Assembly: GCA_043754535.1 (NCBI GenBank)
Contig: JAYUUN010000124.1
Span: forward strand, 6,454 to 70,453
Reading direction: 5' to 3'
DNA length: 64,000 nucleotides
From: Chloroflexota bacterium
Lineage (GTDB): Bacteria > Chloroflexota > Chloroflexia > QHBQ01
Below are positions 1 through 64,000 of this stretch, piece after piece. The translations under genes were made by a program, and so were the position numbers. How positions within the stretch are numbered: the first letter of the stretch is position 1; each line of letters starts with the position of its first letter. The notes beneath the pieces are model-generated. The model was not told where the DNA came from. It saw only the letters and a list, made by a program, of their open reading frames with translations, and searched no databases.

Positions 1-2
1 CT

Positions 3-1265
3 AGTTGGCTGACCCTGGTCTTCGGCTGGGCGGTCAGCGGGGCCGCTGCGTGGCTGGTATTCGTTGCGGACGGAGCTGCGGGCGAAGGGCGTGGGCGCGT
101 GCTGGGGGCCAGCTTCGGCGGCCTAACCTTGCTTGGCATCGCGGTCTACCTGGTACGGCTCAACCTGACTGGTGAGTTTAGCGGACTGGCTGCTGCTGTC
201 TTCGCCAACCCCGTCGTCCTCAGCTTGTTGCTGCTGGCCCTGGTCGGCGGCCTCAGCCTGTTCCCCCTCTACTGGCTCAGTTCGGGCGAGAGCGAGCAGG
301 AAGCGGGCTGGCGTGGGCGGGGCCTCGTGCTAGCCATCACCTGCGGCCTGCCAGAGGTATACTTGCTGCTGCGGGTGGAGCGGCTGGCGGGCGGGTCGCT
401 ACCCGATTGGTGGTACGGCTGGTTGGCCGCATTGGGTGGGCTGAACGCGATCCTGGCAGCAGTCTTCGCCTTGCGTGGTCGCTCGGCAGCAGCGATCTTC
501 GATGGGCTGGTGGTGGCGGGCAACGGGCTGGCGGTTTTTGCCTTCGCCCTGCACAGCGACGCTGCGACGCTGGCCGCCCTCGCGCTCATCTTCGCCTTTG
601 CCCTCGGTCGAGCTACACTAGCGGCTGGCATGAGCCAGCGACTACTCGCACCGGTGGGGGCGTTGAGCCTGGCAGCCCTACCCCCCTTCGCTGCCGCCCC
701 TGCCTTCTGGCTGCTCTGCATCGAGTGCCTGCGCGTCAACAGTCTGCTGCTCTGGTTGCCACTCGGCTGGCTGCTACTAACCCTCTTTGCCAGCGTCGCA
801 CTGGTGGTCGAGGCGCGGAGTGGTGGCGGCGGACTGGCGATTTGGCTGGCTGGTGGTCTGCTTAGCCTGGCTAGCCTGGCAGCAGGCGGCCTGGGCGACC
901 TCGCACTGACCTACCTGGCCCAGGCGGCGGGCTTGCGCCTGCCAACCCTCGCGTTGCCGCAGTGGTCGGCGGCTGGTTATGGGCTGGGGCTGCTGTTCCT
1001 CGTCACCATTGGGCTGGCGGCTCGAAGGCGGGGGGTAGTGGCGGCTGGCGAACGGCTGACTGCGCCCGACGTGATTGCTCCAGTTGGCGAGTACCTGCGC
1101 TTCGCCGACTGGCTGCACCCCCGTGCCTGGGGTGGAGCAGCTACTAACCTACTGCGCTATGTAGCAGGGCTGCTGGGCAATGCCAACAACGCGGTCGAGG
1201 GCCGCTACTACTTGCTAGCGACGGCCCTGCTCCTTTTGGTCGCACTGTTGGTGATCAGCAGGTGA
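3..1265 (+). CDS. Proton-conducting (MrpD/NuoL/NuoN/HyfB-like) antiporter-like membrane subunit, divergent, 5'-truncated by window edge
   Basis: Frame is open from position 3 (SWLTLVFGW...) into ORF 99..1265. Very hydrophobic, with degenerate family motifs LSLFPLYWL (cf. KxxxFPLHxWLP) and LSLAALPPFAA (cf. LSLxGxPPxxGF). Confidence 0.6.
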   Translation, partial: SWLTLVFGWAVSGAAAWLVFVADGAAGEGRGRVLGASFGGLTLLGIAVYLVRLNLTGEFSGLAAAVFANPVVLSLLLLALVGGLSLFPLYWLSSGESEQEAGWRGRGLVLAITCGLPEVYLLLRVERLAGGSLPDWWYGWLAALGGLNAILAAVFALRGRSAAAIFDGLVVAGNGLAVFAFALHSDAATLAALALIFAFALGRATLAAGMSQRLLAPVGALSLAALPPFAAAPAFWLLCIECLRVNSLLLWLPLGWLLLTLFASVALVVEARSGGGGLAIWLAGGLLSLASLAAGGLGDLALTYLAQAAGLRLPTLALPQWSAAGYGLGLLFLVTIGLAARRRGVVAAGERLTAPDVIAPVGEYLRFADWLHPRAWGGAATNLLRYVAGLLGNANNAVEGRYYLLATALLLLVALLVISR

Positions 1266-1296
1266 GCTGCCCATTTGTGATCCCACCAGCTAGCTA

Positions 1297-1386
1297 CTAC
1301 CGCCCTCGCGCTGCCAGCCGCTATGCTGTACAGCGCAGAAGAAGACGTGGGGCCTAAGCAACACGGCTGGCAGCGCGGGGCGGTGG
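1297..1386 (+). repeat. Long intergenic inverted repeat / stem-loop
   Basis: ACCGCCCTCGCGCTGCCAGCCG (1299-1320) pairs with CGGCTGGCAGCGCGGGGCGGT (1364-1384) with one bulged base; 43-nt loop. Confidence 0.75.
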
Positions 1387-1476
1387 CTTCAGCTTGCCAG
1401 AGGAGTTGGTGTATACTACAGGCTGCGCTGGCAAGCGAATGAGGGTTTATACTGAAGGCAAGGGGAAGGCAGGCTG

Positions 1477-2223
1477 ATGATTGATTTGGCGGCGATTGGC
1501 ATACCAGGGGGCATAATCCTGACTGGCGTGCTGCTGGTGCTGCTGCGCGACTGGCGGTTCACTGTGCCTGCGCTGCTGGCTCAGTACCTGTTGGTTGGGC
1601 TGCTGGTTGGCGGCAGCGTCCCAGCAGACACACGGCTGCTGGGCTTCGACCTCAGCAGCAGCACCCTCTTGCAGGTCGTCACCGGCCTGACGGTAGCTGG
1701 GTTGTTCGCCACTACCAGCCTGCGCCTGGAGAGAGCGCGAGGCATAGTCAGCGACTACGAGGCAGAGTTGGACGATTTCGCGCTGGCGGCCCTGCGGCGG
1801 CGGCAACGGCTGGCGGTGCGGACAGCAGCGGAGAACACTTCGCGCCGGGCCGTCGTCCTCGACTACCTGCTACCTGGTACTGCGCTGCTGATCAGCGGCA
1901 TTGCGGCCTACGCGCTCAGTGCAGCTTACCCGGTCAGCGTACGTGGAGAGGGGCTGGTCAACTTCAGCTTCTACTGGGTGATCCTCTGCGGCGTGTTCGT
2001 GCTGGTACTGGCGCGGGACATCATCAAGCTCAGTGAGGGCTTGTTGGTCACGCTCAACGGCCTCAGCCTGCTGTTGGCAGCGTTGGCGACACGGGGAGGT
2101 CTGTTGGTAGAGGGCTTGACGGCAGCCATCACCATCGGGCTGGCGGCGGCTCTCAGCTACCTGTGGGTGGCTATGTATGAGCGGCGACGCAGTCTCAGCC
2201 TGGAAGTACTACGTGATGAGTAG
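1477..2223 (+). CDS. Multi-pass membrane protein (HyfE/NuoK-like small subunit candidate)
   Basis: 248 aa in two hydrophobic halves separated by a charged loop. Lies between two antiporter-like genes and overlaps the next start. Confidence 0.55.
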   Translation: MIDLAAIGIPGGIILTGVLLVLLRDWRFTVPALLAQYLLVGLLVGGSVPADTRLLGFDLSSSTLLQVVTGLTVAGLFATTSLRLERARGIVSDYEAELDDFALAALRRRQRLAVRTAAENTSRRAVVLDYLLPGTALLISGIAAYALSAAYPVSVRGEGLVNFSFYWVILCGVFVLVLARDIIKLSEGLLVTLNGLSLLLAALATRGGLLVEGLTAAITIGLAAALSYLWVAMYERRRSLSLEVLRDE

Positions 2224-3607
2224 CCTCCTGCTAGCTCTCATCTTTGCGCCAGCTATCGGGGCTGCGGTCGCCTTCATCCTCCGTGGACGGCAACTGCTGG
2301 CGGTGGCAACCGCCGTGCTGACTATCGGTGCGCAGGGGGCTTTGCTGGCCTTCACCCCCGACGGCAGGGGGGGGCTGCTCGGCCTCGACTTGCAGCTTGG
2401 TTCGCTAGAACGGCTCTACCTTGCATTCGCGCTGGTGCCGCTGCTGACCGCGATCCTCTACCATGCACGGGTGGCAGAGGAGAGCAACGCGCTAGTGACG
2501 ACCGCACTGGCGGTGAACAGCGGCGCGAGCCTGGTTGCCCTCAGCCAGAACCCCTACGCCAGCGCGATCAGCCTGCTGGCTAGTAGTCTCGTCCTCTCGC
2601 TCGGCCTGGTGGCGGTCAGCAATAGGAGGGCTGGGGAGGCGGTGACGACGCTGCTGCCAGTGCGCCCCTTCGCGGCGGCCCTGCGCTACCTCAGCCTGGC
2701 AACGCTTGCCAGTGTATTGCTGGGGGTGGCCCTAATCCTGGCTGACTACTATCGGCTCAACCCTGACCAACGTGGGCTGCTCAAGGCGGCCTTTGCCTTC
2801 CTGGTCTGCGGCCTGGCCCTGCGCCTGGGCGTGGTACCATTCCACTACTGGCTAGCCACCCTGTTCGACCCCGGTCGGGGCAGCGGGCTGACAGGGTTGC
2901 TGGCGGTCGGTAGCCTCTCTGGGGCTGCGGTGCTGTTCGCGGCCCACACCCTGGCGGGGCTACCACCGCTGCTCTTGCAGAACGACCTCGCCCGCCTCGC
3001 TACCCAGGGGTTGGGCATGGGCGGGGCGATCCTGGGGGCGACCCTGGCCTATGCTGGAGCAGAGCGACGAACCCGTATCCTCGCCTACCTCTACGTGGCT
3101 GATGCAGGGGTGGTGCTATTTGGCCTCGGCAGCGGCACCGCCCTCGGCCTGAGTGGGGCGTTGATGACTGCCTTCGGCTATAGCCTGAGCGTGCCGCTCT
3201 TTCTGGTCAGCCTCAACCTGGTGGAGGCTGGTGCTAGTGCGCTGGTGGTGAGGGCCGGGCTGGTGGTGGCGGGCCTGTCGTTGGTCGGCTTCGTGCCGCT
3301 CTACGGCTTCGCCGCCCGCTATCAGTTGTATGCAGCGGCAGCGCAGCTTGGTTGGGGTTGGCTGGCAGCCCTACTGCTCGCCAGCCTGCTGATGCTAGCA
3401 GCGGTTGCCCGCCACTTCACCCCCTTGCTGTTTGCTACTGCCACGACGAGCAGCACGGGCCAAGCAGCAAGTGACTTGCGGCCCGACCTCAGCGTAACTC
3501 TGCTGCTGCTGGTGCTGCTGGCGAGTAGCATCGCGCTCGGCCTCTACCCAGCCCCGCTGACTGGGGTAATCGGCCAGTGGGTGCGGGGATTGGGCTGGCT
3601 GCTCTGA
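2216..3607 (+). CDS. NuoN/HyfF/MrpD-like proton-conducting membrane subunit (Proton_antipo_M), divergent
   Basis: About 14 TM helices; motifs LRLGVVPFHYWL, RILAY, GLSLVGFVPLYGF and LGLYPAPL. ATG 2216 is preferred over 2177 because it couples to the upstream stop. Confidence 0.75.
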   Translation: MSSLLLALIFAPAIGAAVAFILRGRQLLAVATAVLTIGAQGALLAFTPDGRGGLLGLDLQLGSLERLYLAFALVPLLTAILYHARVAEESNALVTTALAVNSGASLVALSQNPYASAISLLASSLVLSLGLVAVSNRRAGEAVTTLLPVRPFAAALRYLSLATLASVLLGVALILADYYRLNPDQRGLLKAAFAFLVCGLALRLGVVPFHYWLATLFDPGRGSGLTGLLAVGSLSGAAVLFAAHTLAGLPPLLLQNDLARLATQGLGMGGAILGATLAYAGAERRTRILAYLYVADAGVVLFGLGSGTALGLSGALMTAFGYSLSVPLFLVSLNLVEAGASALVVRAGLVVAGLSLVGFVPLYGFAARYQLYAAAAQLGWGWLAALLLASLLMLAAVARHFTPLLFATATTSSTGQAASDLRPDLSVTLLLLVLLASSIALGLYPAPLTGVIGQWVRGLGWLL

Positions 3608-3609
3608 GG

Positions 3610-6045
3610 CTAGAGCTTCTCGGCAAACCAACCCGCCATCAGGCCCAGCCACTCAACCTGGTGGCGGGGCTGACCGCGCCGAAAGAGCGCGTGCGGCTCG
3701 TTGGGGAAGCGCACGAACTCCACGTCCTTGCGTAGGTACTTGAGGGCGGTGTACATCTGCTCGGCCTGCTCCATCATGCAGCGGTAGTCCACCTCGCCGT
3801 GCAGGATCAGCAGAGGAGTCTCTACCTTCCGCACGTGCATAAGCGGCGACCGTTCCAGGTAGAGGGCGGTTTCGTCGAAGGGCGGGTTGCCGAACTCCAT
3901 GTCGTCGAACAGTGCGCCAGTATCGCACGTCCCCCAGTCGCTCATCATATTGCTCAGGCTGGCCTGGGTCACGGCGGCCTTGAAGCGCGTAGTCTGGCCG
4001 ACGATCCAGTTGGTCATATAGCCACCGTAGCTATAGCCAGTCACGCCCAGGCGGCTGCTATCCACGTAGGGTAGGGTGCAGGCGTAGTCCACCCCGGCCA
4101 TCAGGTCGCGGTAGTCGCCGCCGCCCCAGTCTTTGAGGCAGCCTCGGGCGAAGTCCTCACCATAGCTGGTGCTGCCACGACAGTTGAGGTAGACGACGAC
4201 GTACTCGCGGCCCGCTAGCACGTGGTTGAGCAGCGTCCAGCCGTCGCCGAAGCTAGATTGCGGGCCGCCGTGTATCTGCAAGACGAGAGGATACTGCTTG
4301 CCCGCATCGAAGCCCGCAGGCTTGTGCAGCCAACCATCGATCTGCAAGCCCTCATTCTCCACCGTGAACTTCTCTGCCGTGCCTAGCGCAAGCTCAGAGA
4401 GCAGCTTGCCGTTGAGGTCGGTCAGCCGCCGCCGGTTGGTGCCGTCCAGGGCGCAGGCGTAGAGGTCGGAGGGGATGAAGGTCTGGCTCATAGTGTAGAC
4501 TAGCTGCCCATCGCCCAGCAGGTCAAAGCCCGTCATGCGGAAGTTGTCGCCGTTGACCAGCCGAGTCACGTTGCTGCCCGCTTCTGGCCCAGTGCCACTG
4601 CTGGTTGCGCCAGCAGCACCTTCACCACTGGTGGGCGGAGCAAGAGGAACGCTAAAGATGCTGCTGTTGCCCCGGTCGCCCGCGAAGAAGTAGAGCTGGC
4701 TGCCGTCCGCACTGAAGCGGTGGTCGCCGTTAGTCGCCAGTACTCCCTCCGCTGCGACCGAGCGCGCAAAGTCTGCCATGAGGCAGCGGCCCTCCTGCTG
4801 CTCTCGCGCAGGGTCGAGCGCGTACAGGCGCACTGGCTTACAGCCTGCATGGTCGTTAGGGTCGAGGTGGCCCGCATAGACGATCACGCTACCGTCTGGG
4901 CTGAAGGCAGGCGCACTAGCTGGCCCCTGGCTGCGCGTAAGCTGGCGTGGCACTGGGAAGCTGCCTGTAGCCTCCCCACTGGCGGGGGGCAAGGTGGCAG
5001 TACTGGTCTCCACCACAAAGATGTCGTTGATGCTAATGTTGTAGTCACGCTCTGGGCTGCGGCTGCTGCTGAAGGCGAGCAGGCTGCCGTCGGGCGACCA
5101 GCAGAGTTCGCTATCGTCCCAGTTGCCACTGGTAAGCTGGCGAGTGGTGTCGCGGGGGTCGCGCTCCTGGGCCTGCTTCAGCTTCGGGTTTAGCTTCTCG
5201 TCCTTCTTAGCTCCTCCCTGATCAGCGTCCTCGTCCTTCTTCTTCGGCTTGCTGCCGAGGTCGAAGGCGGCCAGAATATCCTCCATGTCGGTGGCGGGTA
5301 TTGGCACATCTGCAAGGAAGATGTGGCTGCGCTTGGTGTCGTAGAAGCCAGTGCCATCGAACTTGTAGTGCAGGCGGCTGATCACCAGCGGCTTGTTCTC
5401 CTCGCTCTTATCGTACTCGCTGCTGTCGGTTTCGCCCTCGGCTGGCTTTGCGCTGCTGCGCTGCTCACTACTGTCGCCGTCGCTAGGGGTGGGTGCGTCT
5501 ACCCCCTTCGCCTCCTCAGCCGCGCTCGGCAATTCGGCTTCGGGCTGGCCGGGGGCGCGGGTGGCGCGGATGCCCATTTTGCGGATGCGCTCCTCGTAGC
5601 CAACCAACTCTGCGTCCTCCACTTCGCTGACCAGGGCGATGCGGGTGCCATCCGGCGACCACTCGAAGCTGCTCACCCCCTCGCGCAGGTAGGTTAGCTG
5701 GCGCGCCTCGCTGCCGTCCATCTCTAGCAACCAAACCTGCGGCTTGCCACCGCCTGCCACTGCATCACGTTCGCCCTCCTTGCCCCGGTCGGAGAGGAAA
5801 GTCAGGCGACCCGCCAGCGACCAGCGTGGCTGGCTGTCGCTGCTGGGGCCAGAGGTCAGCCGCCGCACATTGTTGCCGTCCAGGCTAGCCGCCCAGATGT
5901 TGCTGCGGTAGCGGTTCTCGCCGCGGTCAACCACACGCAGGGTAAAGGCCACCCACTTGCCGTCGGGTGACACGCGGGGGTCGCCAGCCGTTCGCAGGCG
6001 GTAGACATCTTCGGGGGCGAAAGGTCGCTTTGGGTTGCTTGCCAT
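3610..6045 (-). CDS. S9 family peptidase (acylaminoacyl/dipeptidyl aminopeptidase; PD40 propeller + alpha/beta hydrolase)
   Basis: WSPDG/VSPDG repeats, IHGGP, nucleophile GYSYGG, HGEVDYRC (Asp) and FPNEPH (His). Confidence 0.93.
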   Translation of the reverse strand: MASNPKRPFAPEDVYRLRTAGDPRVSPDGKWVAFTLRVVDRGENRYRSNIWAASLDGNNVRRLTSGPSSDSQPRWSLAGRLTFLSDRGKEGERDAVAGGGKPQVWLLEMDGSEARQLTYLREGVSSFEWSPDGTRIALVSEVEDAELVGYEERIRKMGIRATRAPGQPEAELPSAAEEAKGVDAPTPSDGDSSEQRSSAKPAEGETDSSEYDKSEENKPLVISRLHYKFDGTGFYDTKRSHIFLADVPIPATDMEDILAAFDLGSKPKKKDEDADQGGAKKDEKLNPKLKQAQERDPRDTTRQLTSGNWDDSELCWSPDGSLLAFSSSRSPERDYNISINDIFVVETSTATLPPASGEATGSFPVPRQLTRSQGPASAPAFSPDGSVIVYAGHLDPNDHAGCKPVRLYALDPAREQQEGRCLMADFARSVAAEGVLATNGDHRFSADGSQLYFFAGDRGNSSIFSVPLAPPTSGEGAAGATSSGTGPEAGSNVTRLVNGDNFRMTGFDLLGDGQLVYTMSQTFIPSDLYACALDGTNRRRLTDLNGKLLSELALGTAEKFTVENEGLQIDGWLHKPAGFDAGKQYPLVLQIHGGPQSSFGDGWTLLNHVLAGREYVVVYLNCRGSTSYGEDFARGCLKDWGGGDYRDLMAGVDYACTLPYVDSSRLGVTGYSYGGYMTNWIVGQTTRFKAAVTQASLSNMMSDWGTCDTGALFDDMEFGNPPFDETALYLERSPLMHVRKVETPLLILHGEVDYRCMMEQAEQMYTALKYLRKDVEFVRFPNEPHALFRRGQPRHQVEWLGLMAGWFAEKL

Positions 6046-6122
6046 TTTATCTCCAGGTGATCAGTGGATGGCCGCTGGCTGAGGTCTGCTATGCCCCAGC
6101 AACCGACCGGAGCTACAAGCCT

Positions 6123-8561
6123 CTAAAGGTGGGTGTCGAACCAGCCCGCAATCCGTTCAAGGTTCTCGATGCGGTGGCGTGGCTGGCCGCCGCGGTTGAG
6201 GCCGTGCGACTCGTTGGGGAAGCGCACCATCTGCGTCTCCACCCCGCGTAGCTTCAGCCCAGCAAACAGTTGCTCGGCCTGCTCGATCATGCAGCGGTAG
6301 TCCTGTTCGCTGTGGATGATCAGGGTCGGGGTCTTCATCTGCTTGAGATAGCTGATCGGTGAGTGATCCAGATACCACTTGAGCGTGGTCGGGTCATCCC
6401 AGGGGTGGCCGGGCAGTTCGTACATACCAAAGAAGATGCCAGCGTCGCTCGTCCCCCAGAAGCTCAGCAGGTTGGAGATGCAGCGTTGGGTGACGGCGGC
6501 CTTGAAGCGGTCGGTGTGACCAATGATCCAGTTGGTCATGTAGCCGCCGTAGCTGCCGCCGGTCACACCCATGCGCGCCGTGTCCACGTAGCCCTGGGCC
6601 ACCACTGCGTCCACCAGGGCCATCAAGTCGTCGTAGTCCACGCCTCCCCAGTCGCCCCGGATCGCATTGGCGAAATCCTCGCCGTAACTCTGGCTGCCAC
6701 GCGGGTTGCTGTAGAGGACAACGTAGCCCCGCGCCGCCAGCAGTTGGAACTCGTGCATATACTCCATCCCATATGCACTGTGTGGGCCGCCATGTATCTC
6801 AAGGATGAGAGGGTATTGCTTGCTTGCATCGAAGTCGGCAGGCTTGAGTAGCCAGCCCTGCACTGTAACCCCATCGCGCTGCAAGGTGATCTCCTCTGGT
6901 TCGCTCAACTGCACCTCGGCAAGGAGAGGGGCGTTGACCTCGGTCAGCCGCCGCTGGCCGCTACCATCGGCGTTGAGCAGGTAGAGATCATTGGGGCTGA
7001 GAGCATTACTGCCCACATAGACCAACTGCTGCTGGCCTGGGCCGAAGCTGTAGGACAGCAGCGAAGGTGTGCCGCTACTCAAGCGAGTGATCGGCAAGCC
7101 AGCCTCCGGGTGGCTGTAGCTGTTGCCAGCCACGCCCGCAGTTGGCGCATCCTTCGCCAGGTCGAGGCGGAACAGATAGTTTGCGCCCCGGTCGCTGGCG
7201 GTAAAGTAGATACTCTGGCCGTCGAGCGACCAGATCGGCGACTCATCGCCTACCCCTTCGCGCATATCGGTGCCAACCTGGTGGCCGAGGCTGCGCTTGA
7301 AGCCCTCATTAAGGCAACGCACGCTCGTGGCACCAACCTCCACATCCAGCAACCAGAGCTTGTTGTCGAAGCCACCGCCCATCTCGCCCTGGTGGGCGTG
7401 ACCGACGTAGGCGATCTGCTTGCCGTCGGGCGACCAGGCTGGCTCGCCGCTCGGCCCCACGCCGGGGCTAAGCTGGCGCGGCTCGGCAAACACGTCTCCA
7501 GCAGCCAGTTGGCTGGGGATGAGGAAGATGTCGAGCGCAGAGGTGAGATCGCGGTCGGGCAGGCGGTTGGAGCAGAAGGCCAGCCACTTGCCGTCGGGCG
7601 ACCAACTGGGGCTGAACTCGTTGTAGTCACCGCCGCTAAGCTGGCGGGCGGTGTCACGAAGGTCACGCTCCTTGACCAACGCCTCCTCCTCCTTCTTCTC
7701 GTCCTTCTTGCGCGGCATCGTTGCCAGATCATGCTCGGCCAACGTGCTGGCGAAACCATAAAGGTCGCTGGCTGCTGGCACGTCAATCACAAAGAGGTGG
7801 ACGCGCTCCGAGCCAACGTAGCCTCCACCGTCCTCTTTGTAGCTGAGGCGGCTGATCACCCGCGGGCGGTTCTCGTCGTTCTTCTCCTCATTGACTGCGC
7901 TCTCGTGGGCTGGCTCCGGCGACCGGAGCGGGCTGCCGAACTCCTCGCTGCCACCCTCCTCGTCGCTCATCCCTGCACCAGCGTTGCTCTTTTCCGCTCC
8001 CTGGGCGGCAAGTTCGGCGGCATCGGGCGCGCCAATGCGAGCCAGTTTACCAGCCCCCATGTCGCGGTCACGCCTGGCCTCGGCCAGCACGCTTGGCTCA
8101 TCCACCGCTGCTACAAAGCAGATGCGCTGGCTGTCGGGCGACCAGACGAACTCGGCCACCCCCAGGCACATGAAGGTAAGCTGGCGCGCCTCACCAAATC
8201 CGTCAGCGGGCAGCAGCCAGAGTTGCGGCTTGCCACCGCCTGCGCTCTCCTGCTGCGGGCCAGCCTCACCCCGGTCGGAGAGGAAAGCCAACCAGCGACC
8301 GTCAGGCGACCAGCGCGGGCGACCATCGTTCTTCGGCCCACCCGTGACCTGCTGCTCCGTGCCGCCGTCGAGTGGCAACTGCCAGATCGTCGAGCGGTAG
8401 CGGTTGTCGGCCCGATCTACGGTGCTAAGCACAAAAGCGGCCCGCTTGCCGTCGGGCGAAACCTGGGGGTCGCGCAGGAAGCGTAGCTTGTAGAGGTCGT
8501 GGCTGGTGATCTTGCGCTGTGTGGCCTGGGTAGTCTGCGGTTCGGTTGCGGTCGTCGGCAT
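6123..8561 (-). CDS. S9 family peptidase, tandem paralog
   Basis: WSPDG repeats, IHGGPH, GGSYGG, HSEQDYRC and FPNESH. ATG 8561 has a GGAGGG RBS, so it is preferred to 8621. Confidence 0.93.
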   Translation of the reverse strand: MPTTATEPQTTQATQRKITSHDLYKLRFLRDPQVSPDGKRAAFVLSTVDRADNRYRSTIWQLPLDGGTEQQVTGGPKNDGRPRWSPDGRWLAFLSDRGEAGPQQESAGGGKPQLWLLPADGFGEARQLTFMCLGVAEFVWSPDSQRICFVAAVDEPSVLAEARRDRDMGAGKLARIGAPDAAELAAQGAEKSNAGAGMSDEEGGSEEFGSPLRSPEPAHESAVNEEKNDENRPRVISRLSYKEDGGGYVGSERVHLFVIDVPAASDLYGFASTLAEHDLATMPRKKDEKKEEEALVKERDLRDTARQLSGGDYNEFSPSWSPDGKWLAFCSNRLPDRDLTSALDIFLIPSQLAAGDVFAEPRQLSPGVGPSGEPAWSPDGKQIAYVGHAHQGEMGGGFDNKLWLLDVEVGATSVRCLNEGFKRSLGHQVGTDMREGVGDESPIWSLDGQSIYFTASDRGANYLFRLDLAKDAPTAGVAGNSYSHPEAGLPITRLSSGTPSLLSYSFGPGQQQLVYVGSNALSPNDLYLLNADGSGQRRLTEVNAPLLAEVQLSEPEEITLQRDGVTVQGWLLKPADFDASKQYPLILEIHGGPHSAYGMEYMHEFQLLAARGYVVLYSNPRGSQSYGEDFANAIRGDWGGVDYDDLMALVDAVVAQGYVDTARMGVTGGSYGGYMTNWIIGHTDRFKAAVTQRCISNLLSFWGTSDAGIFFGMYELPGHPWDDPTTLKWYLDHSPISYLKQMKTPTLIIHSEQDYRCMIEQAEQLFAGLKLRGVETQMVRFPNESHGLNRGGQPRHRIENLERIAGWFDTHL

Positions 8562-8808
8562 CGTCGCCCTCCAAAGTAGCCATAAGTCAAAGTTGTTTGC
8601 TAAAGTCGCTTGCGCGCCCATTATACAACCATCGGGCCGTCAAGTCCAGTATAGCAGAGGGTGGCGGAGAAGACGGTGCGTCCCCACTTGTAACCAGGGT
8701 CGCAATTAGCGTGTTCCATCTCCGGGGTTGGCTAGCAAGCAACGTGTCTGCACCTTACCAGTCACCTTACCAACATCGTACTAGCCTAGCTAAAAGTTTG
8801 CTCGTTTC

Positions 8809-8838
8809 TTGTCAGAGACGGCAGAGATGTGCTAAAAT
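8809..8838 (+). promoter_or_regulatory. Putative sigma70 promoter for the giant glycosyltransferase operon
   Basis: TTGTCA (8809-14), 18-bp spacer, TAAAAT (8833-38) with extended TG. Confidence 0.5.
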
Positions 8839-8919
8839 AGCCCGGCTACCGCGCTCCAGGAGGGTAGTTTTCGCCATATTCCTTGCAATCATCATTCGTC
8901 AGTCGCGCTCAGGAAGGTA

Positions 8920-11900
8920 GTGAAGATGTCCGTACCCTACAACGGGCCTGAAGATCAGGCAGCAGAGGCGGCCAGCCAGCAATGGTCGGTGCCAGAGGGT
9001 CAGCCAGCAGCAGTAGAGCCGCAGGCCGAAGCCGCGCATGAGGCCGCTCTGGCAAAGGAGAGCGCAGAGGTCGCTGCCCGCGCCACTACCGAGGCCGAAG
9101 CGGACGAGCCAATCCCTGCCGAGCAGTACGTGGCGGCCAGCACCCCCCTGCCGGTTATCGCTCCCATCCGCTCTGCCCGCCCCCGCCGCGAGAGCCAGCC
9201 GCGTGACTGGCGGATGATCGGTTTGCTCAGTCTGCTGCTGCTGCTAGCTGCCTTCTTTCGCTTCAGCGGCATGGATTGGGACAACGGCAACCACCGCCAC
9301 CCCGACGAGCGGTTCGTCGCTGCCGACATCATCTACCGGATCAGTTGGAACCTCCCCTTCGACTTCAAGGTGGTCGGCAAGGATGGGGCGGAGGTGCCGA
9401 AGGATGGGCTGACCATCTGGAACATCCCCCCTGGCGATAAGGTGCTGAACACCACAGGGCAGGAGGTTAGCGCACCCTGGGGCATCCTTGCCGACGTGGA
9501 CAACAGCCCGATCAGCACCCGCCACCGCGTGCCGGACGGGGGGGCAGGGGGAGTACGCCCCAGCTTCAACGACTTCTCCTACGGTAGCCTGCCGCTCTAC
9601 CTGACTAAGGTGCTGCATGGGCCGGTTACGGGGCTGTTCAACGTCCTCAGCCCAGTGCTAGGCAAGGGCTGGAAGGAGATAGATGGGGCGGACAACAATG
9701 ATGCACGCTACTTCCTGGTTGGTCGCTTCCTCAGCAGCCTGGCCGACCTCGGCACCGTGCTGCTCGTCTTCCTGATCGGGCGGCGCATCTACGGCAAGTG
9801 GGCGGGCCTGTTCGCCGCCGCCCTGATCGCTTTCAGCGTGACCAACATTCAGCTAGCCCACTTCATCACCACCGACTCGTTCGTCACCTTCTTCGTTACC
9901 CTGACCATCTACTTCGCGGTGCGGATCATGCAGCAGGGGGGTTGGGGGTCGGCGATCCTGGCGGGCCTGGCCCTTGGCTTTGCTATGGCAACCAAGATCA
10001 CGATTGTGCCACTAGCGATTGTGATCGTCGTTGCCTACGCCCTGCGGGCTATCTACGCCAACCGTAGCCGCCAACTAGGGGCTGTCTACGACGACCCGAT
10101 TGGCCTGCGTCCCGCCAGCCCCTTCGAGCGCGACCACCGGGTTAGCGTGTTCGTCCACTCACTGCCCCGCTTGATCGCCAGTGTGGTCTTCACCCTGGTC
10201 GGCTTCGAGATCGGCGAACCCTACGCCCTGTTCCGCTTGCGCGAGTACCTGGGCATTGTCGGCTACCAAAACAACATCATGCGCGGCCTGACCGACGTAC
10301 CATACACGCGCCAGTACATCGGTACCAACATCTTCTACCACCCTGGCAACCTCTACCTGTGGGGCTTCGGGGTGATCGCGGGTACGGTAGTGTTTGCTGC
10401 GCTCGTCTTCATGCTGATCCGCTTCGCCTTTGACTTCGCGGGTATCTTCGAGTTGCTCTACAACCAGGCACGGCGGCTGGCCCAGCGCGGGGCTGCTAGC
10501 CTGGCGATTGCGGTGGGCGGGGCGGTGCTGGCCCTGGTCGCCCTCTACTTCGCCATGCGGATACTGCTCAGCCTGTTCGCGCCAACCTTGCAGACCCTGG
10601 TTGGCGGCAGTGGTGACCCGAATGACATCTTCAAGTACGGCATTGCTGGGCTGATCGGGCTGATCGGCTTCAGCCTGCTGATCCTCAGCCTGCACTACAT
10701 CACACCAGGGGAGATGCTGCTCTTTAGCGCAGGTATCCCCTATGCCGCCCTGATCCTCTCGCTTGAGGCAAAGTGGATGCGCTATACTTTGCCGCTGGTG
10801 CCGATCCTCGCGCTGCTTACCGCTGGGGCGTTGTGCATCGTCTACCGCTGGGCGCGGCAGCGTTGGCCGCAGGCCCAGGGCCGCTTCCGCGTCACCCGCG
10901 TCGTGCAGGCGGTGGGCATGATCGCAGTGGTCGGTGGCTTCCTCTGGGCGGTCGCCTACAACGCGATCTACACCACCGACCACACCTCGGTAGACGCTAC
11001 CAACTGGGCCAACCGCAACATCCCTGCGGGCGCAGTAGTGGCGAAGGACGGCGCAAACTGGGAGGAAGGATTCCCAGTTGGTTCAGGTGTCAAGGGGCCA
11101 GCCAGTCGCTTCAGCATGACCGACATCGAAGGTCACGGCATGGATATGCCCGGCCCTCAGGCCTTGCAGGCCTACAAGGACAAGCTAAAGAGCATTGACT
11201 ACATCGTAATTGTCAGCAACCGCTTCTACGGCACCCTCTACAAGATGCCCTGGCGTTACCCAGTGGCGACCCGCTACTATGAGTTGCTGCTCAGTGGCAA
11301 GCTCGGCTTCGAGATGGTGCATGATGCCAGGAGCTTCCCCCGCATCTTCGGCTTCGAGATCGACGATAGCCACGCCGACGAGAGCTTTACCGTTTACGAT
11401 CACCCGCGCACGATGATCTTCAAGAAGACGCGGGAGTTGGCAGATGAGGATTACGCGGTGCTGTTTGGCAATGTTGTGGATCGCCCGGTTTCGCAGGCGC
11501 GCTACAACCCACCGGTGCCACCCTACACGATCAACGGCAACGTGCCGGTTGACAAGCTGATGAAGCTGGACATCGAGCCATCGAAGGCTCCGGTGGTAGA
11601 CGACTACGCCTGGAACACAACCGCCAACGACAACCAGATCGTGGCGATCATCCTCTGGCTGCTGGCGATCTACCTGCTCGGCTTCCTGGCCCAGCCGCTC
11701 ACCTGGGGGATGTTCCGCTGGCTGCCAGACCGCGGCTACATCTTTAGCAAAGTAGTAGCCCTGGTGCTGGTCGCCTTCTTCGCCTGGCTACTGGCTAGCC
11801 TGCACATTGCGATGTTCAGCGTGTGGACGATCCTCGGCTGCGTGGTCTTGCTCAGCCTGCTCAGTGGCTACGTCTGGCGCAGCAAGCGGGAGCAGATGGT

Positions 11901-14900
11901 CGCCTGGTTTAGGGCAAGCTGGAAGCTAGTGCTGGCGGTGGAGTTGGTCTTCATCCTTTCCTTCTTCTTCCAGTTGTGGCTGCGTAGCCTCAATCCTGAC
12001 CTCTGGGGGCCAACCTACGGTGGCGAACGCCCGATGGAGTTTAGCTACCTCAACTCGGTGCTGCGCGCCCCCTGGATGCCGCCTGGCAATGCCTTTTTCG
12101 GCGGCAACATGATCAACTACTACTACTACGGCTACGTGATACTGGCGGTGCCAATCAAGTTGACCGGCATTATCCCCACCATCGCCTTCAACCTCAGCAT
12201 GGCCCTCGTCTTTGCCCTGATCGCAGCGGGTGTGGCTAGCGTCGTCTACAACCTGATCGCCTTCAGCCGCCAGCGGCGGGAGCAAACGGAGCAGCCTTAC
12301 AACACGGCGGGCGGCTTCAACGGTACTGCCATGCGCTACGGGGTGCTGGCAACCTTCCTCACCCTATACATCGGCAACATATTTGGCGGCCTGATTGCCC
12401 TCTACAACCGCGTTGGCTTTGTCGGTGACACGGTCCTGCCCTGGTTCTACAATCTCGGCCTAGAACCCTCGCGGGTGACTGAGGCGATCCAGGGTGGCTA
12501 CAACTTCTTTACTACCACCCGCATCTACGCCCACGGTGGTTATATGATCCAGGAGTTCCCCTACTGGAGCTTCCTCTATGGCGACCTGCACCCCCATATG
12601 ATGGTCATCCCTTTCGCCCTGCTCGCGGGGGTATTCGCCCTCAACTTCGCCTTTGACACAAAGGGGACAGAGCGATGGCTGACCTACGAGCAGCCGAGCG
12701 GTCGCTGGCCGCAACGCCTCACCAACTTCTTCCAGCGGTCTGGCACGCTCTGGAGCGACAACTTCGCCCTCGGCCTGCTCACCCTACTCACGGCGGCGAT
12801 CAACCTCGGCAGCCTGTTTGTGGTCAACTCCTGGGACTTCCCAACCTACGTGGTCGTCACCCTGGGGGGGATGCTAGTCCCGCTATTCATCCGCGAGCGA
12901 GTGCTGGGCCGCAACGAGGCTCTGTTGAGCCGCCCAACCGCGATCCTCGGCCAGCTAGCCAACTTCGGCGGGCTGGTTGGCCTCTCGCTACTCGCCTACC
13001 TGCCCTTCTTCATCAACTTCAAAGTATTCTACAGCAAGGTGGGGGTAGTGCCAGAAGACAGCCGCACTCGGCTGGGCGAGTTCCTGGTAGTCTGGGGGCT
13101 GTTCGTCGTCCTTGCCGCTGCCTATGTGCTGCTGCGTCTGGCGGGGGTGAAGTGGATACCGCGCAGCCTCGGCTTGCGTCCCGCCCGCAGCCTCAGGTCG
13201 GTTAGCGGCTTCCTCGCCCCTGGCTTTGTCCCACGCGAGGAGGGAGAAGGGGAGAGCGTCACCACCAACGTTAGCAGCGACGGTCACCCCGCCAGCAACG
13301 GCCACGAGCCAGAGGCGGCTAGCAATGGTAACGGCCACAACGAGGAGGCTAACCCCACTGCCCTACCAGTGCGCGGCACCATGCGCGTCCGCACGATCAA
13401 CCGGGTGGTAGAGGAGGTCTCTAATGACTATCCCGCCCACCCCTACCTCTGGACAGAGCCGGAGCAGTCAGCCAGCGCACCCGCGCCCATAACAGAGCAG
13501 GCCACAGGGCTGGCCGAGCATGAGGCGCAGCCAGTAGAAACAAGCAGCGTACCAAGCTACCCCTGGGCAGCAGATGTAGGGGAGCAGCCCGCTGTTGAGG
13601 AGGAGAGGCAGCCACTCGCAGCTACCCCTTCGCTGCCAGCCGTGCAGCCACGTCCGCTGCGCTCGATTGGTGTCGCAGGTTTGAGCCTGGCTCTGCCTGC
13701 TCCTATCCCTCTGCTGGCTACGCTACTGGTGCTGGCTGGGGCAGTGCTGCTAATGGCAAGAGGGCTGCCGGTAGTGGGGATGCTCGCGCTGCTGGTCGGT
13801 CTCGGCGTGGTCACACTGTTTGGGCGGCGCAACGACCGCGCTGGGATGTTCGCCAACCTGATCCTGCTTGGTGGGGTGGGCATCACCCTGGCGGTGGAGT
13901 TGGTCTACCTGGTAGACTTCAATAACAGCCGCATGAACACGGTCTTCAAGTTCTACGAGCAAGCCTGGGTACTGCTGGGCATGGCAGGGGCGATGGTCCT
14001 CTACTACATCTACGATGGCCGCGACGAGGCGATCCTGGCCGACGAGGGTCGCAGCCCCGCTCGCACTACCGCTACCGTCACACTCGAACAGAGCGTCCCT
14101 ACCCTCTCGCCCGACGAGCCAGAGCGCAATGAGGCTGCCGCAGCGGAGACGACTGCCCCCGCAAGCAACATCGCCAGCTACGGCGCGACTAGCGACGAAG
14201 CAGCGGTCAACCCGCTGCCAACTGATCAGGACGCGAGCAACGTCGCTGACTATGGCGCAGTTGCGGCGACGACCGACCCGGAAGGGGACGAGCCAACAGG
14301 CTACGATGCGACCAGCTACGATACTGCCAACAGTGAGGTAGCCGCCGCTGCCCACAATCTTAGCTACAACGACGGGGATGCAGCGGCGACGGTGGGCGAA
14401 GCCAGCCCCGAAGAAGCCGCACCGATAGTGGTGAAGGTAATCCCAGAGGAGCCGCAGGAGCCGCAGCCAGAACCGCAGCGTGGCTGGTGGAGCCAACAGT
14501 TCAAGCCGCCACTAGGTGGAGCTAGCTTCGCCTACCGCCTGGTCTTCACCCCGATCTTCCTGGTGCTGCTGCTAGTCAGCCTCGGCTTCAACTTCTTTGG
14601 CACGCCCAGCCGCCTCTCAGACAACAACCGCTTTGGCCCTGGTTCACCGACTGGCACGCTGGACGGCATGGCCTGGATGAAGATGGCGGTGCTACAACCG
14701 GGCTATGATGATGTTCACAAGAGTGGCCGCCTTGAGTTCAAGTATGAGTACGAAGCGATCAACTGGCTGCTCAAGAACCTCAAGGGTACGCCGATGGTCG
14801 TCTCCGCCCCTGCCGAATACTATCGCGGGGCGGGCAACTTCCCCTCGATGTTCACTGGCTTTCCCACGATTATCAACCCGCAACACCCTGGTGAGCAGTA

Positions 14901-15795
14901 TTACGACTTCCAGGTACAGGAGCGGGTCGGTGATCGCGGGGCAGGTCGGATAGGCGACGGCGATTTGATCTACGAGTCCACCGACCCCTACGCGACCAGC
15001 GACCTGATCGCCAAGTATGGTGTGCGCTACATCTACGTCGGGCAGATAGAACACATCCGCTACGACTACGCCTACAACCAGGCCAACAAGTTCGACGACA
15101 TGACGAAGGCAGGCATCCTACGGAAGGTCTACGATGGGCCAGATGGCAAGGTGCAAATCTACGCAGTCGGTAGCAGCGACTCGTCTACTCTCGCGGGTGA
15201 TACAATGAGCGGCAAGCCACGCCCATCCCCCACCCCCAAGCCGACCCCCACCCCGCGCCCCGGTGTCACCCCGATCCCGGTCGGCGTTGACCCCAAGCTG
15301 GATGCTTTGCGGGCTGCATCGGAAGCCAGCCCGAACGACGTGGAAGCTCACCGCGCCCTGGCTATCTACTACCGGGAGATCAAGAAGCCGGACGAGGCGA
15401 TCTTCCAGTTTGGCGAGGCGGTGCGCTTGCAGCCCGACGATGTAGCCTCCTGGCAGCAGATGGGCGACCTCTACATGAGTATTGAGCAACCCGACCTGGC
15501 TCTCAAGACCTGGGAGACTGCTTCGGAGAAGAACCCGCTCAATGCAGCCGCCTGGAACAAGCTGGGCTATGCCTACCGCGACCGTGGCCGTGACGGTGAC
15601 GCGGTGGTGGCCTTCCTCAAGGCAGTCAACGCGGAGAAGAAGTTTGCGGAAGGCTGGTACCAACTGGGCCAGACTTATGAGAAGCAGGGCCAGATCGATG
15701 CGGCGAAGGGTGCCTACCGCGACTGTATCGCCAACGCCGAACAAGATAACCCCTTTGTCAAGCAGGCACAGGAGCGGCTCGACGCGCTGAAGTAG
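8920..15795 (+). CDS. 2291-aa fusion: GT39/PMT_2-like GT-C glycosyltransferase + DUF2298 (Chlor_Arch_YYY) membrane domain + C-terminal TPRs
   Basis: N module has HPDERF and GRFLSSLADLGT...AHFITTD. Second module has GGERPMEFSYLNS, NYYYYGY, EFPYWSFLYGDLHPH, NSWDFPTY and RMNTVFKFY. A PTPKPTPTP linker precedes about 4 TPRs. Confidence 0.85.
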   Translation: MKMSVPYNGPEDQAAEAASQQWSVPEGQPAAVEPQAEAAHEAALAKESAEVAARATTEAEADEPIPAEQYVAASTPLPVIAPIRSARPRRESQPRDWRMIGLLSLLLLLAAFFRFSGMDWDNGNHRHPDERFVAADIIYRISWNLPFDFKVVGKDGAEVPKDGLTIWNIPPGDKVLNTTGQEVSAPWGILADVDNSPISTRHRVPDGGAGGVRPSFNDFSYGSLPLYLTKVLHGPVTGLFNVLSPVLGKGWKEIDGADNNDARYFLVGRFLSSLADLGTVLLVFLIGRRIYGKWAGLFAAALIAFSVTNIQLAHFITTDSFVTFFVTLTIYFAVRIMQQGGWGSAILAGLALGFAMATKITIVPLAIVIVVAYALRAIYANRSRQLGAVYDDPIGLRPASPFERDHRVSVFVHSLPRLIASVVFTLVGFEIGEPYALFRLREYLGIVGYQNNIMRGLTDVPYTRQYIGTNIFYHPGNLYLWGFGVIAGTVVFAALVFMLIRFAFDFAGIFELLYNQARRLAQRGAASLAIAVGGAVLALVALYFAMRILLSLFAPTLQTLVGGSGDPNDIFKYGIAGLIGLIGFSLLILSLHYITPGEMLLFSAGIPYAALILSLEAKWMRYTLPLVPILALLTAGALCIVYRWARQRWPQAQGRFRVTRVVQAVGMIAVVGGFLWAVAYNAIYTTDHTSVDATNWANRNIPAGAVVAKDGANWEEGFPVGSGVKGPASRFSMTDIEGHGMDMPGPQALQAYKDKLKSIDYIVIVSNRFYGTLYKMPWRYPVATRYYELLLSGKLGFEMVHDARSFPRIFGFEIDDSHADESFTVYDHPRTMIFKKTRELADEDYAVLFGNVVDRPVSQARYNPPVPPYTINGNVPVDKLMKLDIEPSKAPVVDDYAWNTTANDNQIVAIILWLLAIYLLGFLAQPLTWGMFRWLPDRGYIFSKVVALVLVAFFAWLLASLHIAMFSVWTILGCVVLLSLLSGYVWRSKREQMVAWFRASWKLVLAVELVFILSFFFQLWLRSLNPDLWGPTYGGERPMEFSYLNSVLRAPWMPPGNAFFGGNMINYYYYGYVILAVPIKLTGIIPTIAFNLSMALVFALIAAGVASVVYNLIAFSRQRREQTEQPYNTAGGFNGTAMRYGVLATFLTLYIGNIFGGLIALYNRVGFVGDTVLPWFYNLGLEPSRVTEAIQGGYNFFTTTRIYAHGGYMIQEFPYWSFLYGDLHPHMMVIPFALLAGVFALNFAFDTKGTERWLTYEQPSGRWPQRLTNFFQRSGTLWSDNFALGLLTLLTAAINLGSLFVVNSWDFPTYVVVTLGGMLVPLFIRERVLGRNEALLSRPTAILGQLANFGGLVGLSLLAYLPFFINFKVFYSKVGVVPEDSRTRLGEFLVVWGLFVVLAAAYVLLRLAGVKWIPRSLGLRPARSLRSVSGFLAPGFVPREEGEGESVTTNVSSDGHPASNGHEPEAASNGNGHNEEANPTALPVRGTMRVRTINRVVEEVSNDYPAHPYLWTEPEQSASAPAPITEQATGLAEHEAQPVETSSVPSYPWAADVGEQPAVEEERQPLAATPSLPAVQPRPLRSIGVAGLSLALPAPIPLLATLLVLAGAVLLMARGLPVVGMLALLVGLGVVTLFGRRNDRAGMFANLILLGGVGITLAVELVYLVDFNNSRMNTVFKFYEQAWVLLGMAGAMVLYYIYDGRDEAILADEGRSPARTTATVTLEQSVPTLSPDEPERNEAAAAETTAPASNIASYGATSDEAAVNPLPTDQDASNVADYGAVAATTDPEGDEPTGYDATSYDTANSEVAAAAHNLSYNDGDAAATVGEASPEEAAPIVVKVIPEEPQEPQPEPQRGWWSQQFKPPLGGASFAYRLVFTPIFLVLLLVSLGFNFFGTPSRLSDNNRFGPGSPTGTLDGMAWMKMAVLQPGYDDVHKSGRLEFKYEYEAINWLLKNLKGTPMVVSAPAEYYRGAGNFPSMFTGFPTIINPQHPGEQYYDFQVQERVGDRGAGRIGDGDLIYESTDPYATSDLIAKYGVRYIYVGQIEHIRYDYAYNQANKFDDMTKAGILRKVYDGPDGKVQIYAVGSSDSSTLAGDTMSGKPRPSPTPKPTPTPRPGVTPIPVGVDPKLDALRAASEASPNDVEAHRALAIYYREIKKPDEAIFQFGEAVRLQPDDVASWQQMGDLYMSIEQPDLALKTWETASEKNPLNAAAWNKLGYAYRDRGRDGDAVVAFLKAVNAEKKFAEGWYQLGQTYEKQGQIDAAKGAYRDCIANAEQDNPFVKQAQERLDALK

Positions 15796-15889
15796 ACAGT
15801 GGGTGACGAGTGATGTGGTGGGTGATTGGCAGTGAGCAAGGGCGGCAGCTTGTTGCTGATTACCTGCTACTGTCATAGCTAGGGAGAAG

Positions 15890-18727
15890 ATGATGCTCGA
15901 TTTGTTTACCTGGTGGGTGATGGTAGAGGTGATCGGCCTGGTGGCCTTCCCGATCATGATGGTGCTAGCCCGCAAGCTGCCTGGGCGCGGCTATGCCTTC
16001 AGCAAGGTGCTGGGCATCCTGCTGCTCAGCTACGGCACGTGGCTGTTGGCGAACCTGCACATCGCAGCCTTCAGTCAGGGGTTGATCGTCTTCGTGCTGC
16101 TGCTGATCAGCGGCTTCTCCGCCTGGCTGCTGCTGCGGGCAGGTGGGAGCGGCTTGGCCGACCTACGCGCCTTTGTGCGCCAGAAGCGCAGCGTGATCGT
16201 TGGTACCGAGGTGGTCTTCCTCATCTTCTTCCTGGCCTGGGCCTTCTTCCGCGCCCTCGACCCCGACATGAACGGGCAAGAGAAGTGGATGGACTTTGGC
16301 TTCATCAACTCGATCCTCAGCAGCGACTATATGCCACCCAAAGATATGTGGATGAGCGGCTACCTCACCAACTACTACTACTTCGGCTACATGATGGCCG
16401 CCACCCTGATCAAGCTCAGTGGCATCAACCAGAATGTGGGCTACAACCTTAGCAACATCCTGGTCTTCGCGCTGGCCGCTGTCGGCTGCTACGGCCTTGT
16501 CTACGAGATGGTTAGCTTGCGCCTGCGTGGCCGCCAAGACGAAGCCGACCCCGAACTCTCATCCTTTGAGGGAGAAGACAGGGCGGCTATTGTTACCCAG
16601 CAGATCGTCACCAGCGATGGCCGCCAGGAGAAGGTGTTCTCTAGCGATGACAACCAGAACTTCACCATAGAAGCATCTCCCCTCGTGGAGGAGAGCAGGG
16701 TGGGGGTGCGCCGCAGCTTCGCCCGCGATTCGCTGCCGCACCTGATTGGCGTGTTTGCCGCCTTGCTAATCATGATGGGCGGCAGCCTCGCCAACGTGCA
16801 GCCGTGGCTACAGCCCGCCTACACCGTCGCTGCCCAGCAGGTCGGAGCCTGGGCCGAGCCACCACAGCCGTTCTGGAGCGATGCAGTGTGGAACGGTAGC
16901 TGGTATGGCCTTCCCTGGAACGCTACCCGCCTGATCCACGACTGGCAGAATGGGCAAAAGGAGCCAGCGGACTACGGCAATATCACTGAAACGCCCAACT
17001 TCAGCGCGGTATTGAACGACTTCCACCCGCACTACAGCGCGTTGCCGCTAACCATCCTCGCGCTCGCCCTCGCTCTAGCCCTGATGGTAGGTGGCTTTGG
17101 GCGGCGGTCGCTGCTGGCGCGTGGCCTGGACAGCCGCTTGAGCCTGATCGTCACGGCGGTGGTAGTTGGCTGCCTCTATTTCGCCAACACCTGGGACTAC
17201 CCCACCTACCTACTAGTCGTCGTGCTGGTGCTGCTGGCTAACCGCCTGCGCCTGCCTGCAATCGCCCACGATGCGTTGCCAGAAGGCAAGTCGGCGGCAG
17301 CCCTCGGCTTCGCAGCGATCCAGGTGGGCGCACGGCAGGTGGAAGGCGGGCCGCAGGTTTCACCCCTGGATCGGCTCAATGCCTGGCTCGAACCACGCCG
17401 CTGGCTCGGCTGGCTGGTGCAGGCGGGTACGCTGGTTGCCCTCAGCCTGCTAGCCGTTGTCCCCTACCTGCTCACCTACAAGGCTCCTTTCGGCACGGCC
17501 AACCTGCCCGACAACCTCAAGGACAACTTCCTGGTCAACCTGCCACTCGTCAAGAGCCTGCTCAACATCTTCACCCCCAACTTCTACGACAAGTCGTTTG
17601 AAGGCTTCCTGATCCTATTTGGCGTGTCGCTCTATGCTATCGTTACTTACCTGGTGGCCCAGGTGGTGATCACCGCCCGCAAGGGGCTGACTACCAGCTT
17701 CTTCGTCGCGGGCGGGGCAATGGCAGCCAGCCTACTGCTGGCCTTCGCCTTCAAGTTTCCGCTCCTGCCTCTGCTCGTCCTATTGATCGCAGGCAGCATC
17801 TACGTGCTGGTGCGCGGGGCCGAATTGCCAACCGCAGATCGCTTCGCCCTACTGCTGATCGGGGTGGCTAGCTTCGTTGCGCTCGGCTGCGAGATGTTCT
17901 TCCTCAACGACGTGTTCAACAAGCGGATGAACACCCTGTTCAAGTTCTACTACCAACTGTGGCTGATCTTTGGCCTGCTGGCGGCCTACGCCGCCTGGTG
18001 GGTAGGTGGCAGGGTGTTTGGCTACGCCCGCGAGTGGCGAGAGGAGCGAGCGCGCCCCAACCCCGCACTGGGAGCAGCAACGGCGGTCTGGGCAGTCGGC
18101 TTCAGCTTCCTGGTGCTGCTAGCGGCGATCTACCCGATGGTCAACATCCGCACCCGCCTGCTCGACAATGGGGCGATCAGCCGCGATGGGAAGGCGGTCA
18201 GCCGCCCTCTCAGCCTCGATAGCTGGGCGGAGTTCGCGGGCAAGATCGGCATCGGCGGCGACTTGCAGGCGATGGACTGGCTGCGAGCCAATACCCCTGG
18301 TGATGCGACGATCCTCGAAGCCAACCCCGATCAGGAGTACCAATTGGCGAACGGTGGCCGGGTCAGCAGCTACACTGGACGACCCGCCGTTCTTGCCTGG
18401 CAGGGCCACGAGCGGCAGTGGCACAAGGGTGACGATATCACCAACAAGGCGATAGATCAGCGGCTAACCGATGTCAAGCTGTTCTACACCATGACCGGGG
18501 CGGGGCCAGTACAAAGCGTTGTAGATAAATACAAAGTGGACTATGTCTTCTACGGCAGCGCAGAGAAGGCTTTGGACGCTGGTGGTAAGACGCAGCAGGC
18601 CTTGGACAGCCTCTACACCCGCGCCTACTCTGGCCCAGGGGTAGTGATCTACGCCACACCGCACTCGGCTCCAGGCCCGCTCTACCCCAGCCGCGACACG
18701 TCTGGCCGCCCGGCGGCACGGCCATGA
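15890..18727 (+). CDS. DUF2298 / YYY-domain membrane protein (predicted GT-C fold)
   Basis: GQEKWMDFGFINS, NYYYFGY, NDFHPH, NTWDYPTY, RMNTLFKFYYQ and GRVSSYTGRPAVLAWQGHERQW. Confidence 0.88.
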   Translation: MMLDLFTWWVMVEVIGLVAFPIMMVLARKLPGRGYAFSKVLGILLLSYGTWLLANLHIAAFSQGLIVFVLLLISGFSAWLLLRAGGSGLADLRAFVRQKRSVIVGTEVVFLIFFLAWAFFRALDPDMNGQEKWMDFGFINSILSSDYMPPKDMWMSGYLTNYYYFGYMMAATLIKLSGINQNVGYNLSNILVFALAAVGCYGLVYEMVSLRLRGRQDEADPELSSFEGEDRAAIVTQQIVTSDGRQEKVFSSDDNQNFTIEASPLVEESRVGVRRSFARDSLPHLIGVFAALLIMMGGSLANVQPWLQPAYTVAAQQVGAWAEPPQPFWSDAVWNGSWYGLPWNATRLIHDWQNGQKEPADYGNITETPNFSAVLNDFHPHYSALPLTILALALALALMVGGFGRRSLLARGLDSRLSLIVTAVVVGCLYFANTWDYPTYLLVVVLVLLANRLRLPAIAHDALPEGKSAAALGFAAIQVGARQVEGGPQVSPLDRLNAWLEPRRWLGWLVQAGTLVALSLLAVVPYLLTYKAPFGTANLPDNLKDNFLVNLPLVKSLLNIFTPNFYDKSFEGFLILFGVSLYAIVTYLVAQVVITARKGLTTSFFVAGGAMAASLLLAFAFKFPLLPLLVLLIAGSIYVLVRGAELPTADRFALLLIGVASFVALGCEMFFLNDVFNKRMNTLFKFYYQLWLIFGLLAAYAAWWVGGRVFGYAREWREERARPNPALGAATAVWAVGFSFLVLLAAIYPMVNIRTRLLDNGAISRDGKAVSRPLSLDSWAEFAGKIGIGGDLQAMDWLRANTPGDATILEANPDQEYQLANGGRVSSYTGRPAVLAWQGHERQWHKGDDITNKAIDQRLTDVKLFYTMTGAGPVQSVVDKYKVDYVFYGSAEKALDAGGKTQQALDSLYTRAYSGPGVVIYATPHSAPGPLYPSRDTSGRPAARP

Positions 18728-19707
18728 GTGTGCGTGTCTTCAGTGGGGCGCGCCCAACCGGGCGGCAGCACATCGGCAACTACCTGGGCGCGATCCAGAA
18801 CTATGTAGCCTTGCAGCAGGACAGCAACAATGACTGTATCTACTGCATTGTAGACTACCATGCGCTGACCACGATGGAGGAGGTAGGCGTGGGTCGGATG
18901 CAGAGCAACATCCGCGAGATGGCCGCTGACTGGCTGGCGGCGGGTCTCGACCCACAGCGCAGCACAATCTTTGTGCAGTCGCAGGTGCCGGAGGTAGCCG
19001 AGTTGATGATCTGCCTGGGCATGGTCACACCGATTGGCAAGCTGATGCGCTCGCCCAGCTTCAAGGAGAAGGTCAAGCACCACCCCGACAACGTGAACTA
19101 CGGGCTGCTCGGCTACCCTGTGCTGATGGCGGCGGACATACTGCTTTACAAGGCGCAGCTAGTGCCGGTTGGCGAAGACCAGATTGCCCATCTGGAGTTG
19201 GCACGGGAGATAGTGCGCCGCTTCAACTATCACTTTGGCGAGACCTTTCCAGAGCCGGAGCCGCTGCTGACCAGCTTCCCTCGCGTGATGGGCGTGGACG
19301 CGGTGCATAAGATGAGTAAGAGCCTTAACAACCACATCGAATTGGCGGCCAGCGAGGAGGAGACCCGCGCCCGCGTGTTGGAGATGACTACCGACCCTCA
19401 GCGCAAGACCCGCCAAGACCCTGGTAGGCCCGAACTATGCAACGTCTACCAGCTACACAACTACTTCAATGCGGGTGAGACGGCAGCGATGGTGCGGCGC
19501 GAGTGCAGCACGGCGGGGATCGGCTGTGTGGAGTGCAAGGGACTGCTGGCCGCTGGGGTGAACACGAGGCTGGCGGCCTTCCGCGCCCGCCGCGCCGAGG
19601 TCAGCGACAGCAAAATCCGCGAGGTGCTAGCCGCCGGAGCGGAGAAGGCCCGCCCCCTAGCCCAGGCCACCCTACGCGAGGTCAAGCAAAAGATGGGGTT
19701 GATTTAG
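18724..19707 (+). CDS. trpS: Tryptophan--tRNA ligase
   Basis: FSGARPTG..HIGNY, YPVLMAADILLY, VPVGEDQ and KMSKS. Confidence 0.96.
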   Translation: MSVRVFSGARPTGRQHIGNYLGAIQNYVALQQDSNNDCIYCIVDYHALTTMEEVGVGRMQSNIREMAADWLAAGLDPQRSTIFVQSQVPEVAELMICLGMVTPIGKLMRSPSFKEKVKHHPDNVNYGLLGYPVLMAADILLYKAQLVPVGEDQIAHLELAREIVRRFNYHFGETFPEPEPLLTSFPRVMGVDAVHKMSKSLNNHIELAASEEETRARVLEMTTDPQRKTRQDPGRPELCNVYQLHNYFNAGETAAMVRRECSTAGIGCVECKGLLAAGVNTRLAAFRARRAEVSDSKIREVLAAGAEKARPLAQATLREVKQKMGLI

Positions 19708-19710
19708 CCA

Positions 19711-20973
19711 ATGCGCGAAGCAACCAGCACTGATTCGCCAGCAACTGGGCCAGCGATCAGTCGTGGTGAGAGCAATCTACTGCTGGTGCTAACCGCCCTT
19801 GGCGGAGCCTTGCTACTGGTAACTCTGCTACGCTACGCTCCAGTCAGCAGTGGCGACCAGTACATCTACCTGGCAGATGCCTGGTTGCATGGCCGCTTGA
19901 ACATCACCGGCCTGCCACCGCTAGTGGCCGACCAGATCAACTATGGCGGCAAGGTTTACATCCCCTTCGGCCCCTTCCCTGCCCTGCTCTCCATCCCTGC
20001 CTACCTGCTGTTCGGCTACCAGACTCACACCATGTACACGGCCTACCCGCTAGCTGCTCTTTCGGCCTGGCTACTCTGGCGCATCGGCGACCATCTGAAC
20101 GTAGAACGGCAGCGGCGGCAGTGGTTGCTGCTATTCTTCTTCTTTGGTAGCTCCTACCTCTACCCCTTGACCCATGAGGGTCCGTCGTTCCTGGCCCACG
20201 TCACCACGGTAGTTGTCAGCCTGGCGGCAATCCTAATCGTGGTGCGTAAGCCGCTGGCAAACGTAGGGGCAGCGGAGTGGTTGGCGGTGGGCTTGCTGCT
20301 AGGCGCGGCGGTGCTGTCGCGCTTCACCACTGGGCTGGGTGTCTTCTTCTTCATAGTGCTGATTTTCGCTGAGCGGCGCGGCTGGCGGTCAACCATCGTG
20401 CCGCTGGTCAGTGTGGGGGCGGGGCTGGCAGTAGGAGTGGTTATCTACTTCGCTTATAACTATGTGCGCTTTGGCTCCTTCACCGAGAGTGGCTTCAACT
20501 ACGCTCAGTTGACTACCCAGCAACTGCGCGATCAGCTAAAGGTCGGCCTCTTTAGCCTGGAACACCTGCCGACCAACCTCTACTATATGTTCGTCAAGGG
20601 CTTCGACCCCTGGCCGAGTGCGAACGCCACCACTCTGTCCTTCCCCTGGCTGGTACCCTCAATCCAGGGGACGAGCATCCTGATCGCCAGCCCTGCCATC
20701 GCTTACGTGCTGCGACCCCGCCTGCGTCAGCCGCTAGTGCTGGCTTGCTGGGCGGCGATCCTGCCCAGCTTCCTCACTATCATCCTCTACTACGCCAGTG
20801 GTCTACCCCAGTTTGGCTACCGCTACAGCCTCGACTTCATGCCCTTCGTAGCGGTGCTGCTGCTAGTGGCAGCCCACGACCACTTCAGCCGCCTGCAACG
20901 TGGCCTGATCGCTGCGGGGGTGCTGATCTGCGTGGTCGGCAACCTGCTGGTCAACTTCCAGCTTGGCTTTTAG
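19711..20973 (+). CDS. GT-C-like integral membrane glycosyltransferase (putative)
   Basis: About 11 TM helices; LADAWLHGRL..D...YIPFGPFPA loop, YNYVRFG and QFGYRYSLDFMP, typical of PMT/ArnT-like proteins. Confidence 0.65.
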   Translation: MREATSTDSPATGPAISRGESNLLLVLTALGGALLLVTLLRYAPVSSGDQYIYLADAWLHGRLNITGLPPLVADQINYGGKVYIPFGPFPALLSIPAYLLFGYQTHTMYTAYPLAALSAWLLWRIGDHLNVERQRRQWLLLFFFFGSSYLYPLTHEGPSFLAHVTTVVVSLAAILIVVRKPLANVGAAEWLAVGLLLGAAVLSRFTTGLGVFFFIVLIFAERRGWRSTIVPLVSVGAGLAVGVVIYFAYNYVRFGSFTESGFNYAQLTTQQLRDQLKVGLFSLEHLPTNLYYMFVKGFDPWPSANATTLSFPWLVPSIQGTSILIASPAIAYVLRPRLRQPLVLACWAAILPSFLTIILYYASGLPQFGYRYSLDFMPFVAVLLLVAAHDHFSRLQRGLIAAGVLICVVGNLLVNFQLGF

Positions 20974-22465
20974 GCTGCCAGTACGCTCCCAACAGATTGT
21001 TATCATCCCCTTCTTCTTGCTCTTGCTCGGCGCGGCTTGGGGGCTGGCGGTAGCCTTGCTGCACATTGGTTGGCCCTATAGCGTAGACTTCGGTGAGGGG
21101 CTAACCTTGACTGGTGCGCTGAAGATCGCGGGGGGCGGCCTGGGCGCGGGCTACGCCTACGTTGATCGCTACTACCAGGCTCCCCTGCTCGACTACCCCC
21201 CCCTCTATCCGCTGCTGGTCGCGGGCCTCTACAAACTGGGTGTACCATTGCTGGTCGCGGGCCGAGGGCTGGCGGTCGTAAGCTGCCTGGCGGTGGGGGG
21301 CATGGTTGGCCTGTTGGCGAAGCGTGAGGGAGCCACTCGCTGGCTGGTGGCCGCCTGTGTGCTGCTGCCACTGGGCGGCTACCCGTTCCTGATGTGGGCG
21401 GGGGTGGGGCGGATCGATGCGCTTGGTATCGCTCTCACTCTCGGTGGGTGCTACCTGGCGACGAGCAAGCAGGAGGCTTCGGCCAGGCTAAACTTGGTGG
21501 CCGCAGCCCTCTGCTTTGCCCTGGCAATCTTTACAAAGCAGAGCATGGTGGCGGCCCCGACTGCGGTCGTGCTGGCGGGCCTGAGCCTGGCAGGGGAGCG
21601 CAAGAGGGCTGTCTGGCTAGCGGGCCTGACAGGTGCATTCGCGGGGCTGCTGCTGCTGGCGATGCAAACAGCTACCGATGGCGCGTACCTGAACATCGTC
21701 ACCGCAGAGCGGAACGCAGCCTTCTCCAGCTTGCGGGCAGCACAGAACTACGCCGTGTTCGCGGGCATCTTTGCCGCCCTGGTGCTGCTAGCAGAGGTGG
21801 GCTGGTGGAGATTGCGGCGGGCAACAACGCTCGGCCAGCGAGCGATCTTCATCTACTGGCCCGCTGCCTGGCTGGTCGCTGCTACGGTCGGCAAGTTCGG
21901 CTCGGCAGAATACTACTTCATGGAGTTGCTAGCTGTCACTATCCTGCTGGCCGTGATCGGCTACACACAACCTGATCGCGCTAGCTGGTCGGGCTGGCGG
22001 CTGGCTGGCTTTAGCGGGGCGAGCCTGGCGCAGGCGGTGATGCTAGCGGCGGTAGTCGCTACAGGGCAGGGCATCGAGTTGCACGGCTTCCAGCGCGAAG
22101 CGGCAGCCCGGCAGGTGGTGGCAGCCTTGCAGTCTGCTGCCGGAGCCGACGTGTTCTGCGACGTGCCGGGGCTGCTGCTGGTGGCTGGGCGGGCCGATCA
22201 GGTGTATGATCGCTACATCCTGCGTCAGCTAACTCGTGCAGGCTTGCGCGATGATGCAGCGGAGGTAGCCGACCTACGCCGTAAACGCTGGGCCGTAGTC
22301 GTCCTCTCCTTTGACCCCTTCGCCAGCGATCCTGGTGGCGACTGGGACGCTGGCTCGTGGCCGCCCGACTTTCTCGCTGCCGTGCAACAAGGCTACCAGA
22401 CGGTGGCGATAGCTCAGGGCAAGGACGGCACGGCCCAATACTGGCTGCTGAAGCCACGTCAGTGA
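20963..22465 (+). CDS. ArnT/GT39-like GT-C membrane glycosyltransferase (putative)
   Basis: DFGEG loop, YPPLYPLL, GRIDALG and FTKQS, followed by a soluble C-terminal domain. Confidence 0.7.
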   Translation: MAFRLPVRSQQIVIIPFFLLLLGAAWGLAVALLHIGWPYSVDFGEGLTLTGALKIAGGGLGAGYAYVDRYYQAPLLDYPPLYPLLVAGLYKLGVPLLVAGRGLAVVSCLAVGGMVGLLAKREGATRWLVAACVLLPLGGYPFLMWAGVGRIDALGIALTLGGCYLATSKQEASARLNLVAAALCFALAIFTKQSMVAAPTAVVLAGLSLAGERKRAVWLAGLTGAFAGLLLLAMQTATDGAYLNIVTAERNAAFSSLRAAQNYAVFAGIFAALVLLAEVGWWRLRRATTLGQRAIFIYWPAAWLVAATVGKFGSAEYYFMELLAVTILLAVIGYTQPDRASWSGWRLAGFSGASLAQAVMLAAVVATGQGIELHGFQREAAARQVVAALQSAAGADVFCDVPGLLLVAGRADQVYDRYILRQLTRAGLRDDAAEVADLRRKRWAVVVLSFDPFASDPGGDWDAGSWPPDFLAAVQQGYQTVAIAQGKDGTAQYWLLKPRQ

Positions 22466-22649
22466 GCAAACCTGGGACGCATATTGTAAGTGATCACGGT
22501 TGCTCAGCAGCTAAAGCAGAAGCAGGAAGCGCATAAGCAGAGCAGTCGCGGTCAGGCTTGTCCTCTGCACCAACCCGGCGTGTTAGCCGTCTGGCTCCAG
22601 TTTGCACCAGCCGTTGCACCAAGCCGAGAGCCACAGTTACGCCCTCAGC

Positions 22650-22678
22650 TTGCTACCCCCTGCTATAGACGTTATAAT
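22650..22678 (+). promoter_or_regulatory. Putative sigma70 promoter of the radical SAM gene
   Basis: TTGCTA, 17 bp, TATAAT. Confidence 0.55.
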
Positions 22679-22766
22679 TAGGGGAACAGATTGGCTCTCC
22701 AGCAGATCACTGCATGAGGGGCGCAGAACCTTGCGCCCACTAAATTGGATTGGACAAAAGGGGTTC

Positions 22767-24617
22767 ATGGCAAAATACAATCAGACGAGTAAGAGCGCAA
22801 ACGAGCGCATCCAACGCCTGGCCGATGAGGTGGGGACGATCATCAAGAACTGGGGCGGGCGGATCAGTGTTGCGCTTGTTTTCCCCAACACCTATTATGT
22901 TGGTATGTCGAGCCTGGGTTATCAGGCGGTTTATGACCTGTTTAATGCCGAGAGTGACATCGTTTGCGAACGGGTCTTCCTGCCTGACTCTGCCGAGCAG
23001 CAGCCGGATTTGCCGCTGCCCATGCCGCGCTCGTTGGAGAGCAACCGCCCCCTGTCGGACTTCGACGTGGTGGCGGTCAGCGTCAGCTTCGAGCTTGACT
23101 ACTTCAACATCGTGCGTATCTTGCAGGCGGCGGGCATCCCCCTGATGAGCAAGGATCGGGATGGGCGGCAACCGCTGCTGGTCGTCGGGGGGGCGTGCGC
23201 GATTGACAACGCCGAGCCTATCGCGCCAATCTTCGACATCGTGGTTGTTGGCGAGGCCGAGGCTCTCTGGCCTCCTCTGCACGAGGCAATCCACGACCAC
23301 ATCTACGGCGACCGTGATGGGCTGCTCAAGGCGGCGGCCATGTCGCCCGGCCTCTACGTGCCTGCCTTCTACGACACCTGGTACAGCGAAGATGGACGCT
23401 TTGGCGGCATCAAGCCAAGCGCGAGCCATCCCCGGCCTGACATTGCGCTGCCAGTCAGCAGGCAGGGGGCGCGCAACCTCAACCAGTTTAGCACCCACTC
23501 GCGCGTACTGACCCGCAACACCGAGTTTGGCGACGCATACTTGATGGAAGTTGCTCGTGGCTGCGCGAGGGGTTGCCGCTTCTGCCTGGCTGGTTTCGCC
23601 TTCCTGCCCCAGCGCGACCGCCACGTACCCTTCCTGCTAGAGCAGGCGAAGGAGGGGCTGAAGTTCCGTGACAAGATCGGCCTGGTCGGGGCTAGTGTCT
23701 CCGATTATCGTTACATTGACGAACTGGTAACGGGCTTGCGCGCAATGGGGGCGCGGATCAGCATCTCCTCGATGCGGGCCGACAGCATGACCCCGACCCT
23801 CGTGCAGGCGTTGGTGGACAGCGGCGCACGCACGCTCACCTTCGCACCAGAGGCGGCCAGCGAACGGCTGCGGCGGGTGATCAACAAGCGACTAAGTTAC
23901 GACGAAGTGATGGCCTCAACCGACCTGTTGGGTAAAGCGGGGGTACGTAGCCTCAAGATGTACTTCATGATCGGCCTGCCCACCGAGGAGCAGCAGGATG
24001 TGGAGGAGATCGTCAGCCTCAGCCTGGCGGTCAAGAAGCGGATGGACGGCCTGCACCCTGGCAGCGAGATTCAGGTCAGCGTCACCCCCTTCGTGCCAAA
24101 GAGCCACACGCCATTCCAGTGGGGTGGGATGTACCCGCTGGACGACCTGGAGGACAAAGTTAAGTACCTGAAGAAGGAACTGCGCCAGAAGGGTGTCACC
24201 TTCAAGATCGAGTCGCCCAAGTGGGTGCGGGTGCAAGGAACGCTGGCGCGCGGCGACCGCCGCCTGGCCGCGGTGCTAGCCTACACCAACGGCACCGTCA
24301 ACCAGATCACCTGGGAGCGGGCGTTGGAGAAGTTTGGCATTGACCCGCTCTGGTACCTGGACGCTTACGCCGAGGGTGCGCCGCTGCCCTGGGGCCACAT
24401 TGAGAGTGGGGTGAGCTTCAGTTCGCTGGCTCGCCAATGGAACAAGGCGCAAGTGGAAGCCCGCGACTTCGTGACGATCAGCGAGTTCGCCCCCCGCAGC
24501 GAGATTCGCGCCCGCAGCGTCGCTCGTGAACAGGTCGCCACACCCAGCCTGCCAGTTGCCGTAATCGAGGATGAGGGGTTGCTAGGGGCGAAGGTGACGG
24601 TGGGCCACGACATCTAA
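22767..24617 (+). CDS. B12-binding-type radical SAM protein (TIGR03960-like)
   Basis: FPNTYYVGMSSLG, EVARGCARGCRFC (CxxxCxxC), APEAASERLR, KMYFMIGLPTE and FVPKSHTPFQW. ATG 22767 is preferred. Confidence 0.85.
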   Translation: MAKYNQTSKSANERIQRLADEVGTIIKNWGGRISVALVFPNTYYVGMSSLGYQAVYDLFNAESDIVCERVFLPDSAEQQPDLPLPMPRSLESNRPLSDFDVVAVSVSFELDYFNIVRILQAAGIPLMSKDRDGRQPLLVVGGACAIDNAEPIAPIFDIVVVGEAEALWPPLHEAIHDHIYGDRDGLLKAAAMSPGLYVPAFYDTWYSEDGRFGGIKPSASHPRPDIALPVSRQGARNLNQFSTHSRVLTRNTEFGDAYLMEVARGCARGCRFCLAGFAFLPQRDRHVPFLLEQAKEGLKFRDKIGLVGASVSDYRYIDELVTGLRAMGARISISSMRADSMTPTLVQALVDSGARTLTFAPEAASERLRRVINKRLSYDEVMASTDLLGKAGVRSLKMYFMIGLPTEEQQDVEEIVSLSLAVKKRMDGLHPGSEIQVSVTPFVPKSHTPFQWGGMYPLDDLEDKVKYLKKELRQKGVTFKIESPKWVRVQGTLARGDRRLAAVLAYTNGTVNQITWERALEKFGIDPLWYLDAYAEGAPLPWGHIESGVSFSSLARQWNKAQVEARDFVTISEFAPRSEIRARSVAREQVATPSLPVAVIEDEGLLGAKVTVGHDI

Positions 24618-24738
24618 CAGGGGCCATCCGCTCTACAAATTATGCCCAGACGGATCGTGGTTTGCGATACCGATGGGCAGACAGTGCGCGAGATTCGAGA
24701 GCTTGAACGTGAGTTTAGAACAGGGTTATGGTGAGTTG

Positions 24739-25878
24739 ATGAAAATCGGCATCAATGCCCAGCTACTCTCCTTTCGCGGCAACTACCGCCAGGCGGGGGT
24801 GAGCAAGTACATCCAGGCATTGATAGAGCAGTTTGCGGCTATCGACCAGCGCAATAGCTACCGGCTGTTCGTGCCGCCTGCCCCACGCCCGGTTGGCTTC
24901 GCCGCTGCGCCCAACTTCCGCTTCCACCAGAGCAAGCTGCCCACCGAGCGGCCACCCGTCCGCATCCTCTGGGAGCAGCTAGCCTTGCCAGCACAGAGTG
25001 GCGGGCTAGATGTGCTGCACTGCCCCGTCAACATCCGCCCGCTACTTGCCGCCTGCCCCACCGTCGTCACCATCCACGACCTGATCTACCTGATCTACGC
25101 CGACAAGCACAAGGCGGCCAAGCGCGGCTACCTCAGCCTGCTCACCGGCTGGTCTGTGCGCCACGCCAGCCACGTAATCGCCGTCTCAGAGAGTACCAAG
25201 CGCGACATAGTGCGCCTGCTGCACGTGCCAGCAGCGAAAATTACGGTGATCCATAATGGGGTGGATGAACGTTATCGCCCGCTACCAGCCAACGAGGTCG
25301 CAGCTTTTCGCAAGCGGCACGGGCTACCAGCCTGCTATGTCCTCTACGTTGGCACGCTGGAGCCGCGCAAGAACGTGCCAACCCTCCTCAAAGCCTTCGC
25401 CGCCATCTGCAACGGAGACGGCCTGGGCGATGTAAAGCTGGTGATTGGTGGGGCAAAGGGCTGGCTGGTGGATGACCTGCAACAGCAGCTTGCCAGCTAC
25501 GGCTTGAGCGGGGATCGCGTCCTCTTTCCTGGCTACCTTGACAACGAGGAACTACCCTTGTGGTATAATGGGGCTAGCCTGTTTGTCTACCCCTCCCTCT
25601 ATGAGGGCTTTGGCTTGCCGCCAGCCGAGGCAATGGCCTGTGGCGTGCCGACGATTGTGGCGAACAGCAGCAGTCTACCAGAGGTCGTTGGCGATGCAGG
25701 TTTGCTGGTTGCTCCCGACGACGTAGCCGCCCTCGGTGACGCGATGGCTGCGATCCTCAGCAGTCCATTGCTGGCTGCGAGGCTGGGCGAGGCAGGCCGT
25801 GAGCGCAGCCGCCGCTTTAGTTGGCGACGGACGGCAGAGCAAACGCTGGCGGTGTATGAGGCAGCGGCAAGGAAGTAG
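24739..25878 (+). CDS. Glycosyltransferase family 4 (WbaZ/MtfB-like)
   Basis: VVTIHDL, VSESTK, GTLEPRKN and YPSLYEGFGLPPAEAMACG. Confidence 0.92.
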   Translation: MKIGINAQLLSFRGNYRQAGVSKYIQALIEQFAAIDQRNSYRLFVPPAPRPVGFAAAPNFRFHQSKLPTERPPVRILWEQLALPAQSGGLDVLHCPVNIRPLLAACPTVVTIHDLIYLIYADKHKAAKRGYLSLLTGWSVRHASHVIAVSESTKRDIVRLLHVPAAKITVIHNGVDERYRPLPANEVAAFRKRHGLPACYVLYVGTLEPRKNVPTLLKAFAAICNGDGLGDVKLVIGGAKGWLVDDLQQQLASYGLSGDRVLFPGYLDNEELPLWYNGASLFVYPSLYEGFGLPPAEAMACGVPTIVANSSSLPEVVGDAGLLVAPDDVAALGDAMAAILSSPLLAARLGEAGRERSRRFSWRRTAEQTLAVYEAAARK

Positions 25879-25980
25879 AGGGCGCGGCAGCAGGAGGGGG
25901 CATAGAGTATTATAGCAACACCTCACCGTACGTGACCACTGGCAGTTGACTATTATGGATGCAACCGAAAGCTGTGTCAG

Positions 25981-26217
25981 CATGGGCGGATCGAGGGCGA
26001 GGTAGCCGAGGTGTTACGCCGAGAGCCAGACAACCTGCGCGCCCTCAACTTGTTGGCCCTGGCTCTCAGCAATCCAGGCCGCTCCGACGAGGCGGGTACG
26101 ATGCTGGCGCCCGCTAGCCAGCTTGAACCGGGTGATCAGATGACGGCGGAGAATGTGAAGAACCCCACCCTGCTGCGGCAGCGGGTGGGGGTGGTGCAGG
26201 AGGGTGGGCAAGCATGA
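25981..26217 (+). pseudogene. Remnant 3' end of a paralog of the downstream TPR membrane protein
   Basis: GRIEGEVAEVLRREPDNLRALNLLALALSNPGRSDEA aligns with KRIDLAEQEVKETLRFDPSNLRALNLIALILSRSGRYPEA at the C-terminus of 26214..28034. No good start or RBS; its stop overlaps the next ATG. Confidence 0.65.
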
Positions 26218-28034
26218 TTGACAGGAACCTGGACCCGGCAGAGATGACCCGCCTCGGCATCGCAGCGGCACGGGCTGGCCGCAAGGAGGAAGGGCGCAAC
26301 TATCTGCTGGCGGCAGTGGAGGCCGACGAGCGGCAGGAGCAGGCATGGCTCTGGCTGGGCGGCCTGGTTGAAGACCTCGACAACCAGATCATCTGCCTGG
26401 AGAATGCGCTTGACCTCAATCCCGGCAACGAGGCGGCCCAACGCAAGCTGGCCCAACTACGCGCGAAGCAGGGAACTGCCCCTGCCAACCAACCCCCTCC
26501 ACCCTCAATACCCCCTCCAGCAATAGCAGCTAGGCCCGCGCCCTCTGGCAGCACCCAGCCTGCTCCTTCACCTTTTGGCAGCACCCAGCCTGCCCCCTCA
26601 CCTTTTGGCGCGCAGCCACCTCCGTCGCCCTTCAGCCTGCCACCGTTGGCCGAGTTGCCTACGCAAGACCTGGCTAGCAGCGGTGGCCCAGCAGTAGTGG
26701 CTCGCCGCAACGAGGGACTAGACGAGGTGCGAAGGCTATTCGCGCAAGACCAGGCGGCGGGGCAGCCGGACTATCAGCCTCTCAGCAGCGGCGCGGCGGT
26801 AAGCGGCGGCTGGGGCAGCCAGCAAGGGACGGGGGCGACCGACCAGCTAGCCCCCACCTACACCCGCGAGATGAGCGAGGGCAACGACGCGCTCAACTAC
26901 TCGCCCTTCAGCCAGCGCGAGGGGGCAGGCGGCAGCAACGGCAGTAGCTTGCGTCAAGCTGCCTACAGCTACGACTATGCGGGCGAGGAGGCTGTCCCCA
27001 CCTACAGCACTGGCGGGGAGGCGGCCCACTACGCCGGGGCTGGCGAGGCCGAACTGAGAGAGGAGATGGCGGAGAAGTCGGTAGATGAGCGGCTGGAATG
27101 CCCCTACTGTGGTTGGGTGACACAGATCAGTGATGAAATCTGCCCCAACTGCAAGGGCGACCTCTACGTGGAGTATCGCACGCGGGAAGGGCGGTCGTTC
27201 TCGATCAAGCTGCTAGCTGTGTTCTGGTTGATCGAAGCGGGCCTCTCCGCCCTGACCTTCCTCGGCAGCTACTTGCTGATGAACATGATGAAGAGCATAA
27301 GTAGCCAGCTACCAGGTCTCCAGTATCAACAGGCACAGACAGTGCAACGCTCCTTCATCATCCTGGCGGTAGTCTTTGGCATCCAGATCGTGATCAGCCT
27401 AGGCATGATGATTGGCACCCTGCTGCGGGTCAGGGTGTTCTACTATCTGAACATTGGTGCAGTGGTGCTATCGGTGTGCAGTACGCTGGTCACCTTCTTC
27501 CTGGCTGGGGCGCGGGATGTGACTGCCATGGTGGTCGGCATGGTGATCAACGCTATCATCTTCTACCTGATTACTAACAGCGAAGACGATTTCGTCCCTC
27601 AGCGGCGGCGGGTGATCGCCCCAGACAGCCCGGCAGGCCGCACCCCTATTGACCACTACAATGCCGGGGCTACCTACCAGCAGGCGGGCTACACCGCGCT
27701 GGCGGCGAAGGAGTGGCGCAGGGCAGTGGGCGGCTCGCCAGCCAACCCACAGTTCCGCCTGACCCTGGCGAGTGCCTATATGCAGATGAAACGCATCGAC
27801 CTGGCTGAGCAGGAGGTGAAGGAAACCTTGCGCTTCGACCCCAGCAACCTGCGGGCCCTCAACCTGATCGCCCTGATCCTCAGTCGCAGCGGTCGCTACC
27901 CAGAGGCCGAGCGTTACATCCAGACGGCCCTGCAAATCAAACCGGGTGAAGAACTGACGCTGGCGACCCAGAAGACAATTGAGCAGGAGATGGCGCGGGA
28001 GTCGAAGCGTGACGCAAAGAAGGTGAAGGTTTGA
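26214..28034 (+). CDS. TPR + Pro-rich + zinc-ribbon + 4-TM + TPR membrane protein
   Basis: N-terminal TPR (AWLWL...CLENALDLNPGN), CPYC..CPNC, four hydrophobic helices and C-terminal TPRs. Confidence 0.8.
   Translation: MIDRNLDPAEMTRLGIAAARAGRKEEGRNYLLAAVEADERQEQAWLWLGGLVEDLDNQIICLENALDLNPGNEAAQRKLAQLRAKQGTAPANQPPPPSIPPPAIAARPAPSGSTQPAPSPFGSTQPAPSPFGAQPPPSPFSLPPLAELPTQDLASSGGPAVVARRNEGLDEVRRLFAQDQAAGQPDYQPLSSGAAVSGGWGSQQGTGATDQLAPTYTREMSEGNDALNYSPFSQREGAGGSNGSSLRQAAYSYDYAGEEAVPTYSTGGEAAHYAGAGEAELREEMAEKSVDERLECPYCGWVTQISDEICPNCKGDLYVEYRTREGRSFSIKLLAVFWLIEAGLSALTFLGSYLLMNMMKSISSQLPGLQYQQAQTVQRSFIILAVVFGIQIVISLGMMIGTLLRVRVFYYLNIGAVVLSVCSTLVTFFLAGARDVTAMVVGMVINAIIFYLITNSEDDFVPQRRRVIAPDSPAGRTPIDHYNAGATYQQAGYTALAAKEWRRAVGGSPANPQFRLTLASAYMQMKRIDLAEQEVKETLRFDPSNLRALNLIALILSRSGRYPEAERYIQTALQIKPGEELTLATQKTIEQEMARESKRDAKKVKV
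26547..26609 (+). repeat. 30-bp tandem duplication (GSTQPAPSPF x2)
   Basis: GCACCCAGCCTGCTCCTTCACCTTTTGGC at 26551 is repeated at 26581 with 2 substitutions. Confidence 0.85.
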
Positions 28035-28573
28035 TGAGCAAAGAACCAGAGGGGCGGGTAAGCAGCCGCAAGAGTGGTGAAGGAGCGGTTGCGCCCAACG
28101 AACTCGATCTGATCAGCCACAGCCTGGAGCAGACGCAGCGGATCGGGGCGCGGCTAGCGGCCTTTGTGCAGGCAGGCGACGTGCTGCTGCTGGAGGGGCA
28201 GCTTGGGGCGGGCAAGACGGCCTTTACCCAGGGGGTTGCGGCGGGGCTGGGCATCAACGACTACGTGAACAGCCCCACCTTCGTGATCATCAGCGAGTAC
28301 CCAACTGGGCGGCTACCGCTCTACCACATAGACCTCTACCGCTTCGACGACCCTCGCCAGGCGATAGCGATTGGCCTGGAAGACTACCTGCCAGAGCCAG
28401 AGGGGGTGACAGTGGTTGAGTGGCCGGAGCGGGCGATGGACTTCATGCCGCCTGACCACCTGCGTGTCCGCATCGCCTACCTGAGCGACAGCAAGCGCAC
28501 GATCCGCCTGCACGCTGAGGGCGGCAGCCACCTCGAATTGCTCAACGCCTTCAAGCAGGAGAACTTCGCATGA
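28034..28573 (+). CDS. tsaE: tRNA threonylcarbamoyladenosine biosynthesis ATPase TsaE
   Basis: GQLGAGKT, VNSPTF, YHIDLYR and VVEWPE. Confidence 0.95.
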   Translation: MSKEPEGRVSSRKSGEGAVAPNELDLISHSLEQTQRIGARLAAFVQAGDVLLLEGQLGAGKTAFTQGVAAGLGINDYVNSPTFVIISEYPTGRLPLYHIDLYRFDDPRQAIAIGLEDYLPEPEGVTVVEWPERAMDFMPPDHLRVRIAYLSDSKRTIRLHAEGGSHLELLNAFKQENFA

Positions 28574-29271
28574 CCATGCTGGCGATTGACACCGCTACCG
28601 ACTTCGCTGGGGTAGCCTTCTACGACGCGAATGGCGTGTTGGGCGAGCAGTCGTGGCGGTCGCATCGGGGGCAGACGGCGCAGTTGGTGCCAGTGCTGCA
28701 AGGGCTGATGGGCTATCTGCACCTGAAGCCGGGCGACCTGAGCGCGCTAGCAGTGAGCAGCGGCCCCGGCAGCTTCAACAGCCTGCGGGTCGGCCTGGGG
28801 ACGGCGAAGGCGATGGCGGTCGCCCTGCAAGTGCCACTCTATGGCATTAGCAGCCTGGATGCACTGGCCTGGATGCACGCGGCGGTCAGCAGTCGGCTGA
28901 CGGTCTGGGCGACGCTGGCGGCAGGTCGCAGCCGTCTGGCCGTTGCCGCCTACAAGACGGGCGGCAAGGGGACACCTGACTGGCGGCGGACGACGGAGTA
29001 CCGCAACGTAGACATAGCCGAGTTCTGCACCCTAATCACTACTCCCGCCTACCTGTGCGGCGAGTTGACCGCCGCCATGCAGCGCGAGATTGCCGAGCGG
29101 GTACCAGACCTGGTGACGTTCGCCAGCCCTGCCGCCAGCTTCCGCCGCCCTAGCTACCTGGCCGAGCTAGCCTGGCGGCGCAAGCAAGAGGGTGACCTGG
29201 GCGACAATATCGCCGACCTGCAAGCGATCTATCTCGCCAGCCCCAGCCCCAGTACTGCTAGGCGGGGCTAG
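28570..29271 (+). CDS. tsaB: t6A biosynthesis protein TsaB
   Basis: LAIDTAT, GPGSFNSLRVG and SSLDAL; follows tsaE. Confidence 0.92.
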   Translation: MTMLAIDTATDFAGVAFYDANGVLGEQSWRSHRGQTAQLVPVLQGLMGYLHLKPGDLSALAVSSGPGSFNSLRVGLGTAKAMAVALQVPLYGISSLDALAWMHAAVSSRLTVWATLAAGRSRLAVAAYKTGGKGTPDWRRTTEYRNVDIAEFCTLITTPAYLCGELTAAMQREIAERVPDLVTFASPAASFRRPSYLAELAWRRKQEGDLGDNIADLQAIYLASPSPSTARRG

Positions 29272-30317
29272 ACGGCCAACTCGTCGGCTAGCTGTCGCTG
29301 GCGCAGGTTGCCGCTCACGCCGAGTGGTGGTCGCAGCCAGCCCTCCAACTGCCCTTCGATGCCTGCTACTCGCCCGCTCTGGATGCGCGCCCGCTGCTTC
29401 AGCACCGCTGGTAGACTGTGGAGCGCGGCTAGCCGTCCCCTGACCAGCGCGCTGTCACCCTTCGCCAGCCCATAGGCGAGGGCTAGTGCATCGTAGGCGA
29501 GGATAGAGGGCAGGTGGCGGCGCAGCAAGCTGCTGGGGAAGTTGCGGGCGATAGTCCAGAGGCGATTGCGGGCTAGCTGGTAGCTCTTGAAGGGCGAACC
29601 CTGCTTGCCAGTGGCCGAGTAGTGGTGCAGCACCGCCGCCCCCGGCGCGTAGAGGCACCGCCAGCCACGCAAGCGCGCCCGCCAGGCCAGGTCTACGTCT
29701 TCCAGGTAGGCAAAGTAGTTCGGCGCAAAGTAGCCCACGTCCTGCAACAACTTGCGGCTGTAGAGAGCTGCCCCTGCGCTTGGCCCGAACACCTCATAGG
29801 GCAGACCGCCAGCCTGGTAGGGCTGCCCCGCCAGTCGATCCAGGGCGAGGCCGTCCTGGTAGAGAGCCAAGCCTGCGCTGGCGAGCAGTTGGGGGCGGCG
29901 GTAAAAGAGGAGTGCGCCCGCGATCATGCCGACTGCCGCTGGCTGCCCCACAGTTGCCGCCAACAGAGCGGCCAGCCACTTGGGGTCAGCCACAGTATCG
30001 TTATTGAGAGTGGCGATCCACGTCCCCCGTGCGCTGGCGAAGGCGAGGTTGTTGCCGCCTGCAAAGCCGAGGTTAGTGGGGGTATGCAGCACACGCACCT
30101 GTTCCGCCGCAAAGCCAAGCCGGGCGAACAGCCCAGCCTGGGCCAGGTAGGCGGCTGAACCATCGTGGCTACCGTTCTCCACCAACAGCAACTCAAAGTC
30201 GCGCTCTGTCTGCTGCCCCAGGGCAGCGAGGCAGGCAGGCAGATAGGCCAGTCCATCCCAGTTAAGCACAACGATAGAAATCAGGGGGTCAGTGGAGGGC
30301 ATGGAGACCCTGCTCAT
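29268..30317 (-). CDS. Glycosyltransferase family 2 (WbbL-like)
   Basis: SIVVLNW, ENGSHDG, NLGFAGGNN, LNNDT and YLEDVDLAWR. Confidence 0.92.
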   Translation of the reverse strand: MSRVSMPSTDPLISIVVLNWDGLAYLPACLAALGQQTERDFELLLVENGSHDGSAAYLAQAGLFARLGFAAEQVRVLHTPTNLGFAGGNNLAFASARGTWIATLNNDTVADPKWLAALLAATVGQPAAVGMIAGALLFYRRPQLLASAGLALYQDGLALDRLAGQPYQAGGLPYEVFGPSAGAALYSRKLLQDVGYFAPNYFAYLEDVDLAWRARLRGWRCLYAPGAAVLHHYSATGKQGSPFKSYQLARNRLWTIARNFPSSLLRRHLPSILAYDALALAYGLAKGDSALVRGRLAALHSLPAVLKQRARIQSGRVAGIEGQLEGWLRPPLGVSGNLRQRQLADELAV

Positions 30318-32718
30318 CCACGTAGTAGAGCGTGCGGCTGGCGTAGAGTGGGCCGCTGCGGGGTACGCCGCTGGTTGGGTACTGCTTCAGCAGCGTGCCA
30401 CGCTTCAAGTCTAGCGCGAGGATGCTACCCCCACTCCTGCCATCCCCCACTGCTGCGTACACCACCTCGCCGACGATGATCGGCGCGCCAACTGTCTGAC
30501 CGCCAGCCAGGGGGTAGCTCCAAATCTGGGTGCCGTCGGCGGTACGAAGGGCGGTTAGCTGGCTTGTGCTGGCGACCAGGATGTTATCTTTGACCGCCAT
30601 CTGTACGGCACCTCCAGCCAGACCACTATTCCAGAGGGCTGAGCCGTCGCGTGCGTCGTAGGCTTGGATGCTAGCGTCGTCCGAAGCCAGATAAACAGAG
30701 TCGGCAGTGTTGAGCAAGCTGCCGCGCTTAGCCGCCACTGACCACAAAGGGTTCGCCCGCTGGGGACTGGTCGCTCTAGCCTCCACGGAGCAGGTGGTTA
30801 GGCCACAGATGATCGCGTAGGTAGAAGCTGCATCGGGGCTGGCAACTATACTGGCTTCGTACTGCGTCCCTGCTCTAACCTCACTAGCGAGTTCGTCGCC
30901 GCTAGCTGCATCAAGCCGCCCCTCAGCCTCAGCAGAGAGCAGGTACACTACACCGTTAACTGCTATCGGCCTGATGGTACTACTGATGGTGCCACCCGCG
31001 CCCAGCCTGTCCTTTGCCCAGAGCCGCCGCCCAGCGTTGCGCGGATCGAGAGCGACCAGCGCGTTGTCGCCCGCATAGAACAGGCGTGGCTGACCCTGGT
31101 CGCCAGCAGCGTAGGCGAGTGGGGAGGGGTTGGCGGGGTCGTACTCGGTCTGGAACGACCAGAGCGGTGCGCCCGTCTCGGCACTGAGGGCAACTACGGC
31201 GGTGATCCCACCCATGTCGGGCGCAACCAGGTAGAGGCTACCCTCCGCGATCAGGGGCAGGCTGAAGCTGGCGGTTAGCGGGATCGGGTAGCTCCACAAC
31301 TGCGCCCCGCTGGGTAGCACGTTTGCCTCGCGGCTGTAGTTAGTGCGCCCCCAGTCGTAGCCTACCTGCGACCAGTCGCCCGGCCTGCTGCGCGAGTTGT
31401 AGCTCGGTTTCGTCACCCCAGGCGGCGGCGGCACGGTGTTGGGATAGGCTGGGCCGCTGCTGGCAATAGTTGGCCGAGTTGGGGTTGTGCTGCCCACAAC
31501 GGGTAGCTGAAGGTAGCCCGCCACCAGGGCGAAGGCCAGGCCGCCGACCAGCAGTAGCGCGATCACGAAGGTGGGGATCAGCGGGCCACGACCCTTCCGC
31601 ATAGACTGCCCAGCCAGGGGGGTGGGTGATTGCTTGCCAGCCACCCTGCTCCCCACCACTGGCCTGGGATCAGGCGGCACGGCTTGCAGAGCAGGTTCGC
31701 TGCGGGGGGACGGCTCCTGTCGCTGCTGCTTGCGCGCTTCACCGACGGCGGGGAGGGGGGTTGGTTCGAGGTAGCGGGCATCTATCCGCGTGGTAGTAGC
31801 TGGTTGCCGTGCCTCCACCCTCACTGCCGCAGCCAGCGGCGGGTTGCTTGGGCTAGCGAGGGGGTCGGTCAGGGCCAGCAGCGTCTCTGGCGGACTAGGG
31901 TGGATTGGGCTGGGGTAGATCAGCTTGAGGCGATCACGCACTGCACTGATCGATTGGAGGCGGTCGCTCGGCTCCATGCGCGTCATCAGGGCCAACAGTT
32001 GGTCGAGCGCAACCGGCAGGGCAGGGTTGAGGGCGCGGGCTGGTGGCAGGTCGAAGATGTGTTCGGTCGGGTCGGCCCCGGTCAGCAGTTGCCAAAAGGT
32101 CACGCCCAGGGCGTAGATGTCGCTGCGCACGTCAGTCTGGCTGCGGCCATACTGCTCTGGTGGAGCGTAGCCAGGCGTGCCGAGGGCGCGGGTGTCGCCG
32201 CTACCATCATGCTTGAAGAAGCGGGCGATGCCGAAGTCGATCAGCTTGATCACCCCAGTCCGCGTAACCATGATGTTACCCGGCTTGAGGTCGCGGAAGA
32301 TGATCGGCGGCACGTGGCGGTGCAGGTAGACTAGCACATCCACCACTTGCCAGAACCAGTCGAGGACGGTCGCTAGCGGCGGGTGGCCGCCCGCTTCCTT
32401 CAACGCCTTGTTGAGGTTCTGGCCGTCTACCAAATCCATAACGATGTAGTAGCTGTCGTCCTCAATGAAGTAGTTGACGATCTGGGTGATGTTGGGGTGG
32501 TTGAGCGACATCAGCAAGCTAACCTCACTGCGGAAGCCTGCCACTGCCGCCGCCCGCTCATCATCGTCTAGCACCTCACCGATGCTAAACTGCTTGAGGG
32601 CGTAGCGAGTGGGGCTGCGCTCGTCGCTCACCCGATAGACGCTGCCCGCCCCACCCTGGCCCAGCTTCTGCAAGATGGTATAGCGTCCGCCGTCCAGTTT
32701 GTCGCCAACGTTCAACAT
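30289..32718 (-). CDS. Membrane Ser/Thr protein kinase with extracellular PQQ-like (BamB) beta-propeller
   Basis: GQGGAGSV, ALK, FRDLKPGN, DFG and GTPGYAPPE; Pro-rich linker; TM (PTFVIALLLVGGLAFALVAG); repeats such as ALSAETGAPLW and AYDARDGSALW. Confidence 0.92.
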   Translation of the reverse strand: MLNVGDKLDGGRYTILQKLGQGGAGSVYRVSDERSPTRYALKQFSIGEVLDDDERAAAVAGFRSEVSLLMSLNHPNITQIVNYFIEDDSYYIVMDLVDGQNLNKALKEAGGHPPLATVLDWFWQVVDVLVYLHRHVPPIIFRDLKPGNIMVTRTGVIKLIDFGIARFFKHDGSGDTRALGTPGYAPPEQYGRSQTDVRSDIYALGVTFWQLLTGADPTEHIFDLPPARALNPALPVALDQLLALMTRMEPSDRLQSISAVRDRLKLIYPSPIHPSPPETLLALTDPLASPSNPPLAAAVRVEARQPATTTRIDARYLEPTPLPAVGEARKQQRQEPSPRSEPALQAVPPDPRPVVGSRVAGKQSPTPLAGQSMRKGRGPLIPTFVIALLLVGGLAFALVAGYLQLPVVGSTTPTRPTIASSGPAYPNTVPPPPGVTKPSYNSRSRPGDWSQVGYDWGRTNYSREANVLPSGAQLWSYPIPLTASFSLPLIAEGSLYLVAPDMGGITAVVALSAETGAPLWSFQTEYDPANPSPLAYAAGDQGQPRLFYAGDNALVALDPRNAGRRLWAKDRLGAGGTISSTIRPIAVNGVVYLLSAEAEGRLDAASGDELASEVRAGTQYEASIVASPDAASTYAIICGLTTCSVEARATSPQRANPLWSVAAKRGSLLNTADSVYLASDDASIQAYDARDGSALWNSGLAGGAVQMAVKDNILVASTSQLTALRTADGTQIWSYPLAGGQTVGAPIIVGEVVYAAVGDGRSGGSILALDLKRGTLLKQYPTSGVPRSGPLYASRTLYYVDEQGLHALH

Positions 32719-32722
32719 GACT

Positions 32723-35380
32723 CTATTTTACCACTTCGTAGAGGTAAATGTCGTCGGGTAGGCAGTGCCACTCGATGTCGGGGCGGCGGTCGAACAGACG
32801 GAGGTCGCCCTGCCACATAGCTGCCTGCTTGAACACCTGCACCAGCCTGAGGCGCGGGTTGGCCGCCAGGCTGTCGCGCACCTGCGGCCATGACTTGGCC
32901 GACTTGTAATCCAGCCCAGGGTAGCGCGAACTGACCGCCACGTACTTTGCGTCGAAGGGCGCAGCGGCGATCAGGTTGATCGCTTGGGGGTCGGGGAACT
33001 GGTTGAGCGCGTCCTCGTTGGCCGTGTAGAGCGGCGGCACGAAGGTTTCGTAGCCGTAAGCGATGCGCTTGCCATGGTAGACGCTGCCCCACATCGCGGG
33101 GCCGTCCTTCCAAGAGCGATCCACGCTGAACATGGCGACGGTAAACTGACCGGGCTGGGCGGCCAACCAGCGATCCATTGGCTGCTCGAAAGCCTTGCTG
33201 TAGCCGAAGGTGTAGGGGTTGGCCCACCACTCAACCAGCAGCAGGCTGCTGAGCAGCAGCACGGTCAGGAAGCCATGGCGGGCGAAACGTGGTCGTTGCA
33301 ACAGGTAGCGCAGGCCATAAGCCGCCAGCACCGCCACTGCCAGGATCACGATCACCCCAAAGCGGGCGTAGGCGCGCACCCCGTTGAAGCCAGGCACGTA
33401 GTTGAACAGCAGCAGGCCAGGCAGCGGCCACAGCACGCCACTCGCTGGCTGCACGTAGCCGAAGCGTTCCAGTTCACCGCCAACATCCAGCAGCAGCCCG
33501 AAGCTGAACACCGCTGCCACCAGCGCGACCACCAACCACAACCAGCGCAACCCCCGCTCCGCCTGCCCACCGAGGACGAAGGCCAGCACTGCCAGCAGCA
33601 GCGGCACGATCCCCAGGTACACGTTGTAGTCGGTGATGTTCAGGTTAGCAGTGTGCGCGTTGAGGAAGCGGTCGCCCCAGAGCGGGTGCAGTTGGCTGGG
33701 CATAAAGTAGTCGCTGGGTAGCGCAGAGCTACCGTTCGCCGCCTTCACCGTGTAGGCTAGCTTCGCCTGCCCGCGCAGTTGCAGGTAAGGGATGAGGAAC
33801 GGCAGCACCATCGCCAGCACCGCCGCCCCAAACGCCCCAAAGGCAATCAACGACCTCCTCATCCCCACTCGTGGTGCGAGGCCAGTCGGCGGCTGAGTGC
33901 GGGCCACCATCACCAGCCTTACCACACCGTACAGCCCAACCATCACCCCCGCAATCGCCGCGAAGTACCAGGCCTGCCAGGCGCAGAGGGAAAAGAACAC
34001 GCCAGCCAGCAAACCATCCTGCCACCGCCGTTCGCGGATCAGTTTTTCTACAAAGAGGAAGGTGAGCGGGAACCATTGGATGCCCATCATCTGCAAGTGG
34101 CCCATCATTTGGTTCAGGTGCCAGGGCGCAAAAGCGTAGATCAGCCCCGCAAACAGGGCAATCAAGGAAGCTGTTTCTTCTTCTCCTCCCCCGCTCCCCT
34201 CGCGGCGAAGGGCAGGGTGGGCGGCTAGCAGGTACTTGACCAGCAGGTACATTCCCCAACCGCTGAGGACAAAGCTAGCAAACTGCGCGACGTTGTAGCT
34301 CCAGACCGGGCCGAGGGTAGCAGTGATCGGCAGGGTGAGCATTGTATTGACGGGTGTAAGTTCGCCCTGGGCCAGGTTGAAGCCAGCGGGGTAGTAGACG
34401 TTCGGGTTGTAGGCCAGGTCACTGCCAGGTGGCGGATTGCCAAATAGAGCATGGCCTACCCACCAGATTTTGTAGAGGAAGTTGAAGTTGTCCATCGGCC
34501 AGCCTGGTAGCCACTCGCCCAGGTGCAGCACATAGGGCCAGGTGAACACGCTTGCCAGACCAAAGTAGAACAGCGGCGGCCCCGCCCAGCGCAACCGCTG
34601 CGGCCACAGCCTACCCAGCCGCGCCCAGGCCGAGACCAGCCAGCCCTCAACCGCCAGTCGATGACTGAGCAGAGCGGCTACAGTTGCGTAGGCAACGATG
34701 ATAGTAAGTAGCAGCAGGCGGTTGCTGACCCCAGCGAACAGATAGGCCGCCAGCCCCAGCGCGACGACCGAGCCAGCCACTGCCAGCCCGAAGCGGGAGC
34801 GCGCCAAAGCCCAAACCATCCCTGCGCCAAGCAGCCACAGCCCCACGATCAGCGAGCTGGGCCAGCGTAGACCGATGGGGCCGTTCGCTGCCTCCACCTT
34901 AAGGCTGTAGAAGACGATACCAAGTTCGCGGTAGTCCTTGTCCGAAGGGTAGAAGGTTTGCTGCGGGCGCAGTTCGAGGCTCAATTCGGGATCGAGCGCG
35001 AGGTCGGCGTAATCGAGGGTGTAGGTAAAGAGCGTGTTGCTAGCTGGGATGGTCGCCACCAGCTTGCCTGCCAGGTAGAGGTCGGTGGGGCTGGCGGCGA
35101 AGGCGGGCGGGCGGCTGCCGTTCAAGGTGAGGGTAAGCCGTTCGCGATAGGCGAAGCGCGGGCTGACCACGCTGCTTGCCTCCTTCGTCCAGCGAAACGG
35201 CAGGCCGCCTTCGCCCCGCTCTAGGGGCTGGAAGTGGCCGAGCCGCTCGCCCGCCTTGCCGTCCGCCGCCACGATCAGCGTGCCACCCTGCCCAGCGAGG
35301 AGCAGGAGCAGGCCGAGGGCGAAGGCTAGCGTAAGCAGCAGGCCGACAGCGCGAGGCAGCCGTGGTGAGCGATTCAACAA
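32723..35380 (-). CDS. YfhO-like GT-C membrane protein with N-terminal extracellular FRWT domain
   Basis: Signal/TM, PFRWT domain, YNPNVYYPAG, SGWGMYLL, AFAPWH..GHLQ, YLGIVPLL and GVRAYARF. Confidence 0.7.
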   Translation of the reverse strand: MLNRSPRLPRAVGLLLTLAFALGLLLLLAGQGGTLIVAADGKAGERLGHFQPLERGEGGLPFRWTKEASSVVSPRFAYRERLTLTLNGSRPPAFAASPTDLYLAGKLVATIPASNTLFTYTLDYADLALDPELSLELRPQQTFYPSDKDYRELGIVFYSLKVEAANGPIGLRWPSSLIVGLWLLGAGMVWALARSRFGLAVAGSVVALGLAAYLFAGVSNRLLLLTIIVAYATVAALLSHRLAVEGWLVSAWARLGRLWPQRLRWAGPPLFYFGLASVFTWPYVLHLGEWLPGWPMDNFNFLYKIWWVGHALFGNPPPGSDLAYNPNVYYPAGFNLAQGELTPVNTMLTLPITATLGPVWSYNVAQFASFVLSGWGMYLLVKYLLAAHPALRREGSGGGEEETASLIALFAGLIYAFAPWHLNQMMGHLQMMGIQWFPLTFLFVEKLIRERRWQDGLLAGVFFSLCAWQAWYFAAIAGVMVGLYGVVRLVMVARTQPPTGLAPRVGMRRSLIAFGAFGAAVLAMVLPFLIPYLQLRGQAKLAYTVKAANGSSALPSDYFMPSQLHPLWGDRFLNAHTANLNITDYNVYLGIVPLLLAVLAFVLGGQAERGLRWLWLVVALVAAVFSFGLLLDVGGELERFGYVQPASGVLWPLPGLLLFNYVPGFNGVRAYARFGVIVILAVAVLAAYGLRYLLQRPRFARHGFLTVLLLSSLLLVEWWANPYTFGYSKAFEQPMDRWLAAQPGQFTVAMFSVDRSWKDGPAMWGSVYHGKRIAYGYETFVPPLYTANEDALNQFPDPQAINLIAAAPFDAKYVAVSSRYPGLDYKSAKSWPQVRDSLAANPRLRLVQVFKQAAMWQGDLRLFDRRPDIEWHCLPDDIYLYEVVK

Positions 35381-35465
35381 GCGGTCTGCACCTCTTGCCG
35401 CTGGGCAGGACGGCTAGCCACTATCACTCTCCCCTGCTGCCACATAGCTGTAGCCCCGTTGCTCA

Positions 35466-36254
35466 TCACTTGACCGTATTAAAGTAGCTGACGATGCCAT
35501 GAAAATAAGCGTCTGCCTCTGCATCGTAGAAGCCCGGCTGCCTGATCAGGCTGCTGGCGTACTCGTTGGTGAGGAACAGCGGTTCGGCCAGTGCGCCAGG
35601 CATAGTGCTGGGTCGGGGAACGCGCCAGTTCTTGGGGCCGAGCAGGTAGAGGTGGCCGCCGGGCTTCTTCAGCACGTCGTCGGGGCTGATCGGCTGCACC
35701 GGGATTGCCCAGCCCTGCTGCTGCCACTCTGCGGCAAAGGCCGCCGCGAGGCTGGCTGCCAGTTGGGCTGACTGCGCGGCAAAGGGGCGGTCGGCGCAGT
35801 AGTAGACGGTGGTGAAGTTGGCGGTGGGGTCGTAGCTGCGGCTATCGTGGTGGAGGCTGACAAAAATCGCGGCGTGGTTGTTGTTGGCAAGGTCTACGCG
35901 GGCCTGCAAGTCGTCATCCACATCTATCTTCTTATTGCCGTTCAGGTCTAGATGAGCGACGTTCACCTGCGTGTCCGTGTTGCGGGTAAGGATTGCCACG
36001 TAGCCCGCCGCCTGCAAGCGAGCTGCCAGCCTTTGGGCAACGCGCAGGTTGACATCCTTCTCCAGCAGATCGTACTGCTTTGTCTTCGCATTGTAGTGCG
36101 CGCCGCCGCTCTCGCTGCCGCCATGCCCTGGATCGATCACCACTACCTTCGGCGGCGGTTGCTGCTGGGCAGCCACCAGCCCAGACCCTACTAGCGTCAG
36201 CAGAGCAAGAGCAAGGGCGAATGCTACCAGCAAGCGGTTCTTAGCCAAATACAT
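35466..36254 (-). CDS. N-acetylmuramoyl-L-alanine amidase (Amidase_3), secreted
   Basis: Signal peptide; IDPGHGG, LEKDVNL, FVSLHHD and ALAEPLF supply the Zn and catalytic residues. Start is 36254 or 36278. Confidence 0.9.
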   Translation of the reverse strand: MYLAKNRLLVAFALALALLTLVGSGLVAAQQQPPPKVVVIDPGHGGSESGGAHYNAKTKQYDLLEKDVNLRVAQRLAARLQAAGYVAILTRNTDTQVNVAHLDLNGNKKIDVDDDLQARVDLANNNHAAIFVSLHHDSRSYDPTANFTTVYYCADRPFAAQSAQLAASLAAAFAAEWQQQGWAIPVQPISPDDVLKKPGGHLYLLGPKNWRVPRPSTMPGALAEPLFLTNEYASSLIRQPGFYDAEADAYFHGIVSYFNTVK

Positions 36255-36300
36255 CTTCTTTCCAGCCAGCGGGGACAACAGCTTCGCCTCCAGCAGGTGA

Positions 36301-37038
36301 CTACTTCTCGAAGCGCACGGCCAGCCTACCGAGGCTGATCACATCGCCAGGGTTGAGCAGCACTAGCTGGTTGGGGGTCAGCTTCTCACGGTTGAGGTAG
36401 CTGCCGTTGACCGAGCCGAGGTCCTCTATGCTGAAGCGGTCGCCGCTCTTGTGCAGCTTGACGTGACGGCGGCTCACCCCCTTGTCCATGCCACCATGCG
36501 GGGTCATGTCCACGTCGGGGAAGGAGTTGCTCACCGGGTCTTCACGGCCAATAACCATCTCTGGCTTGCTGGGCAGCGGAATCTCTGCACTGGTATCTAC
36601 CACAACCAGGCGTGGGTTGAGCGGGGCAGTAGTGATTGGCTGCGGCTGAGGAGGCGCGGCTGGCTGTGGCTGCTGGGCGGCTTGCTGTGGCGGCGAGGAC
36701 GTTTGGGGAGGGGGAGGGGTGTAGACCGGTGCGCTGGCACTGCCTGCACTGACCGGGGTTGCCGCTGCTGTCGGTACCAGCGACGCGCCGCAGTTCTCGC
36801 AGAACACCTCACCGGGGATGTTGGTTGCGCCGCAGACCGCGCAGATCGGGCTGCCACCAGAGTTGGGGCTGGTAGCAGGCGGCGGCGGCGTAGGGGCGGC
36901 CTGCGCTACGCTGACTGGAGCGGGTTGGTTGCTGTATGGCTGGCTGGTGGGGACGGCGGCAGTACCAAGCGGGGTGCCGCACTGGTCGCAGAAATGCGCC
37001 CCGGCGGGTTGCTCGCTACCACAATTGGGGCAACGCAT
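36301..37038 (-). CDS. Double zinc-ribbon + FHA domain protein
   Basis: CPNC..FCDQCG and CAVC..FCENCG; FHA motifs IGR, GVSRRH and DLGSVNGS. Confidence 0.92.
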   Translation of the reverse strand: MRCPNCGSEQPAGAHFCDQCGTPLGTAAVPTSQPYSNQPAPVSVAQAAPTPPPPATSPNSGGSPICAVCGATNIPGEVFCENCGASLVPTAAATPVSAGSASAPVYTPPPPQTSSPPQQAAQQPQPAAPPQPQPITTAPLNPRLVVVDTSAEIPLPSKPEMVIGREDPVSNSFPDVDMTPHGGMDKGVSRRHVKLHKSGDRFSIEDLGSVNGSYLNREKLTPNQLVLLNPGDVISLGRLAVRFEK

Positions 37039-37105
37039 GGGCAGTACCCTCCTTTTGCTCTACTAATATTCCACTGGTTGGACGGCAAAGTTTAGCTTTG
37101 CGCTC

Positions 37106-37134
37106 ATTATACTTGCTAGCTCGCCCAGCGTCAA
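37106..37134 (-). promoter_or_regulatory. Putative sigma70 promoter of the FHA-amidase-GT-C-kinase-GT2 operon
   Basis: Minus strand reads TTGACG, 17 bp, TATAAT. Confidence 0.65.
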
Positions 37135-37293
37135 ACCGAGTGCTGCGTATTCACGGTTGCGCGATGCAGACAGCGAATTACGTATGCGCCGTTTGGCAAG
37201 TGGGCAGGCTGTGTGGTATCATGGACGATGAAACAACCTTGCTATAACAGACAGCAGAGCCTCAGCTTTTGCTTCAGGAGACAGGTGAGTTAG

Positions 37294-38478
37294 ATGATAG
37301 AGAGCAGCACCCCACGCCCCGACCAACCTCAAATCCGCTTCACCGGTACCGCCCGGTTGGTAATCATCGTCGCCCTGGTGATTGCCACCATCTGGTTCCT
37401 CGGCAAGCTGGGGATGGTGGTGATCCCCTTCATCCTGGCAATCCTGTTGGCCTACATCCTCAATCCTATCGTTGGCCTGCTTACTCGCCGCACGCACTGG
37501 CCGCGCCTGGTCTTCGTGGTGGGCTTCTTCGCCTTGCTCGTCGCTTTCGTCGCCTGGTTGGTCAGCATCGTGCCGCTGGCGATGCGGCAGTTTGGCGAGA
37601 TTCGCCGCAACCTGCCTGTCTACCTGGACGACTTGCGCCGCACTGCCGCTGGGTTTGGCCTGAACATAGATGAGCCGACTTATGACACCATCAAGCGCAC
37701 GGTGGTTGAGTTCAAGTTCGGGGCCGGGGCGCAGATGGCCGAGATCGCACGAGGGGCGTTCGAGTCGTTCCTGCTCACCCTTGTCTTTGTCGCCGCCAGC
37801 TTCTTCTTCCTGCTGGATGCAGAGCGGATCGGCGAACGCATCCGCAACGCCGTGCCGCGCCGCTTCCGTGCCGAGGTGCTGCCACTGATCGGGCAGATCA
37901 ACGGCACGATCAGCGGTTGGATTCGCGGCCAGCTTGTGCTGGTAGTGGTGATGAGCGTCGCCAGCTATATCGCCCTCAGCATCCTGGGCATCCACTTTGC
38001 CCTGTTCATCGCTATCGCCACTGGCTTCCTGGAAACGATCCCCTACCTCGGCCCCTACAGCGCGGGCGGCCTCGCCGTCTTTGTGGCCCTGGTGCAGCCG
38101 CAGACCAACTTTGGGTGGAGCAATGTAACGATGGCAGTCGTGGTTGCGGTCGTCTATACCACCCTGCGCCACTTGGAGGACTACCTGATTGTCCCCTACG
38201 TGATGGGCAAGTCGGTGCATCTACACCCAATGCTGGTGCTGTTCGCCGCCTTTGCGGGGTCGTCGGTAGCAGGGGTGCTGGGCCTGTTCCTGGCGGTGCC
38301 GGTGATTGCAATCGTCAAGCTAATCCTGGAGTTCGTCGTTCCCCGCCTGTTCCCGCCAGAGAGCGAGTTTGAGGTGGAGGTAGCAGCGGAGGGGCAGGCA
38401 CTGCGGGCGGCAGTGGAGCGGGCGAACGAGCCGCCCAGCAAGCCAGGCCGCTCGTTGCAGGACTCGACCGCCCAATGA
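37294..38478 (+). CDS. AI-2E family transporter
   Basis: PFILAILLAYILNP, FFFLLD, GWIRGQL, IPYLGP and P.VMGKSVHLHP. Confidence 0.92.
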   Translation: MIESSTPRPDQPQIRFTGTARLVIIVALVIATIWFLGKLGMVVIPFILAILLAYILNPIVGLLTRRTHWPRLVFVVGFFALLVAFVAWLVSIVPLAMRQFGEIRRNLPVYLDDLRRTAAGFGLNIDEPTYDTIKRTVVEFKFGAGAQMAEIARGAFESFLLTLVFVAASFFFLLDAERIGERIRNAVPRRFRAEVLPLIGQINGTISGWIRGQLVLVVVMSVASYIALSILGIHFALFIAIATGFLETIPYLGPYSAGGLAVFVALVQPQTNFGWSNVTMAVVVAVVYTTLRHLEDYLIVPYVMGKSVHLHPMLVLFAAFAGSSVAGVLGLFLAVPVIAIVKLILEFVVPRLFPPESEFEVEVAAEGQALRAAVERANEPPSKPGRSLQDSTAQ

Positions 38479-39065
38479 GCAGCTTCAACGTGCGCCCTGC
38501 CGAGGCCGACGACCTGACCGCCTGCCTGGCCCTGGACGACAGCTACAGCACCAACTGGGTCTGGCAGGTGATCGAGAGCCGCAGCGATTTGCTGCTCAGC
38601 GAACCAGGGTTGCTGGGTGAGGAGCAGCGCACCGTCAGCTTCCGCCCCACTCGCCTGCCGCGTCCGCGCCTGGTCAGCGGCAAGAGCGAAACACCCCACC
38701 GCTTGCGCGCAGCCTGGCAGCAGATCGACTTCTTTGCCATTGCCACCAGCGAGGGCAGCAACGAGGTGGTAGGCTACATCAACCTCTTTCTTGACCGCCA
38801 GCGCGAACTGGCCTGGCTAACCCAGGTAGCGGTCGCTGAGGGCTGGCGGCGGCAGCGGGTGGGGGCAACTCTGCTGGAAGCGGCCAAAGAGTGGGCGCGG
38901 CTAGCAGCCCAGCGGTCGATCCTCACTGAACTGACGACTGCCAACTACCCCGCTAGTCGCTTCCTGCAAAGTCAGGGCTTCACCTTCTGCGGCTACAACG
39001 ATGCCTTTGATCCAGCGGGGGAGATGACCTTCTTCTACAACTACCCGCTGGCCCAAAATCGCTGA
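38475..39065 (+). CDS. GNAT N-acetyltransferase
   Basis: VAVAEGWRRQRVGATLL (acetyl-CoA motif A) and NYPASRFLQSQGF. Confidence 0.85.
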   Translation: MSSFNVRPAEADDLTACLALDDSYSTNWVWQVIESRSDLLLSEPGLLGEEQRTVSFRPTRLPRPRLVSGKSETPHRLRAAWQQIDFFAIATSEGSNEVVGYINLFLDRQRELAWLTQVAVAEGWRRQRVGATLLEAAKEWARLAAQRSILTELTTANYPASRFLQSQGFTFCGYNDAFDPAGEMTFFYNYPLAQNR

Positions 39066-39069
39066 TACC

Positions 39070-39078
39070 TGTTATAAT
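39070..39078 (+). promoter_or_regulatory. Extended -10 promoter element
   Basis: TGTTATAAT about 30 bp upstream of ATG 39108, which has a GGAGGG RBS. Confidence 0.5.
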
Positions 39079-39107
39079 GTGTCTATCTTGCCAGAGATGG
39101 AGGGCTG

Positions 39108-39575
39108 ATGAGCGAACCAGCGGTGGGCCGGGCCAGCAGCGTACTGCTGGGGATCGTGGAGGCGGCGCGCACTCTGCTGCCAGAGCAGTGGCAAGGCTTC
39201 AGCATCGGTGGACGGGCTAACCTGGTGCAGATGTACTTCGAGCCAAACGAGCTTGGCCGCAAGGTGCATTTCGAGGTCTGGCAGCGGCGCGGCTACCTGG
39301 AGGTCGGGTTGCACTTCGAGGCCGAGGCGGGCGCAAACGAGTTCCTCTTTAGCAGCTTTCAACAACGCCAGCCCGCTATTGATGCCGCCCTCAACGTCGA
39401 AGCCAGCCAGCCGCTGGTACGCGTTGCGCGGTGGGACAAGGGTTGGGCGCGAGTGCATTGCGAGATGCCAACCCAGGGTGTGCGCGCCGTAGCCCGTGAG
39501 GCCAACGCTGTCGCCCACCGCCTGGCCGCAATGATCGCCACCCTGCAACCGATGTACGACGAGATCATGAGCTGA
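39108..39575 (+). CDS. Hypothetical protein
   Basis: 155-aa ORF with RBS and normal codon style; HFEVW..LEVGLHFE motif; no family recognised. Confidence 0.7.
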   Translation: MSEPAVGRASSVLLGIVEAARTLLPEQWQGFSIGGRANLVQMYFEPNELGRKVHFEVWQRRGYLEVGLHFEAEAGANEFLFSSFQQRQPAIDAALNVEASQPLVRVARWDKGWARVHCEMPTQGVRAVAREANAVAHRLAAMIATLQPMYDEIMS

Positions 39576-39584
39576 GGAGCAACG

Positions 39585-40661
39585 ATGCTGCCAGAGCTAT
39601 ACCCCCTCAAACTGCAAGCGATCTACAAGCCGACGATCTGGGGCGGCCACAACCTGGCCGCCCTCAAGCCCGACCTGCCAGCCACACAACTGATCGGCGA
39701 GAGTTGGGAGGCTTACGACGACTGCCTGATCCAGAACGGCACACTGACGGGGCGCAGCCTGCACCAGGCGGTGGCAGCCTGGGGCCGCCTGCTAGTTGGC
39801 ACTGCTAGCCCGACCGCCGACCACTTCCCCTTGCTGACCAAGTTTATTGATGCGAACGACAACCTCAGCGTGCAACTGCACCCTAACAACGAGCAGGCGC
39901 AGGAGTTGGAGGGCTATTGGTGCGGCAAGACGGAGATGTGGTACGTGATTGGGGCGGCTGAAGGCGCGAAGGTGATCCTCGGTACTGCCGCCAACGAGGA
40001 CCATGCGCTGATCCGCCAGCGCATCGGTGAGGGGAGGTTGGAGGAGAACTTGCAGTGGCTGGCGGTCAGCGCAGGTGATGTGGTCTACGTCCCCGCTGGG
40101 CGCGTCCACGCCCTCGGTCGCGGCCTGCTGGTTTACGAGGTGCAGCAGAACAGCGACCATACTTATCGCCTCTACGATTGGCACCGCCTGGACGCAGCGG
40201 GCAAGGGCCGCGAGTTGCACGTAGAGAAGGGGCTGCGCGTGCTGCGCTTTGAGCAACCCGCCCCCGGCAAGCTGACCCCCCTGCGGCTGGCGATTGGCAG
40301 CCACAGCGTCAGCCACCTGAAGGTCAGTCCCTACTTTGCGGTTAGCCTGATCGAGGCCGACGGCGGCGAAGTGGGCAGCGAGAGCAACGGCGGTAGCTTC
40401 ACCCTCTATACTGTGCTAGAGGGGGGGGGGCAACTGCGCTGGCAAGGGAACACAGACGAGCTTGACTTGCACCAGGGCGACACTGTGATCGTCCCAGCAG
40501 GACTAGCCAGCCACCTGATCCTCGCCAACGGCCCGCTAAAGCTGATCTGCACGACATTGCCCCTGCCCGCCGACCAACTAGCCACCCTCGTCGTCCAACC
40601 CCTCGCCAAAGCGGGCTACTCTGCCACCCAGATCGCGCAACTGCTGGCAGCGGAGCTTTGA
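39585..40661 (+). CDS. manA: Mannose-6-phosphate isomerase, class I
   Basis: IWGG, GESWE, KFIDA.DNLSVQLHP, GKTEMWY, VPAGRVHA and EVQQNSD.TYRLYD. Confidence 0.92.
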   Translation: MLPELYPLKLQAIYKPTIWGGHNLAALKPDLPATQLIGESWEAYDDCLIQNGTLTGRSLHQAVAAWGRLLVGTASPTADHFPLLTKFIDANDNLSVQLHPNNEQAQELEGYWCGKTEMWYVIGAAEGAKVILGTAANEDHALIRQRIGEGRLEENLQWLAVSAGDVVYVPAGRVHALGRGLLVYEVQQNSDHTYRLYDWHRLDAAGKGRELHVEKGLRVLRFEQPAPGKLTPLRLAIGSHSVSHLKVSPYFAVSLIEADGGEVGSESNGGSFTLYTVLEGGGQLRWQGNTDELDLHQGDTVIVPAGLASHLILANGPLKLICTTLPLPADQLATLVVQPLAKAGYSATQIAQLLAAEL

Positions 40662-40694
40662 GGGTGGACGGCTGCCCGTTTGGTCTGCGGCCAG

Positions 40695-40854
40695 CGGATT
40701 GGGCCAACGGATGAAGCGGATGAGCAGCCATCAGTAGCCAACCTATTGTGGTCAAACTCGCTTGCGCTGGGTGGTTTGTGGTTAGCAGTGTTGTCAGGGA
40801 CACCCCAGCTTGAGTCGGGTGGCTCCAAGCCACACTAGCCGTTGGCCCAATTCA
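40695..40854 (+). other. 160-bp intergenic element with terminal inverted repeats (MITE-like or rod-shaped ncRNA)
   Basis: ATTGGGCCAACGG (40698-710) and CCGTTGGCCCAAT (40839-851) form a perfect 13-bp IR. CCAG lies on both flanks (40691-94, 40855-58), and there are further internal pairings. Confidence 0.55.
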
Positions 40855-40900
40855 CCAGCAGAGGCTCGCTACCAGCCGCCGTTAGCAACTGGTACCCGCG

Positions 40901-40929
40901 TTGACAAGGCGGCAGGCGGTGACTATAAT
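40901..40929 (+). promoter_or_regulatory. Perfect-consensus sigma70 promoter of the GT-C/GT2/wecB/csaB operon
   Basis: TTGACA (40901-06), 17 bp, TATAAT (40924-29). Confidence 0.85.
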
Positions 40930-41002
40930 AGGCCGCGTTGGGCCGAAGCTCCCGCCTAGAGCATGACTACTGAAGAAGGGAGATTTTGGAGCGGAGGGAA
41001 GC

Positions 41003-43354
41003 GTGGCAGCATTTAGCATCAAAGTAACGCTGGAATGGCTGGTTTTGTGCGGCGGACTTGCGCTTGCTCTGTTGATCCCCGGTTACACCCTGCTGCTCTA
41101 CCTCAAGTGGCTGCATAATTCGCTGGCCGACACCGCCAGCCGGGTGATCGCCGCCCTCAGCCTTAGCATCCTCGCCACCCCGCTCGTCTTCCTCGTCGCC
41201 CATCTGCTGCACCTGCCCCTGGGTACACGCAGCCTGCTAGCCCTGCTCTCCCTATCGCTGGTCGCCCTCTGGCTGAAGCTAGCAGAGCGCAGGCAACCAG
41301 CTAGCAGGCTAGAGGCAACGCCCATCGCCAGCCGCTCAAGCCTGCTAGCTAGCTTGCAGGACGCTCTGGCCCGCTTGCAATGGGCAAACCTGGCCCTGCT
41401 CGGCATCTTCCTGGCGGGCCTCAGCGTGCGGGTGGCCCAGGGCTGGGGCGAACCAGCAGCCCTCGGCTCCGACGCTTACCACCACACCCTAATCAGCCAA
41501 CTGGTGATCGATAACGCGGGCATCCCCAACAACTATCTGCCCTACGCCCCCCTCGGCTCGTTTACCTACCACTATGCTTTCCACGCGTTGGTGGCGGTCA
41601 GCTATTGGCTGGGCGGGGCGATGGCGTTCGGGGCCGGGCCGCTGACGACGGCAAAGCTGACCTTGATGGTTGGGCAGGTGTTGAGCGCGTTTGCGCCGCT
41701 CATCGCCTACCTGCTGGCCCGCCACTTTACGGGCAGCGCGAAGGTTGGCCTGGTTGCCGCGCTAATCCCGGCGGTGATCGAAATCTTTCCCAGCTACTAC
41801 ATCAACTGGGGCCGCGACACGCAGATGGTCGGCCTACTCGGTCTGCCCCTGGTAATGATCGCTACTGAGCGTGCGCTCAATAACAGAATCTACCTGGTGC
41901 TGTATGCCAACTCTGGACCAGTAGAAGGTGCGCGGCTGGTTAGCGCGATCCGCAGGCGGCGTAGCCCTCTCATGTCGGTGACTAGCTTCTTGCGCCACGC
42001 TGAAGTCAGGGCCGTGATCATCACTGGTACGCTGGCCGCTGGCCTCTTTCTCGCCCACTACCGCATTATCATCCTATTCTACTTCTTCCTCGGCCTCTAC
42101 ACCCTGGTTAAGGTGGTCAAAGTGCTGACTAGCAGGCGGCAGGCAGTGGATGCGGACGTGAGACTGGCAGAGCCGCCATTTTTGCAGAAGCAGACGAAGA
42201 AGGCAAGGATCAGCAGGCTCCTACTCAAGGTGGTAGGTATCGGCATTGTCAACCTGATTGTGGTTTCGCCCTGGCTGTTCAACCTGCTAGCGGGCTTCAG
42301 CTTCACCCTCGCGCCGAAGGGTGGGCAGGTGGCGCAGAGCTTCTTCAGCACGCGCTTGAGTGATATCGTGAGCAACTGGTGGTTCGATAAGCCACTGACG
42401 GCCTGGCTGCCCAGCACCGCTGCGCCGGACGGCAGGCCGCTACCGCCGCTGCTGAGTAACTGGTTCATCACCAGCCCCATCGTGCTGCTTGCGGCGGCGG
42501 GCTGGCTATCTGGTATAATTAGGCGGCAAGGCTACGTGATCGCTGTCGGCCTCTGGGCGGCTATTAGCCTCGCGCTCTCCAACCCTTACTGGTTGCCAAT
42601 CCCACTGGTCAGTGGTAAGGTGGACTACCAGACAGTGGTTAGCGCGTTCTGGCTGCCTGCCAGTCTGCTGATCGGCTACCTGGCCGTAACGATCCTGGAG
42701 GCGCGGATTTGGCACCGGCAAGGTGATGGGCAACCGCCCCAGGCTAGTTGGCCTTTGCAAGCGAAACTGACGACTGCCGCCCTGCTCGTTGGGCTGGCCT
42801 TCTATGCCGGTGGCGCACTGGCCCCCCAGCGGGAGGATGATCGGCTGGAAGCCTACCTGCAAGGGGGCGACATCAAGGCACTGACCTGGCTGAAGGGGCA
42901 GGCGATCCCAGCAGGTACCCTCTTTCTAGTCAACACCTTCACCTACCCCTGGTCGCCAAACTCGCGCACTGGCAGCGACGGCGGTTTGTGGCTGCCGCTA
43001 CTCACCCAGCGCGGCTGGCAAACGACCGCGCCCCCACTGCCCTACAACAACGAGGTGGCGTTGGACAAGGATTATCGAGCCAAGATTATTGATCTATCGA
43101 TCCTGGCGACGCAAGCCGACAACCCAAACGCCGTCGCCCGGCTGAAGCAAGCTGGAGTGCGCTACGCCTACGTTGGGGCGCGCAGCGTGCAGCTTGGTAC
43201 CAGCGGCCTGAGCGAAAAGCCAGAGCTGGCGCAGTATCGTAAGAAGAACCTGCATATCGGCGGCACCCTGGATCATGTTCAGTTCGACAAAGCACCCCAG
43301 CTTTGGGAGAAGATATATAATGAAGATGACATCTATATCTATGCCCTCAAGTAA
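41003..43354 (+). CDS. GT-C-type integral membrane glycosyltransferase (putative)
   Basis: About 14 TM helices; LGSDAYHH loop, FTYHYAFH, PSYYINWGR and LAHYR; soluble C-terminal domain (DGGLWLP...YAYVG); GGAGGG RBS. Confidence 0.7.
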   Translation: MAAFSIKVTLEWLVLCGGLALALLIPGYTLLLYLKWLHNSLADTASRVIAALSLSILATPLVFLVAHLLHLPLGTRSLLALLSLSLVALWLKLAERRQPASRLEATPIASRSSLLASLQDALARLQWANLALLGIFLAGLSVRVAQGWGEPAALGSDAYHHTLISQLVIDNAGIPNNYLPYAPLGSFTYHYAFHALVAVSYWLGGAMAFGAGPLTTAKLTLMVGQVLSAFAPLIAYLLARHFTGSAKVGLVAALIPAVIEIFPSYYINWGRDTQMVGLLGLPLVMIATERALNNRIYLVLYANSGPVEGARLVSAIRRRRSPLMSVTSFLRHAEVRAVIITGTLAAGLFLAHYRIIILFYFFLGLYTLVKVVKVLTSRRQAVDADVRLAEPPFLQKQTKKARISRLLLKVVGIGIVNLIVVSPWLFNLLAGFSFTLAPKGGQVAQSFFSTRLSDIVSNWWFDKPLTAWLPSTAAPDGRPLPPLLSNWFITSPIVLLAAAGWLSGIIRRQGYVIAVGLWAAISLALSNPYWLPIPLVSGKVDYQTVVSAFWLPASLLIGYLAVTILEARIWHRQGDGQPPQASWPLQAKLTTAALLVGLAFYAGGALAPQREDDRLEAYLQGGDIKALTWLKGQAIPAGTLFLVNTFTYPWSPNSRTGSDGGLWLPLLTQRGWQTTAPPLPYNNEVALDKDYRAKIIDLSILATQADNPNAVARLKQAGVRYAYVGARSVQLGTSGLSEKPELAQYRKKNLHIGGTLDHVQFDKAPQLWEKIYNEDDIYIYALK

Positions 43355-43364
43355 AGAAGTGTCT

Positions 43365-44183
43365 ATGGCAATGGCAGCCTCTAGCCAGCTAGCACCTGCG
43401 CTGGCCGAACCGGTAGCGGCGGGCGCGGATCGCTCACCCTTCCCGCCGCCGAGCGTGCCAGCCCAGGGTATCCCCATCGCTGCCAGCCCAGCCCTGCGCG
43501 GCCAGCTAGTATCGGTGATCATCCCGGTCTATAATGAAGAAGCACACGTGGGCGAGGTGCTGCGCCGCATCCTGGCGGTAGACTTCACGAAGGAGTTGGT
43601 GGTGGTGGACGACGGTTCGACCGACGGCACCCGCGCTATCCTTGCCCAGTGGGAGAGACATCCCGACGTGCGGATCATCTACGCGCCGCAGAACAGAGGC
43701 AAGGGGACAGCGATCCGCCTCGGCCTGCGAGAGATAGTGGGCGAGATCGTGGTCGTCCATGATGCTGACCTGGAATATGACTCGCGGGAGATGCTGCCGA
43801 TGCTAGAACTGATCGCCCAGGGGCGGGCCGACGTGGTGTACGGCAGCCGCTTCCTGGGCAGTGTGCGGGGGATGAAGTTCCAGAATTGGGTGGCGAACCG
43901 CCTGCTAGCCATCAGCGCAAACCTGCTGTTCCGGGCCAACATTACCGACGAGGCTACGGCCTACAAGGCGTTCCGCACAGCGATCCTCCGCACGATCAAG
44001 CTGAACTGCACCCGCTTCGAGTTCTGTCCAGAGGTGACAGCGAAGGTACGCAAGAAGGGCTACAAGATAGTTGAAGTACCAATCCACTACGAAGGGCGCA
44101 CGGCATTGCAGGGCAAGAAAATCAAGCTGAGCGACGGCTTCGAGGCGTTCTGGACGCTGCTCAAGTATCGGTTTAGGGACTGA
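43365..44183 (+). CDS. GT2 polyprenol-phosphate glycosyltransferase (DPM synthase-like)
   Basis: SVIIPVYNE, VDDGSTDGT, NRGKG, HDADLEY, DVVYGSRF, FEFCPE and EVPIHY..R...GKKI. Confidence 0.9.
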   Translation: MAMAASSQLAPALAEPVAAGADRSPFPPPSVPAQGIPIAASPALRGQLVSVIIPVYNEEAHVGEVLRRILAVDFTKELVVVDDGSTDGTRAILAQWERHPDVRIIYAPQNRGKGTAIRLGLREIVGEIVVVHDADLEYDSREMLPMLELIAQGRADVVYGSRFLGSVRGMKFQNWVANRLLAISANLLFRANITDEATAYKAFRTAILRTIKLNCTRFEFCPEVTAKVRKKGYKIVEVPIHYEGRTALQGKKIKLSDGFEAFWTLLKYRFRD

Positions 44184-44205
44184 GGCGCAGCAGCAAAGGA
44201 GCTTA

Positions 44206-45324
44206 ATGAAACCACTAACGATCATCATGGGGACAAAGGGTGAGTACGTCAAGATGGCTCCTGTCTTGCGCGAGCTTGACCGCCAGCAGGTGCCGTACCG
44301 CCTGCTACACACCCGCCAGCACAGCCACACCACCGATGTGATCACCAATATTTTTGCTCTGCGCCAACCGGATGTGCTGCTGGATCAGCGCACTGTTGAC
44401 GTAACCAACGTGCGCGACGCGGCACAGTGGTTCCTCAAGGGCTGTTGGCACGCTCTCCGCAAGCGCAGGGCGTACTTCCCCGCTGGCAAGGGCATCGTAT
44501 TGCTGCATGGTGACACGCCTTCGACCCTGCTAGGGCTGATCATCGGCAAGCTGGGCGGGCAGGCCGTTGCTCATGTGGAGGCGGGCCTACGCAGCTACGA
44601 CCTGCTCAACCCCTTCCCAGAGGAGTTGGTACGGATCATCACCAGCCGCTTCGCCCGCTACCTGTTCGCCCCCGCCGACTGGGAGTACAGCAACCTGGTG
44701 AAGGAGAAGCTGGCAGGCCGCAAGTGGAACACCAGGGTGAACACGGTCTACGAAGCTCTCACCTACGCCCTGATCCGTTACAAGCAGAAGCACGCCGACG
44801 GCAACAGCGATCTCAGCACGCCGCCTGATCAGCCCTACGTCGTCGCGGTCGTCCACCGATTGGAGAGTATCCTCAATCAAGAGCGGCTGAAGTTCGACAT
44901 TGAGGTGATCTTGCGCGTTGCCGAACAACACCACGTCGTCTTCATCCAGTACAAGCCCACGATGGAGAAGCTGGCCGCCTACGGGATGCTGGACAAGTTG
45001 CTCAACCACCCAAACATCGAGCATCGTGGCTACCAGGACTACTTCAGCTTCATGAACCTGATCGCCAACTGCACCTATGTGGTCTGCGACGGTGGCGGCT
45101 TGCAAGAGGAGACCTACTATCTGGATCGACCCTGCCTGCTGCTGCGCAGCGCAACCGAGCGGATCATCGGCCTGGACGAGACAGCCCTGCTCAGTAAGTT
45201 TGAGCCAGCCCGCATCAACTACTTCCTCGCCAACTACCAGCAGTACCATCGCCGCGACGACCTGGAGGCAGCCCGCCCCGCCCAGGTGATCGTAGATGCG
45301 ATGCGCGAGTTGATGGCCGAGTGA
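44206..45324 (+). CDS. wecB: UDP-N-acetylglucosamine 2-epimerase (non-hydrolysing, divergent)
   Basis: GTKGEYVKMAP, HGDT, HVEAGLRS, PFPEE, HRLE, DGGGLQEE and PCLLLR..TER. Confidence 0.85.
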   Translation: MKPLTIIMGTKGEYVKMAPVLRELDRQQVPYRLLHTRQHSHTTDVITNIFALRQPDVLLDQRTVDVTNVRDAAQWFLKGCWHALRKRRAYFPAGKGIVLLHGDTPSTLLGLIIGKLGGQAVAHVEAGLRSYDLLNPFPEELVRIITSRFARYLFAPADWEYSNLVKEKLAGRKWNTRVNTVYEALTYALIRYKQKHADGNSDLSTPPDQPYVVAVVHRLESILNQERLKFDIEVILRVAEQHHVVFIQYKPTMEKLAAYGMLDKLLNHPNIEHRGYQDYFSFMNLIANCTYVVCDGGGLQEETYYLDRPCLLLRSATERIIGLDETALLSKFEPARINYFLANYQQYHRRDDLEAARPAQVIVDAMRELMAE

Positions 45325-46607
45325 AGCACAGTCCCCCCCCCGCTTCCCCTAGTGAGAAGGGCGGAAGCCTGCTACTCTCTGGCTGGTACGGCGGCGGCAA
45401 TGTAGGGGACGAAGCGATCCTCGCTGCTCTCTTGCAGATGGTGCGCGACGAGCGGCCCGACCTGGCGGTGGCTGCGCTGTCGGTTGATCCTGGCTATACG
45501 GCGGCGGCACACGATGTGAGGGCGATCCCGCGCCAACCGCTGGCGGCCCTGCTGGCAATACGCCGCTGCACTGGCTTTGCCCTCGGCGGCGGCGGCACGG
45601 TGCAGGACGTGACCAGCGTCTACAACCTGCCCTCCTTCCTCATCTACCCCTTGCTAGCGAAGCGGCTGGGCAAACGCGTGGTTTGGAGCGGGGTGGGGGT
45701 TGGGCCACTGCGTACGCGGCTGGGGCGGCGGTTGGCCTGGCTAGCTGGGCAGCAGGCCGACGCGATCAGCGTGCGCGACGAGGCTTCCGCCACCTTGCTG
45801 CGTGGGATTGGGGTGGCAGCGGCAAAGGTGCGGGTGACGGCAGACCCGGCCCTGCACCTTCGCCCACAAACCGGACCTGGCGTGCTGAAGCTAATCGCTA
45901 ACAGCGGTATACATAGAGGTGGTGCAGAGTCGGACGGCCTGGATGCACTCCACGTGACCCAACCCGGCTCCGTACTAGAAGGTAGGAGGCCCCTGGTCGT
46001 CTTTGCAGTGCGCCGCCCGCTCGATCCTGCGTTGCACGGCCTGCGCCCTGGCTACCTCCTGCCAGTCAGCCTGCGCGAACGCTTCCACAGTTGGTCGGCG
46101 GCGGGCCAAAAATTGTATACGGAGACAACGGCGAAGCTAGCCCAACTAGCCGACTACTGGGCGGGGCTGGGAGCGGATGTCCTCTTTATCCCCTTTGACC
46201 CGGTAGACGCATTGGTGAATGCTGCGGTGATCGCCCAGATGCGCCAACCGGGTGCCGCCCACCAGCTAGCCGGGCGGCACCATCCGGCGGTAGTGATGGG
46301 GGTGGTCAACAGGGCAGATGTAGTGGTGGCGATGCGCCTGCACGCGCTGATCTTCGCGGCAGCCTGCGGCAAGCCAGCCCTGGCAGTTAGCTACGACCGC
46401 AAGGTGAGCAGCTTCATGGCGCAGGTGGGGCTAGCCAACTACTGCCACCCGCTGCAAGGTGGCGACCTGCGGGGAGCAGCGGCAGACCTTTGGCAGAACC
46501 GTGATATAATAGCAGCCACCTTGGGGGCGCGAGTAGAGAGCTTGAAAGGGAGAGCGGTTGAGAACAGCACCATCCTCATCGGAGCAGCCGACGGTAGCAG
46601 GGCTTAA
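45321..46607 (+). CDS. csaB: Polysaccharide pyruvyl transferase CsaB
   Basis: SGWYGGGNVGDEAIL, GGGGTVQDVTS, GVGVGPL, ISVRDEAS, TADPA, AMRLHALIFA and SYDRKV. Confidence 0.9.
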   Translation: MKHSPPPASPSEKGGSLLLSGWYGGGNVGDEAILAALLQMVRDERPDLAVAALSVDPGYTAAAHDVRAIPRQPLAALLAIRRCTGFALGGGGTVQDVTSVYNLPSFLIYPLLAKRLGKRVVWSGVGVGPLRTRLGRRLAWLAGQQADAISVRDEASATLLRGIGVAAAKVRVTADPALHLRPQTGPGVLKLIANSGIHRGGAESDGLDALHVTQPGSVLEGRRPLVVFAVRRPLDPALHGLRPGYLLPVSLRERFHSWSAAGQKLYTETTAKLAQLADYWAGLGADVLFIPFDPVDALVNAAVIAQMRQPGAAHQLAGRHHPAVVMGVVNRADVVVAMRLHALIFAAACGKPALAVSYDRKVSSFMAQVGLANYCHPLQGGDLRGAAADLWQNRDIIAATLGARVESLKGRAVENSTILIGAADGSRA

Positions 46608-47571
46608 GCCGAGTCGCCTGCGCCGGGTTCTGGCCTGGGTACGCAGCGCACGAGGGCGCACCATCTTGCAGATCACCCTGATCGCCCTCGTTCTCGTCGC
46701 GTTCGTCTGGCAGCTAGCGGGCAATTGGGCTGACCTATCGCGGCTGCAACTGCGGCTAGACTATAGCTACCTCGCTCTATCGGCGATCCCGCTGTTCGGC
46801 AGGCCGTTCCTCTCAGCCTTCGGCTGGTGGCAGGTGGTACGAAAGCTGAAGGGGGAGCTGGGGATCGCCAGCGCGATCCACATCTACTTCATCTCCGGGC
46901 TGGCCCGCTACGTGCCTGGCCCCTTCCTCGGCAGCATTGGGCGGGCCTTGATGGCCGAAGAAGCGGGCGTGCCAGCAGTTACTGCTACCCTCAGCGTGCT
47001 GATCGAACTAGGGCTGCTGGTTGCCAGCGGGGTGATCCTGGGGGCGATCTGGACTGTGCTACACCTCTCCAACGACCAGGTGATCTACATGGTGCTGCTC
47101 GGCATCTTCAGCCTGATCCTGCTCAACCCCCGCTTCTTCTTGCCACTGCTCAATCGACTACTGGGCCGCTTCAAGCGTAAGCCCATTGCGCTGAACCTGC
47201 ACCTTGGTGATATGTTGCAACTACTTGCCCCTTACCTGCTCAACTGGATGCTCAATGGCCTGACCTTCTACCTCGTGCTTAAGGCGATCTCGCCGCTGGG
47301 GTATGACCTGTTCAACATCATGGGCATCTACATCGTCGCCCTGACGGTGGCGATCTTCGGCCTGATTACACCCGACGGCTGGGGCGCTCGCGAACTGGCG
47401 TTGGGCAATATGCTGGTCAGCTTTGCAGCGATCCCAGCAGTGCTAGCGACCGGGCTGGCAATCTTCACCCGCGTCTGGTGGATGGTCAGCGAAGCAGCAT
47501 GGGTCGGCCTCGCGCTGTTGCTTGGTCGTGGCAGGCAGGCGGCAACGCCGCCACTGGATGAGCAGAAGTAA
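46558..47571 (+). CDS. Lysylphosphatidylglycerol-synthase-TM / UPF0104 flippase-like membrane protein
   Basis: About 8 TM helices; ARYVPG, PDGWGARE and TRVWW (cf. PxGxGxRE...RL). Confidence 0.8.
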   Translation: MRTAPSSSEQPTVAGLKPSRLRRVLAWVRSARGRTILQITLIALVLVAFVWQLAGNWADLSRLQLRLDYSYLALSAIPLFGRPFLSAFGWWQVVRKLKGELGIASAIHIYFISGLARYVPGPFLGSIGRALMAEEAGVPAVTATLSVLIELGLLVASGVILGAIWTVLHLSNDQVIYMVLLGIFSLILLNPRFFLPLLNRLLGRFKRKPIALNLHLGDMLQLLAPYLLNWMLNGLTFYLVLKAISPLGYDLFNIMGIYIVALTVAIFGLITPDGWGARELALGNMLVSFAAIPAVLATGLAIFTRVWWMVSEAAWVGLALLLGRGRQAATPPLDEQK

Positions 47572-47672
47572 CAGGTAGCCTTCTGCTACGTTGCATAGCA
47601 TGATGCATAGTTTGGGCTGCTTAGCGGGTGCCATTGAGGATAAGCGCAACCTTGAAAAGCGGGCAGCATTAT

Positions 47673-47701
47673 TTGACAAAATCCTAAGGCGGTGTTATGA
47701 T
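47673..47701 (+). promoter_or_regulatory. Strong sigma70 promoter of the SLH surface-protein gene
   Basis: TTGACA (47673-78), 17 bp, TATGAT (47696-701) with extended TG. Confidence 0.75.
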
Positions 47702-47856
47702 CCGCTCTACCTTCTAGAGGATAGAGGGTCGCACGAACGTATCAACCGCCAGCCAGCCAACGCTCGTCCCGGCTGCTGGTGGAGAGCGGGCTAGCCAAAG
47801 GCAGAAGAGACTGGCTGGACCACCGTCAAGGGACGAGTGAAGAGAAAGGTTGAGAG

Positions 47857-50772
47857 ATGAGGAACAAGAGAGTACAGAGTTTCGTAGCTCTGGGTTTGAC
47901 CGCGCTGCTGCTGATCATGACGCTGGGGCAGTCCCTGACGACCAGCGCAAGGAGCTTGACCGCTGCGCCTGCCAGCCAAGCGGTGAATGGCAACTCGGCT
48001 GATGCTGACAAGGCACCAGCTGGTGCCGTGCAAGCACCGGCAGTTGACACCTCGAAGGGCTATGCTCCGCACACCCCACTGGTAGAAGACCCTGGCCCGT
48101 GGAGCAACGGCACAACTGGCCCTGCTGCACGTTACCGCTTTGGCTCCGCTTCTGACGGCGTGCGCTATATCTATGTCTACGGTGGTGGTGATGGTGCTGG
48201 GGCGATCAACACCCTCTGGCGTTGGGACTCGACCAACGGCACCTGGACGCAGCTTGCCAATATGCCCACTGCCAAGCAGAACGTGCAGGGCGCATACTAC
48301 AACGGCAAGATTTACGTGCCAGGCGGCTATACTGGTGCTGCCCACATCAACGAGAATGCGATCTACGACGTCGCTACTAATGTTTGGACAACTGGCACAG
48401 CTCAGACGGTAGCGCAGAGTGGGACGACCGCTGCGTACAATGGCAACATCTACGTCTTCGGCGGTAATCCTGGGCCTAGCAATACAACCCTGATCTACAG
48501 CACCACGGCCAATACCTGGACGGCAGGGGCGAATCTGCCCGTCGCTATCACATACGGACGCGCAGTTGTTGCTGGGAGCTACATTTACTATGCAGGCGGC
48601 ATCGCTGCTGGCACTAGTGCCGGCGCACTCTATCGCTATGATCCTGCTGCCAACACCTGGACGACGCTTGCGGCGATGCAGACTGCGCGGAGCAGCGAAG
48701 AACTGATCGCATCACCCACTGGCAGTAAGCTCTACGCCATCGGTGGCGCAACCGGTACTACCTTCTTCAGTGGCTTGCCCCTCTCCCAAACGGTTGAAGT
48801 ATACGACGTTACCGCCAACACCTGGTCCTATGGCTCTCCGCTCGTCACTACTGCTTCTGGGGTTGGTGGTGGACGTGTAGGCAACAACCTGATGATCCTG
48901 GGTGGCGTTGACGGTACTACCTACTTTAACAACGTACAGGTGTCAACTGTCACTGGTGGCTCAACCGCAACCAGCACCCCGGTGCCGCCGACTGCAACCA
49001 GTACCCCTGCAGGCCCAACTGTGACCGCGACCGCGACCCGCACCGCCACAGCGGTACCAACGGCATCGCTGACCGCGATCCCTGTTAGTTCGACTAACTG
49101 GAGTGCCTTGCCTGCCCTACCCAGCGAGCGGTTCCGCCTGGCGGCTGGTGCAGCCAACAACCGCGTCTATGCCTTCGCTGGCCGTCCGAACAACACTATC
49201 TACCTGACCAGCATCGTCTCGATCAACCCTTACACCGGCACGGCCTGGATCACGGAGACGGCCACCTTCCCAACCGCGCGCACCGCTAACCTGCAATCTG
49301 CCACCTTGACCGAAACCAGTGGCACCTACGTCTATCTGGTGGGTGGCTCTGGTGCCGCCTCCGACCTCAGCGGCACCAGCACCGTCTACCGCTTCGACCC
49401 GACCAGCAGCACCATAACCGTCCTCAGCGACTCGCTGCCACTCACCAACACGACTGGCCTCGGCTCGGCGGTACTCAACAACAAGTGGTACATCTTCGGT
49501 GGCTTCACCCCACCGACTAACACCCTCTCTGCCCAGACCTACGTGTTCGACCCCAATGGCACCCCTGGCAGCAAGTGGAGTCGGATCAGCAGTGCTGACC
49601 TCAGCATCGCGCGCACCTACATCGCTGGCACCGCCTTCGATGGTCGCGTCTACGCCATCGGAGGGGCCAACTTCGTAGGGGTAAGCCTCAACGACCTGAA
49701 CATTGTCGAAGTAATGACTCCAACCGACACTACCCCGACCTGGCGGCGCATTGCTGACCTGCCCGTGGGCCTGAGCAACAATCAGGCTTACAGTTGGAAC
49801 ACCAACAGTGGCTACCCGAACGCTGGGCGCGCTGTCGTCTGCGGCGGTGGCTTTGTCACCATCGGCCAGGAGTGCTACCAGTACATCCCCAGCGCAGACC
49901 GCTGGCAGAGCTTCCCATCGCTGCTCAACATCAAGCGCAACTTCGGTAAGGCGCAGATGAACGGCTACTGGTACGCTATCGGTGGCACTGAGGACGGCAC
50001 AGTTGGTAGCACCGATGCGGAGACCAACCCGGCTGCCAACTCGCTGCCAACCCCGACCGCAACCACCCCGGCTAGCACAGCCACTTCTACCGCTACTGCC
50101 ACGCTTACGGCCACCGCCACCCTTACGGCCACCGCTACCTCTACCGCTACTGCCATCCTCACCTCTACCGCCACTGCCACCGCCTGCTCGATCACCTTCA
50201 GTGACGTACCGACGAGCAACCTGTTCTACGGTGACATCCAGTACCTGGCCTGCCGCAACATCGTCAATGGTGCGAATGGCCTGTTCCGGCCCAACGCCAA
50301 CGCCACTCGCGGTGAGTTTGCCAAGATCGCCGTCCTGGGCTTTGGCCTCGCTCCCTTCACCCCCGCCAGCGGCCAGACCTTCGTAGACGTAGCTCCTGGC
50401 AGCGTGTTCTTCGGCTTCATCGAAGCTGCCGCTCGTGCTGGGGTCGTCAACGGCCTCTCGGCTGCCCAGTGCGCTGCCCTCGGCACGCCCGGCACCTGCT
50501 ACGGCCCCAACGTGCAGATCAGCCGCGTACAGGTAGCTGTGATCGTGCAGCGGGCAAAGGGTTACGCCCTGGTTACGCCAACTGTCGCCACCTTCCGCGA
50601 CGTGCCAGTGGGTGCCTTTGGCTTCCAAGCCATTGAGACCTTGGCCTCACGCAACATCATCAACGGTGCAACCTGCGTCACTGGCGGCGGCATCTGCTTC
50701 CGTCCGAACGACAACATCAAGCGCGGTGAACTGAGCAAGGTTGTGCGCCGCGCCATCGAATCGGCCCCGTAG
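47857..50772 (+). CDS. Secreted surface protein: two Kelch beta-propellers, Thr/Ala-rich linkers, three C-terminal SLH repeats
   Basis: Signal peptide; Kelch repeats (IYVYGG, IYVPGG, IYVFGG, LYAIGG...W); TAT linkers; SLH repeats FSDVP..FRPNANATRGEF, FVDVAP..PNVQISRVQ and FRDVP..FRPNDNIKRGEL. Confidence 0.92.
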   Translation: MRNKRVQSFVALGLTALLLIMTLGQSLTTSARSLTAAPASQAVNGNSADADKAPAGAVQAPAVDTSKGYAPHTPLVEDPGPWSNGTTGPAARYRFGSASDGVRYIYVYGGGDGAGAINTLWRWDSTNGTWTQLANMPTAKQNVQGAYYNGKIYVPGGYTGAAHINENAIYDVATNVWTTGTAQTVAQSGTTAAYNGNIYVFGGNPGPSNTTLIYSTTANTWTAGANLPVAITYGRAVVAGSYIYYAGGIAAGTSAGALYRYDPAANTWTTLAAMQTARSSEELIASPTGSKLYAIGGATGTTFFSGLPLSQTVEVYDVTANTWSYGSPLVTTASGVGGGRVGNNLMILGGVDGTTYFNNVQVSTVTGGSTATSTPVPPTATSTPAGPTVTATATRTATAVPTASLTAIPVSSTNWSALPALPSERFRLAAGAANNRVYAFAGRPNNTIYLTSIVSINPYTGTAWITETATFPTARTANLQSATLTETSGTYVYLVGGSGAASDLSGTSTVYRFDPTSSTITVLSDSLPLTNTTGLGSAVLNNKWYIFGGFTPPTNTLSAQTYVFDPNGTPGSKWSRISSADLSIARTYIAGTAFDGRVYAIGGANFVGVSLNDLNIVEVMTPTDTTPTWRRIADLPVGLSNNQAYSWNTNSGYPNAGRAVVCGGGFVTIGQECYQYIPSADRWQSFPSLLNIKRNFGKAQMNGYWYAIGGTEDGTVGSTDAETNPAANSLPTPTATTPASTATSTATATLTATATLTATATSTATAILTSTATATACSITFSDVPTSNLFYGDIQYLACRNIVNGANGLFRPNANATRGEFAKIAVLGFGLAPFTPASGQTFVDVAPGSVFFGFIEAAARAGVVNGLSAAQCAALGTPGTCYGPNVQISRVQVAVIVQRAKGYALVTPTVATFRDVPVGAFGFQAIETLASRNIINGATCVTGGGICFRPNDNIKRGELSKVVRRAIESAP
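50080..50181 (+). repeat. 18-bp degenerate tandem repeats encoding the ATxTAT linker
   Basis: GCCACTTCTACCGCTACT / GCCACGCTTACGGCCACC / GCCACCCTTACGGCCACC / GCTACCTCTACCGCTACT... Confidence 0.8.
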
Positions 50773-50825
50773 TAGCCACCACCTTGCGGCCTGCGGAGCA
50801 ATCCACAAGCCGCAACCCACAAAGC

Positions 50826-50861
50826 AGCCCCGCCAGCTTCGGCTAGCGGGGCTATCTTTTT
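50826..50861 (+). terminator. Intrinsic terminator of the SLH gene
   Basis: AGCCCCGCCAGC-TTCG-GCTAGCGGGGCT followed by ATCTTTTT. A second hairpin, TTGCGGC...GCCGCAA (50784-815), precedes it. Confidence 0.85.
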
Positions 50862-50881
50862 GCCAACCAACATCCTTGCTA

Positions 50882-51619
50882 CTACTGGCTTGGGCCAGCC
50901 ACTGCCTCTGGCGGGTTGAAGCGGTAGCCAATGCCGCGCTCGGTGAGGATCATCTGCGGGTGCTGAGGGTCAGCTTCGATCCTCTCGCGCAGGCGGCGGA
51001 TGTAGATACGCAGGTAGTCGATCTCGCCCTTGTACTCTGGCCCCCAGACCCGCTGCAACAGGGTGTCGTGTAGCATCACCTGACCAGCATTGTGCGTTAG
51101 TTGGTCGAGCAACTTGTACTCGGTGGGGGTCAGGCGCACTACCTCACCACGCACGCGGACTTCGTGGGCGGCAAAGTTGATTTGCAAGCTGCCAGCCTTA
51201 AAGTTGGCGGCGGGGCTGCTGGTAGGCAGGGTGGTGCGACGCAGCACAGCTTTGATGCGGGCGGAGAGTTCGAGGTAGCCGAACGGCTTGGTTACATAGT
51301 CGTCGGCCCCCAGTTCGAGGCCGCGCACCTTGTCGATCTCCTCGCCCCGCGCTGTGATCATCAGGATCGGCACATTGCTCTGCTCGCGTAGCTTGCGGCA
51401 GACCTCAAAGCCGTCAATATCGGGCAGGCCAATGTCCAGCAGGATCACATCGGGGTTCTCCTGCGAGAAACGTTGCAGGGCTGCCCGCCCTGTTCCCAGC
51501 CCAACAACGGTGCTACCAGGCCATTGCAGATTGAAGCTGAGGCTGATTGCCTCCACCACATCGGGGTCGTCGTCCACTACCATGATCTTCAAAACATTGT
51601 TGCTTGTTGGTGTGGTCAT
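50882..51619 (-). CDS. OmpR-family response regulator (KdpE-like)
   Basis: VVDDD, LLDIGLP, GADDYVTKPF, LTPTEY, LRERIE and TERGIGYRF. Confidence 0.95.
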   Translation of the reverse strand: MTTPTSNNVLKIMVVDDDPDVVEAISLSFNLQWPGSTVVGLGTGRAALQRFSQENPDVILLDIGLPDIDGFEVCRKLREQSNVPILMITARGEEIDKVRGLELGADDYVTKPFGYLELSARIKAVLRRTTLPTSSPAANFKAGSLQINFAAHEVRVRGEVVRLTPTEYKLLDQLTHNAGQVMLHDTLLQRVWGPEYKGEIDYLRIYIRRLRERIEADPQHPQMILTERGIGYRFNPPEAVAGPSQ

Positions 51620-51692
51620 CTTCTTCTTGTCCGTCCTTTGGTGAGCGCTTGGCGAAGCAGCAGGCAGTTAGCACCTGATCGCTGATCGCCCG

Positions 51693-52829
51693 TTACGGGT
51701 CGCTGGTTGCCGTCGCAAAGCGGGAGAGGGAAAAGCTGTCTAGCGGTAGCACTACTTCGTCCTTCAGCGCGAGGTTCGCCAGCACCTTGCCGACCAGGGG
51801 GGCGAACTTGAAGCCGTGGCCGCTGAAGCCTGCCGCTACGACGACGTTGGCTAGCCCTGGCAGACGGTCGAGGATGAAGTTGCCGTCGGGCGTGTTGTCA
51901 TAGAAGCAGACGTGGGTCTTGACCAACTCTGCGTCGCCGAGGGCCGGGATGTAGCGGCTGAGGAAGCCACGCGCCCCTGCATCAGCCTCGTCGTTCGCAT
52001 ACCAGTCCCGGTGGTTAGGGTCTACAGTAGGGCCGAGACTGTGATCTGCGACCTTTACCGCGTCGAGGCCGAAGCTGGGGAAGCCGTAGAAGCCGCTATC
52101 GAGGTCAGCGAAGACTGGGAAGTTGCGCGGCAGGTAGTGGCTGCGGTCGCCCAGTGGGCGGTAGTAGAGGACAGGCTGGCGGGTATTGCGGACCCAGTCT
52201 ACGCCCAACAGGCGGTTGATCCAGCCGTTGACCGCCAGCACCACTGCATCCGCGATGTAGAGTTGGCCGCCCTGCACGCTGACTATCACCTCGTCACCCC
52301 GCTGCTCAACCGCGCTGACCCGCTGGCCGGGCAGGTAGCGCGCTCCCTTGCTGACCGCACTGTGCCACAGTGTCTCCACGCAGCGGTTGGCAGCCAGGAT
52401 GCCGCCGTTCGGGTCAAGTACGGCACCTTGCAGGCGGGCGGCGGCGAACTGCGGGTAGCGGAGAGCTAGCTGATCCGGCTCCAACAACTCCACCCGCTCG
52501 CCCATGTCGCGCAAGGTGGCATAGCTGTCGAGGGCGAAACCCCCCGCCCCGCTGTCGAGTAGCAGCAGACCCACTTGATGCAGCAGGCTGGCTCCGCTCT
52601 CCAGCTCCAGGTCGCGCCAGAGCCGCCCCGCCTCTTTCGCCCAAACCACGTACTCGCGCTGGCCCGCATAGGAGTAGCGGAATATCTTGCTATAGTCGCT
52701 GCTGGCCGCCATGCTGTTGCCCGCTGCGTCAGCCTCCAGGATAGTCACATCGGCCCCCAGCCTGGTGGCGTAGTCAGCAGTGGCAGCCCCCATCACGCCG
52801 CAACCGACGACGATCAGCCGTTGTTTCAT
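51693..52829 (-). CDS. FAD-dependent oxidase, sarcosine oxidase/N-methyltryptophan oxidase family
   Basis: VGCGVMG, SKIFR, VCFYDNTPD (Cys for covalent FAD) and GFSGHGFKF. Confidence 0.88.
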   Translation of the reverse strand: MKQRLIVVGCGVMGAATADYATRLGADVTILEADAAGNSMAASSDYSKIFRYSYAGQREYVVWAKEAGRLWRDLELESGASLLHQVGLLLLDSGAGGFALDSYATLRDMGERVELLEPDQLALRYPQFAAARLQGAVLDPNGGILAANRCVETLWHSAVSKGARYLPGQRVSAVEQRGDEVIVSVQGGQLYIADAVVLAVNGWINRLLGVDWVRNTRQPVLYYRPLGDRSHYLPRNFPVFADLDSGFYGFPSFGLDAVKVADHSLGPTVDPNHRDWYANDEADAGARGFLSRYIPALGDAELVKTHVCFYDNTPDGNFILDRLPGLANVVVAAGFSGHGFKFAPLVGKVLANLALKDEVVLPLDSFSLSRFATATSDP

Positions 52830-54241
52830 TCTTCAGCCTCCAACGGTGCAAGGCAGAGCGGCAACCAAAAGTAGAAGATGCTACCCCAGCCTGGCCTGCT
52901 CTGCACCCCCACCTGCCCACCCTGCAACTCGATCAGGCTGCGCGTAATCGCCAGACCGAGGCCGAGACCCTCACCGCTGCGCTTCTGGGTCGCCAGCTTG
53001 CCAGTCTCTTGGTGGGCCACGCTGTAGAACTGGTCGAAGACGCGCTCTTGCTGCTCTGGGCTGAGGCCCGGCCCATCGTCGCGCACCTGGACTAGCCCCT
53101 GTTCGCAACCATCCGAGCCAATCCCCCGCCGTAGAGCGACGCTGAGGTGGCCGCCTTCTGGCGCGAACTTGTTGGCGTTGAACAGGAGGTTGAGCAAAGC
53201 CTGCTCCACCCGCCGCTTCTCTGCCTGCACGTAGATCGGCTCGTCGCCCAGGTGGACGCGCAACTCCTGCCGTTTGGCCTCGGTGAGCGGGCGCAGGTGT
53301 TCAGCAGCCTCCTCAACCACTGCCCGCAGGTCAATCTTGGTTGGCACGATCTGCAACCGCCCGGCCTGCAAGCGGGCGAGATCGAGCAGGTCGTTGACCA
53401 GGGCGATCAGCCGCTCGGTGCTGCGGTTGACGTTAGCCAGCAGCTTCAGTTCGGCTTCACTCTGCGGCACCGCCTGCAAGGTGCTGATCGAGGTCTTCAT
53501 CGCGGTGAGTGGGGAGCGCAATTCGTGCGAGACGATGCTGAGGAAGTCACGCTCCATCTGCTCGCGGTTCGCGCTCTCCTCCGCCTTCGCGCTGGCCCGC
53601 CTGCTGCGCTCTGCCTCGGCGTAGAGAGCTTGCCGCAGAGCAACCGTCGCCAATGCTGCCAGACCAAGCGCGTTGATGTAGACGCTGAGGATGCCCAGTA
53701 GCGGCACGTCGTCGCGCTCCAGACCGAGCCAGTAGAGCACCGCACTGAAGATGAAGGTGGCCCCCACATAGCCGAGGCTAGTGATGATGCCGAACTGGGC
53801 GGCGGCAGTGATCACCAGGGTGAAAAAGAGGATGAAGAAGACGCTGTGCGCTCGCCCAGTGAGCATCACCGCCGCCCCCGCCGTCAGCCAGTCTAGCAAG
53901 AGGATAGCGAATACTATGCGCCGATTGTTGTACCGCCGCCTGGTGAGCAGAAAGAGGGTGACGAGCAGGTTGTAGGTGACGGCGGCCATCGCCACCACTG
54001 GCCCTGGCAGGTCGAAGGGCGGACGCGGCAGGTGGCCGATGAAGAAGCTGAGAGCCAGCACGGTCAGCACGCCCAGCCAGCGCACCGCCAGGCTCATCCC
54101 TTCCAGCGAGAAGCCAGATCGCTCGTCGAGGGTGACGAGCAGTTGCCAGCGGCCCGCAGCGATGCCGCGCAACCAGAGCCAGAAGCTACGCGCCTCCCGC
54201 TGCCACCGCCCACCCTTGCGCTCTGTTCGTTCGGCCATCAT
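52826..54241 (-). CDS. Membrane sensor histidine kinase
   Basis: 5-6 N-terminal TM helices; SHELRSPL, NLLFNANKF, DDGPG and GLGLGLAI. Confidence 0.95.
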   Translation of the reverse strand: MMAERTERKGGRWQREARSFWLWLRGIAAGRWQLLVTLDERSGFSLEGMSLAVRWLGVLTVLALSFFIGHLPRPPFDLPGPVVAMAAVTYNLLVTLFLLTRRRYNNRRIVFAILLLDWLTAGAAVMLTGRAHSVFFILFFTLVITAAAQFGIITSLGYVGATFIFSAVLYWLGLERDDVPLLGILSVYINALGLAALATVALRQALYAEAERSRRASAKAEESANREQMERDFLSIVSHELRSPLTAMKTSISTLQAVPQSEAELKLLANVNRSTERLIALVNDLLDLARLQAGRLQIVPTKIDLRAVVEEAAEHLRPLTEAKRQELRVHLGDEPIYVQAEKRRVEQALLNLLFNANKFAPEGGHLSVALRRGIGSDGCEQGLVQVRDDGPGLSPEQQERVFDQFYSVAHQETGKLATQKRSGEGLGLGLAITRSLIELQGGQVGVQSRPGWGSIFYFWLPLCLAPLEAEE

Positions 54242-54267
54242 TGCACCTTTGCCCAGTTGAGGCTATA

Positions 54268-54276
54268 ATTGTAGCA
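54268..54276 (-). promoter_or_regulatory. Extended -10 element for the kinase operon
   Basis: Minus strand reads TGCTACAAT. Confidence 0.4.
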
Positions 54277-54348
54277 TAACCCGTCAATCGTCTCTCCTAC
54301 GCTGCGCGCGGGAGCGGCAAGGTAAATGTGAAAATCTGAACAATCATT

Positions 54349-54357
54349 TGGTATAAT
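54349..54357 (+). promoter_or_regulatory. Extended -10 element for the yajC-like gene
   Basis: TGGTATAAT about 47 bp upstream of ATG 54404. Confidence 0.5.
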
Positions 54358-54403
54358 TGTACCAAAGCGAACAGTTGGAAAGCAACAGAAGGGAGTCTGA
54401 GCT

Positions 54404-54760
54404 ATGGACGGTATGGCCGAAGTCTACATGAGCGGGGTGTTGATCGCCTTCCTCTTTTTCATCTTCCTGATCCTACCAATGATGGTCGAGAACCGCAAGC
54501 GCAAGCGGATCATCGCCAAGTTGGCAGTGGGCGACCTGGTGGTGGCCTACGGTGGGCTGATCGGCAAGGTGGTGGGCGTATACGAGAAGGGACTGCTAAC
54601 TGAAGTCGCCCCTGGGGTGCGCGTGATCCTCGCCACCAGCCTGGTGATGCGCCGCGTTACCCCGCAGGAAGCGCAACTAACCGGTGCGGCAGCCTACCTG
54701 GGCGTAACGCCCGTGCTAGGGAGCAGCGACCTGCTCAAAGAGCAACCTGCCCAGAAGTAG
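54404..54760 (+). CDS. yajC: Preprotein translocase subunit YajC-like
   Basis: Single N-terminal TM, basic stretch, and LAVGDLVVAYGGLIGKV..EVAPGVRV. Confidence 0.7.
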   Translation: MDGMAEVYMSGVLIAFLFFIFLILPMMVENRKRKRIIAKLAVGDLVVAYGGLIGKVVGVYEKGLLTEVAPGVRVILATSLVMRRVTPQEAQLTGAAAYLGVTPVLGSSDLLKEQPAQK

Positions 54761-54854
54761 TTGCCACAGCCTCGCCGAAGTTGGGGACGGTAAGGCTAAT
54801 GGAATATACAGCGGTGATTTGATCTGAGCCAGCAGCAAAGACAGGGTTAGCCAT

Positions 54855-55913
54855 ATGGCAGCAGCGGAACCAACCCCACAGCAGCTAATCGAGCTTACAC
54901 CGAAGCAGCAGCCTGCCAGCAGCCTGGTGCTAGACTTGCTGCGCCCGGTGCTGGTCGTCACCGCTATCGTCTGCCTCATCGAGCTAGTCTTCCAGCGCGG
55001 CCTCTCGCGCATGGGCAACTCGCTGACGATGAGCGGCGTGACTGGGCCGGTGGTGGATGCCTTTTTCTTTGTTGACCGCGTGACCGGGATCAGCCTCAAC
55101 TTCGCGGCCCTCTTTCTGGTCGCCAGCCTGCTGCTGCTCGACTGGCAGGCTCTGCGTGAAAGGGGTAGCTGGCGGCTGCTGCGCCTGACGATCTGTGTTG
55201 GTGTGCTTGCGCTCGTGCTATTCAGCCTCTGGCTAGCCGCCTCGCGCCTGCTCTTTGGTGGCAGCTATGCGGCAGGTCGGGGCTACCAGGTATTGGCCTT
55301 CGCCATGATTGCCCTCGTGCTGCTCTATGCCATCGTTGCGGCGGTAGACTGGCGGGCGCGGCTGATCTTCGCCACTATGCTAGCGGCCTACGCTTGCTCT
55401 GCCTACAACGTGCTGGGCCAGGAGTTGCTGCCGGTCGGCAAGGCGGGTGGGGTAGATTGGGTCTACCCGCTCGGTCAGTTGTTCGTCCTTGTCGCCCTCG
55501 CCATGATTTTCGTCTGCTACATCCTGCCGCTCGGTCGCCCTGATCGGTTGGGCGTTGGCCTCAGCGTGGGGTTGATGCTGCTGTTCAGCGGTCTGATGCT
55601 CGCGCCGCTCAAGGTAGACGTGCCAGCTTACATCGCCATCTTCAGCGGCGGCTACCAATTCTTCCTGCCCCTACCCATCTACATCCTTGTGGTCGGGGTG
55701 GCGGTCTACAGCATTGCGCAGGCGTTGCGCGGGCCACTAAAGGGTTGGGTTGGTAGCACGCCAATCGGCCTCGGCTTGCTGCTAGTTGCAATTGGCGGCT
55801 ACGACCTCAAGCTAGACATCCAGTTCATGCAGGCAACCCTCGGCCTGCTCCTGCTCACCGGGTTCATCGAGTTTGAAGCGCAGTGGGGGCGGCAAGTTAA
55901 ACAGAAGGAGTGA
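54855..55913 (+). CDS. Hypothetical multi-pass membrane protein
   Basis: 352 aa with about 10 TM helices; coupled to the downstream PLP enzyme gene. Confidence 0.7.
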   Translation: MAAAEPTPQQLIELTPKQQPASSLVLDLLRPVLVVTAIVCLIELVFQRGLSRMGNSLTMSGVTGPVVDAFFFVDRVTGISLNFAALFLVASLLLLDWQALRERGSWRLLRLTICVGVLALVLFSLWLAASRLLFGGSYAAGRGYQVLAFAMIALVLLYAIVAAVDWRARLIFATMLAAYACSAYNVLGQELLPVGKAGGVDWVYPLGQLFVLVALAMIFVCYILPLGRPDRLGVGLSVGLMLLFSGLMLAPLKVDVPAYIAIFSGGYQFFLPLPIYILVVGVAVYSIAQALRGPLKGWVGSTPIGLGLLLVAIGGYDLKLDIQFMQATLGLLLLTGFIEFEAQWGRQVKQKE

Positions 55914-55915
55914 TC

Positions 55916-57073
55916 ATGACTATACGCGACGAAGCAGCAGACCAGTACGGCTTTGAGACCAGGGCGATCCATGCGGGTCAGGCACCCGAACCGACGACCG
56001 GCTCAATTCAGGTGCCGATCTTCCAGACCTCCACCTACGTGCAGGATGCGCTCGGCCAGCACAAGGGCTATGAGTACGCACGCACTGGCAACCCGACGCG
56101 CACTGCATTGGAAGCGGCCCTCGCCAGCCTGGAGGGGGGCAACTTTGCCCTCTGCTTTGCCAGCGGCCTGGCGGCAGAGACTACCCTGCTCTACCTGTTC
56201 AAACCAGGCGACCACATCCTCTGCGCCGACGACGTGTATGGCGGCACCTACCGCCTGTTCGTGCGCGTCCTCGCCGATTACGGGCTGAAGTTCGACTTTG
56301 TGGACATGACCGACCTCGCCCTGGTTGAGGCGGCGATCAAGCCAGAGACGAAGGCGGTTTGGGTAGAGACCCCCAGCAATCCCCTGCTCAAGATCGTGGA
56401 CATTGCCGCCCTCAGCCAGATCGCCCACGCGCACGGCGCACGAGTGGTGGCCGATAACACGTTCGCCTCGCCCTATGGTCAGCAGCCGCTCAACCTCGGT
56501 GCCGACATCATCGTGCATAGCATGACCAAGTACATCGGCGGCCACAGCGACCTGGTGGGCGGTGCGTTGATCCTCAACGACGCAGACGATCACGAGCGGC
56601 TCACCTTCTTGCAGAATGCGATTGGGGCTGTGCCGGGGCCACTGGACTGCTGGCTGGCCCTGCGCGGCCTCAAGACACTGGCGATCAGGATGCGGGCGCA
56701 CGAGCAGAACGCAATGGCGATCACCAACTTCCTGCTGGAACACCCTGCTGTGGAGCAGGTGATCTACCCCGGCCACCCCTCGCACCCCCAGTACGAGATC
56801 GCCCGTCGCCAGATGTGCTGCTTCGGTGGCATGATCTCCTTCCTGGTCAAGGGTGGGTTGGAGCAGGCGCAGCGCGTGGTGGAGAAGACGAAGCTGTTCG
56901 CCCTCGCCGAGTCGCTGGGCGGGGTCGAGTCGCTGATCGAACACCCCACCAGCATGACCCACGCCAGCCTCGCCGGTTCGGCCTACCTGCCACCCGCCAA
57001 CCTGATCCGCCTGTCGGTCGGCATCGAAAGTCAGCAGGACTTGCTGGCTGACCTCGCTCAGGCGTTGGCTTGA
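55916..57073 (+). CDS. Cystathionine gamma-synthase/lyase family PLP enzyme
   Basis: YEYARTGNPTR, FASGLAA, DVYGGT, ETPSNP, DNTFASP, HSMTKYIGGHSD and AESLGGVESL. Confidence 0.93.
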   Translation: MTIRDEAADQYGFETRAIHAGQAPEPTTGSIQVPIFQTSTYVQDALGQHKGYEYARTGNPTRTALEAALASLEGGNFALCFASGLAAETTLLYLFKPGDHILCADDVYGGTYRLFVRVLADYGLKFDFVDMTDLALVEAAIKPETKAVWVETPSNPLLKIVDIAALSQIAHAHGARVVADNTFASPYGQQPLNLGADIIVHSMTKYIGGHSDLVGGALILNDADDHERLTFLQNAIGAVPGPLDCWLALRGLKTLAIRMRAHEQNAMAITNFLLEHPAVEQVIYPGHPSHPQYEIARRQMCCFGGMISFLVKGGLEQAQRVVEKTKLFALAESLGGVESLIEHPTSMTHASLAGSAYLPPANLIRLSVGIESQQDLLADLAQALA

Positions 57074-57094
57074 TCCAGCCGCGCCGAATGTTGG

Positions 57095-57508
57095 CTAGAA
57101 GTTAGCTAGCGTCTGGCGGCCAGCGAAGCCAGCGGCGATCTCGTGCCACCAGCCAACTTCGGGTTCGCCAAACAGCCAGCAGAGGTAGACGACACGCCCC
57201 AGCCGGTAGGCAGGAAAGTCTATCAGGCCGCGCTCCAAATCCTTGAGTTCAATACCCATCTCCAACAGGTGTTGGTAGTCGGCGCGCAGGGTGCTGGCCG
57301 CTGCCTCAACCTCGGTCAGCAGGGCTTCGGCGTGGCGTGCGCTACCGTTCTGCCGCGCCTTCTCGGTGATCGCGTCCAGTTCGTCCTGGCGGGTTACGAT
57401 GCGAGCGCGGGCCTGCCTCATGCTATATAGTAGGCTGCTGACGTGGGGCAACGCCTCGTTCGCCTCACGCACTGTATAGAAGCGGCGCACTTCTTCGCCC
57501 ATGTTCAT
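57095..57508 (-). CDS. DUF2203 family protein
   Basis: FYTVREANEALP, KDLERGLIDFP, VYLCW..GE and WWHE..AGFAGR. Confidence 0.88.
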   Translation of the reverse strand: MNMGEEVRRFYTVREANEALPHVSSLLYSMRQARARIVTRQDELDAITEKARQNGSARHAEALLTEVEAAASTLRADYQHLLEMGIELKDLERGLIDFPAYRLGRVVYLCWLFGEPEVGWWHEIAAGFAGRQTLANF

Positions 57509-57656
57509 CCTGGCCTGACCCTCCTCACCACTAATTATAACACCGTCTTGCCGTTGATGTTCGCGCTAGCATGGCTGCGCAGCAGATGGCAGGCTACTAC
57601 TACGCTCTGGCTAACAAAGGTGGCAACTGCGTGACACCTGGGAGGTATGCAGGTAC

Positions 57657-57690
57657 AAAAAGGGGAGCGCATCCAAATGATGCACTCCCC
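57657..57690 (-). terminator. Intrinsic terminator of the sulfurtransferase gene
   Basis: Minus strand reads GGGGAGTGCATC-ATTTG-GATGCGCTCCCC-TTTTT. Confidence 0.85.
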
Positions 57691-57738
57691 GCTACTTACC
57701 CGCCATAACATAGCAGGCTAGAGGATGGAGTGGGAGGG

Positions 57739-58641
57739 TTAGACCGTCGGGCGGGTCTCTGCGGTGCGCTCGATTGGCACGCCAACGCTGCTGCCCCACT
57801 CGGTCCAGCTACCATCGTAGTTGCGGACGTTGGGGTAGCCAAGCAGGTAGGTGAGAACGAACCAGGTGTGGCTGCTGCGCTCGCCAATGCGACAGTAGGC
57901 GATCACATCGCGGTCGGCGGTGATCTCCTGGCCCTCGAACAGTTCCTTTAGTTGCTCTGCGGGCTTGAAGGTACCATCCTCTTGCGCCGACTTTGCCCAG
58001 GGGATGCTCTTGGCAGTGGGGATGTGGCCCGCCTTCTGCGCACCCTCCTGGGCATAGCCAGTCATGTGCAGCAGTTCGCCGCTGTACTCCTGAGGCGAGC
58101 GCACGTCGATCAGGCGGGTGCGCCCTTCTTCCAGGGCAGCTTCGACCTGGCGGCGGTAGGCACGGATGTCGTTGTTGCGCTCCTTCGCCTGGTAGCTGGT
58201 AGCCGGGTAAACAGGCATATCCTTGCTCATTGGGCGGCCCTCAGCTACCCACTTGGCGCGGCCCCCGTCCATCACCCGTACGTCCTCATGCCCATAATAC
58301 TTGAACAGCCAGAAGGTGTAGGTGGCATACCAGTTGTTCTTGTCGCCATAAACGACTACAGTGGTGTCGTTGGCGATCCCCTTGCTGCTCATCAACTGCT
58401 CAAAAGCCTGGCGGTCTACGAAGTCGCGCATGAAAGGGTCTTGCTCCTCCGTGTGCCAGTCTAGCTTGAGTGCAGCGGGGACATGACCCTGCTCGTAGAG
58501 TAGTATATCCTCGTCGCTCTCCAGGATACGCACGTTCGCGTCCTGGTGGTGCTGCAAGACCCATTCGGTCGTGACCAGCACTTCGGGGTGGGCATAGCCA
58601 GACAGCTTGCTGTCCTGGGCGGGTACTTCGGTTGCAGTCAT
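57739..58641 (-). CDS. Tandem-domain sulfurtransferase (rhodanese, CysA/SseA-like)
   Basis: [29 protein letters not shown], active site YCRIGERS and NYDGSWTEW; GAGGAGG RBS. Confidence 0.95.
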
Positions 58642-58673
58642 CAACACGTCACCTCCTCATATGATCCACCTCG

Positions 58674-58703
58674 ATTGTAGCAGCAAAGGGCAACTTTTGT
58701 CAA
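58674..58703 (-). promoter_or_regulatory. Putative sigma70 promoter of the sulfurtransferase gene
   Basis: Minus strand reads TTGACA, 18 bp, TACAAT with extended TG. Confidence 0.6.
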
Positions 58704-58778
58704 GTAAAGCTGTTTTTAGTGCGCTAGGCCATGCGGGTGGGGGCAGCTACGGTGAACCTACCCCGCTTCCAGCCCTAG

Positions 58779-61211
58779 CTACTTGCTCCAGTAGTCACCG
58801 ATGTGCGCGTCAGCTTTGACGGGGACGAGGGTGAGAATCTTCTGACCTGCTCGGATCATCTCCTGCTCCACAATCTGGCAAACGATCTCGGCTACGTCCT
58901 CGCGGGCTTCGACGATGATCTCGTCGTGTACCGTGTTGACGATGCGGGCAGGGTAGTCGCGCAGGCTATCACGCAGAGCGACAAGGGCGTACTTGGTCAT
59001 ATCCGCGTTCGCCCCCTGGATGGGCGCATTCTTGGCCTGCCGCTCGATAGCCGCCCGCTGTGCGTTGAAGTCGGGGCTAGCGGGGTCGGGCTTGGTGAAG
59101 AAGCGTTTGCGACCAATTGGCGTTTCGCTGTAGAGCTTGCGTACTCCTAGCCGCGCCGCACCATCCAGCCAGCGTTGCACGCCAGAGTACGCTTTGAAGT
59201 AGGTGTCGATCAGCCGCTTGGCCTCGTCCACGTCCACACCTAGTTGCACGGCCAGCGAACCCGACCCGCGACCATAAGCAAGGCCGAAGTTGATCGCCTT
59301 CGCCTGACCGCGCTGCTGTTTGGTCACTTCCTCAACCGACACCTGGAACATCTGGCTAGCGGTTAGCTGGTGGAGGTCGCCGCCGCTGACAAACGCCTCG
59401 ATGAAGGCGGGGTCTTCGCTGAGTTGGGCAAGGATGCGGAGCTCGGCCTGCGAGTAGTCGCAGGTGATCAGCTTGTAGCCCGCTTCGGGAATGAAGCACT
59501 CGCGGAACTCGGAGGTGGCTGGTATCTGCTGCACATTCGGCTCGGAGGCAGAGAAGCGGCCCGTGTCCGCCCCATGCTGGTTGAAGTTAGGGTGGATGCG
59601 CCCAGTCTTCTTGTGGATGAGCAGCAACATATTCTCGCCAAAGGCACTGAGCGTCTTCTCGTGGGTGCGGTATTCCAGCAGCTTCTTGACGGCTGGGTGG
59701 TCAAACTTGGTCAGCGTACCTTCGCTGGTGTCCGGCAACGCCACACCCAACCGCCCAAACACCTCGATCAACTGCTGACCGCTGTTCAGGTTGATGCTGC
59801 TCACCCCCAGCATGGTCGCTTGCAGGGTGGCAGGGGCGAGCAGGGCGTGCAACTCCCCTGCCGCCTCGTCGCGCAGCACCTTGACCGCCTCGATGATGTG
59901 TCGCCACTTGGTCTCGTCGATCTTCACCCCAGCCAACTCCATGTCACCGACAGCGGGGACGCACTCAAACTCCAGTTGCACGGTGCGCTCCAACTTGTGC
60001 TTCTTCAGCTGCGGCTTCTGCGCCTCCCAGATTGGAAAGAGGACGTGGACATCGCGGATCGCGTACTCTAGCTGGCTCTGGCTATAGGGGCTACCAGGGG
60101 TCATGCCAATAAAGCTCTTTTGCTCGGTCTTGTCTATTGGGCGGCCAAGATACTTGTTGGCGATATTCTTGAGGCTAACTTCGCGGCTGATGCCACTGGT
60201 TAGCACGCGCTCGGCCAACATGGTGTCGTAGATATTGTTGAGGGCAATGCCAGTCTGCTGCATGAGCATCTTGTAATCGAACTTTGCGTTCTGCAAGAGC
60301 TTGAGGATGTCGGGATGCTCAAGTACGCGCTTGAGTGGGTGTACATCCAGCTTTCTGCCACCGTTGCTACCGCCTGCCATGTCGAAGATGTAACCATGCT
60401 CGTGGGTGGCGATCTGGAGCAGGAGGAGGTCGTTGGTGTAGGGATCGAGGCCGGTGGTTTCGGTGTCCACCGCGATCACCGTCTCCTTGAGCAGCAGTTG
60501 GATCACCTCGGCCATGCGTTTGGGGTCATTGATCAGTTCAAACTCCGCGTTGTCCCACTTGCGCTCAGCCTCCCCCGGCTGCTCTGCCTGCTCGTCGGCT
60601 ACTGCCGCTGGCGCAACAGCCTGCACCGTAGCAGCAGCGGGGCCGAAGTCGCTGTCGTCACTGTCTCTATCAACGTCGCCGTCGTCCACCTCGTAGCTAG
60701 TCGCTTCTTCACGCACCATCAACGGAGCAGGGGCGGCGGGTAGCGGGAAGCTGGGCAGGTAGGCGTAAACTCCACCACGCCCACTATTGTCGCCACGTAC
60801 ACGCCCATCGGCACCGAGGGTGGGCGCAGCCTGGTTGCCATTGCCAGCCTTGTTCTGCGATCCATTAGTGTGCGCCTTGCCGTTACCATTGCTGCTAACT
60901 GGGGCATTGCCGTTGCTGCCAGCTGGCAGGTTGCCATTGCTGGCAGCATGGGTAGCCTGGGTGTAGATGTCGCGTAGTTCGAGATAGTATTCGAGGGGCA
61001 ACTCCTGCTCGGTGGGGTGGCTGGCTGCGGTGGGACAGGCGGCCAGATCGGGGCGGTAGTAGCTGCGACAGGGCAGACAGTAGCGGTAGCGCACGCCGCT
61101 GATCGCCACCGCCCGGCAGTTGGGGCAGCGCACGGCTACCCCGCTAGCATAGGTGTCGGGCAGAGCGAAATCCTGGTCGCAATTGTGGCAGAGGGTGAGC
61201 AGTTCGGTCAT
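58779..61211 (-). CDS. Family A DNA polymerase (3'-5' exonuclease + polymerase, no 5' nuclease) with N-terminal Zn ribbons
   Basis: Exo motifs DTETTGL, QNAKFD and YAIRD; Pol motifs DYSQAELR, RGQAKAINFGLAYG, NAPIQG and VHDE. N-terminus has CHNC/CPNC/CLPC. ATG 61211 is preferred. Confidence 0.92.
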   Translation of the reverse strand: MTELLTLCHNCDQDFALPDTYASGVAVRCPNCRAVAISGVRYRYCLPCRSYYRPDLAACPTAASHPTEQELPLEYYLELRDIYTQATHAASNGNLPAGSNGNAPVSSNGNGKAHTNGSQNKAGNGNQAAPTLGADGRVRGDNSGRGGVYAYLPSFPLPAAPAPLMVREEATSYEVDDGDVDRDSDDSDFGPAAATVQAVAPAAVADEQAEQPGEAERKWDNAEFELINDPKRMAEVIQLLLKETVIAVDTETTGLDPYTNDLLLLQIATHEHGYIFDMAGGSNGGRKLDVHPLKRVLEHPDILKLLQNAKFDYKMLMQQTGIALNNIYDTMLAERVLTSGISREVSLKNIANKYLGRPIDKTEQKSFIGMTPGSPYSQSQLEYAIRDVHVLFPIWEAQKPQLKKHKLERTVQLEFECVPAVGDMELAGVKIDETKWRHIIEAVKVLRDEAAGELHALLAPATLQATMLGVSSINLNSGQQLIEVFGRLGVALPDTSEGTLTKFDHPAVKKLLEYRTHEKTLSAFGENMLLLIHKKTGRIHPNFNQHGADTGRFSASEPNVQQIPATSEFRECFIPEAGYKLITCDYSQAELRILAQLSEDPAFIEAFVSGGDLHQLTASQMFQVSVEEVTKQQRGQAKAINFGLAYGRGSGSLAVQLGVDVDEAKRLIDTYFKAYSGVQRWLDGAARLGVRKLYSETPIGRKRFFTKPDPASPDFNAQRAAIERQAKNAPIQGANADMTKYALVALRDSLRDYPARIVNTVHDEIIVEAREDVAEIVCQIVEQEMIRAGQKILTLVPVKADAHIGDYWSK

Positions 61212-61486
61212 GGCAGGCTTCCATTCACTGGGGGCGGGCGAAGTTTGTGTCAACCTAATTCTATCCAACCTGGGCCGATCCGTCAAGATCATTGCTCGTC
61301 AGCAGGCGTTCAGGTTTATGGCTAGTTTGCCTCCAGGGTGTTGGTGAAGCTGGCGCAGCTAGCCGTGTCCACAGATACTCTGCTATGCTTCAGATGCGCC
61401 CACACAACCTTGCTATCTTTGAGTGGGCGGCCAATGCGCTCTCATGCAACTCTTATTTGCCCGAAGCCGTGCCTGGGTGGGCAATT

Positions 61487-61495
61487 TGTTATAAT
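61487..61495 (+). promoter_or_regulatory. Extended -10 element upstream of yggT
   Basis: TGTTATAAT. Confidence 0.45.
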
Positions 61496-61593
61496 AAAGT
61501 AGTTGAAACAAACGCCGCCCAACTGCTGTCCTACAGGCGTAAAGAGACGCAAGCAACGCTGCTTTTGCAGCCCCCACGTAGGAGGTTCCTGTA

Positions 61594-61854
61594 ATGTACG
61601 GATTGGTTTCCATGTTCTTCAACATCTACATCATCCTGATCATCGTCCGTTCGCTGTCCACCTGGCTCGGCCCCAGCATCCAATACCAGCAGTGGTTCAA
61701 GCTGCTCTCCGCCGTCACCGACCCAGTGCTGGTGCCAATCCGCAACACGATGAACCAGCTTACTGGCAACCTGGGCATTGACTTCTCGCCCCTGGTCGCC
61801 ATCGTACTGCTAAATATCCTCCAAAAAATAGTGCTGGACTTGCTACGTTACTAA
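61594..61854 (+). CDS. yggT: YggT family membrane protein
   Basis: IYIILIIVRSLSTW, TDPVLVPIR and GIDFSPLVA; AGGAGG RBS. Confidence 0.92.
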   Translation: MYGLVSMFFNIYIILIIVRSLSTWLGPSIQYQQWFKLLSAVTDPVLVPIRNTMNQLTGNLGIDFSPLVAIVLLNILQKIVLDLLRY

Positions 61855-61868
61855 CTGGCAGCCAGCCG

Positions 61869-61905
61869 GCAGCCCTCACCCAGCAGTGGGTGGGGGTTGT
61901 TGTTT
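61869..61905 (+). terminator. Probable intrinsic (possibly bidirectional) terminator
   Basis: CAGCCCTCACCCA-GCAG-TGGGTGGGGGTTG then TTGTTT; lies between convergent genes. Confidence 0.6.
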
Positions 61906-61917
61906 GCCTGCAAGCCG

Positions 61918-62364
61918 TTACTCCCTCAGCGGGCCGCGGCCAAAGACGGAGGGCTGCACTTTATTCCAGTAGCGGGAGAAGCGGGTGAGGTCGAGCTTGC
62001 CGGGGTATCGAGCAAAGTCGGCTTCTGATAGCTCCTCCACTACCAGGCTGCGCTCTATCTCAGCCAGGATCGTGCCAAAGCGGGGACTGGGCGACTCGGC
62101 AGTGGCGACCTGGGTAGCACCATGTTCGCGGGCGAAGGCGACTACCTCTGCCGCCACGTCGCCCCGGCGGATCGTTACCGGCAACTCCAAGAGGCACTCG
62201 TAGATGAAAGCGACCCGCTTAAGGGTGATGCCCCACTCCTCTAGCAGCGCGTCGTCCCAGACGAAGATCGCGGGCGCACCAGGGTAGGCGGTCAGGGCGG
62301 GGCCGTAGGGGTTGAGGTTGTCACCATGTAGCCAAATCACCACGGCCTGGCCTACGTCGTTCAC
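61918..62364 (-). CDS. Stand-alone photolyase/cryptochrome N-terminal-like domain protein
   Basis: VIWLHGDNL.P..PAL..YP.APAIFVWD, KRVAFIYECLLEL and DLTRFSRYW; no FAD-binding domain. Confidence 0.7.
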   Translation of the reverse strand: MNDVGQAVVIWLHGDNLNPYGPALTAYPGAPAIFVWDDALLEEWGITLKRVAFIYECLLELPVTIRRGDVAAEVVAFAREHGATQVATAESPSPRFGTILAEIERSLVVEELSEADFARYPGKLDLTRFSRYWNKVQPSVFGRGPLRE

Positions 62365-62387
62365 TCGATTCCGTCCTCTATACACCT

Positions 62388-62426
62388 AGCAGAAAAGGAG
62401 TTACCTAGTGGTAGCTCCTTCTGCTT
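62388..62426 (-). terminator. Intrinsic terminator of the low-GC gene
   Basis: Minus strand reads AAGGAGCTACC-ACTA-GGTAACTCCTT-TTCT. Confidence 0.7.
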
Positions 62427-62440
62427 AGTCACTTGGGTTC

Positions 62441-63727
62441 TCAGTTTATTCCACTATGGTTCACAGGCACGCGTGTCCTTGTTGTTCCGTTATCACCATA
62501 GCACGAGTCGGTGTATGTGGTAGCACCATTTATCCACGTCCAGACGTTTGTCCCAGCTGGTGACAGATCTGCACACCCGCCATAAGTGCCAAACACCTGC
62601 ACATTGGTAGAACTGTTGCCATGAGGGAGGGGCTGTAGACCAACGCTGCCCGTTAGCACAACCCCGTAGTAGGCTACAGCACTCACGTTGGACATACTAA
62701 TGCCTGTCACGTTGATGGTAGTATTGTAATTGTCGCTGCAAATGAGAACTGCCACTGTGTGGGTACGTGGGTTGCAGGCAGGATGAGCATCTGCTTCATA
62801 GTGCAAGTTAGACGTACGGTAGTTGTAGTTACCTGCCGCAGTGTTGAACGAGCTGTTCGTTATACTCCAGTCACGTGAGCCGTACAAACTCAACTCGAAA
62901 TTGAGATGGTTGTCCAATGTATGAACGTCGTTCAGAGTTCCACCAGATACCTGATTGACATCTATGCCAGTGCCACTGTTGTGCTCAACCCAAACATGGT
63001 TCAGGCTTGGGTATAGGTAGTACCCATTCGGTTGAACGTTAGAGTTGTACATCATGTATATACCGCCTGTACCACCTACCAAACGGCCAGTGGGATTTTT
63101 TGGTGCAGGAAAGAAGTCCGGTTGGGCACACTCACCTGCAGCATAAGGATCTATACCGTTGTTCTGGATCCAGACGTTGTTTATCCGCGCGTATGGCCCA
63201 ATAATGCCCAGACCCACGCAGCGGGCGTAGACAATGTGAACATTGCTCACTTCCAGCCGTGCGTTAGCTATTAGACCGTAACTAGTTAGCATATTAGAGT
63301 TGCCAGCGTCACTAGAGCCGTTTAGGGTCAAGTCTTGAACCCTGGCATAATCAGGCGTGTTAGTAAGATTATCCCCATAGCTCCCCAGTAGACCATCAAA
63401 ACCATTGTGGTACCAAGTCACCGCTGGCCTCAATGTGTAGTTGTTACCGTAAAGAGTTACGAGGGGATAGACCCTCACCCCGTAGCCTGTAGGATTGTTG
63501 ATGTACAGAGTGGCATTGGACTTGCCAGTCCGTTCTACCAAGTTAACACACAGATATGAGTTGACGTAAGCTGTATAAGTAGCAGCGGTAAGAACATCTG
63601 CATCCACTGTCGCCCCATTCGTGAACGGGAAGTCCAGACATCCTGGAGCAGCGTATACAGTACTGTAATTCGTGAAGGAGCTTGGTAGAACAGCCAACGC
63701 AATCAAAACAACTAGCATCTTCTTCAT
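62441..63727 (-). CDS. Secreted right-handed parallel beta-helix (pectate lyase-like) protein, low GC
   Basis: Signal peptide MKKMLVVLIALAVL...VYA; Asn/Gly-rich repeats (INNVWIQNN, LNHVWVEHN, LNDVHT, ITNSSF); AAGGGGAG RBS. Confidence 0.7.
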   Translation of the reverse strand: MKKMLVVLIALAVLPSSFTNYSTVYAAPGCLDFPFTNGATVDADVLTAATYTAYVNSYLCVNLVERTGKSNATLYINNPTGYGVRVYPLVTLYGNNYTLRPAVTWYHNGFDGLLGSYGDNLTNTPDYARVQDLTLNGSSDAGNSNMLTSYGLIANARLEVSNVHIVYARCVGLGIIGPYARINNVWIQNNGIDPYAAGECAQPDFFPAPKNPTGRLVGGTGGIYMMYNSNVQPNGYYLYPSLNHVWVEHNSGTGIDVNQVSGGTLNDVHTLDNHLNFELSLYGSRDWSITNSSFNTAAGNYNYRTSNLHYEADAHPACNPRTHTVAVLICSDNYNTTINVTGISMSNVSAVAYYGVVLTGSVGLQPLPHGNSSTNVQVFGTYGGCADLSPAGTNVWTWINGATTYTDSCYGDNGTTRTRVPVNHSGIN

Positions 63728-63743
63728 GATGTCTCCCCTTGTG

Positions 63744-64000
63744 CTATTTTATCTGGCCCAACAGTATTATACCACGCCCATCAAAATTATGCAATAGGGA
63801 CTCTGGCAAAGAGCAGCGAAAAGCAAAACAGGCCAGACTAGTTTTATGAGGGACAGGCTGATGGGAATAAACTAAGGGAGCAGCGTGTTGCTCGCTAGCA
63901 GCCGCTACTACTGGCTGCTCAAGAGCGGGGTCGGCGGGGGTATGCGCCTGCTGGCGGCGGGCCAGCCTGCGCCCCCAGGCGATAGCAGGCTTCTCCACTA
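63744..64000 (-). CDS. Probable 3' end of an acyltransferase-3 (OafA-like) gene entering from the right edge
   Basis: Frame is open to the window edge. VEKPAIAWGRRLARR resembles the VE(K/R)P...GRRL terminal helix of Acyl_transf_3 proteins; only a fragment is visible. Confidence 0.4.
   Translation of the reverse strand, partial: VEKPAIAWGRRLARRQQAHTPADPALEQPVVAAASEQHAAPLVYSHQPVPHKTSLACFAFRCSLPESLLHNFDGRGIILLGQIK
63766..63794 (-). promoter_or_regulatory. Putative sigma70 promoter of the beta-helix gene
   Basis: Minus strand reads TTGCAT, 17 bp, TATAAT with extended TG. Confidence 0.55.

Follow-up and report, generated by a model that had tools for sequence, protein, structure and literature searches.

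How might a member of the Chloroflexota make the ligand of its SLH proteins? Binding of SLH domains to pyruvylated wall polymers is among the oldest protein-anchoring systems in the Terrabacteria, and to our knowledge the biosynthesis of the pyruvylated ligand is known from Firmicutes only. The question is raised by a locus of an uncultured Chloroflexia bacterium (Chloroflexota; QHBQ01; GCA_043754535.1), in which a csaB-type gene lies in a compact operon next to a gene for an SLH protein. The window, meaning the whole stretch of DNA analysed, comprises 64,000 nucleotides (contig JAYUUN010000124.1, below C124, positions 6,454 to 70,453, forward strand; assembly 88.9% complete), and the part studied here spans its positions 40,901 to 50,861. 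The genome contains 90 ORFs with SLH domains, and every one of the order's 21 genomes is SLH-rich and CsaB-positive, in contrast to the loss of SLH and CsaB in the Chloroflexi clade that is described in the part of a phylum-wide survey available to us (bioRxiv 10.1101/2021.05.31.446380). In a phylum sample of 251 Chloroflexota genomes SLH domains were found in seven, six of which also contain PS_pyruv_trans; the co-occurrence of CsaB-type and SLH proteins expected for this system is thus seen.

The ORF list, Pfam searches and a promoter scan recovered every feature of the initial annotation in its place, and gene order, spacing and promoters bear out its tight five-gene operon followed by an SLH Kelch gene with its own promoter, all on the forward strand. 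The operon is preceded by a sigma-70-type promoter (TTGACA-17-TATAAT, 40901..40929) that matches the consensus at 12 of 12 positions, and its genes encode a GT-C-fold membrane glycosyltransferase of 783 residues (41003..43354), a GT2 enzyme of the polyprenol-phosphate type lacking an evident membrane anchor (43275..44183), a divergent Epimerase_2 (WecB-like) paralogue (44206..45324), a CsaB-type ketal-pyruvyltransferase (45321..46607) and a membrane protein resembling the MprF flippase domain (LPG_synthase_TM/UPF0104, 46558..47571). The true start of the GT2 gene is probably 43365 or 43371, just 3' of the GT-C stop codon, and from the GT2 gene onward neighbouring genes are separated by +22, -4 and -50 nt. 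The 12/12 hexamers are repeated 5' of the orthologous GT-C gene in two related genomes (G001 and G004) and are absent there in a third (G003, best match 8/12). A mannose-6-phosphate isomerase gene is found just upstream of the operon, outside it and 5' of its promoter. The region holds seven promoter-like sites, compared to 2.4 +/- 1.4 in shuffled sequences. One of them (TTGACA-17-TATGAT with an extended -10 TG, 11/12 consensus match, 47673..47701), which is kept in G001, precedes the gene for a secreted Kelch beta-propeller protein (47857..50772; Kelch_1 1.3e-46, SLH 9.7e-16), and 3' of this gene lies a terminator-like hairpin (50835..50853, consensus match only). The Kelch protein has an N-terminal hydrophobic segment (residues 6-24), a linker rich in Thr, Ala, Ser and Pro (88% T/S/A/P over 50 residues) and three C-terminal SLH repeats as detected with an SLH HMM derived from the genome. 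The motifs of these repeats are TRGE, SRVQ and KRGE, in which the pyruvate-binding Arg of SLH domains is kept (compared with PMC6081394).

What does the first gene of the operon encode? Its product matched no Pfam family, its single sequence retrieved nothing useful among solved structures (best E 0.74) and a 70-sequence profile retrieved AftA only, marginally (E 2.5e-4), so that a fold search was needed. With the AF2 model (pLDDT 84, pTM 0.90) all 29 Foldseek matches at E<=1e-3 were GT-C enzymes, and the VIA Z scores were 20.5 for STT3 (8agb_A; rmsd 4.6, 475 residues aligned), 17.3 for ArnT, 16.4 for PglB and AftA and 14.8 for Pmt4, at a sequence identity to the oligosaccharyltransferases STT3, AglB and PglB of 11-14%. 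The suspected GT-C fold is thus confirmed at the level of the model, and with it membership in the GT-C glycosyltransferase superfamily, a lipid-phosphate-sugar as donor being predicted only. More precisely, a core of 13 helices is preceded in the model by three additional N-terminal helices and followed by a C-terminal globular domain, of which residues 617-783 match the C-terminal domain of AglB (Z 9.4). Invariant in the 70 aligned sequences are D157, H161, H190, H194, R271 and H352. D157 lies within the motif DSYHH just after core helix 127-147 and would be the conserved acidic residue expected in the first extracytoplasmic loop of GT-C enzymes, with the membrane side assigned from the fold match only. 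Oligosaccharyltransferases carry a WWDYG-type motif where their C-terminal domain starts. No conserved motif of this type was found in the sequence, the model or the alignment; the sole WW, that of WWFD near residue 459, falls within a loop whose pLDDT is below 50, and the WWFD positions are not listed among the invariant or nearly invariant alignment columns. The family, which is DUF6541-like and comprises 1492 representative clusters, is generic: at 80 loci with a homologue a GT2 gene lies within 8 kb in 31 cases and CsaB nearby in only four.

The GT2 protein (PF00535, 1.1e-31) aligned with the solved structures of Dol-P-Man synthase (DPMS 5mlz, 3.5e-20) over residues 75-282 and of ArnC (about 1e-13) over residues 78-276, whereas matches to other, ordinary GT2 enzymes are limited to the N-terminal half, about residues 70-190. 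Judged by these alignments it resembles polyprenol-phosphate glycosyltransferases across the whole catalytic domain, the acceptor half included. The best NCBIfam matches, each below its cut-off, were AglJ, Dol-P-hexose transferase, ArnC and PpgS, and a hydrophobicity scan found no hydrophobic segment. In G003 the GT-C and GT2 genes form one frame of 1010 residues; a fusion protein was set aside as an explanation, since that assembly is fragmented and since the C-terminal domain of the GT-C protein should be extracellular but the GT2 intracellular.

The third gene had been taken to encode a UDP-GlcNAc 2-epimerase. Its place in the Epimerase_2 family stands (PF02350, 6.7e-48, 163.7 bits), but against the equivalog model TIGR00236 it reaches 176 bits, under the cut-off of 210.15, which makes its substrate uncertain. 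Since a canonical WecB (333.7 bits against the same model, 28% identical to the operon epimerase) is encoded on contig C71, the operon enzyme is an extra, dedicated copy, and the idea that it is the main WecB of the genome supplying TagA was rejected. Within the operon its gene is also the best conserved, with 80% identity to G003 and G004, that is between genera. Similarly, the CsaB assignment holds for the PS_pyruv_trans family (PF04230, 4.9e-35; 122 bits, cut-off 25.3) and narrowly misses the TIGR03609 equivalog (202.4 bits, cut-off 213.1); a sequence search against solved structures gave no matches. The protein is the sole PS_pyruv_trans in the assembly. A second csaB is present in the related genomes G001 to G004, behind two GT4-like genes, one of which is 56-59% identical (tblastn) to the csaB-adjacent GT4 of family f2. 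In a CsaB tree the operon proteins form a clade (100/99) outside the clade (83/91) that unites the second CsaB of family f1 with those of f2 and f3; two rows that are long and perhaps badly delimited (f3_G006 and out_G155) were given no weight. From its sequence, the operon CsaB is therefore a divergent paralogue distinct from the order-wide csaB, and its identification as the csaB of the order was rejected. That the operon has a divergent epimerase and CsaB paralogue of its own would fit a self-contained pathway.

The last protein of the operon belongs to the MprF flippase domain family (PF03706, 5.1e-15; 56.2 bits, gathering threshold 33.4), flipping activity being predicted only, and is one of seven LPG_synthase_TM members in the genome. 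A fusion of a GT2 enzyme with a flippase is known in archaeal AglD; a search for longer, fused LPG_synthase_TM forms gave one uninformative match among 8000 scored candidates. On contig C113 a GT-C paralogue is followed directly by an LPG_synthase_TM paralogue and then by an SLH amidase, in the same order as in the operon, an arrangement kept in G001 and G002 and, up to the contig end, in G003. The operon in the window looks as if such a pair had taken up the genes of three cytoplasmic enzymes between its members.

How widespread is the operon? Conservation, which the initial annotation had made decisive for its proposal, was found in part. Identical gene order is present at all three further loci of the same family (G001, G003, G004; two genera, 43-98% identity) and is not found at 13 csaB loci of two SLH-rich sister families; the operon is confined to one family. 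At these 13 loci the operon-type GT-C and the operon-type epimerase are absent throughout and any GT-C occurs once, LPG_synthase_TM is present at 11, and GT4-family enzymes are present at both loci scanned for them. The order-wide csaB module reads LPG_synthase_TM, GT4, GT4, CsaB, with a GT2 gene nearby. In family f1 the operon and this module coexist, and the GT4-GT4-csaB arrangement is absent from the assembly containing the window and present in sister genomes. SLH-richness is independent of the operon, since it is shared by each of the 21 genomes in the order, those of the sister families included. A general Chloroflexota solution is not borne out either: csaB in the sister families has other partners, and two further SLH-bearing Chloroflexota have classical loci, G155 with adjacent TagA, CsaB, WecB and LCP genes beside an SLH gene and G042 with a WecB-Wzx-CsaB-GT4-Wzy_C locus.

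It had also been proposed that the ligand is made without the machinery of the Firmicutes, as no tagO, tagA or LCP gene lies in the window. This is true for all of C124, yet the wider claim fails, because other contigs of the same genome encode TagA (PF03808, 2.8e-55, best match TarA; C11), two WecA/TagO-like enzymes, one LCP ligase (C85), three Wzx proteins and the canonical WecB, besides GT4-family genes on C84, C73 and C21, and because TagA is present in all 21 relatives. By sequence criteria all components of the classical SLH-anchoring pathway (TagO, TagA, CsaB, MnaA and LCP) are encoded in the genome, where, by contig position, csaB is not clustered with tagA and tagO. Tracking of CsaB by TagA was rejected across the 251 Chloroflexota genomes, TagA being present in 24 of 37 CsaB-positive genomes against 173 of 251 overall and missing in three of the six positive for both SLH and CsaB, so that the phyletic pattern does not discriminate between models.

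How could the five proteins work together? We favour, at somewhat less than even confidence, a single self-contained and family-specific pathway that operates beside the classical wall-polymer machinery and not in its place, and for which we infer every substrate and every reaction. The divergent epimerase would supply a 2-epimerised UDP-HexNAc, most simply UDP-ManNAc, and on the cytoplasmic side of the membrane the apparently anchor-less GT2 enzyme, like Dol-P-Man synthase or ArnC, would couple this sugar to polyprenol monophosphate. The CsaB paralogue might then use PEP to form a 4,6-ketal pyruvate on the lipid-linked sugar, which the MprF-flippase-like protein would carry across the membrane. 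Finally, the OST/ArnT-like GT-C enzyme would hand the pyruvylated sugar to a wall polymer, whose assembly and attachment are probably the work of WecA, TagA and LCP, and a pyruvylated epitope would thereby be created or added for roughly 90 SLH proteins. Several observations argue for such a self-contained pathway: the gene families, their tight packing and the conserved perfect promoter; the GT-C fold and the full-domain match of the GT2 enzyme to DPMS and ArnC; the same order of the five genes in G001, G003 and G004, with epimerase and CsaB as extra paralogues; the recurrence of the GT-C and LPG_synthase_TM pair and of GT2 genes near GT-C homologues (31/80); and the 90 SLH ORFs together with the co-occurrence of SLH and PS_pyruv_trans in six of seven genomes.

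Other observations argue against it. We know of no polyprenol-P-ManNAc synthase, and the epimerase stays below its equivalog cut-off. Moreover, two successive inverting steps, by the GT2 and then by the GT-C enzyme, would yield an alpha-linked sugar, and the known SLH ligand is beta-ManNAc, so the linkage predicted for the pathway does not agree with it. GT4-family enzymes normally act on PP-linked glycans, and the csaB loci of the sister families combine these enzymes (at the two scanned) and LPG_synthase_TM (11/13) with no operon-type epimerase (0/13). In addition, the GT-C family is generic and only rarely near CsaB (4/80), and the SLH-richness of the order does not hinge on the operon. The only characterised CsaB, that of P. 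alvei, is active, in the part of the report available to us, on lipid-PP-GlcNAc-ManNAc, which this genome can make by TagA, WecA-like enzyme, WecB and LCP, and not on UDP-ManNAc or pNP-beta-ManNAc, a monophosphate-linked monosaccharide not being among the substrates described there as tried (PMC6030368).

The main rival of the self-contained pathway is an account that we regard as somewhat less probable. On the cytoplasmic side the operon CsaB would pyruvylate a PP-linked glycan, which could be Und-PP-GlcNAc-ManNAc from TagA or a GT4-built unit, the epimerase would add UDP-ManNAc, and the GT2, flippase-like and GT-C proteins would be an ordinary three-component system adding another single sugar to the same polymer outside. 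This agrees with the classical genes elsewhere in the genome (TagA, WecA-like, LCP, Wzx and canonical WecB) and with TagA in all 21 relatives, with the adjacent TagA, CsaB, WecB and LCP genes beside an SLH gene in G155, with a GT-C family usually found without CsaB and often with GT2, and with the PP-linked substrate in what could be consulted of the P. alvei study (PMC6030368). It does not account for the position of epimerase and CsaB inside the unit that runs from the GT-C to the flippase-like gene, with which they are co-inherited, nor for the presence of both as extra paralogues, given a canonical WecB encoded elsewhere and, likewise elsewhere, the order-wide csaB of sister genomes, and TagA does not track CsaB.

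Alternatively, though this is improbable, the operon could replace Wzx and Wzy, the flippase-like protein flipping a PP-linked pyruvylated repeat unit, the GT-C enzyme polymerising it or transferring it en bloc and the GT2 working on the lipid-linked unit in the manner of an ordinary glycosyltransferase. STT3, AglB and PglB as best fold matches, AglB-like C-terminal domain included, would suit this role, as would the same logic in classical parts at the G042 locus and LPG_synthase_TM as the neighbour of csaB at 11 of the 13 loci from the sister families, the place expected for Wzx. However, the acceptor half of the GT2 enzyme is like that of polyprenol-monophosphate enzymes and unlike that of oligosaccharide-acting ones, the GT-C enzyme lacks a detectable conserved WWDYG-type motif, and the Z scores of ArnT (17.3) and AftA (16.4), both users of monophosphate donors, are almost equally high. 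Finally, it is about as improbable that, by analogy to Ppm1 and Pmt in Actinobacteria and the Pgf system in streptococci, the GT2, flippase-like and GT-C proteins O-glycosylate the Thr/Ser/Ala/Pro-rich linkers of SLH proteins with epimerase and CsaB working apart from them, for the wall polymer: an SLH gene directly after both GT-C/flippase-like pairs of the genome, the composition of the Kelch linker, Pmt4 among the fold matches (Z 14.8) and Dol-P-Man synthase as best solved GT2 match next to a mannose-6-phosphate isomerase gene would be in line with it, but the GT-C family with its 1492 representatives is far commoner than SLH (7/251 genomes), the isomerase gene lies outside the operon, and no reason is given for epimerase and CsaB inside the unit.

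The self-contained pathway can be put in a stronger form, which we offer tentatively and as doubtful in its entirety. In this form, a route to the SLH ligand by way of lipid monophosphate would have arisen within the family. It would include the first polyprenol-P-ManNAc synthase, and its CsaB paralogue would pyruvylate a lone sugar on the lipid. The MprF-type flippase would carry a glycolipid instead of an aminoacyl-phospholipid, and an OST-like GT-C enzyme of an unstudied family would install pyruvyl-ManNAc on the outer side, the prediction being an alpha-linked branch. If true, SLH anchoring epitopes could join a finished wall polymer after export. The operon is a compact five-gene candidate for such post-export installation and hints at functions of two large families that are unstudied, the DUF6541-like GT-C enzymes and the stand-alone MprF-flippase-like proteins. 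Should the self-contained pathway prove wrong, the locus remains a clear example of a three-component glycosylation module joined to a classical cassette for pyruvylation.

How does the operon compare to known systems? With the SCWP locus of Paenibacillus alvei (csaB-tagA-tagO, MnaA) and csaAB of Bacillus anthracis it shares CsaB-type and 2-epimerase-family genes beside SLH genes, a flippase candidate by csaB, and TagA, TagO-like and LCP proteins in the genome. It differs in that tagA and tagO lie outside the operon, an MprF-type protein takes the place of Wzx or CsaA as flippase candidate, a polyprenol-P-type GT2 and a GT-C gene are in the predicted operon of csaB, and CsaB and epimerase are extra paralogues. 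Three-component systems for extracytoplasmic glycosylation are ArnC/ArnEF/ArnT, GtrA/B/V, CsbB/GtcA/YfhO, GacI/J/K/L and PpgS/Rv3779, whose members ArnC, GtrB and ArnT were matched by operon proteins. Here as there a polyprenol-P GT2, a flippase candidate, a GT-C and a nucleotide-sugar enzyme are encoded together, but the flippase candidate is a PF03706 protein and not GtrA, SMR-like or Wzx, a pyruvyltransferase is inserted in the module, and the GT-C enzyme is of an uncharacterised DUF6541-like family with three extra N-terminal helices. To STT3, AglB and PglB the GT-C enzyme is similar in fold over about 475 residues and in its AglB-like C-terminal globular domain, whereas no conserved WWDYG-type motif was found in it and the GT2 beside it suggests a monophosphate-linked monosaccharide as donor. 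The order-wide csaB module has the same pairing of CsaB and LPG_synthase_TM in SLH-rich genomes, but with GT4 enzymes, no epimerase, a GT-C at one of 13 loci and a CsaB of the other clade.

Six genes on the + strand of the stretch make up the locus, and ORF calls with a Pfam scan assign families to five of them. The first gene, for a putative GT-C glycosyltransferase (41003-43354), is followed by Glycos_transf_2 (GT2; 43275-44183, 1.1e-31), Epimerase_2 (44206-45324, 6.7e-48), PS_pyruv_trans (CsaB; 45321-46607, 4.9e-35) and LPG_synthase_TM (46558-47571, 5.1e-15, 56 bits against a cut-off of 33.4), and then by a gene for a protein with at least six Kelch repeats and SLH (47857-50772). ATG codons at 43365 and 43371 for the start of the GT2 both lie 3' of the GT-C stop, with the Pfam domain beginning at residue 80, and the later operon junctions of +22, -4 and -50 nt indicate close packing. 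A promoter scan found TTGACA-17-TATAAT (12/12, 40901-40929) and TTGACA-17-TATGAT (11/12 with TG, 47673-47701); the region contains 7 promoter-like sites, compared with 2.4 ± 1.4 in shuffled sequence, and perfect 12/12 hexamers also stand 5' of the orthologous first gene in the related genomes G001 and G004 and not in G003. Among NCBIfam models, the operon CsaB scores just below threshold for TIGR03609 (202.4, cut-off 213.1) and the epimerase below that for wecB (TIGR00236, 176, cut-off 210.15). The feature is real, the locus is well defined, and the gene calls of the initial annotation were right. Upstream of the operon (35466-40661) lie genes for an Amidase_3 cell-wall amidase, an FHA/zinc-ribbon protein, an AI-2E transporter, a GNAT acetyltransferase and, immediately 5' of the operon promoter, a type I mannose-6-phosphate isomerase. 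Some 25 kb upstream (8920-18727) a 2291-aa protein combining PMT/PMT_2 (GT-C), DUF2298 and TPR repeats is encoded, with a 945-aa DUF2298 protein next after it, both being large membrane glycosyltransferase-like genes. Sequence near-identical to 40901-48900 (0.80-0.89 of sampled words) occurs in glacier, freshwater and other metagenome runs of six studies, not counting the probable source study.

How might the five operon genes act together? The GT2 is of the polyprenol-phosphate type, judged by its sequence: among solved structures, Dol-P-Man synthase of P. furiosus (3.5e-20, residues 75-282) and ArnC (about 1e-13, residues 78-276) match it over the whole catalytic domain and other GT2 enzymes over the nucleotide-binding half only. 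Its best NCBIfam matches are AglJ, Dol-P-hexose transferase, ArnC and PpgS, each under its cut-off, and a hydrophobicity scan found no membrane segment in it. In G003, a fragmented MAG, GT-C and GT2 share one open frame of 1010 aa (L032, 2053-5085), which may reflect gene fusion or may have arisen in assembly. There is good support for the gene families and for the three-component logic of polyprenol-P GT2, flippase candidate and GT-C. The mechanism originally proposed, in which UDP-ManNAc is loaded on polyprenol-P, pyruvylated, flipped and transferred by the GT-C, is plausible but unproven. We tentatively favour, in essence, this self-contained lipid-monophosphate pathway, but added to the classical wall-polymer machinery, because both an additional epimerase and an additional CsaB lie inside the unit from GT-C to flippase-like gene and are co-inherited with it. 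If both transfers are inverting, this pathway would, from what is generally known of GT2 and GT-C enzymes, yield alpha-linked pyruvyl-ManNAc. The five genes offer a direct experimental test of the mechanism.

The comparison covered 20 csaB loci from 17 published relatives (three operon-type, 13 from two SLH-rich sister families of the same order, f2 and f3, and four second copies). All three operon-type loci, which belong to the same family (f1) as the window's genome, keep the five genes in the same order, with identities of 93-98% in G001 and 43-80% in G003 and G004 (epimerase 80%). Within the fetched stretches of the 13 sister-family loci, LPG_synthase_TM is found in 11, GT2 in 9, GT-C in 1 and the operon-type epimerase in none, and in the two of these that were scanned, L036 and L039, GT4-family glycosyltransferases lie between LPG_synthase_TM and csaB. 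The reach of the operon is a single family and not the phylum. Operon-type GT-C orthologues (>40% identity) are found on three named contigs only among 185,579 species genomes. The remaining four loci, L050, L035, L049 and L034 of G001 to G004, respectively, hold second csaB copies, each preceded by a pair of GT4-like genes, of which one shares 56-59% identity with the GT4 of the sister families (tblastn), a layout common to f1 genomes and sister families. None of these three genes is present in the assembly of the window's genome (3.87 Mb, 132 contigs, 88.9% complete), perhaps because they were lost or escaped assembly. In a maximum likelihood tree of 30 rows, of which two long ones are unreliable, the operon CsaB copies form their own clade (100/99) outside the clade of the second f1 copies and both sister families (83/91). 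The csaB-adjacent GT2 of f2 has its 62% match in the window's genome on contig C71, not in the operon.

The main rival reading, somewhat less likely in our view, is that CsaB works on a PP-linked glycan, which in the available text of PMC6030368 is the sole substrate shown for any CsaB. In the window's assembly there are one LCP gene (LytR_cpsA_psr and LytR_C), one TagA/WecG gene with TarA as top NCBIfam match, three Wzx-type flippases and three Glycos_transf_4 genes, two of them WecA-like and one of these adjoining a gene for a 1204-aa Wzy_C/TPR protein. Contig C71 carries a canonical WecB (PF02350, 363 bits; TIGR00236, 333.7 bits) to which the operon epimerase is only 28% identical. TagA is present in 21/21 genomes of the order and in 173 of the 251 genomes sampled from Chloroflexota. 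Since the genome carries these parts, and its relatives TagA, the absence of Firmicutes machinery noted in the initial annotation applies to the window alone, and the idea that the operon replaces this machinery was wrong.

The first operon gene encodes a GT-C enzyme, judged by the modelled fold of its 783-aa product. Pfam assigns this protein to no family, and sequence comparison with solved structures gave no useful match; it is rich in hydrophobic segments and has a soluble tail of roughly 170 aa. The GT-C call passed the AlphaFold fold test proposed for it: 29/29 Foldseek matches at E<=1e-3 to the AlphaFold2 model (pLDDT 84, pTM 0.90) are GT-C enzymes, and VIA-align superimposes 475 residues on yeast STT3 (Z 20.5, rmsd 4.6), with Z scores of 19.4 for AglB, 17.3 for ArnT and 16.4 each for PglB and AftA. 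Residues 617-783 match the C-terminal globular domain of AglB (Z 9.4, VIA-align), and residues 1-112 are modelled as three additional helices ahead of the core. That the enzyme acts as an OST-like en bloc transferase or as a polymerase is improbable; no conserved WWDYG-type motif was found in its sequence. Invariant across a 70-member alignment are D157, H161, P180, Y189, H190, H194, R271 and H352. A full HMMER scan yielded 1492 representative clusters of homologues at E<=1e-3, and among 10 homologues scanned, four match DUF6541 and two DUF1616. At 80 homologue loci, the neighbours within 8 kb include GT2 in 31, LPG_synthase_TM in 9, CsaB in 4 and the operon-type epimerase in 2; by these counts the GT-C family is generic, its tie to CsaB being specific to this small clade. 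The window's genome has three GT-C paralogues and seven LPG_synthase_TM genes, and the pairing of GT-C with a flippase-like gene recurs in it. On contig C113 (L151, 4736-12020) a cyclophilin-domain protein gene is followed by a GT-C paralogue, LPG_synthase_TM and an SLH amidase (Amidase_2, Golvesin_C and three SLH); all four are retained in G001 and the last three in G002, and in G003 the contig stops after the GT-C/LPG_synthase_TM pair. On contig C88 a polyprenol-P-type GT2 lies immediately 5' of another LPG_synthase_TM.

The Kelch protein has a hydrophobic segment at its N terminus, a linker composed to 88% of Thr, Ser, Ala and Pro, and three SLH repeats, detected with an HMM made from SLH segments of the same genome. 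O-glycosylation of such SLH-protein linkers as the role of the operon is improbable. The SLH motifs TRGE, SRVQ and KRGE retain Gly and Arg, which in SpaA of P. alvei bind pyruvyl-ManNAc, according to the available text of PMC6081394. SLH repeats 2 and 3 (about 50190-50770) each contain a cysteine pair in the loop ahead of the conserved Arg motif.

The closest named relatives of the window's genome, which itself has 90 SLH ORFs (78 with three repeats), are uncultured Chloroflexia MAGs. Many SLH domains and CsaB-like genes occur in every one of the 21 genomes of this Chloroflexia order (18/18 each without three unpublished genomes). In the 251-genome phylum sample PS_pyruv_trans is found in 37 genomes and SLH (E<=1e-6) in 7, six of which have PS_pyruv_trans, and SLH in 0/28 other Chloroflexia. 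The order is an exception to the loss of SLH/CsaB in the Chloroflexi clade reported in the available text of a published survey (bioRxiv 10.1101/2021.05.31.446380). In an SLH-rich complete genome, PS_pyruv_trans lies inside a 1452-aa open frame (G264:C1:1118923-1119831), possibly a fused pyruvyltransferase-polymerase. Elsewhere in the phylum, G042 (L148) has an SLH protein, GT4, WecB, Wzx, CsaB, GT4 and Wzy_C, with no TagA found in this genome by the TagA search of the phylum sample, and G155 (L132) has, side by side, a Bac_transf initiating enzyme, TagA, CsaB, WecB, LCP and an SLH protein. By their gene content, both loci are classical SLH-ligand layouts.
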